Part shown: positions 1 to 32,000 of the stretch, in pieces | Layout of the letters: every line of letters begins with the position of its first letter | Numbering within the stretch: position 1 is the first letter of the stretch | DNA from: Haloferax volcanii DS2 | Lineage (GTDB): Archaea; Halobacteriota; Halobacteria; Halobacteriales; Haloferacaceae | Direction: 5' to 3' | Length of the DNA stretch: 32,000 bases | Assembly (NCBI RefSeq): GCF_000025685.1 | Contig: NC_013968.1 | Span: 30,001-62,000 of the forward strand | Made by a program: the position numbers and the translations under genes | Notes under the pieces: model-generated | Databases searched by the model: none | Told to the model about the DNA's origin: nothing | What the model saw: the letters and a program-made list of their open reading frames with translations, nothing else

Positions 1-1
1 C

Positions 2-316
2 CGAGAGGACTACACACTCGTCTCCGCTCCGTACATCCCCGAGATGGAGTTCGCGGGTGCTATCGACGAACTGGGCGCACTCCCGACGCGCGACGAGTGG
101 ACTATCGCAGTCCTGCCGAACGACAATATCGGTCTGCAACGGTACGACCGAGTCGACGACACCTGTTACCCGCTTGTCGAGGGTATTGAGGACCGTAGAG
201 ACAGGTCCCGCGACGAAAACCCCCACACCGAAGGCGGGGAAGACACCGGTCCAGATGCGGTGCAACCTGACGACGGCGACGACAGCGACGGCCTCTGGTC
301 CGACTCGCTGCTCTGA
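2..316 (+). CDS. hypothetical acidic protein, C-terminal part (frame open to the window start)
   Basis: The frame of the 44..316 ORF has no stop back to position 2. The product is D/E-rich, typical of haloarchaeal proteins. No recognisable motif. Confidence 0.4.
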   Translation, partial: REDYTLVSAPYIPEMEFAGAIDELGALPTRDEWTIAVLPNDNIGLQRYDRVDDTCYPLVEGIEDRRDRSRDENPHTEGGEDTGPDAVQPDDGDDSDGLWSDSLL

Positions 317-713
317 TTCACAGTGCCGCTACAACTGTACTCTTTTGAGGAAGTCGGTACGGACAATCCACAGTCAGAAGCCATAAGTGAGTCAGGGGAT
401 TCTGTCGGAATGCGCGTCTGCTGCCATCACAATTAGCATTCGCGCAAAGGGCCTAGGCCCCTTTGATACTGACCCCTGAGCGATAGGTTCTGTTGACCCC
501 CAGACGCTGATGGTGTGGAGATACTGAGTCACTGGCTTAACCAGTGGTTCAAGACGAACTGAACGCTCATCAGTCTACTTACCGTGCGACTGAGACTAGC
601 TATGGAATTACCAATATATGTCATACACTTGCCTACAACGGCTTTCCAAACACGCTCGTCTTAGGGCGTAACCGAGCGGGAGATATACTCCACGAGCGGC
701 TCATCAAGATAAT

Positions 714-2115
714 CAGCACATCACAAAGCCGGTTAGTTGAGACGTCTGCTTGCTGGAGATGTGTCCAAACAACAGCAGCAAGCAGACAGTGAAATTCACG
801 AGGACCAGCTCCTTAACTTCCTCGTCAACTCCCTTGACGAGGAAGTTGCTCTCTCACTCGCTGAAAACGCTGAACTCGATGCTGAAGACATCTACGAGGT
901 CCTCGTCGGCGCCTGCGCCGACGGGACCTCGGTCTCAACGCTCTGTGAGAGAAGCGAAGATGCACCACACGAAAACTCGGTTCTCTACCATCTCCGCACC
1001 AAATTTGACCTTGAGACGCTCGAACAGGTTGGAAACACGCTCCTCCAGAAGGACGTTCTCGACGTCCTTCCCCAGCAGGTGGAGGTCGTTTCGGACCTCC
1101 ACCTGCGGCCCTACTACGGCGACGAAGACGATACAGACGGCCTGTATCACTCACAAGCGAAGCGTGGAACCACCGCGTTCCACGCGTACGCGACACTCTA
1201 CGCGCGTGTGAAGAACAAACGCTACACGCTGGCGGTGCGCCGTCTCGAAGACGGCGACACCGCCAGCAGCGTCCTCGCAGAGTTTCTTGGTATTCTCGAC
1301 GGCCTTGACCTCGGTGTCAAGGCCGTCTATCTTGACCGCGAATTCTACGACAGCAAGTGTTTGACGCTGCTTCAGGCGCACAACCACGCGTACGTCATGC
1401 CGATCGTCCGCTGGGGACGGACGATCAAGCGAGAACTCTCGGAAGGGTGGAGTCGCGTGATTCAGCACGACCTGACGGCGAAACTCGACGGTCACAGCTG
1501 GACCGTCGAGTTTCCCGTCTACATCGACTGTACCTACCTGAACGGGCGGTACGACGAGCATGGGGTGGCGCGTCACGGCTACGCCGCTGACGCGCCTTTC
1601 ATCGACTCACCGCGAGACGCTCGATACCACTACGCGAAACGCTTCGGTATCGAAGCGAGCTACCGACTCTCCGAGCAAACGATTGCGACGACTACGACAC
1701 AGAATCCGGTCGTACGGCTGTTGTACGTCGTGGTGAGTTTGCTGTTACAGAACGTCTGGCGGTATCTGCACTGGGAGTACGTGGCGACGCCCCGCCGAGG
1801 CGGGCGTCGCCTCTGGCAGTGGTCGTTCAAGGAGTTCATCAACATGATTCGACGGGCAGCGTGGACGGTCCTCGCGGTGCGTCGGGCCGTCCCCGCGAAC
1901 CGGCCACCAGACGACCGGTTTAGCCGGTAACTCTTGACCGGGCTAGCCAGCGGTGTGAGTGGCGACGCTGTCGCGTCAGCGGCTGACCGCCGCCGACAGC
2001 GACAGCTCTCCACCGATTCGTCCATGATTCTCCCGTCGAGACCGTCAATGCAACCGCTCCGACACAGAACTCAGGCTTCAGAAACAGCTAGCCGAGGATG
2101 CTTTGTGAGGTACTG
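714..2115 (+). mobile_element. ISH3-family insertion sequence, copy 1 (1402 bp)
   Basis: Terminal inverted repeats CAGCACATCACAAAGC (714-729) and GCTTTGTGAGGTACTG (2100-2115). Flanked by a 5-bp direct repeat ATAAT (709-713 and 2116-2120). Carries a single long transposase ORF. Confidence 0.85.
737..1930 (+). CDS. ISH3-family DDE transposase
   Basis: 397-aa ORF, about 95% identical to the ORF at 2946..4112. It fills the IS between the IRs. The true start is probably the GTG at 758, homologous to the GTG start of copy 2. Confidence 0.85.
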   Translation: MRRLLAGDVSKQQQQADSEIHEDQLLNFLVNSLDEEVALSLAENAELDAEDIYEVLVGACADGTSVSTLCERSEDAPHENSVLYHLRTKFDLETLEQVGNTLLQKDVLDVLPQQVEVVSDLHLRPYYGDEDDTDGLYHSQAKRGTTAFHAYATLYARVKNKRYTLAVRRLEDGDTASSVLAEFLGILDGLDLGVKAVYLDREFYDSKCLTLLQAHNHAYVMPIVRWGRTIKRELSEGWSRVIQHDLTAKLDGHSWTVEFPVYIDCTYLNGRYDEHGVARHGYAADAPFIDSPRDARYHYAKRFGIEASYRLSEQTIATTTTQNPVVRLLYVVVSLLLQNVWRYLHWEYVATPRRGGRRLWQWSFKEFINMIRRAAWTVLAVRRAVPANRPPDDRFSR

Positions 2116-2149
2116 ATAATAGATTACCTCAAGACGCATAGACCTCAGC

Positions 2150-2273
2150 GGCTCTGTCAAAGTAATTAGCCATTGACATTAAGGACAGAACTCTTCTCAC
2201 CAGTTTTCGCGGACGCTGTTGGAAACTTGCTCCTCAACAAATCGCCAGACATGAAGAGGATTTCAACAGAGCC
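2150..2273. mobile_element. IS6-family-derived MITE (124 bp), copy A
   Basis: Its ends are GGCTCTGTCAAAG... and ...GAGGATTTCAACAGAGCC (IS6/IS26-like GGCNCTGTTG termini). Flanking direct repeat ACCTCAGC (2142-2149) / ACCTCAGT (2274-2281). No ORF. Homologous to 16921-17045 in the opposite orientation and to the end of the relic at 24466-24757. Confidence 0.7.
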
Positions 2274-2327
2274 ACCTCAGTCGGTTCGGCAGCTTGCCGT
2301 AGAACACGTCGTCGTAGAGCCGGTAAT

Positions 2328-2678
2328 CTAGGACAGTCGTTCTACGAAGTCCTCGACCATCTCGATTGCCTCTTCTAAATTCGCTGTATAAGAGACGTAA
2401 TCAGAAGAAATCGTCTCTGTGAACCCAGGGCGGTGGTAATCTGGTCCCGCAGTCTCTAACCCTTGTACCGTCCACTCGTCGTGGAGTTCGAGACTGACGA
2501 CACGAACGGGGACATCGGTTCCGACGAGGTCGACGTTCGAAACGTCCCAGTCGAACTCTTCTTGGTCTAACGGGCGAGTCCATTGGTGAGTTCGTGGGTC
2601 AAGCTTTTCGTACGTCCATACACGACCGTTCGATTCGAGGGTGTGTGACGGAATCGAATCCTCGTCGTATTCAGTCAT
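2328..2678 (-). CDS. hypothetical small acidic protein (116 aa)
   Basis: Clean ORF with acidic, haloarchaeal-like composition. No motif recognised. Confidence 0.55.
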   Translation of the reverse strand: MTEYDEDSIPSHTLESNGRVWTYEKLDPRTHQWTRPLDQEEFDWDVSNVDLVGTDVPVRVVSLELHDEWTVQGLETAGPDYHRPGFTETISSDYVSYTANLEEAIEMVEDFVERLS

Positions 2679-2898
2679 TCAGCAACAGAGTCGTTGCTCC
2701 GAGCGAAGAAAGTAACGGACCGTTTAAATTAGTGAACACACCACAACCACGCAATAGTAGCTTCAACTAACAATCACATAACCGGGACCTCCTCCAGAAG
2801 AAGACACTCGATAGAAGTCTCGACACCCTCGTGAAGGTGATTCACCAGAGCATCAACGACGCTGGGGTCGAGAACGTTGGTCAAGTCAGAGGTATATT

Positions 2899-4296
2899 CA
2901 GTACCTCACAAAGCCGTTTAGTTAGAAGGTCTGCTTGCTGAAGATGTGTCCAACAACCAGCAAACAGACGATGAAATCCACGAGGACCAGCTCCTTAACT
3001 TCCTCGTCAACTCTCTTGACGAGGAAGTTGCTCTCTCACTCGCTGAAAACGCTGAACTCGATGCTGAAGACATCTACGAGGTCCTCGTCGGCGCCTGCGC
3101 CGACGGGACCTCGGTCTCTACACTCTGCAAGAGAAGCGAAGATGCACCTCACGAAAACTCCGTTCTCTACCATCTCCGCACCAAGTTCGACCTCGAGACG
3201 CTCGAACAAATCGGGAACACGCTCCTCCAGAAAGACGTTCTCGACGTCCTTCCCCAGCAGGTGGAGGTCTGCGCAGACCTCCACCTGCGGCCCTACTACG
3301 GCGACGAAGACGATACAGACGGCCTGTATCACTCACAAGCGAAGCGTGGAACCACCGCGTTTCACGCGTACGCGACACTGTACGCACGCGTGAAGAACAA
3401 ACGCTACACGCTGGCGGTGCGCCGTCTCGAAGACGGCGACACCGCCAGCAGTGTCCTCGCAGAGTTCCTCGGTATTCTCGACGGCCTTGACCTCGGTGTC
3501 AAGGCCGTCTATCTTGACCGCGAATTCTACGACAGCAAGTGTTTAACGCTGCTTCAGGCGCACAACCACGCCTACGTCATGCCGATCGTCCGCTGGGGAC
3601 GGACGATCAAGCGAGAACTCTCAGAAGGATGGAGTCGCGTGATTCAGCACAGTCTGACAGCGAGACTCGACGGTCACAGCTGGACCGTCGAGTTTCCCGT
3701 CTACATCGACTGTACCTACCAGAACGGACGGTACGACGAACATGGGGTGGCGCGTCACGGCTACGCCGCTGACGCGCCGTTCATCGACTCACCACGGGAC
3801 GCTCGATACCACTACGCGAAACGCTTCGGTATCGAGGCAAGCTATCGACTCTCCGAGCAAAGTATCGCGACGACCTCGACACAAAATCCGGTCGTACGGC
3901 TGTTGTACGTCGTGGTGAGCTTGCTGTTACAGAACGTGTGGCGGTATTTGCACTGGGAGTACGTGGCGACGCCCCGCCGTGGGGGGCGTCGCCTCTGGGA
4001 GTGGTCGTTCAAGGAGTTCATCAATATGGTCCGTCGAGCAGCGTGGACGGCCCTCGCGGTGCGTCGGGCCGTCCCCGCGAACCGACCACCAGACGACCGG
4101 TTCCACCGGTAACTCCCGACCGGGCTAGCCAACGGTGGGAGTGGCGACGCTGTCGCGTCGGCGGCAGCCGCCGCCGACAGCGACGGCTCTCCGCCGATCC
4201 GTCCATGATTCTGTCGTCGAGACCGCCAATGCAACCGCTCGGCCACAGAATTCAGGCTTCAGAGACAGCTAGGCGAGGATGCTTTGTGAGGTACTG
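2899..4296 (+). mobile_element. ISH3-family insertion sequence, copy 2 (1398 bp)
   Basis: IRs CAGTACCTCACAAAGC (2899-2914) and GCTTTGTGAGGTACTG (4281-4296). 5-bp direct repeat ATATT (2894-2898 and 4297-4301). Confidence 0.9.
2946..4112 (+). CDS. ISH3-family DDE transposase
   Basis: 388-aa ORF with a GTG start, near-identical to 737..1930. Confidence 0.85.
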   Translation: MSNNQQTDDEIHEDQLLNFLVNSLDEEVALSLAENAELDAEDIYEVLVGACADGTSVSTLCKRSEDAPHENSVLYHLRTKFDLETLEQIGNTLLQKDVLDVLPQQVEVCADLHLRPYYGDEDDTDGLYHSQAKRGTTAFHAYATLYARVKNKRYTLAVRRLEDGDTASSVLAEFLGILDGLDLGVKAVYLDREFYDSKCLTLLQAHNHAYVMPIVRWGRTIKRELSEGWSRVIQHSLTARLDGHSWTVEFPVYIDCTYQNGRYDEHGVARHGYAADAPFIDSPRDARYHYAKRFGIEASYRLSEQSIATTSTQNPVVRLLYVVVSLLLQNVWRYLHWEYVATPRRGGRRLWEWSFKEFINMVRRAAWTALAVRRAVPANRPPDDRFHR

Positions 4297-4492
4297 ATAT
4301 TTAGACTCGTAGAGCTCCAATAACCTTGAAACGTATTCGAGGAGGACATCTGGGACTCTTGAGATCGGTATGAGTACTGTGCAACAGCCAAGAACTATTC
4401 AGAATCGAAATGAAGAACGAACTACACAAGCCCGTTCGACGTGACAGCAAACATCCGATAGATTTAGACGTCGTGAATCAGAGGTATTCTAT

Positions 4493-5713
4493 ATGAGTCG
4501 TGGAGTTGTCGTCGATCTATTCTGCGGTGCAGGAGGTGCCTCTCTCGGGTTTGTTCAGGCGGGATACACTGTCGCGGGGGCCGTTGACATCAACGACGAA
4601 GCATTGGAAACGTACAAGCGAAATCTCTGCGACGCCGATCTTGACGAGTATCCTGGCGAGGTCACGTTCGACTCCCCTCTCAAGGGTAATCTAAATGCCA
4701 ACAAGGGCGGTCACGTCACCTTCGAGTACATACGAAACGAATTCGGTTTAGAACCCGGAGAGGTTGACGTCATCGCTGGGTGCCCTCCTTGCCAGAATTT
4801 CAGCAAGCTCAGAGATACGACGCCGTGGCCGGAGGACGAGCCAAAAGATGAGCTACTCCAGTCCTACGTGGAGTTAATTCGGGCAGAGAAACCCGGTGCG
4901 GTCTTCTTCGAAAACGTCCAGGGAATAACCAATAAGCGCGACGGAGAGACGACCTACTCGCAGTGGTTCAAAGATCAGATGAGGGGGATGACTCGCGACG
5001 ACGATCCCGAAGAGAAGGGATACGGAGTTAATCTAAAAGTCGTTAACGCAGCAGATTATGGAGTCCCGCAGCGAAGAATGCGTACGATAGGGATCTGTAT
5101 CTACGGTGCTTCTGATTCCGAAGTCGAATTTCCACCTGAGACTCACGCAAGAGAACCCGAAGACGGACTGAAAGAGAGATGGGTCACAGTAAAAGACGTA
5201 CTGAAAGAGGAATACGAACGAGGCCGATTGAAACAAGACCTCGATCTCGGTCAAAAGCAAGTTGGGATCGATGGGTATCCTGACGATCCTGCGCACCGAT
5301 CACGTCGTCACAACAGCAACACGGTCGAGACGATGAAAGCAATACGGCGACACGGCGATAGTTGGAAGGACCTGCGGGGAACGGAGGACGAAGAATTCAT
5401 TCGTGAATGTCACCGAGGTTTCGACACTCAAGCAGGTGCAGCGTACGGAATTATGGACTGGGAATCCCCTGCACCAACGCTAACTACTCGGTGTACAAAT
5501 TTTAGCTCGGGTCGCTACACACATCCAGAAGAGAATCGGACGATTACATTCCGGGAAGCAGCACTTCTAATGTCTTTTCCAGCAGATTTCAAGCTTCCAG
5601 ACAAGAACAGCGCAGCAGAGCGAGTAGTTGGGAATGCAGTTCCGCCTCAGCTTGTGAAGAGCATCGTTGAAGATCTAAATGTAGCCAGAAAGGAACCCCG
5701 CAAGATTGCTTGA
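4493..5713 (+). CDS. drmMII: DNA (cytosine-5)-methyltransferase, DISARM DrmMII-like
   Basis: The canonical C5-MTase motifs appear in order: I DLFCGAGG, IV GCPPCQNFS, VI FENV, VIII QRRMR, X GNAVPPQL. It is the first gene of a co-directional helicase/DUF1998/PLD cluster. Confidence 0.85.
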   Translation: MSRGVVVDLFCGAGGASLGFVQAGYTVAGAVDINDEALETYKRNLCDADLDEYPGEVTFDSPLKGNLNANKGGHVTFEYIRNEFGLEPGEVDVIAGCPPCQNFSKLRDTTPWPEDEPKDELLQSYVELIRAEKPGAVFFENVQGITNKRDGETTYSQWFKDQMRGMTRDDDPEEKGYGVNLKVVNAADYGVPQRRMRTIGICIYGASDSEVEFPPETHAREPEDGLKERWVTVKDVLKEEYERGRLKQDLDLGQKQVGIDGYPDDPAHRSRRHNSNTVETMKAIRRHGDSWKDLRGTEDEEFIRECHRGFDTQAGAAYGIMDWESPAPTLTTRCTNFSSGRYTHPEENRTITFREAALLMSFPADFKLPDKNSAAERVVGNAVPPQLVKSIVEDLNVARKEPRKIA

Positions 5714-5895
5714 AAGCACCTACAAGCGGAAATAACCCCGTACTGGGGAGAGTCACGAATTATTGGATAGCCTGCTCACCCCCAAATATTGCTGTAATTG
5801 AGAGTCAAGTCTGAAAACATGATATTCCGGAGAAATTATCCCTTACTGAAACTATTCTAACGGAACGTATATATGAGGTTTACAGAGAAAAATTT

Positions 5896-8424
5896 GTGGT
5901 CTTAACTAGAGATATGATGGGTGTAACGCTGGAAAATGCCCCGTACGAACTTCCTCCAACAGAGGGAACGCACTCTCTGTTAGTCCGAACTGCAATCCGG
6001 GAAGAACGCGATCTCTGTCTAATTCCGCCTACTCTCCGTCAAGAATATCTGGACCGTCACGCCCTCGAAGGTCTCTACGAAATGATGGGAATGGATCGTC
6101 GTGCCATCATGATTATGTCCAGAAATAGTGACATCCGTGATCGCTACGAAAAGATGGTCGGTCCGTTTCAATTTTCGACAGGGAGGTGGCCCCTCTCGTC
6201 AGTCAAGTCTGATGGGTCATTGGTGCCAAAGACTCAACACTACGTGACCGAAGATGCACCACCTGCAGTCATCTATGCAAAATGGGCGACTAGGCTGCCA
6301 AACCCAGAGCACGCTCAGGCGATTCAAGCTGTCCTCTACGACGAAAACGTCGGGTTTGACGAGGAACGCTTCGAGGCGTTCGAGCGATGGCGCGCTGCTG
6401 CCGACATACCTACCGTAGTCTACTACATCCGGGACCCACTCGGTAATACGTACGATCGTATCAAAGACGAGGTCGATTCGACGTGGATGTGGACTAAGTC
6501 CCGCCTTCGTAAAGTCTGTGAGTGGACCCGAGACGGGGGTGCCACGTATCAATCGCTAGTCGACCCAGAAACTATCCCACAATGCACGGTCAGAGAAACG
6601 CAATTGCTCAAAAATAAAACATCAGGGCAGTCTTACGAACCGCACGTCTGTAACACAGGTCCCGTTGCTGAGCAATTTGAGCGTGTATGGTCGGCGTACG
6701 AGGACTTCCAAACAGTAGAAGGCAAAATCGACGAGCGGGATCTTATGCTGGCTAAATTCTATCTCCGCGACACGGTTTCCCGATTTTCTCGGTTGGTTGC
6801 CCTCTTGGAGCAGAGCAACGTCTATCGGGCAAACCACGGGAAGGCGACGACCTTGTCAGGCCGAATTGGGGCACTCCGACAAATGCACTCGGATCTGACT
6901 GGCGACGCACAGGCCGGAGGAGGCGCACTACAACAAGCCATCTACGAGCTAGAGGATTTGGCCGAACTCTTGAACGATCCAGACAATCAAGCCTGGAAGC
7001 GTGGTGCAGTTCTGTCTGCCATGCTTCAAGTAACCGATAACGACGAGGGACTCATCATCGTCGCTCCAGACGAGCCTGAAGCGAAGGCGCTTGAAGCAGA
7101 CCTATACATTAACCGTAGGAAGTTCTGGGTCGAAGCAGAAGAACGAGTAACCATCTGCACGCCGAATTCGATTAACATCGAATCACCAGCAGACCACTTG
7201 CTTCTCTATGGACCTCCCAAATACGAGGACCGGTGGATACTTCGCTCTCCTCACGGAGCCAACGTTAGCGTCCTGGCTTATCCGCACGAACTCGGGTTAT
7301 TGTTTTCTCAAGCTAGTAGCCTTAATCACGCCGTCGAGGCAGCTACTCCCCGACAAATACCTCCAGAGGGTCCAGAAGATACTGGACGTATCCTTGCGAG
7401 TATTGCTGAAGAGCTCCCGAGAACACCCCTTTCGGCCGAGGAAGATAGAAACAAGCCACCGACCGTCGCTTGTTCTGACCTCGATGGCGTCCAGATATCT
7501 ATCCCAGACGCAGACTCCGTCGAAAAGGGTGAGATTTCTGGATCACAGACGTTCAAAGGTCACGAACAAGCGGATCAGAACAAGCGAGATAGGGTCAACA
7601 GCCTAATTGAACGAAGCTTAGCCAAGTTCGGCCAAGCGAGTGGGAGATATACACCCAGCAGCACTGGTGGTGGTGAAACATCCTCATCTCAGTCCGAATG
7701 GGAACGTCGCGATGTCGACGGCTGCATCGAATTAATCGGGCAAGATGGCTACCGGATGGCTAACAAGCCGGAGAAAACGGTCGAGGTCGTTCGTTTGGAT
7801 GCTGAGGTCCGCGTCAGTAAAGAGATGTCAAAAGTAATAGAGGGAGAGATTGTTGTTAGCGTTCGAGACCGAATGGAGATTCGATCCCACGTTGAACGGC
7901 AACTCTTCGACATGGGTGAGGCAGAGGTAGTCGTGAAAGCGAACAAGTGGAAAGATCACCTCGCACGTGAGATTGAGAGGCGTGGGGACACGTTCGAGGA
8001 ATTCAAGCAGCGGATAGAACAAACCGGAATCGAACCGAAAGGAGATGGTGCATACCGAAATTGGTACCACGGAACGATTACAATGCCAAAAGCACGAGAC
8101 TCGCTCTACTATATTACTGAAGCATACGATCTCGATGAAGTTCAGGGAGAGCTGGAAGTGTGCTGGACAGCAAATCGGACGATCCGACGTGTGAAAAACG
8201 CCCTCATCAACAAGTGGCTTGACCAAGCTCAAGCCGACCTTCTATCTAAAGCAGCTGACGTCGACGACCTCATCGATAATGATTTCGATCTCGACATTCG
8301 CCTATCCGACTTCGAGAAAGTCGATGACGAGGGTGAAGACCTAGTACTAGTTCATCAAATTAAGGAAATCAGACACGGCGTCACCGTTCCCCACAGTTAT
8401 CTGGGTACTTGGCGAACACCGTAA
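5896..8424 (+). CDS. drmE: large protein of unknown function in the DrmE position of a class 2 DISARM operon
   Basis: 842-aa uninterrupted ORF between the MTase and the helicase. I see no Walker, nuclease or MTase motifs. The assignment rests on size and position only. The start is either GTG 5896 or ATG 5914. Confidence 0.45.
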   Translation: MVLTRDMMGVTLENAPYELPPTEGTHSLLVRTAIREERDLCLIPPTLRQEYLDRHALEGLYEMMGMDRRAIMIMSRNSDIRDRYEKMVGPFQFSTGRWPLSSVKSDGSLVPKTQHYVTEDAPPAVIYAKWATRLPNPEHAQAIQAVLYDENVGFDEERFEAFERWRAAADIPTVVYYIRDPLGNTYDRIKDEVDSTWMWTKSRLRKVCEWTRDGGATYQSLVDPETIPQCTVRETQLLKNKTSGQSYEPHVCNTGPVAEQFERVWSAYEDFQTVEGKIDERDLMLAKFYLRDTVSRFSRLVALLEQSNVYRANHGKATTLSGRIGALRQMHSDLTGDAQAGGGALQQAIYELEDLAELLNDPDNQAWKRGAVLSAMLQVTDNDEGLIIVAPDEPEAKALEADLYINRRKFWVEAEERVTICTPNSINIESPADHLLLYGPPKYEDRWILRSPHGANVSVLAYPHELGLLFSQASSLNHAVEAATPRQIPPEGPEDTGRILASIAEELPRTPLSAEEDRNKPPTVACSDLDGVQISIPDADSVEKGEISGSQTFKGHEQADQNKRDRVNSLIERSLAKFGQASGRYTPSSTGGGETSSSQSEWERRDVDGCIELIGQDGYRMANKPEKTVEVVRLDAEVRVSKEMSKVIEGEIVVSVRDRMEIRSHVERQLFDMGEAEVVVKANKWKDHLAREIERRGDTFEEFKQRIEQTGIEPKGDGAYRNWYHGTITMPKARDSLYYITEAYDLDEVQGELEVCWTANRTIRRVKNALINKWLDQAQADLLSKAADVDDLIDNDFDLDIRLSDFEKVDDEGEDLVLVHQIKEIRHGVTVPHSYLGTWRTP

Positions 8425-8528
8425 ACGACGTGGTATTCTGGGGTGACGGTACTCGGTGTCTGTTGATTTAGTGTCCTCATCTGCTCGCATACGTTTAAGT
8501 CGATTCGATTAATTGACTATGTATTCAC

Positions 8529-11500
8529 ATGTCACGCGATGTCCCAGGACGTGACGCTCCGAGGTATACGCGGCCGCCCAATGACGCCTATGAACCGGAT
8601 TCAAACGTAGAGTACGTCCGCCGCCAGCTCGTGAACAACGTCCTGACGGCGGATCTCGAAGACCGAATCACCGGCCGAGGAGAGCAACACGAGGTCTTAT
8701 ACGGAGCTCGTCCACAAGACCAATTCTTCGCCGGTGCGCTACCTTCGCAATTCAAATACCGAGAAGCAAAAGCAAACGAGGAATCCTACGGAAACGTTGC
8801 TAAGCAGGTCTCGCCGTTCAAAGTCGGCGTTACGTTCCGACTTCCCCGCCACATTTCTGACGATGTAGAACTCACAGTACGACCGGATGCATTCGCCTTT
8901 CAGAGACAGCTCCCGACGTTCGAGGAACAGCAGCGCGAGCACAACGACAACACCGACGCATCAGTGCTCGATCAAGATCGAGAAACCTCAGACGAGTCAG
9001 AAAACGAGTCAGATGCCAACGCCGGCAGTTCACAGGGAACGACGGATCTCTTGCGAACGTACAAGCGATTAGATCCGGAATGGTCGTCGACATCCGTCAC
9101 AGGTGAGGAAATTAACGAACAGGTAGGGTGCGATGAGCCACTCACTCTGGACTTAGATCTTTCAATCCTCTACGAGAAGGCGTACGCTGTCGACCGTCGC
9201 TTCTGTGAACGTACGGACGGAGTGAGCGAAAATGAAGCGTCGATGCTCTCGGACGAGACACTATCGTCGGAGTCCGAGTTCGAGAATCATGTCTCAGCTG
9301 CGTACGACGGCCAAGAACTCACTCCTCTTTGGGACGCCCGGCTGGAGCTCGACGTTAGACCTGATGACGATGACGAGTTCCTTTTACTCACAGCCCGGTT
9401 GATTAATACTCACGGTGAAGAGTACAACCCCGACGACGAGGAGTATCAAGAACAGAACGATCCGGGTTACGAAGACTGGCGTTCGACTTTCTTCGATGTC
9501 GAAGTCGCAGTTACCGTCGACGGAGCGCCTCTGAAGGTCTTCGATTCGAACGAAATTGAAGACAAGTACCAGTACGACGGTCGAATCTTTGCCGTTGGTG
9601 AAAACGCGGCGACGGAACCGATATTTCCAGCCCATACTGACAAGACTGGACCTAATCGTGAACTGTACAGTGAACAGCCAGCGAACGACGACCCAGTCGG
9701 TGTACGAACGGAAATGGTTCCGCTGTACGAACAATCGCGCTACCTATCACGGAATCCCGACGACATCGCAGCCCCAATGGACGTTCTCGCCGGCGATGAA
9801 AGCGATGAGTCCATGTTCGACTGCTTAGAAGCGCTTGCAGCAGGCATGGAAGACGCCGTAGCTGACTATCGGGAGATCAAGTCCGAGATGGTCTCCGGGA
9901 AATCAAGCGAAGCGGCGGCGGAATTCGACAAAGCAGTTGCCGGATTTGAGGCCGACCATGAGCGAGTGTTAGCTGGTATCGAGTGTCTAAAGCAGGATCC
10001 GCGTGCGCGTCGCGCGTTCAAATACATGAACGAATCGTTCCAGGAGATGGGCTTCGATAAGTGGCGCACCTTTCAGATCGTCTTCATTCTGATGACGATT
10101 CCGGATATGCTCAAACAAGCAGACGAAGCCGGATCGGAAGTGAGCGTCTCTTGGGACAACGAAATACTCGAGACCCAGTTGGATGTCGCTGACGTCGTCT
10201 ATTTCCCGACGGGTGGCGGGAAAACGGAAGCGTATCTGGGGCTCGTCACGTTCACTGCGTTTCACGACCGGATGCGTGGAAAGACTCATGGAATGACTGC
10301 CTTTACGAAGTTCCCACTTCGGTTTTTGAGTTTGCAGCAGCTCCAGCGGATCGCAAACGTCCTTGCCAAGGCAGAAGAGATCCGCCGCCGAGAAAATCTG
10401 GGCGGCGACGAGTTCTCAGTCGGATACTTGGTTGGTTCCGGCAACACCCCAAACACGCTCCGAGCTGGGAAATACACGAACAACATCCGGAAAGCACAGG
10501 AAGACGAAGAATTCCAGAAGTCGGTCAAGTACGTCACTACGTGCCCGTTCTGCGGCGAGAAGGAGGTGTCTATAGATGGGGACCTCGAACAGGGTCGCAT
10601 CATACACCAGTGTGAGAATCCGGAATGTGATGAAGTCAAACGAAACGGCGGAGAGCCAGCCCCGCTTCCAGTATACGTTACTGACAGAGAGATTTACCGC
10701 TACACGCCGACGTTCGTTGTCTCGACCATCGACAAGATCTCCATCGTCGGTATGCAACGCCGTATGCGGGCCGTTCTCTTCGGACGAACGTCTCTTAAAT
10801 GCGCCAAACACGGGTACTCTGGTGAGAATCGATGTATTGCTGACACCGGCATTCTAAACGAGGCTGGCCAGTGCGATGAGGACGATTGGGAAGAGGTTGA
10901 CCCCGTCGACCCACCTAGCCTTCTTATTCAAGACGAGTTACACCTCCTCCGCGAAGAATTTGGTTCATTTGACTCTCACTACGAAACGCTTATTCAGCAT
11001 CTGAACCGTGCGTTTTCAGACGACACGTGGCACACAAAAATAGTCGCCGCGACGGCGACTATCAAGGGTGCCGAGCAGCAGGTAGAAGCGCTATACATGA
11101 AGGACACGAACGTCTTTCCATCACCCAGTCCGCGGTTAAAGCAATCTTTCTACGCGTACGCTCACCCGACGCGCATTCAGCGACGGATGCTCGGGGCACT
11201 TCCACGGACGCTCTCTCGGACCTACGCGATCGAAAAAATCCACGAGGAGTATGCGCGTGCAATTCAAGAGTACCGCGCCGCTCCTGAGACGCTCTACGAT
11301 GCACTAACGCAGGTGTCTGACGAGTACACACTGGAGCAGGCTGAACTCCCTTCAGACCCCACATCGCTTGAAGCGGTTATAGACGACATTCTTGACGACT
11401 ATGAAACGCAGGTCTCGTACCACTATTCACGCGACAACACCGACCTGATGAAGCGGGTTCTTCGGACGATGATCAACGTCCATCTTTCTGACGACGGCGA

Positions 11501-12353
11501 ACCATATTATCCCTTGAACGGCCAACTCATGACTGGTCAAACGCCCCTCGAAGACGTCAGCTCTGTCTTAGAGATCCTCGAGAATCTCGATGAACTAGAT
11601 AGCCCAGCAGACGCAGTTCACATGCTCATCGCAACCTCGATGATCAGTCACGGAGTGGACGTCGATGCGTTGGACTTCATCGGTTTCTTCGGCCTTCCGC
11701 GGAACACGGCCGAGTACATTCAGTCGTATTCACGCGTTGGGCGCAAGTGGCCAGGGACTGTGTTCCTACTCTTCGATCCGATGCGGACCCGCGATCGGTC
11801 CTACTACCGTCACTTCCAGTATCATCAGGAGTATCAGGACCTCTTAGTCGAAGCGACACCCCTAGAGAGATGGGCAGAGTACGCGATTAAGTGTACGATG
11901 CCCGGGGTCGTCTGTTCAATATTGATCCAATATTACGACGAGATCCTCGCCGGCAAAACGAGCATCCGATTGTACGATGGGGAGGGAGTTCAACAGGCCG
12001 TCACCAACGGTCATCTCAAATACGACGAAGTGCTTTCGCTGGTTCGCTCTGCTTACGGCGTAGATGGACAGCCATCAGATGGCTCAGAAAGTTCACGGAG
12101 CGGCGTCGAGCTCTACCGCCGACAGATCAACGCTAGATTTGACGAGATCTGGGACGCACTAATCGACCCAAACAACCTCATCGAACGACAACGCGCAAGG
12201 GATCCAGATACCGACGAGTCGAACTTCCTTACTGACGTCTTGAGACGGGGTGGCCAACGAACACCGATGCGCAACCTTCGCGACATCGACGATCAACTAT
12301 CTATCGGCCCAGACACAGACACGTCGCTCATCATCAACGGGTACCGCGGATGA
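8529..12353 (+). CDS. drmA: DExH-box superfamily 2 helicase, DISARM DrmA-like
   Basis: Motif I FPTGGGKTEAYLG, motif II LIQDELHLL, motif III ATATI, motif VI QSYSRVGR. A ~550-aa acidic N-terminal region precedes motif I. A CxxC...C Zn-ribbon-like insert (CPFCGEKE...CENPEC) lies between motifs I and II. Confidence 0.8.
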   Translation: MSRDVPGRDAPRYTRPPNDAYEPDSNVEYVRRQLVNNVLTADLEDRITGRGEQHEVLYGARPQDQFFAGALPSQFKYREAKANEESYGNVAKQVSPFKVGVTFRLPRHISDDVELTVRPDAFAFQRQLPTFEEQQREHNDNTDASVLDQDRETSDESENESDANAGSSQGTTDLLRTYKRLDPEWSSTSVTGEEINEQVGCDEPLTLDLDLSILYEKAYAVDRRFCERTDGVSENEASMLSDETLSSESEFENHVSAAYDGQELTPLWDARLELDVRPDDDDEFLLLTARLINTHGEEYNPDDEEYQEQNDPGYEDWRSTFFDVEVAVTVDGAPLKVFDSNEIEDKYQYDGRIFAVGENAATEPIFPAHTDKTGPNRELYSEQPANDDPVGVRTEMVPLYEQSRYLSRNPDDIAAPMDVLAGDESDESMFDCLEALAAGMEDAVADYREIKSEMVSGKSSEAAAEFDKAVAGFEADHERVLAGIECLKQDPRARRAFKYMNESFQEMGFDKWRTFQIVFILMTIPDMLKQADEAGSEVSVSWDNEILETQLDVADVVYFPTGGGKTEAYLGLVTFTAFHDRMRGKTHGMTAFTKFPLRFLSLQQLQRIANVLAKAEEIRRRENLGGDEFSVGYLVGSGNTPNTLRAGKYTNNIRKAQEDEEFQKSVKYVTTCPFCGEKEVSIDGDLEQGRIIHQCENPECDEVKRNGGEPAPLPVYVTDREIYRYTPTFVVSTIDKISIVGMQRRMRAVLFGRTSLKCAKHGYSGENRCIADTGILNEAGQCDEDDWEEVDPVDPPSLLIQDELHLLREEFGSFDSHYETLIQHLNRAFSDDTWHTKIVAATATIKGAEQQVEALYMKDTNVFPSPSPRLKQSFYAYAHPTRIQRRMLGALPRTLSRTYAIEKIHEEYARAIQEYRAAPETLYDALTQVSDEYTLEQAELPSDPTSLEAVIDDILDDYETQVSYHYSRDNTDLMKRVLRTMINVHLSDDGEPYYPLNGQLMTGQTPLEDVSSVLEILENLDELDSPADAVHMLIATSMISHGVDVDALDFIGFFGLPRNTAEYIQSYSRVGRKWPGTVFLLFDPMRTRDRSYYRHFQYHQEYQDLLVEATPLERWAEYAIKCTMPGVVCSILIQYYDEILAGKTSIRLYDGEGVQQAVTNGHLKYDEVLSLVRSAYGVDGQPSDGSESSRSGVELYRRQINARFDEIWDALIDPNNLIERQRARDPDTDESNFLTDVLRRGGQRTPMRNLRDIDDQLSIGPDTDTSLIINGYRG

Positions 12354-12447
12354 GTACACGCAACCGAGCACAGACGGCACTAATGCAGCTTACGACGACC
12401 CACCAATTTATGACCCAGACTCGACCACGACACCGAGGTGAACGGCA

Positions 12448-14433
12448 ATGACCGACGACGGACTCGTTATGGAACGAGGCCGGGCACAAGTGATGTATTC
12501 CTACGGCGAGGGGAACGTCGTCGATATGGGGGATTTAGGGGTCACTGCTGAAGTGCGACCTTGGCGGAACTCCTACGAGATTGAAGACATCGACAAAGAA
12601 CGGATCGTAACCGAAGTACAAAATCGCGCAAGAAGACATCTGAACCGAACCACAGGGAAAGTTTGGGAAGATCTCACTGTCGAGAACGTCGACATTTATC
12701 AACCATTCCGAGGTATAGAAACCCGGCTCTTCCCGACGGTGTTCTACTGTGAAGACTGTAAAAAAGTACACAGTAGCGATCGTGCTAAGCCACAAATGCT
12801 CCCAGACGATGGGAAGTGTACGGCCTGTGATGGACAGTTGACCCAATTGGCGTTCGTCAACGTCTGTCGATGCGGTGAACTCAAGGACCCAAGTCCAGCA
12901 CGTGGGTGTCAGAAGGACGGCCATGGTTACTCGAACTACCGCTTGCAAAAGACATCGAGCGGCCCAGCAACGTGGCGGTTCAGGTGTCAAGTCAACGGAT
13001 GCGGGGAATCGATGGGTGGGATGGCGAAATCGTGCCCCGTATGTAACGAAATGAGTGGCCCGCTGCCAACAGCATCCTCACAGATTTACTATGCGCAGCG
13101 ATTCGTTCGTGCCAACATTCCATTTGTGGACGTAGACCCTGGTGAGATTCCTCCCGATAAGCAATGGGCACGCGTGCTCGCTGCGGTGTACCTAGGCTAT
13201 CAGGATCTGGAGGATATGACGATCGAGGAACTGGCGACAGAAGAAGGAAAGATGAGCCAGTTCGACGAGATGGTGAAGTCGGGTGAAGATCCGGAAACGG
13301 TTAAACGGATTTTGGAGGGAATGGGGATATCACTGGAAGGTCGAGAATTGGCCCTACAGGAAACTCAACATATCACACCCATCGACGCCGAACCCCATGG
13401 AGAACCGGATGAGGCAGTCCGACAGCTCGCTTGGTCGAATACCGCTCATGCGCTCTTTACATTTATGCGTTCGACGGAGGGCTACGACGGCGACCAAGAC
13501 AAAATTCAGGATGTCGATTATCCAATCCCGACTCAGTTAGACGATCTTCTCTCGCAACCAGAGTTCCGACAAGATCATCCCCAGAGCTCACGGTATCGCG
13601 ATCAGCTTAACGCTAGCCACATCCGACGGGGATGGGTCGTCGATCAATTCCCTCTGTTGAACGTCCTGTACGGGTTCAGCCGGGGCGATCCAGAGCCAAA
13701 AAAGACTGATCTGAACCGATTTACTCACCCACGAGGAAAGAGCGCAATCCCCGTATTCGCAGACCGATCCCCATCAGAGGCAATCGTGTTAGAGGTGGAT
13801 CGGAAAGCCATCGTGAATTGGCTGGTGGCGAACGGAATTCTTCGCGAAGATGCAGACGATGATAGTCGACGAGCGATTCCAGATGTTGACGACGAACAGG
13901 CGCTACAAGAGTGGTTCCTTACGAATGTCGCAACTACAGAAATCGAGAATCCGTTCGACGACATCGAAGACGAAATTACTGATGCGGTCTACACCCTCCT
14001 TCACTCAATGAGTCACTGTCTACTCGCTCGAGCAGGCGAACAGTGTGGCCTAGCGACCGATACGCTCGGAGAGCGAATCTTCCCGAACGTCCCGGCCATC
14101 GTCATCTACGCCGCGACGACTGAATCGTTCTCGCTCGGAAGTATGTCGACGCTGTTCAAGACTCGACTTCACCCCTGGCTGTCACAAGCTCGCGAACTAG
14201 CAAGCGACTGCCTCCTCGACCCTGCGTGTGCAGAAGATCCGGAGGGGGCAGCCTGCGATGCCTGTATCCACATCTCGGAAACCTCATGTGAATATTTCAA
14301 TCACGCACTTGATCGCAGGTTGCTTGAAGGAGGTGACGGCCTCGTCGGGTTCTGGACGCGCGAAATTTCCAACGGAATGGGTACCGTCGGAGGAGCCGAA
14401 CAGGACGTGGCGAGCACAGCGAGCGACGAATAG
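12448..14433 (+). CDS. drmB: DUF1998-type protein, DISARM DrmB-like
   Basis: C-terminal Cys signature CLLDPAC...GAACDACIHISETSCEYFNHALDRRLL, typical of DUF1998 (MrfA-type Zn-binding domain). Several N-terminal CxxC clusters. SD-like GAGGTGA (12435-12441) lies 6 nt before the ATG, and an in-frame TGA at 12439 excludes an earlier start. Confidence 0.8.
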   Translation: MTDDGLVMERGRAQVMYSYGEGNVVDMGDLGVTAEVRPWRNSYEIEDIDKERIVTEVQNRARRHLNRTTGKVWEDLTVENVDIYQPFRGIETRLFPTVFYCEDCKKVHSSDRAKPQMLPDDGKCTACDGQLTQLAFVNVCRCGELKDPSPARGCQKDGHGYSNYRLQKTSSGPATWRFRCQVNGCGESMGGMAKSCPVCNEMSGPLPTASSQIYYAQRFVRANIPFVDVDPGEIPPDKQWARVLAAVYLGYQDLEDMTIEELATEEGKMSQFDEMVKSGEDPETVKRILEGMGISLEGRELALQETQHITPIDAEPHGEPDEAVRQLAWSNTAHALFTFMRSTEGYDGDQDKIQDVDYPIPTQLDDLLSQPEFRQDHPQSSRYRDQLNASHIRRGWVVDQFPLLNVLYGFSRGDPEPKKTDLNRFTHPRGKSAIPVFADRSPSEAIVLEVDRKAIVNWLVANGILREDADDDSRRAIPDVDDEQALQEWFLTNVATTEIENPFDDIEDEITDAVYTLLHSMSHCLLARAGEQCGLATDTLGERIFPNVPAIVIYAATTESFSLGSMSTLFKTRLHPWLSQARELASDCLLDPACAEDPEGAACDACIHISETSCEYFNHALDRRLLEGGDGLVGFWTREISNGMGTVGGAEQDVASTASDE

Positions 14434-14459
14434 CAACAGTAGTAGAGATCGACCTTACA

Positions 14460-15461
14460 ATGGAATCTAATTTCTCGATGTTTGATGGAACGCCGATTTG
14501 CTCTGATTTCACAGCGGCAGCCGTGATAAGTGAACCCGACCGCTTACACTACCTCCGGATCGGTCTCGCAATCCTTGGGAGCACCATAGAATCAGACTCA
14601 GAAGAAGCTTCAGACCATCGATTAGCAGCGGTCGTGGACGTTCCAGGTCTTCCTGTGCCAGTCAGAGATCGGTCATATTCGTTCACCCGATCTCAATTGA
14701 ATGCCGTACTCGCGGCCTTTGACGAACGGCTTAGCCCACGAGAGTTCAACGCTATCTCCTCTGCACTTTGTAACGCTGGTTTTGCCCATGAAATGACAAC
14801 CAGCCAAGGGTACGCTCATTACGAGATTCAAGTAGTCTCTCCCCTTGGTGTGCTACGAATCATCGACCAATTACTCATTGCGAACGTTAGTGCTCCTGAC
14901 GTAATTGCCGATTCTAATGCCAGCTCTTCATCTGCTGAATTAGTCGCGACTCTCCCTGCAGATGTTCAATCGAAACTACCCCACTCAGTCCGTCCGATAC
15001 GCATCTCTATTCGGCGCTACTTGGCTGAAGCAACGGATACAGTCCGAATCGCAAATCCATATTTCGACGATACCGAACACGTGTTGAACGATCTAGCGGC
15101 ACTTCCTCGTCGTGGCGTAGACCTCAAGATGGTGACGCGTGAAGTTGATGTCGATAATCCAAACCAATCAGCAGTCAACGCTATTGAGAACATCACCGGG
15201 CAGCTTTCGGACGATGAGCGGAAGCACCTCTTCGTACGAGACTTTTACGACACCAACCAACATGACAAGCAAATCGGGGCCACGCATGCAAAAGCAGTCA
15301 TCATCGACGAGCAAGTCGCGTATTTGGGTAGTGCAAATCTCACTCGACTATCGTTGACTGGCAATTTTGAATTAGGCGTATTGTTACGTGGTGAAGCAGT
15401 ACCCGATCTCGTCGCGGTATTCGATGCTATGTTCGACTATTCAAGGCCAATCCCCATCTAA
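14460..15461 (+). CDS. drmC: phospholipase D-family (single HKD) nuclease, DISARM DrmC-like
   Basis: HKD motif THAKAVIIDEQVAYLGSANLT near the C-terminus. Starts 26 nt after the drmB stop. The ~170-aa N-terminal region has no recognisable motif. Confidence 0.75.
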   Translation: MESNFSMFDGTPICSDFTAAAVISEPDRLHYLRIGLAILGSTIESDSEEASDHRLAAVVDVPGLPVPVRDRSYSFTRSQLNAVLAAFDERLSPREFNAISSALCNAGFAHEMTTSQGYAHYEIQVVSPLGVLRIIDQLLIANVSAPDVIADSNASSSSAELVATLPADVQSKLPHSVRPIRISIRRYLAEATDTVRIANPYFDDTEHVLNDLAALPRRGVDLKMVTREVDVDNPNQSAVNAIENITGQLSDDERKHLFVRDFYDTNQHDKQIGATHAKAVIIDEQVAYLGSANLTRLSLTGNFELGVLLRGEAVPDLVAVFDAMFDYSRPIPI

Positions 15462-15605
15462 TTTCAACTTTTTGCTAAGTTGGAGTTGGCATGACGTGTG
15501 GATTTGTCTCAGATCATTTGCTTTATTTACTGATAGGTTATAAGCGCATATTCCCAACTCATTAGAAGCAAGAGATTATCAGATAGTCAATCTAACAAAT
15601 TCCCT

Positions 15606-16760
15606 ATGGCTGCAGACTGGACGGTTCAGCACCACACGGGTGAGTTCTCGTCCGATACAAAACAGAATCTACGCAATCTGTATTCAGGGCACTGTGCAGT
15701 GTGCGGACAAAAACGTGAATCTCCCTTTGGGCACCTTGAGGCAGAAGCTGCACACATCCATCCCGCACAACACGGAGGACCGGATACAGAAGCGAACGGC
15801 TTGCTTCTCTGCCGACAATGCCACTGGGGCTTCGATTCCGGCTGGCTCAGTCTGACAGACGATGCCAGAATCATCGTCTCAAACGACGACGCTGCGGATG
15901 GCTACGAGTACTTTCAACAATTCAGTAACGACCCTATTGAACCACCCCGCGTGAACGATCTTGAGCCGTTGCCACGCTTCACACAGATCCACCGCAAGCT
16001 CTCTGGGTTCGACCCTATCAACACTGGCGACCAACTAACCATCGGCGGACTACGCAGTGGGAAGGTACGTCTCATTGACGGGAGACAGGTCATCGTCGAA
16101 GGGAGCACAGACAAAGCACTCGTCGTCAACTGCGAGGTTACAAGTGTAGGTTCGCAAACAGTCCGCTGTTCTCATCAGACTACCCTCGAGCAAAGAGTGG
16201 AAACTGACTCTGGTCGAACCGAGTCTCCGTTCAAATTAGACCCGGTGGACTACTCATTTGACAAACTCGAGGAGTACGTGCGCGAGATCAAGCGGGACTA
16301 TTCGGGTGTTGTCCAAAAATGGGAATGGGGGCGTCTGTTCCGTAATGGGCGAACAAAATATGGATTGTCACATAAGGACATCGCGGATACAATCAATGTA
16401 GAAGGGGCCAGCGAACTGCAAGTTCAACGGGCAGAACGGGTGTACGAGATGTTCCCTGACCGCGGCTATGAGGGTAACGAAATCCCATTTTCCGCAATCG
16501 CTGAACTACAACGTATCTTCCCGAACACCGAAGATGCCCGTGCAGCATATGACTGTATCGCCGCGACGGACATTTCCCTGACGACGATGGAAACGCGCGC
16601 GTGGGTTGAACTTCTATTGTCCGAGAGTGAAGTGACTCGTGAAACGGTCAGAGACTCCGTAGAAGAGTACGTGCCGAAATCTAATGTCGGGCTGAGTGAA
16701 CGCGTTAGTCGAATCCTCGCAGTCCACAATGAATACCTGTCAACGTTTACCCCGAGTTAG
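15606..16760 (+). CDS. HNH endonuclease fusion protein (N-terminal HNH, uncharacterised middle and C-terminal regions)
   Basis: CAVCG...EAAHIHP...GPDTEANGLLLCRQCHWGFD is an HNH (HNH_2-like) motif in residues ~30-80. The remaining ~300 aa are unassigned. A possible HTH lies around KYGLSHKDIADTI. Confidence 0.7.
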   Translation: MAADWTVQHHTGEFSSDTKQNLRNLYSGHCAVCGQKRESPFGHLEAEAAHIHPAQHGGPDTEANGLLLCRQCHWGFDSGWLSLTDDARIIVSNDDAADGYEYFQQFSNDPIEPPRVNDLEPLPRFTQIHRKLSGFDPINTGDQLTIGGLRSGKVRLIDGRQVIVEGSTDKALVVNCEVTSVGSQTVRCSHQTTLEQRVETDSGRTESPFKLDPVDYSFDKLEEYVREIKRDYSGVVQKWEWGRLFRNGRTKYGLSHKDIADTINVEGASELQVQRAERVYEMFPDRGYEGNEIPFSAIAELQRIFPNTEDARAAYDCIAATDISLTTMETRAWVELLLSESEVTRETVRDSVEEYVPKSNVGLSERVSRILAVHNEYLSTFTPS

Positions 16761-16920
16761 GAACTCTACCAAAGGTTTCGCTGGTTCTTGCCGATTTCAT
16801 CGTGAGTTCCGGAAGCTGCTCCTGAAATAGTCTATCCAGTAAAGCACACGAATCAATCACTCTAATCTATCAGTCACCTTGTTACGTACAGCAGTTGCTT
16901 CTGTCATGTTCTATTGAGTT

Positions 16921-17045
16921 GGCTCTGTTGAAATCCTCTTCACGTCTTGTAATTTTTTGAGAGGCTAGTTTCTAACCGGATCGACGAAAGCCGGTGGGAA
17001 GAGTCGCTCTTTTCAATGTCAACGCTAAAGGATTTCAACAGGTCC
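16921..17045. mobile_element. IS6-family-derived MITE (125 bp), copy B
   Basis: Terminal IRs GGCTCTGTTGAAATCCTCTT and GGACCTGTTGAAATCCTTTA (reverse complement of the right end), 16/20 identical. Perfect 8-bp direct repeat ATTGAGTT (16913-16920 and 17046-17053). No ORF. Confidence 0.8.
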
Positions 17046-17162
17046 ATTGAGTTCAATAGAGCCGAGTGACACCATTTACGCCTCCTTCCATTGTCTCTCG
17101 TTGCTGTCAAAACTGACTCTCGCGGTGTCGTCAGGGTCGACAAATAAATGAGTGGACGATAT

Positions 17163-17738
17163 CTACCCGTCAATCATCTCGTGGAGATGTATCGTGCGTT
17201 CGTTCAGCGTCTCCAACGCTTGGGAATGGCTCTCAACTTCAGACTCTAACGCCGACGTTCTATCCTCTAAAGTTGAAAGCCGGGACACCGCCTCATCGAG
17301 GTCCTCAACAACCATTGATAGCTGGTCCCCACCGTCGCTATCCTGCTCGTCTGCGAGGTCGTCGACGCGGTCGTGCAGATGGCTGAGCGCCGTCGACAAG
17401 TCCGACACCTCGTGCCGTAGGTCAGCCACATCCCCCTCGGAAACGCCAACTCGTACTTCGGTCTGGTCGTCGAGGTCACGAGCGACGCGCTCACCTTCGG
17501 CGGTCAGCGCATACACGTTCGCAGGAATCGGAGCGCCGACGTCCTCCTCACCCACCTTCTCAATCAGCCCCATCTCCGCCAGCGACCGCGCCTGTTTGCC
17601 GAGGTTCGAGGTCGTCATCTCACCTATCGATCTCTTGATATTAGATGTATTTCCCCGCCCACCACGCTCGTCGAGAGCCGACAGAATTTCCCGCTGAGTT
17701 TCGTTCAACTGCTCCATATCCAACACGAAACACGCCAC
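17163..17738 (-). CDS. winged-helix (MarR/ArsR-like) DNA-binding protein with acidic coiled-coil C-terminal half
   Basis: The N-terminus (QREILSALDERGGRGNTSNIKRSIGEMTTSNLGKQARSLAEMGLIEK) has a wHTH pattern. The C-terminal half has heptad-like, acidic repeats. The start is probably the ATG at 17717 (MEQLNETQ). Confidence 0.6.
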   Translation of the reverse strand: MACFVLDMEQLNETQREILSALDERGGRGNTSNIKRSIGEMTTSNLGKQARSLAEMGLIEKVGEEDVGAPIPANVYALTAEGERVARDLDDQTEVRVGVSEGDVADLRHEVSDLSTALSHLHDRVDDLADEQDSDGGDQLSMVVEDLDEAVSRLSTLEDRTSALESEVESHSQALETLNERTIHLHEMIDG

Positions 17739-18675
17739 CTACAAAATCATATTCCCTATGGAACGCCTTACGGAACAAGCGGCGCGAGGAAACAATGGCC
17801 TATGCGAACCAAACCACGCCAAGCGGCGACCGGAGGGGCAGGCAGGCCGAGCGTACGAGAACGACCAGAGAGCGAGCGACGACGAGAGGCGACACCAGTC
17901 ACATCACAAAACAGAGAAGACACCCGATAGAGCGACGATAAAGACACCGGGGGGAACGTCACGAACCCCCCGGCAGTGACGCGGTCAGCGTCACCATGAC
18001 ACCGGGCACGGCGACGAGACTGGGACGTCGCAATGAGGGGAGAAACAGCAGCCACGGCAGAAGCGACCACGTCGAAAACGACACAGGACCGTGGCGGCGA
18101 AAGGAGTGACGACCAGGACAACGCCAGCGGCGACCGAAAAGTGAGCGAAACGCGACCAGAACTCTGAGCCCGCGAACAGCGACCAATGGCGACCACGTGA
18201 CGAGCGACGACGACGACGGTGACGGGGGCGACCGTGATAGAGAACTCCGTCGACGACGATTTACAAAACGAACCAGCGGCCGACACCCTACGACAGTAAC
18301 GACGTCGAGAGCTAACGTGGCGCCACAGAATGAGTGTGGACTGTGGTTCCGACGGCGGAACCCCGAGAGAAACGAGAGCGAAACAGCGGTCCAGATGTTG
18401 GAGGCAATGACCGTGGGGACACCGGCCTGCAAATGCGAGGACGAGTATCCGGTGGTGGTGAGCGAGCAGCGACGAGAACTGGCCTCACAGCGCCGTCAGT
18501 CATCTTCCGAGACGTGAACGAATATGGGCCTGCCAGCAATGCAAACGTACCTGAGTGCGACTGTGAGCGATGGCGAGTGAACTCCCGGCCTATCGACGCC
18601 GATATCTCGAGTTCGATGACGATACCGATGCCGGAGAGGCGAAGACGGGGACTGCAGAAGCGACGCCCCAATTAG

Positions 18676-18723
18676 ACATATACGCTCACATATACGTCCA
18701 CATATACGTCCACATATACGTTG
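18676..18723. repeat. four tandem copies of a 12-bp AT-rich unit ACATATACG(C/T)(T/C)(C/G)
   Basis: Read directly: ACATATACGCTC ACATATACGTCC ACATATACGTCC ACATATACGTTG. CATATACG recurs at 19163-19170. Confidence 0.9.
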
Positions 18724-18920
18724 ACGGTGAACGCGAAACGTGAGGCAAGACGAGACGAGACGTGGAATCCCAGCTGTACGCCTCGACCATCAAGACTGCT
18801 GGTGACGATGGCTGGTGAATCCCCGCTCCGAGGGAGCGAGCGGGTATCCCAAGCGAGCGACTGAGCGCGGTGCGGTGTTTCTGACGACGAGGCCAGGCCT
18901 CCATGTGCTGCTTGTCGAAC

Positions 18921-19022
18921 TGGTGGGTGTCCGTGTGAGCGATGCCGTCTGGTGTCTGGCCTGTCGACGACCGTCTGGTGTCCGTGTGAGCGATGCCCGC
19001 GTGGTGTCCGGCCTGTCGATGG
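18921..19022. repeat. two tandem ~51-bp units, each made of two ~26-bp TGGTGTC-containing sub-repeats
   Basis: GTGTCCGTGTGAGCGATGCC occurs at 18927-18946 and 18978-18997. TGGTGTC(T/C)GGCCTGTCGA occurs at 18950-18967 and 19002-19019. Confidence 0.85.
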
Positions 19023-19345
19023 CAGGTTCAGAGTTCAACGTGCGGTGCTGTTGCGTGCGGCAGTCGCTTGGGGCCCGCCTCAATTCGTGCCAGTCTGTCA
19101 GGTCCGGTCAGGCGCTGTTGCGCTATCTCAGCATATTTGTCGAGTACAAGAGACATACAACGCATATACGAATTCATATATGGATCTCTTGAAGTTCTCA
19201 GCCGCTGGGAGTTTACTGAGTTCGTGCTGAATACAGCGCTCGTGACTTTGCACCGCCAGTTAGACTCTCGGAGTTCACACAACCCGCTCGCACAGTCTTT
19301 CTCGTTCAGCAAGCTTGCGCGTACTACGAGCGCGGTGGCTGGAAC

Positions 19346-20146
19346 TCACGACTCATCACGTTCTTCCCACTCCGGACGTGGTGTCGGGGACGGGAGCTCA
19401 GCAACAGCAGCTCGGAGTTCTTCCTCCGTTGTCCATGGGAAACACCGATCGTGTAATTCGAATTTTCGGAACTTGTTGAGATGCACCCAACTGTACGCTG
19501 CTGGGTCCTCTCCCGTGTCTGTCCGGTTGCTGAGCACCTCCCAGACTTCGTCTTCAGCGATGTTGATGCCAGTGTCTTGTGCACGCTCGAGGAGCGACTT
19601 GATTTTTGACGCTGCTTCATCCTCCGTCAAGTCATCCGTAAATGCAATCTCAAGCGCAGCCTGAATGACGTGGTGTTTCGACTCAAGGTGCGCATCAGTG
19701 ACCCACGAGTAGTCGCGTGGGTACACGTACGATTTCTCGAAATACGGTGGGTCATCGATCTCGCCTAATTCCGGCGCTTCCCCACCGCTTTCCTTCTCGA
19801 AGACACCGACGATATAGTCGCTGTACGTCGCCAACAGGGAGAACATGATATCGAACGTATTGAGGCGGTCAGTCGGCAGTTCGATGAGATCCCCCATTAT
19901 GAACGGATACGCACCGAGTTGCCTCGTGAGTTCGTTCTGCACGGCACGGAGCTGGCGGATGTAGGGATCGCGATAGCTGCCAAGGATAAAGTACGATGTC
20001 CGCTGGCTCCAGAGATACGGCAATTCACGCCGGGTGAAGCGCCAAATCTCTCGCTTCTCTGCTGGTTCAAGTTCGAGGCCCCCAACAGCCTCGTGTACCA
20101 CCGTCATAATGTCCGCAGCATCTGGCGGTGGGCTTGGATCGCTCAT
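19346..20146 (-). CDS. hypothetical acidic protein (266 aa)
   Basis: Long ORF with haloarchaeal acidic composition, divergent from the HTH gene at 20262. No motif I can name with confidence. Confidence 0.6.
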   Translation of the reverse strand: MSDPSPPPDAADIMTVVHEAVGGLELEPAEKREIWRFTRRELPYLWSQRTSYFILGSYRDPYIRQLRAVQNELTRQLGAYPFIMGDLIELPTDRLNTFDIMFSLLATYSDYIVGVFEKESGGEAPELGEIDDPPYFEKSYVYPRDYSWVTDAHLESKHHVIQAALEIAFTDDLTEDEAASKIKSLLERAQDTGINIAEDEVWEVLSNRTDTGEDPAAYSWVHLNKFRKFELHDRCFPWTTEEELRAAVAELPSPTPRPEWEERDES

Positions 20147-20261
20147 TATCTGTCGGTTCAGACCACAACACTATATCTCTTCTGAACCACTTTGGTTTAT
20201 TCAATAAATACCAACTTGGGTGATCCGAACTGTTATAGCGCCGCTGCTCGTAGAGACACGT

Positions 20262-20750
20262 ATGAGCGAGAGTCACAGCGGAACAGCCGATGCGGGTCCA
20301 TTCGCGGAACAGCAACGGCTGTTCAAGCTACTGTCCCAAGATACGCGCCACCTCATCATCCAGGAACTGCTGGGCCATCCCGCCCATCTCATGTCGCTCG
20401 CCGAACTCGAGTACATGACTGGGAAGAGTCAGGCGGCCATCAAAGACCAGCTGGAGACGCTGATCGACGCCGGACTCCTCGCACGCTATACATACGAACC
20501 GAGCGAGGAGAAACGCGATCTCCCCTCGCAGTTCTACGGTTTCACAGCGCGTGGTGTCGAAGTCCTCTACGACTACAAGTATCTCCGTGGGCTTCCGGTC
20601 GCTCGAGCCCTCTACGAGAACACCCGTAAGACAGAGAAAGTTGAACGCCACGAATCGGCACCGCGACCGGAACTTCCAGTGGCGGTTTCGGAGGCACTCG
20701 AGTTTGACGAACCTGATCTCGATGCCGTCGACGGTAGTACGAACCAATAG
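20262..20750 (+). CDS. ArsR-like winged-helix transcription regulator
   Basis: FKLLSQDTRHLIIQELLGHP...MSLAELEYMTGKSQAAIKDQLETLIDAGLL is a typical haloarchaeal wHTH N-terminal domain. The ATG at 20262 is in frame with, and preferred over, the GTG at 20220. Confidence 0.65.
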   Translation: MSESHSGTADAGPFAEQQRLFKLLSQDTRHLIIQELLGHPAHLMSLAELEYMTGKSQAAIKDQLETLIDAGLLARYTYEPSEEKRDLPSQFYGFTARGVEVLYDYKYLRGLPVARALYENTRKTEKVERHESAPRPELPVAVSEALEFDEPDLDAVDGSTNQ

Positions 20751-20865
20751 CCCTCCCTGTCAGTTGTTGACAATGTGATCTACTTTAGTCAGTCTGACCG
20801 ACCTAGACACTGCGGAATCCTTGCCGGACATTGTTCGTTCGCTCATGTGTAGCAGATTGTTGATT

Positions 20866-21685
20866 TCAGAGAGTCGCTTTGACAGCGTGTTTGAGTGCTT
20901 CTCGACCGGGTTTTCTGAAGAGTTCGCTGCGTAGCTGAAAGGCGCGGAGATACTGTGTCAACTTGTCCTTCGAGACGCCTCGATGCGGCGAGAGCCACCG
21001 TCGCGCCAGCGACGCGTGGCTCTCGCAGGTGTTGACGTGAACATCTCCATCAGCGTACTCGCCGTCACCGTGGACGACGTATTCGCGGTGGAACTCGTCG
21101 TCGTCCTCCAGTGGGTCGTATGCCCGAAGTCCGTCGGTGTAGACGGTCAGCGACTCCTCCTCATGGTCAGCGAAGAGGAGTCGCACTGTCGATTCGTCAG
21201 CGGATTTCGCTGGGACGACGTATCGCTGCCCCGTTCCACGGTCAACGATGGTGAAGACGGGTGGTTTGTCTCCCTCATACGAACCACGCCCACGCGTGGA
21301 GAGGCCACGCGAGCGCGACTCTTGGTCGCGCTCGCGGCCTTTCAATCCGGCAGAGACGTACACTTCGTCGATTTCGACCGGTCCAACGAGGTCGAGCTGA
21401 GGCGCGTCGAGCGCTCTGGTAAAGCGCTCGACGCGACGGTGCATCGTCTTGTAGGTAACACCGATCTCCCGCTGAAGTTGGCGGAGACTCGTGTTAAACC
21501 GTAAGAACGCGTAAATCGAGAACAACCACTTGCGGAGCGCAACCTTTGAGTGAGCGAAAATTGTGCCCGTCTTATCGTTGAACGTGCGGTCGCAATTCTT
21601 ACAGAGATAGCGTTGAAACGCCCCATAGCTGCCGTTCGTGACCGTTCGGTCAGAACGGCAGCGGGGGCATTCGACGCCGTCACGC
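20866..21685 (-). pseudogene. IS1595-family transposase, C-terminal ~270 codons, severed from its start by the IS insertion
   Basis: The frame is open from the insertion junction. It encodes the Zn ribbon ECPRCRSDRTVTNGSYGAFQRYLCKNCDRTF followed by a DDE region. The first 21 codons lie at 23143-23205. Confidence 0.8.
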
Positions 21686-23130
21686 CATCTGTTCTAGTTT
21701 AGTAGCGATCAAAGCCGAACTCACCTCGTTCAACCTGCTCGCGTAACCGATCTCTGTGTGGATTTGGATTTCGTGACGCCCACAGCAACAGCTCGTCCAA
21801 ATCCGGCAGTCCGTAGCCCAACTCAACCATGAGATACAGTTGGATCAGATGAGCGTGGCGTTCGACGGCTAGCGAACAGCGACGCCGAGGGAGCCGCGAC
21901 GCCGACGAGTCGGCGTCTGCGGCGGCTTCGCCCTCTCGCTGTCTTGCCTCAAGTGACCGCAACTCATCCACGATTACACGGCTCATCATCAGCGAAATTG
22001 CCGACATGATGATCAGCGCCTCGATGATGTAGCCGTCGGTCGTCTTGATCTCGTCCAAGCCGAACCGCGATTTCAGCTCCTTGAACAGCAGTTCGACCTC
22101 CCAGCGCGCCCGATAGAGCTGCGCGATATCGGGCGCGCTGTAGCTTTCTCTCGCCAGATTCGTCAGATACAGATGATACTCGTCGGTCTTCTCGTTACGT
22201 AGTCCGACCAGTCGAAACGTCCGGGTCGCGCTGGCGCCCGACCCTCGTTTGCGCTCGAACGAGAGCGTGATGCGGACGTCGATCTCCTGTCGCTGCAGGT
22301 CGTCGAGGACGGCCTGCAGCGACTCTCCTTCCAGCGGAATGCTGTTGCCTCGCCACGTTCGCAGTTCTTCGACAATCTCGAAGTTCGCGTCGTCTTTGAC
22401 ACGAGAGACGAACCAACCGTCGTTCTTGTCGATGCGGTCGAACAGCCAGAAGTCGTAAAAGCCCAAATCAAGGAGAATGAGGGCGTCAGCTACCCACTCG
22501 CCGGTGGGTAGCTGACTCCGTTCATGAGTCGTCCCATCGGTTGTCCGGAATCGTGTCGGGAGCCCAGTCGAGAGAGATTCGGTGAGGTGAAGTTTCAGTT
22601 CGGCTTGATGGTCGCCGGTTGCTGTGTAGATATCAGCGGCGTCCTGGTACAGCGAAACGATGGTTGCGTCAGCAATGAGGACGTCTCGAAAGCGTTCGAG
22701 ACGGCCGTTCAAATCTTCTCGTCCGGTATCGAGATTCTCGATTGCGTCATCGAGAATCTCTCGAAGGAGTGCAACGAATCCTGGTTCGAACCAGTCGTGG
22801 AACGATGCGTAGGAGAGTTCGTCACAGTCAGCCATCTCGACGTAGCGTTCGAGAAATGCTTGGAGAGAGCGGTCTGAGCCAGCAGCGAAGCCAAACGAGA
22901 GTGTGTAGAACAGCGCAACGATGTCGAATTTCCGCTCTCGTTGGACGAGATTCGTTGCGCGAGCGCGCTCGCGCAACTCATCAGAGGGAAACGCTCTTTG
23001 AATCCGGTCAACTATGACCGAATCCGGTGGGCTGTAGGTCATACTTCCCACCGGGTTTCTCAATCAGGTAGTTGCGACGATATCAAATCAACAGACAGCA
23101 ACTGGATTCTTCGTTAAACTAGAACGGATG
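21686..23130 (-). mobile_element. IS4-family (ISH8-type) insertion sequence nested in the IS1595-family element
   Basis: IRs CATCTGTTCTAGTTTA (21686-) and CATCCGTTCTAGTTTA (reverse complement of -23130). Target duplication GCCGTCACGC(CA), 10-12 bp, at 21676-21685(87) and 23131-23140(42). The uninterrupted target sequence is visible in the copy at 31780-31800. Confidence 0.85.
21699..23063 (-). CDS. IS4-family DDE transposase
   Basis: 454-aa ORF with the IS4 Y-x2-R-x3-E-x6-K signature (YRARWEVELLFKELK) and the candidate catalytic stretches IADATIV and LLDLGFYD. The start may be the downstream Met (MTYSPPDS). Confidence 0.85.
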   Translation of the reverse strand: MRNPVGSMTYSPPDSVIVDRIQRAFPSDELRERARATNLVQRERKFDIVALFYTLSFGFAAGSDRSLQAFLERYVEMADCDELSYASFHDWFEPGFVALLREILDDAIENLDTGREDLNGRLERFRDVLIADATIVSLYQDAADIYTATGDHQAELKLHLTESLSTGLPTRFRTTDGTTHERSQLPTGEWVADALILLDLGFYDFWLFDRIDKNDGWFVSRVKDDANFEIVEELRTWRGNSIPLEGESLQAVLDDLQRQEIDVRITLSFERKRGSGASATRTFRLVGLRNEKTDEYHLYLTNLARESYSAPDIAQLYRARWEVELLFKELKSRFGLDEIKTTDGYIIEALIIMSAISLMMSRVIVDELRSLEARQREGEAAADADSSASRLPRRRCSLAVERHAHLIQLYLMVELGYGLPDLDELLLWASRNPNPHRDRLREQVERGEFGFDRY

Positions 23131-23205
23131 GCCGTCACGCCAGCGAACCTGTTCCAGCAGGTCCGCTGCGAGCGATTCCGAACCAAACACATCCAGCGGA
23201 ATCAT
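23131..23205 (-). pseudogene. N-terminal fragment of the interrupted IS1595-family transposase
   Basis: ATG at 23205 (minus strand) encodes MIPLDVFGSESLAADLLEQVRWRDG. This matches the N-terminus of the copy at 31727 (MIPLDVFGSESLAADLLQQVRWRDG). Confidence 0.8.
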
Positions 23206-23300
23206 TCGTGTCGGACACCGCTAACGCGGTGTCCTTGCCCTCTTCGATTCCAGAGCAACAGCTGAACTCTATCAACAATCTCCTACAGAAGAGCGATTGT

Positions 23301-24347
23301 TTATATATAGTCTACAGCCTCGGTGTGGACCCCGGGGATGTCGAAGTCTTCATATGCTCTCGGAAGTACGTATTTTCCAATACTATATCCATATCCATAT
23401 TTCACTTTTTCATCACCCCACTGGAGGCCATGTGCGTCCCAAAACCCACCAGTATATTTTCGGTCAACCAGTTCAGAAGTGGGTACTGCGAGTAACGCAC
23501 CACAACTAACGTTAGCGATACCAAGCCATTTCGCAGGGATTGTTAGCTTTTTCAGAGCAATGAAACAGATTGCACCACCAACAGCTCCAGAAGCAGTAGT
23601 TTCAACATCGTCAGAGAATTCGACCCAGATTCCTAGATAGTTGTGTGTGTCATATACTAAACCATTACATTCACCAAACTGATACGAATAATATCCATAA
23701 TCTTTGGTAATAGTATCAAGCGTGGCTTCTGTAATAGGGTCGAGATCTGTGGCTGATGCTTTGCTCTTTGAACTGCTGGCATCGTCTGTGAACTCTACAC
23801 CGTCTATTTGGAAATCTTCATCATCTAGCTCAATATCTGATGATGAAACCCGATCAGCTAGTCTCTCAGACTGCTCCGCTCCAGATGAAGTGATCTCTCC
23901 CTGTGTTGTTGGTTCAGTTTTCTCACTAATTACTTGGAGAGTACCTGTGTTAACCTCCAGAAGCTCACCTTCTTTGTCACTAACCTCTTTTCTCAGCTCT
24001 TGTTCACTTTTGGTCATCTTTTGGACATTGTCATCAGACTTTTCACCATTATCACTATTTTCTTGTTTATTCTTTTCCTCTTTATTAGACTTGTGAACAC
24101 CACCACTAAAATCGCGATAAAGATGCGAGACGCCAGATTCTTTCAACCGGAAAATCGCCTGAGAGTCATTTTCTGCTAACACCTCAATCTGAGGCTGGCT
24201 CTCTTTTGGAGGAGATTTGGATGTGGAGTTATTTTCCGCAGCAGCGACGGCTCCCGTAGATGCAAATGAACCGACAGCACTTCCAACTCCAATCTTCTTG
24301 AGTATGCTTCGCCGAGTTATGTCTTTATCTGACATACATGATGTCAA
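23301..24347 (-). CDS. Tat-signal secreted protein of unknown function
   Basis: The N-terminus MSDKDITRRSILKKIGVGSAVGSFASTGAVAAA carries a twin-arginine motif and an h-region. The middle is acidic and low-complexity. The C-terminal ~130 aa contain a hydrophobic stretch. The gene is very AT-rich relative to the rest of the window. The start is probably the ATG at 24335. Confidence 0.65.
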   Translation of the reverse strand: MTSCMSDKDITRRSILKKIGVGSAVGSFASTGAVAAAENNSTSKSPPKESQPQIEVLAENDSQAIFRLKESGVSHLYRDFSGGVHKSNKEEKNKQENSDNGEKSDDNVQKMTKSEQELRKEVSDKEGELLEVNTGTLQVISEKTEPTTQGEITSSGAEQSERLADRVSSSDIELDDEDFQIDGVEFTDDASSSKSKASATDLDPITEATLDTITKDYGYYSYQFGECNGLVYDTHNYLGIWVEFSDDVETTASGAVGGAICFIALKKLTIPAKWLGIANVSCGALLAVPTSELVDRKYTGGFWDAHGLQWGDEKVKYGYGYSIGKYVLPRAYEDFDIPGVHTEAVDYI

Positions 24348-24465
24348 TTGAATACATACTTTATAATTCTAATTATATGATGTGAGTGAAAAAACATCAA
24401 TGATAGGTCAACCAATTGAAACTTAATAGTAATTCACTAAATTGAGGCAGTAAATAATCACAGAC

Positions 24466-24757
24466 GGCACTGTCTAGTTAACAACCTCAACCGGCGTTCG
24501 ATTATCTAGTGCTTGATGCGATCGTTGGAAGTTATAGTAGTAACACGAACTGTGTAAGCCACTAGGCGGCGGCAGTCCGACTGCCGACCCACGAGTGATG
24601 GAAGCGGTCGATCCTCATTTTGAGGGTTTGAAACCACTTTTCGATGCGGGTTAGTCAACGTAGTCCAGATGACCGCTCTTCCCACGGTTTTCGCGGATAC
24701 TACTGCGGTCTTACTCCTCACCAAATCGCCAGATATGAAGACTATTTCAACAGAGAC
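24466..24757 (-). mobile_element. internally deleted IS6-family element (relic, ~290 bp)
   Basis: The minus strand encodes a typical integrase-core C-terminus YYNFQRSHQALDNRTPVEVVN-stop at 24475-24540. The right part (24670-24757) is homologous to MITE copy A, including the end ...TTTCAACAGAGAC. No intact transposase ORF and no clean target duplication. Confidence 0.6.
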
Positions 24758-24773
24758 ACGTAGACATAAATAT

Positions 24774-25133
24774 CTAAACCATCATCTTCAATAAACTAAT
24801 TATTAGCAAAGTGCCGAGGAAAGAGTATCCGATAACTCCAACAACACCCGGATATGATTGAAATGATAGAAGAAAGAAAATTGTGAAGATAATTGCCAGA
24901 ATACTAACAAAGTATTTAGGATTTTTCCCACTTTCAATTGGATAATATGAAAAAATGATGGCAATCGCCACACCAATAGCAACATATATGATTTCAAATT
25001 TCAGAATTGAAAAATCAGAATATGTAAAAACAACGACGGAAAGCGCAATAAGACCACAGATTGGCGCTAGTAAACTGATGTGATCTTCAATCCATATTTT
25101 CAATTTTGCAGATTCATTCATCATATTTGACAC
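24774..25133 (-). CDS. small integral membrane protein (119 aa, ~4 predicted TM segments)
   Basis: Four long hydrophobic stretches (LLAPICGLIALSVVVF, IIYVAIGVAIAIIF, YFVSILAIIFTIFFLL, GVVGVIGYSFLGTLLIISLL). About 33% GC where hand-counted. Confidence 0.6.
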   Translation of the reverse strand: MSNMMNESAKLKIWIEDHISLLAPICGLIALSVVVFTYSDFSILKFEIIYVAIGVAIAIIFSYYPIESGKNPKYFVSILAIIFTIFFLLSFQSYPGVVGVIGYSFLGTLLIISLLKMMV

Positions 25134-25191
25134 TATTTGATGGTGAACGATATAAATCTGTGGGCTAAAACCCTATATTAGCAGGTCGTCT

Positions 25192-25260
25192 CAGTACCTC
25201 ACAAAGCCGCTTAATTAGACGTCTGCTTGTTGAGAATGTACTCAAACACAGTAGCAGCAG
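25192..25260 (+). mobile_element. solo left-end remnant of an ISH3-family element
   Basis: CAGTACCTCACAAAGC (identical to the IRL of copy 2) is followed by ~55 bp homologous to the first bases of the ISH3 copies. Homology is then lost. Confidence 0.7.
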
Positions 25261-25339
25261 TAACTGAATAAATTGCCTGGCGTGCCACTGGTTAGTGAAC
25301 AAAGTTGTCACGTGCAACAGTCACCCGTGAAATCGGGTC

Positions 25340-25843
25340 CTACTGATACGGAGGAGATGGGAAGAAACTAATCTTTGAATCCCCCTCATAGTCACAATCA
25401 TACCCATCGGTCGGAACGACATAGTAGATAATGTCTTGAGCAGGATAGTTCAGCAATTTACCTTCTGAATCGTAGGTCTCGAAGTAGGTTACACGCTTGT
25501 CGACGATTCGAAACAAGTCGCCGCTACCCTCTGTAAACGGGGCAGTTCTGCAGATATCTTCGTTCATAACCAGCGCTCCGAACGAGACTAAATCGCCTTT
25601 TGACGCTGTGGCTACAGGCCCCTTGACTGTTCGACTTTCAAGTACCTCTCCCGTCGTATGGTGGACCAGAAGGAGGCCAGTATGTCTCAGCTCGCGGTTC
25701 GATTGTACTGGCACGCTATCCGTTCGTTCTCCCATGTCTCTTGCCCCTACGAGAAGCATAAACTCCGCTGCTTCTATCAAAAGTAGAGGTATTCGTGGAC
25801 TCTGCTGCTGTTCTGCGCTAAAATTTGTGAACCCGGTGTGCAC
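25340..25843 (-). CDS. hypothetical protein (167 aa)
   Basis: ORF with plausible composition, co-directional with and 55 nt downstream of the 70-aa ORF. No motif recognised and the start is uncertain. Confidence 0.45.
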   Translation of the reverse strand: MHTGFTNFSAEQQQSPRIPLLLIEAAEFMLLVGARDMGERTDSVPVQSNRELRHTGLLLVHHTTGEVLESRTVKGPVATASKGDLVSFGALVMNEDICRTAPFTEGSGDLFRIVDKRVTYFETYDSEGKLLNYPAQDIIYYVVPTDGYDCDYEGDSKISFFPSPPYQ

Positions 25844-25898
25844 GACGATCTCAGAAAGTCTTCAGACACACCTCGACCACTCAATGGGAGATACACTG

Positions 25899-26111
25899 TC
25901 ACTCCAACTCACGGCGTCCGCACTTGTGCCAACCCTTCTCTTCGGTGTAGTGCAGCGTATGCTCGACGTCACCGATACGGATGAACAGATGATCTTCTCC
26001 TAGCGGTGGGTTCTCATTAGTTGTTACAGAATCGAAGCCCCCGGATGTTTGGAGTTCATTGAGTTCGTCCACTCTGAGGGGCCGGTCAGGTAGTTTGTCT
26101 TGTATCGCCAT
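25899..26111 (-). CDS. hypothetical small acidic protein (70 aa)
   Basis: Short acidic ORF, divergent from orc1. No motif. Confidence 0.4.
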   Translation of the reverse strand: MAIQDKLPDRPLRVDELNELQTSGGFDSVTTNENPPLGEDHLFIRIGDVEHTLHYTEEKGWHKCGRRELE

Positions 26112-26368
26112 AGTCAGTAATCCTTGAATTCAAGGTTAGAGACACGGCTGAAATACCTATCGCGGGTGACCGTCAATTGTCTCACCACACAGAGAGCAAC
26201 GGCCCACAGTCAGATTCCTCTTCTACCAGGGTAGGAACGTTGGAAACGCGGTATTTAGTCAGTCATCAGATCGGTTGGCGTGTAGCGCATCTACAGGCCC
26301 GCTACTGCTGATTAAACGTTGGAAATGAGGGGTTGTCTTTATTACCTTCCCGTGAGGACGTGACAGAC

Positions 26369-27616
26369 ATGGACGACGAGAGTGGGGACGTTGCCGCGGA
26401 GATTTTCGGCAAGCCGGACCCAATATTCGAGCAGAAGTCCCTCGTCGACGTCGACCACGTCCCACAGCCTGAACGCATCGTCGGTCGCGACGACGAGATT
26501 CGCGCGCTCTCGATGCAACTCCGGTCAGCTATCGACGGTGGGTCACCGGAGAACGTGGTCATCTACGGCGAGACTGGGACGGGCAAGAGCCTCGTCGCGA
26601 AGCACGTCTCGAAGGTGGCCGAGAGCATGGCCGAAGACGTCCGGATCGGGACGGCGTATATCGACTGTAGCGACGACGACACAGAGACGCAAGCTGTGTC
26701 TCACATCGCACGGAAGCTGAATAACGAGGACCAAACCGGTGTCTCGGTCCCGGAGATGGGTCTATCGAAAAGTGTCTACTACACGCGACTCTACTCTATT
26801 CTCGACGAACTCTACGATGTCGCACTCATCATCCTCGACGAAGCCGATATGCAAGCGGACGATGGTCTGCTGATGTCGCTGTCGAGGTCACGTGAGACGG
26901 GGAAAACGGACTGCCGCGTCGGTGTCATCGCTATTTCCAACAAGGTGCGGTGGGCGGAGAACCTCAACGACCGCGTGAAGTCATCACTTCAGCCCAGAGA
27001 GCTCAATTTCCATTCCTACGATGCGAACCAGCTTCGGTCAATTCTCGAACACCGGCGTGATGCGTTCCGGGGCGGTGTCCTCGAGGACGGCGTGATACAG
27101 TTGAGCGCCGCCCTCGCCGCACAGGACCACGGCGACGCCAGACAGGCCATCGATATCCTCCGGAACGCGGGGATGCTCGCACAGCAACAAGATAGTGAGA
27201 CAGTCACCGAGAAACACGTTCGCGGGGCTCGTCGGGAGGCCGAAAAGGACCGGTTCCACGACCTTATCGGTGGGTTGACAATCCAGAAGAAGACCACGCT
27301 TGCGGCTGTCACGACCCTTCACAAGCAGACTGGGCGCGACGAGTTCCCAACCGGCGAGATCTACACGGCCTACACCAACCTGTGTCAGGTGATCGGCGTC
27401 GAACCGCGGACCGAACGTCGGGTTCGGGATTTCGTCCGTAACTTGGCGTTTCTCGACGTACTCGACGCTCGAAAAGAGAACCAAGGACGTGCAGGTGGTA
27501 TCACCATCTACGCCGGCCTGCAGCCCGCGCACGACCTCGAGATTGTCCACGAAATCGCGATGACAGACGACCGGTTTGCTGATGTTGACGACTCCGAGAC
27601 AACCGTCTCGAAATAG
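26369..27616 (+). CDS. orc1: Orc1/Cdc6 replication initiator (AAA+ with C-terminal winged helix)
   Basis: Walker A YGETGTGKS, Walker B LIILDEAD, and the typical N-terminal IFEQKSLVDVDHVPQPERIVGRDDEI. The ATG at 26369 is preferred over the TTG at 26333 given in the ORF track. Confidence 0.9.
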   Translation: MDDESGDVAAEIFGKPDPIFEQKSLVDVDHVPQPERIVGRDDEIRALSMQLRSAIDGGSPENVVIYGETGTGKSLVAKHVSKVAESMAEDVRIGTAYIDCSDDDTETQAVSHIARKLNNEDQTGVSVPEMGLSKSVYYTRLYSILDELYDVALIILDEADMQADDGLLMSLSRSRETGKTDCRVGVIAISNKVRWAENLNDRVKSSLQPRELNFHSYDANQLRSILEHRRDAFRGGVLEDGVIQLSAALAAQDHGDARQAIDILRNAGMLAQQQDSETVTEKHVRGARREAEKDRFHDLIGGLTIQKKTTLAAVTTLHKQTGRDEFPTGEIYTAYTNLCQVIGVEPRTERRVRDFVRNLAFLDVLDARKENQGRAGGITIYAGLQPAHDLEIVHEIAMTDDRFADVDDSETTVSK

Positions 27617-27620
27617 CAGC

Positions 27621-27894
27621 CCACCCACCCCTCGTTTCCGACGTTCATTCCAGCCGTTACCAGTTCCTTCCATCGGCGGTGGCCACACACGCACCCCTCG
27701 TTTCCGACGTTCTTTGTATAGGTCCACCCCAAGGTGGGTTTCCGCTCTTATTCTAGGAGCAAACATTATTACATATGCGCCGAGTATCACTCAGTAGCCG
27801 CTTTTTAATTTTGAATTGGGTGGGACATAGTCCCGCCCATCAGTGAGTTTAATTCACCCTCTCACGAGAACGTCGGAAACGTGGGGTGGGGGTG
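27621..27894. promoter_or_regulatory. candidate replication origin: inverted ORB-type repeats flanking an AT-rich stretch
   Basis: CACCCCTCGTTTCCGACGTTC occurs at 27626-27646 and 27692-27712. The inverted copy GAACGTCGGAAACGTGGGGTGGGGGTG (with a G-string) is at 27868-27894. An AT-rich stretch lies between them at ~27748-27830. The region sits immediately downstream of orc1. Confidence 0.7.
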
Positions 27895-28229
27895 TTGGTG
27901 TGTTGACGTGCAATCACATTCACGTTCTCCTACGAGGGTGTGTAGACCTGCCCCGGTTAGGTCCGAAGGAGCCGATGACTGAGAGACACAAAGACGGAGT
28001 CTGCTTAAATTCCTCGTATGGTCAGGTTCACGCCCCAGCTGAGATGGTATGTGGGGTACGATAGCACGGTCAAGAACGGATGGAATGAGACGACCCACCA
28101 TTACATAGGTCCGTCCCCACTCGACAGGAATATATAACCACTGACACTACTCTATTGCCCTTTGTCACCGGCCAGATGAATAACGACTGATTCGGCCAGA
28201 AGTCAGTTGGAGAGACGTTCAAACGAATG

Positions 28230-28345
28230 GTTACGACAAGTTACGATAGTCTCGTTCAAAGTTACGACAGTCGTTACGATAGAATTCGGATAATAGCGGA
28301 ACTGAACGGCATAGTTTGGACAGACTCGGGTTGTCGGTTACGACA
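28230..28345. repeat. five direct copies of GTTACGA(C/T)A
   Basis: Copies at 28230-28238, 28240-28248, 28261-28269, 28273-28281 and 28337-28345. No convincing ORF across them. Confidence 0.8.
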
Positions 28346-29211
28346 GAAGCCGACTAGTATAGACAGGGGGGACCCCGTCGGAACTGGGTATCGTCCAAGT
28401 GAACAGACGACGCAGACGTGTTTGGACTCTGAAGTGATTGTGAGTCAGCGAGGAACAACGAATATGCGATGAGATCGACCTTGGTATAGTCCAGTTACCA
28501 ACTGGAGTCCACATTGTAGGGGCCTCGACAGCAATTGCACATCGGCAGGGACTATTGGCCGGACTCACATCCGACAGGGAAGATCGGTGTCATGCTATGA
28601 GACGCTAATCTCGACTTTTTAGCAGAATTGCGTACTGAGTCACAGAATCACGCAAACTTTAATCCATGCGCCCACTCAACTAGAAAATGAGGACGCGGAC
28701 TTGGCCCGCTGGCTTAAACCCTCGGGACTCGTCCGGCTAGGGACGTAAGGTAATGGTTTACGTCCTGTTGACGTCCGTACTATGGTGAAATTGATCTCAA
28801 GAGGTTCTCCTGTACCTTTTCAGACTCAAGCATCCCAATCGTATTCTGCCACTGGGACGAGACATCTCGAGAATCATCGTCAGGCGTACGGCCCTCCACC
28901 CACGCAGCGATTCGGGTGCGCTCTTTGTCACCTTGACACCCGCCTTCAGGTGGCGGAGGATGTCAGCGTTTGACGATTGGTTGACGACCTGAACGCTTCT
29001 CATCTCACGCTCCCGGAATACGTCGTAACTCCACTACGAACGCCCCATCTCTCGATGCTATTCGTGGGATTTGCAGGCTGAAAATACTCCTGTGGGCCGG
29101 TAGCGGTGTTGATTCTACGTGGGATCAAGTGGCCAATGGGACGGAAGCCTTCGTGCCTAGTACTTAACCAACAGTTACGACTCTGGCTCACTACTGTTGG
29201 TTAACTCTGGC

Positions 29212-30259
29212 CGCTCTTATGTAGAACTGTGGAGTGACCCCGTAGCAAGGCAATCGACGACGATTTCGAGGGATGCGCCGACCAAGTTCAATGAGCGAAC
29301 GATACCGAAGGTGTGAGCGGCCTGTTCCAAGCCCTGCTTGGACAGGCCGCGAAACTTCCGCAGCCACGGTTTGACTAGTGAGAAGAGGCACTCGACCTGG
29401 TTGATGTGGACGCCGTCGGCCGAAACGTACCGTTCGTCGTGGATAACGGTTCGGTGATCGTACTCCATCTCTCGATACGCTTGGAGTCCATCAGTCCAGA
29501 CCTCTCCCAGCCGCTGGGAGAGGTCTTCAGCCTCTTGCAGTACCGGTTCGAGGTCTCCCTGGTAGCTGATTCCAAGGTGACCGCGAAATCACCCGAAGCA
29601 CGTCGCGGCACGCCGCGACGAGCGTTATCTGGTCTCCGTGACGGCCCTTCCATCGTGAGCGCCCCGATCGGGACGACCCGCCGCGGTACCGACTGGTCCG
29701 CGGCGGGTCTTGGCCTTTGTAGCCTGAACAGACCGTGCTTGATTCGTCGATTTGTGTTGGGCCCGAGATGGAGTGTTGGAATTGCTCCCAGACGAGGGGG
29801 AAGCCGCGCGTGACCGCGGCTTCCACCTCTCGAATGGCGTAATAGACGGTCTTGTACGCCCTGTCGAGCACAACCGCGATTTGTGAGATACTGAGCAACG
29901 TGTCTGCATAGAGGAGGTACGCGAGAAGCACCTCTCCGGTGGTGAGGTGCTTCTCGTGGAAGGGCGTGCCATAGGTGTAGACCGGTTTAAAATTGCAATC
30001 TCGGCAGATAACGCGGTCGGACGAGTCCCACGTGTGAATGCTGGGGTGGCCGCAGCGAGGACACGTGGTATACTCCCAGAACTGCTTGAGTCGCCGCTCG
30101 ATGAGGGCATCGAGCGGCTCGGTGTCCAACTCGAACAATCCAAGATCAACGAGCTGGCGAAGCATTCCACCGAACGCTGGCTGAGTCTGAGACATAACCT
30201 CATGATTTCGGCTCGTTCACCGTAACTACACGGTCGTTCCTCAGCTCTACATAAGAGCG
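29212..30259 (-). mobile_element. IS1595-family insertion sequence (1048 bp)
   Basis: IRs CGCTCTTATGTAGAACTG (29212-) and CGCTCTTATGTAGAGCTG (reverse complement of -30259). Perfect 8-bp direct repeat ACTCTGGC at 29204-29211 and 30260-30267. Confidence 0.85.
29217..30195 (-). pseudogene. IS1595-family transposase with one frameshift
   Basis: The N-terminal ORF (30195..~29590) has the Zn ribbon CPRCGH...CRDCNFK. The C-terminal part (...WTDGLQAYREMEYDHRTVIHDERYVSADGVHINQVECLFSLVKPWL...) continues in another frame down to 29217. The frame switch is near 29575-29600. Confidence 0.75.
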
Positions 30260-30309
30260 ACTCTGGCTCGTACAGAGGACTTATTTGTGAGACACACGTC
30301 TCACAGCAT

Positions 30310-30609
30310 ATGAGCACTGATACCGACGACGGGCGAAACGACGACGGTGGGACCACGAAAATCGATGTCCGAGTCCCTACTGCAATGGTTGACGCCATCG
30401 ACGAAGAGTTCGCCCGACGTGGGTACACCTCTCGGTCGGAGGCAATTCGAGACGCTCTTCGCGACTGGCTGAACCCATCGGTGCAGCTGTCCGAAGAGAC
30501 GCTCGCGGATCTCCAAGAAAGTTGGGCACAGCGTGAGGCGGGCGAGACGATCTCGCTTGACGACGCCCTCGACAGATACGATGTCGACGTTGACGACGAC
30601 CAGGCGTGA
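30310..30609 (+). CDS. ribbon-helix-helix (CopG-like) antitoxin
   Basis: KIDVRVPTAMVDAIDEEFARRGYTSRSEAIRDALRDWL is an RHH pattern. The perfect palindrome TGTGAGAC-ACAC-GTCTCACA (30286-30305) lies just upstream. The stop codon abuts the ATG of the RelE-like frame. Confidence 0.7.
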   Translation: MSTDTDDGRNDDGGTTKIDVRVPTAMVDAIDEEFARRGYTSRSEAIRDALRDWLNPSVQLSEETLADLQESWAQREAGETISLDDALDRYDVDVDDDQA

Positions 30610-30872
30610 ATGACAGACGTCGAGATCACACCGAAGGCGGATAGCCATTGGCCGACCTCGACCCTGAAACACGAGAACGGGTCCTGAAGAAACTTGCCGA
30701 AGCCAGAGAGTGGACCGACCACCGAGTCGAACGCCTCTCTGGATGGCCCTACTACAAACTGCGCGCTGGCGACTATCGGGCGATACTAACGTGGGACAAA
30801 GACAACGACGTCCTCATCGTCGAGGCCGTCGGTCACCGACGGAACGTGTATGACCGCCACCTCCCGCCGTAA
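30610..30872 (+). pseudogene. relE: RelE/ParE-family toxin, apparently frameshifted
   Basis: The ATG at 30610 gives MTDVEITPKADS..., then runs out of frame to a TGA at 30685. The RelE core (ADLDPETRERVLKKL...YKLRAGDYRAILTWDKDNDVLIVEAVGHRRNVY) is in the next frame from 30648. A 1-nt indel around 30645-30650 would join them. Confidence 0.6.
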
Positions 30873-31031
30873 CATTCACTCATCGACTTGGGTGTGACTG
30901 AATCTCTTCGAACGGCGTCTCTTCTCTTGAGCCAATCCCCTACCCCCAACGGAAACCGATTACCTGGTTTCACTCCAACCTCTCTGTGTTCGTTACTAAG
31001 GCAAGTGACTCGACCGACAAACCGTTAGAGA

Positions 31032-31364
31032 TCACTCTGAAGGGTTTACTGGGCCCTTGTACTTGGACTTCACCTGGTCGCCCTCTCTCCACTGGTAGTA
31101 GTAGTACTGGTTATCGTTGATCGTCTTGACGACCACACCTGCTTTCTTTGGGACGTCGTCCGGGAGACTACTGTCTTCGGCGCTGTCTTCGCGGACGATG
31201 TCCTCGCCTTCTTCCAGTTCTGTCTCTGCTTTGGCTTCTTTCCACGCTGCAAGGTTCTCTGCGTGAGTGGCAATTTCTCGAAGCGTTTCAGCGTCCTGTC
31301 GGTCGAGGCCATCGAGGATGTAGCGTGCAATTCTCTCGGGAGCGTCGGGCTTGTTGGGAGTCAT
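31032..31364 (-). CDS. hypothetical acidic protein (110 aa)
   Basis: Clean acidic ORF. The C-terminal KTINDNQYYYYQWREGDQVKSKYKGPV looks structured. No function assignable. Confidence 0.55.
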   Translation of the reverse strand: MTPNKPDAPERIARYILDGLDRQDAETLREIATHAENLAAWKEAKAETELEEGEDIVREDSAEDSSLPDDVPKKAGVVVKTINDNQYYYYQWREGDQVKSKYKGPVNPSE

Positions 31365-31367
31365 ATA

Positions 31368-31502
31368 TTAACCTACAATTGTTGGTCTTTTCAGGTTACA
31401 ACGAGACAGCGACGTTCGGCACGTCCGACACTCACCACTATCGAACTCGTCGAGAGAAGTCCAGTTGCATTTCTCCTGAAAAGACCAATTAATGTTGGTT
31501 AA
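31368..31502. repeat. 135-bp element bounded by 28-bp inverted repeats
   Basis: TTAACCTACAATTGTTGGTCTTTTCAGG (31368-31395) versus the reverse complement of 31475-31502, TTAACCAACATTAATTGGTCTTTTCAGG: 24/28 identical. No ORF inside. Confidence 0.75.
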
Positions 31503-31636
31503 GACGCCGGGGGACGTCATCGCGGTTATCGAGCAGTCGGGGAAGTCGAAACGACCCCTCCCCAAGCACGATTTCATAGTCCTCGAACTACTTCACTGGC
31601 TTCCGTATTTGCGCTCTGCTTTCGTGTTTGGTAGAA

Positions 31637-32000
31637 CGCTCTTCTGTAGGAGATTGTTGATAGAGTTCAGCTGTTGCTCTGGAATCGAAGAGGGCAAGGG
31701 CACCGCGCTAGCGGTGTCCGACACGAATGATTCCGCTGGATGTGTTTGGCTCGGAATCGCTCGCAGCGGACCTGCTCCAACAGGTTCGCTGGCGTGACGG
31801 CGTCGAATGCCCCCGCTGCCGTTCTGACCGGACGGTCAGAAACGGCAGCTATGGGGCGTTTCAACGCTATCTCTGTAAGAATTGTGACCGCACGTTCAAC
31901 GACAAGACGGGCACAATTTTCGCTCACTCGAAGGTTGCGCTCCGCAAGTGGTTGTTCTCGATTTACGCGTTCTTGCGGTTCAACACGAGTCTTCGCCAAC
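31637..32000 (+). mobile_element. IS1595-family (ISH4-like) element, left part (runs off the window)
   Basis: Starts with CGCTCTTCTGTAGGAGATTGTTGATAGAG, identical to the end of the interrupted copy at 23295. The sequence is collinear with that copy but uninterrupted. Confidence 0.8.
31727..32000 (+). CDS. IS1595-family transposase, N-terminal part (3' end beyond the window)
   Basis: My own translation from ATG 31727: MIPLDVFGSESLAADLLQQVRWRDGVECPRCRSDRTVRNGSYGAFQRYLCKNCDRTFNDKTGTIFAHSKVALRKWLFSIYAFLRFNTSLRQ. There is no stop before the window end. Confidence 0.8.
   Translation, partial: MIPLDVFGSESLAADLLQQVRWRDGVECPRCRSDRTVRNGSYGAFQRYLCKNCDRTFNDKTGTIFAHSKVALRKWLFSIYAFLRFNTSLRQ

Follow-up and report, generated by a model that had tools for sequence, protein, structure and literature searches.

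A five-gene class 2 DISARM locus on plasmid pHV1 of the archaeon Haloferax volcanii DS2

Plasmid pHV1 of Haloferax volcanii DS2 carries five contiguous genes that together constitute a class 2 DISARM system. The best explanation of the data, to which we assign a probability of about 80%, is a complete class 2 defence locus that works by a mechanism modelled on bacterial DISARM. Hereafter "the window" denotes the whole analysed stretch of pHV1 DNA, 32,000 nucleotides long. The ORF listing of the window contains the five genes as intact co-directional frames, exactly where an earlier reading made from the sequence only had placed them (Table 1). This is a known kind of system in an organism that permits direct tests. 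No measured function for the H. volcanii locus or for any archaeal DISARM was found in the searchable literature, in agreement with the earlier statement that no archaeal DISARM had been tested experimentally.

Table 1. Features of the DISARM locus; positions are given in the window.
Feature	Position	Strand	Description	Basis
drmMII-drmE-drmA-drmB-drmC	4493-15461	+	Gene order on plasmid pHV1, Haloferax volcanii DS2	
Candidate archaeal TATA box TTTAGA	4463-4468	+	~27-30 nt upstream of the methyltransferase ATG	
drmMII	4493-5713	+	C5 cytosine DNA methyltransferase, 406 aa	HVO_C0040, GenBank ADE05226 (exact match)
drmE	5914-8424	+	~836 aa	PADLOC DrmE; probable start, from homologues
drmA	8529-12353	+	SF2 (YprA-family) helicase, 1274 aa	PADLOC DrmA PDLC02576
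drmB	12448-14433	+	OB-CON-DUF1998 zinc module partner of DrmA, 661 aa	PADLOC DrmB
drmC	14460-15461	+	Single-HKD phospholipase D family nuclease, 333 aa	PF13091, PADLOC DrmC
Candidate archaeal oligo-T terminator, T-rich TTTCAACTTTTTGC	15462-15475	+	Directly after the drmC stop codon	

The DISARM call was made by matches to the PADLOC HMM library, in which all five required components (MTase, DrmE, DrmA, DrmB and DrmC families) were matched by contiguous genes. The best profile E-values are far beyond chance: 0 for DrmA, 3e-132 for DrmB, 4e-102 for DrmE, 1e-52 for the methyltransferase (PF00145) and 7e-46 for DrmC. Neither DrmD (SNF2 helicase) nor DrmMI (N6-adenine methyltransferase) was found among the ORFs of the window scanned with Pfam (16 ORFs) and PADLOC (18 ORFs), and the cluster is therefore assigned to class 2. 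The sequence-only reading had proposed the same class, and the PADLOC profiles, the NCBIfam DISARM models and the homology of DrmA and DrmB to the solved structure 7S9V bear it out; the motifs that it quoted from the methyltransferase, DrmA, DrmB and DrmC were all located in the translations. The proteins are as strongly acidified as it had described (pI 4.5–5.0, D+E 14–18.5%, K+R 8–13%). DrmA, DrmB, DrmC and DrmE all score below the NCBIfam curated cut-offs and thus represent a divergent clade. Purifying selection acts on each of the five genes (dN/dS 0.04–0.12 at dS 0.5–1.2 in comparison with relatives), which shows long-term constraint in the lineage.

The helicase DrmA matches PDLC02576 with 1049 bits over aa 5–1271 and NCBIfam DISARM_DrmAS with an E-value of 6e-125. 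The Pfam domains PF00271 (Helicase_C, 30.4 bits at a cut-off of 23.5) and PF00270 (DEAD, 35.3 bits at a cut-off of 26) were also found, and aa 494–1130 match the solved DrmA, 7s9v_A (3.8e-66). The protein has a Walker A motif, PTGGGKTEAYLG (aa 560–571, nt 10206–10241), a DELH box (aa 802–805, nt 10932–10943) and motif VI, QSYSRVGR (aa 1065–1072, nt 11721–11744), and RecA1 contains two inserted Cys clusters. At aa ~135–175, an acidic low-complexity stretch lies where a trigger loop might sit, the equivalence being only putative.

DrmB was identified with the PADLOC DrmB profile (2.8e-132) and NCBIfam DrmB_fam (6.6e-36). The DUF1998 domain had been recognised by a Cys signature, GAACDACIHISETSCEYFNHALDRRLL, at aa 600–626. 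The Pfam test of this claim failed: PF09369 (DUF1998/MZB) in the current Pfam-A gave no match to the 661-aa protein even at E≤10. The domain itself stands, given stronger evidence that overrides this failure. As a single sequence, DrmB 510–626 aligns to DUF1998 in the solved structure of Serratia DrmB (7s9v_B, 1.6e-11), and its C-terminal zinc cysteines C588, C594, C603 and C606 are aligned with C559, C565, C581 and C584 of that protein (PMC9142583). The four cysteines are invariant in seven haloarchaeal DrmB proteins, and a profile of seven haloarchaeal DrmB sequences matched only DrmB in PDB (2.6e-14). NCBI and UniProt both name the protein "DUF1998 domain-containing protein". Further Cys clusters are situated at aa 101–199.

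The PLD domain of DrmC occupies aa 185–326 and is preceded by about 180 aa. The earlier assignment of this protein to the PLD family was upheld by PF13091 (2.4e-18, 66.7 bits at a cut-off of 27); PF00614 also matched (5.3e-6, 26.7 bits at a cut-off of 21.9). HAKAVIID (aa 276–283) and GSANL (aa 290–294) provide the HxK(x)4D and GSxN motifs. The PADLOC DrmC profile gave 7.2e-46, and NCBIfam DISARM_DrmC_I gave 2e-20, below its cut-off.

For drmE, the mechanical ORF extends from GTG 5896 to 8424 (842 aa). The true start is probably ATG 5914 or 5917, since close homologues, 835–836 aa long, begin with MMSVTL or MSVTL. The PADLOC DrmE profile covers the full length of the protein (4.2e-102 over aa 13–837), whereas the matches to NCBIfam DrmE_fam (5.5e-15, 54.7 bits at a cut-off of 80) and to Pfam DrmE_C (5.6e-4, below the gathering score) are subthreshold. 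A search with a profile of haloarchaeal DrmE reaches proteins that themselves pass the DrmE_fam cut-off (all ten of those sampled). No solved structures related to DrmE by sequence were found. The AlphaFold2 model, a moderate-confidence one (pLDDT 70.7) on which the proposed role of DrmE rests, resembles SF2 helicases of the RIG-I/Hef/FANCM type (query-normalised TM-score 0.25–0.32) and predicts a helicase-like fold with two RecA domains and lacking a P-loop. No DrmE relatives were found in a scan of viral contigs. The scan of genome contigs with the DrmE profile yielded only three loci, since it depends on peptide patterns, and this number is uninformative on prevalence.

We consider it very improbable that the cluster is another system built on a YprA helicase and DUF1998, such as Dpd, BRIGADE, ARMADA or Druantia. 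These systems share with DISARM a YprA-type SF2 helicase, a DUF1998 zinc domain and, frequently, PLD nucleases, and BRIGADE has been reported from halophilic archaea only (bioRxiv 10.1101/2025.09.15.676423). However, their helicase and DUF1998 are normally fused and accompanied by other accessory genes; separate genes for the two are the hallmark of DISARM among YprA systems, and in BRIGADE and Dpd the fused protein occurs with genes for 7-deazaguanine synthesis and insertion, DpdG and DpdHI/BrxC (bioRxiv 10.1101/2025.09.15.676423). On pHV1 the helicase and DUF1998 are encoded by two genes and DrmE is present, and among the scanned ORFs of the window these accessory families were unmatched, as were BrxHII, PglX and DruH-type proteins. 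A weak PADLOC match to DpdF does exist (1.2e-3), but it has 15 bits compared with the 1049 bits of DrmA, and the search of solved structures was significant for DrmA and DrmB only. BRIGADE, Dpd, ARMADA and Druantia were rejected on the PADLOC scores and the split of helicase and DUF1998.

The Bacillus paralicheniformis prototype described by Ofir and co-workers in 2018 is said to have the order E-A-B-C-MTase, with the methyltransferase at the 3' end, whereas in pHV1 it is at the 5' end. The sequence-only reading had made the same remark, and it proved correct; both orders occur among haloarchaeal relatives. A match to a Bacillus cereus plasmid was rejected as a guide to the prototype order, being class 1-like. 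According to papers that cite it, the class 2 system of B. paralicheniformis ATCC 9945a has the same five components (DrmMII, DrmE, DrmA, DrmB and DrmC), a single-HKD PLD protein among them, and encodes its helicase apart from DUF1998; its site is CCWGG, as opposed to GTCGAC predicted for HVO_C0040. Unlike that bacterial system, the locus studied here belongs to an archaeon. The pHV1 proteins are acidified, and in bacterial DrmA the similarity is limited to the helicase core (25–33% identity). The class 1 DrmAB complex of Serratia sp. SCBI (cryo-EM structures 7S9V and 7S9W; PMC9142583) is homologous to DrmA 494–1130 and DrmB 510–626, and its helicase motifs and four zinc cysteines of DUF1998 recur in the pHV1 proteins; in contrast to the Serratia system, the pHV1 locus has neither DrmD nor DrmMI, and the N-terminal half of its DrmA fails to align.

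The methyltransferase matches Pfam PF00145 (1.2e-52, 179.8 bits, above the cut-off) and NCBIfam TIGR00675 (2.9e-41, 142 bits at a cut-off of 100.65). In PADLOC it is matched by MTase_II (1.8e-72) and by the DrmMII models (up to 4e-44); the generic MTase_II and DruM models outscore the DrmMII ones. Its sequence contains motifs I (DLFCGAGG, aa 8–15), IV (GCPPCQ, aa 96–101), VI (ENV, aa 140–142), VIII (QRRMR, aa 193–197) and X (GNAVPP, aa 380–385). Ouellette et al. (2018, PMC5867850) had already described this very gene and its product (ADE05226, 406 aa, pHV1) as a Type II "orphan" 5mC enzyme, with DISARM unmentioned. Its predicted site, GTCGAC, comes from REBASE-style homology (PMC5867850); 22 such sites are present in the window compared with 24.4 expected, so that the site is neither avoided nor enriched. 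In that study HVO_C0040 was treated as an isolated gene beside a transposase and judged inactive. Its place at the head of a DISARM cluster of five genes changes the phenotype expected on its deletion: if it acts as DrmMII, its loss is predicted to be toxic only when drmEABC is intact. The DrmMII role is one possible explanation, absent from PMC5867850, for why HVO_C0040 was the only restriction-modification gene remaining in the published multi-deletion strain.

The cluster could also be a genetically intact DISARM that does not function in its present host, being silent or inactive there: the methyltransferase would leave DNA unmethylated, the core would confer no immunity under laboratory conditions, and the whole would be an IS-flanked passenger that pHV1 acquired recently. 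We regard this as unlikely but as an alternative of some weight. H. volcanii is routinely transformed with plasmids grown in E. coli, a practice that speaks against any strong restriction of plasmid DNA lacking methylation. The locus has ISH3, IS1595 and IS4 transposases in its flanks and a low GC content of about 0.52, and the related locus on pNRC200 of Halobacterium NRC-1 has decayed to a lone drmE interrupted by IS elements; yet on pHV1 all five ORFs are full-length with intact catalytic motifs, and the low dN/dS values given above speak against a silent passenger. SMRT sequencing of H. volcanii H26 and of a multi-RM deletion strain retaining HVO_C0040 detected no 5mC motif (PMC5867850), but without Tet treatment this technique is a weak detector of 5mC, and the result is weak evidence against a self-marking methyltransferase. 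The authors concluded that HVO_C0040 is probably non-methylating. Its transcripts are reported in DS2 (PMC5867850), and class 1 DISARM methylates only a part of its sites (bioRxiv 10.1101/2021.12.28.474362).

The DISARM gene set is also present at no fewer than eight further haloarchaeal loci, on plasmids and contigs. Full-length homologues of all four core proteins are encoded by Halobacterium salinarum pKBTZ01_286, Halorubrum saccharovorum DSM 1137, Halalkalicoccus subterraneus, Halorhabdus tiamatea and others. These megaplasmid loci (DrmA 43–74% identical) are plasmid-borne, and often adjoin orc1; their PGAP annotation goes no further than "DrmE family protein" or "helicase-related protein". 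Unlike in pHV1, their methyltransferase is downstream, on the same strand or convergent; it may represent a second lineage, 373 aa long. In one relative, DrmA and DrmB are 92% identical and DrmE and DrmC 82–83% identical to the pHV1 proteins, whereas the methyltransferase in the same position is only 38% identical. Hence both the position and the lineage of the methyltransferase vary among haloarchaeal relatives. A megablast of the cluster against PLSDB plasmids matched the ISH3 element only, since pHV1 is evidently missing from that collection.

This variation bears on a further alternative, namely that the methyltransferase is no dedicated component but an orphan or mobile Type II enzyme in its own right, standing beside a DrmEABC module that needs no cognate methylation. 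Besides its publication as an orphan (PMC5867850), the 38%-identical enzyme beside a 92%-identical DrmA and DrmB suits this reading, as do the E-A-B-C loci of Halobaculum, Haloplanus and a MAG, where no C5 methyltransferase was found within 10 kb. In pHV1, 182 bp separate the gene from drmE, which follows it on the same strand; this gap, together with a possible separate promoter before drmE, would allow independence. However, a C5 methyltransferase adjoins the core not only in pHV1 but also in L004, L007, L008/L009, L010 and H. salinarum pKBTZ01_286, with side and strand differing among the loci. The pHV1 gene has a dN/dS of 0.08, reflecting purifying selection like that on the core, and Bacillus class 2 DISARM needs its methyltransferase to avoid toxicity (bioRxiv 10.1101/2021.12.28.474362). 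On this balance we find an independent enzyme quite unlikely.

A related and tentative idea, in our opinion rather doubtful, is that the haloarchaeal DrmEABC core is largely indifferent to the identity or presence of the methyltransferase and distinguishes self from non-self by the structure of DNA ends. It is suggested by the exchange of methyltransferase lineage beside near-identical DrmA and DrmB, by the relatives that have no methyltransferase within 10 kb and by the lack of SMRT-detectable methylation from HVO_C0040 in its host. With equally low probability, the ends would be sensed by DrmAB together with DrmE, a RIG-I-like helicase-fold sensor devoid of a P-loop, and motif methylation would not be deciding. 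If this were true, such methylation-independent discrimination could be dissected for the first time in an archaeal model, H. volcanii. The methyltransferase exchange among near-identical cores and the helicase-like DrmE provide hypotheses for DISARM generally.

For the preferred reading, a complete class 2 locus, the class definition and the mechanism were taken from bacterial DISARM (bioRxiv 10.1101/2021.12.28.474362 and PMC9142583), with detail mainly from a class 1 system. HVO_C0040 would mark resident DNA, its predicted site being GTCGAC. The ATP-driven YprA-family SF2 helicase DrmA would pair with the separately encoded OB-CON-DUF1998 zinc module of DrmB, and the pair would load on viral or plasmid DNA entering the cell, at its single-stranded 5' ends, with the ATPase damped on methylated DNA. 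DrmE, required in Bacillus class 2, probably assists without catalysis, by binding DNA or as a scaffold. The single-HKD PLD nuclease DrmC, presumed to act as a dimer, is a candidate DNA-degrading effector, though dispensable in the bacterial systems tested.

Standard laboratory strains of H. volcanii carry pHV1. The locus matters mainly for its direct testability in this host. Class 2 DISARM has been characterised in one Bacillus system. H. volcanii offers gene deletion tools and at least one isolated virus, and a strain with the other methyltransferases deleted and HVO_C0040 retained is available.

The spacing of the candidate TATA box would suggest a leaderless methyltransferase mRNA, and the T-rich tract following drmC is a candidate for the end of the cluster. 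The intergenic gaps along the cluster are 182, 104, 94 and 26 bp, and internal promoters are possible. A scan for σ70 promoters and terminators gave background-level results, the model being bacterial and the host archaeal. The possibility that a downstream HNH gene is the sixth member of the DISARM cluster was dismissed, since its homologues stand alone in other genomes. The model of its product is poor (pLDDT 59.9), with subthreshold TRAM-like and ParB-like matches in Foldseek. The HNH gene shares the defence island with DISARM but is independent of it.

The five proteins of the operon were compared with general and defence-specific profiles. In Pfam, the methyltransferase matched PF00145 (C5 methyltransferase) at 1.2e-52, the 1274-aa DrmA contained DEAD and Helicase_C domains, the 333-aa DrmC matched PLDc_2, and the sole match of the 842-aa DrmE was a sub-threshold one to DrmE_C. 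At the level of profile matching, the defence-specific PADLOC models are decisive for the identity of all five: DrmE was matched over its full length (4.2e-102), DrmA over residues 5–1271 (1049 bits), DrmB at 2.8e-132 and DrmC at 7.2e-46, and the methyltransferase was assigned to MTase_II/DrmMII. Both collections agree with the PLD assignment made for the 333-aa protein in the sequence-only reading. The four core proteins all had significant matches to NCBIfam DISARM models, each under the trusted cut-off, and therefore represent a divergent clade. In PDB searches, the single significant match of DrmA was the Serratia DrmA chain (3.8e-66), and the sole match of DrmB was the DrmB chain. A haloarchaeal DrmE profile searched against 1.84 billion cluster representatives retrieved 190 of them; all ten distant matches sampled scored above the NCBIfam DrmE_fam cut-off, which lends transitive support to the membership of the window protein in this family.

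Class 2 DISARM is defined as drmABC plus drmMII, with drmE optional (bioRxiv 10.1101/2021.12.28.474362). Judged from profile matches, this is the gene content of the locus: DrmA, DrmB, DrmC, DrmE and a C5 methyltransferase were recognised, and neither DrmD nor DrmMI was found by Pfam or PADLOC among the scanned window ORFs, so that the class proposed earlier stands. Other YprA-helicase systems were ruled out by the split helicase and DUF1998 proteins, the presence of DrmE and the missing accessory genes; among these systems is the halophile-specific BRIGADE, whose accessory genes are absent among the scanned window ORFs. The locus is a divergent DISARM member recognisable with standard defence-finding profiles.

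The assignment of the 661-aa DrmB to DUF1998 is supported by alignment to a solved structure. The protein had no Pfam matches, the DUF1998 model of current Pfam included, which taken literally is the refuting outcome named in the sequence-only reading, but its residues 510–626 align onto the DUF1998 module of the solved Serratia DrmB. Cys588/594/603/606 coincide with the four zinc ligands C559/565/581/584 named for the Serratia protein (PMC9142583) and are shared by all seven haloarchaeal DrmB sequences compared. The profile built from these seven had DrmB as its only PDB match. Both NCBI and UniProt name the protein 'DUF1998 domain-containing protein'.

Six plus-strand ORFs follow each other in the window, the five DISARM genes and then an HNH gene. 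The ORFs reproduce exactly the gene coordinates of the sequence-only reading, all motifs quoted there are present, and the proteins described as acidified have pI 4.5–5.0. The true start of drmE is probably ATG 5914 or 5917, because close homologues are 835–836 aa long and begin with MMSVTL or MSVTL; GenBank annotates a shorter protein (726 aa). The GenBank contig carrying the genes of the five exactly matched proteins is 85,092 bp long, and their Haloferax volcanii UniProt entries are D4H0D0-D2_HALVD. ADE05226 is HVO_C0040 of plasmid pHV1, strain DS2 (PMC5867850).

Features of the DISARM locus and its flanks (window coordinates)
Feature	Position	Strand	Description	Exact sequence match
ISH3-family transposase gene	737–1930	+	directly upstream of locus	
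ISH3-family transposase gene	2946–4112	+	directly upstream of locus	
drmMII (C5 methyltransferase)	4493–5713	+	ORF, 406 aa	ADE05226
drmE	5896–8424	+	mechanical ORF, GTG start at 5896, 842 aa	
drmA	8529–12353	+	ORF, 1274 aa	ADE05273
drmB	12448–14433	+	ORF, 661 aa	ADE05244
drmC	14460–15461	+	ORF, 333 aa	ADE05238
HNH gene	15606–16760	+	sixth ORF, 384 aa	ADE05242
191-aa ORF	17163–17738	-	weak HxlR-type HTH (Pfam 2.8e-4), PADLOC LmuB (2.5e-5)	
IS1595-type transposase	20866–21525	-	downstream of locus	
IS4/DDE_Tnp_1-type transposase	21699–23063	-	downstream of locus	
orc1/cdc6 gene	26333–27616			

The orc1/cdc6 gene lies beside an AT-rich stretch (GC 0.40–0.47 at 23–26 kb), and positions 23000–27616 are 92–95% identical to the Haloferax gibbonsii plasmids pHG4 and pHGLR. 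It is probably the replication origin region of pHV1, and the flanks fit a plasmid location. Since the upstream and downstream transposases belong to different families, no composite transposon is evident around the locus. The H. gibbonsii counterpart of the 191-aa ORF is annotated 'chromosome segregation protein'.

The product of the sixth ORF has an N-terminal HNH domain with TagI and ScoMcrA-type modification-dependent nucleases as nearest relatives; its C-terminal ~250 aa are conserved, with weak hints of TRAM-like and ParB-like folds. Homologues of ~383 aa occur in haloarchaea only, beside Fic, GmrSD or other HNH genes. Because these homologues are standalone in defence or mobile-element settings, not adjoining DISARM, the gene is absent from the close DISARM relatives, and a T-run directly follows the drmC stop codon, it was rejected as a DISARM component. 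It probably encodes an independent single-gene restriction-type defence neighbouring DISARM.

All five DISARM proteins have the lengths of their homologues and retain the catalytic motifs. In comparison with two relatives (protein identity 81–92%), dN/dS was 0.04–0.12 in each of the five genes at dS 0.5–1.2; therefore selection has kept the genes. A case of IS-mediated decay of DISARM is seen on Halobacterium salinarum NRC-1 pNRC200 (L001), where drmE alone is left (9959–12466), bounded by ISH27-2, ISH32 and ISH8; other H. salinarum plasmids, e.g. pKBTZ01_286, carry complete E-A-B-C and methyltransferase in the same orc1-adjacent position.

The close relatives belong to two lineages known from metagenomes; their DrmA and DrmB are 92% identical, and they share the order MTase-E-A-B-C with the window. 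In Halorubrum saccharovorum (DrmA 74%) the methyltransferase comes last, in the order E-A-B-C-MTase with all genes on one strand, and in Halalkalicoccus subterraneus and on H. salinarum pKBTZ01_286 E-A-B-C is followed by a convergent methyltransferase; hence the methyltransferase position is fluid. The enzymes fall into two lineages: the 406-aa window enzyme with relatives at 84% and 60%, and a 373-aa type 38–39% identical to it. The metagenomic locus L007, whose DrmA and DrmB are 92% and DrmE and DrmC 82–83% identical to those of the window, carries a 373-aa enzyme (8519–9640) in the same 5' position, 38% identical to the window one and 78% identical to that of the far more distant Halalkalicoccus locus (L010, 18495–19616). 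An enzyme of the other lineage beside so similar a core indicates, from sequence comparison, that DISARM cores have swapped methyltransferase modules. Loci of a further clade (DrmA 49%), from Halobaculum, Haloplanus and a MAG, have the order E-A-B-C with no C5 methyltransferase found within 10 kb, and may be a methyltransferase-less variant. In its place this clade has a conserved, divergently transcribed gene for a 394-aa protein with a weak match to Mrr_cat (Type IV restriction), located at 8541–9725 in L002 (Halobaculum magnesiiphilum plasmid) and at 7833–9017 in L005 (Haloplanus litoreus). Among relatives with the MTase-E-A-B-C order, the closest ones encode two further proteins just upstream of their DISARM methyltransferase: an HhH-GPD glycosylase and a ScoMcrA-like, 5mC-reading SRA-HNH nuclease (L008 1380–3293, L009 249–2162). 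The HNH domains of this nuclease and of the window HNH protein share 36% identity.

Ouellette et al. 2018 (PMC5867850) classed HVO_C0040 among orphan 5mC methyltransferases of Type II and gave GTCGAC as its predicted recognition site; an upstream transposase was the sole neighbour remarked on. It was the one restriction-modification gene remaining in the multi-deletion strain. Its transcripts exist, SMRT sequencing gave no 5mC signal, and the authors considered it probably not methylating (PMC5867850). As the published data show no 5mC signal, activity of the locus in H. volcanii is the main uncertainty. Searches of the literature found no paper that connects DISARM with Haloferax or with other haloarchaea, and none that names the locus tags neighbouring HVO_C0040; the DISARM label for this locus is absent from public annotation and searchable literature. 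Archaeal DISARM as such is not new, since class 2 systems in Freyarchaeia and Woesearchaeales proviruses were reported by annotation alone. The value of the locus lies in its host, the main haloarchaeal genetic model: the published orphan is reinterpreted as a DISARM component, and class 2 DISARM with DrmE becomes directly testable in Haloferax volcanii.

The mode of action, as distinct from the identity of the parts, is taken over from bacterial studies. By analogy, DrmMII would methylate self DNA, and the DrmA-DrmB complex would bind incoming DNA at its 5' single-stranded ends and hydrolyse ATP less actively when the DNA is methylated. DrmC would act as a PLD nuclease, dispensable in the bacterial systems tested, and DrmE would have an essential role, undefined in those studies. 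No PDB structure has a sequence relation to DrmE. For its AlphaFold2 model (alignment of 14 sequences; pLDDT 70.7, pTM 0.55) the best Foldseek matches were SF2 helicases of the RIG-I/MDA5/Dicer/Hef/FANCM type (E 1e-6 to 1e-5, probability 1.0, low TM-scores). Walker A GKT is absent from every member of the family alignment, which retains a YP(T/S)-like remnant and, further along, a hydrophobic strand whose last residue is D or E. With moderate confidence, the whole DrmE family is predicted to be helicase-like with a lost P-loop.

The N-terminal part of DrmA contains a strongly acidic low-complexity stretch, …NDNTDASVLDQDRETSDESENESDANAGSSQG…, at residues ~135–175 (about nt 8930–9055), a candidate counterpart of the autoinhibitory trigger loop of Serratia DrmA (residues 176–232).
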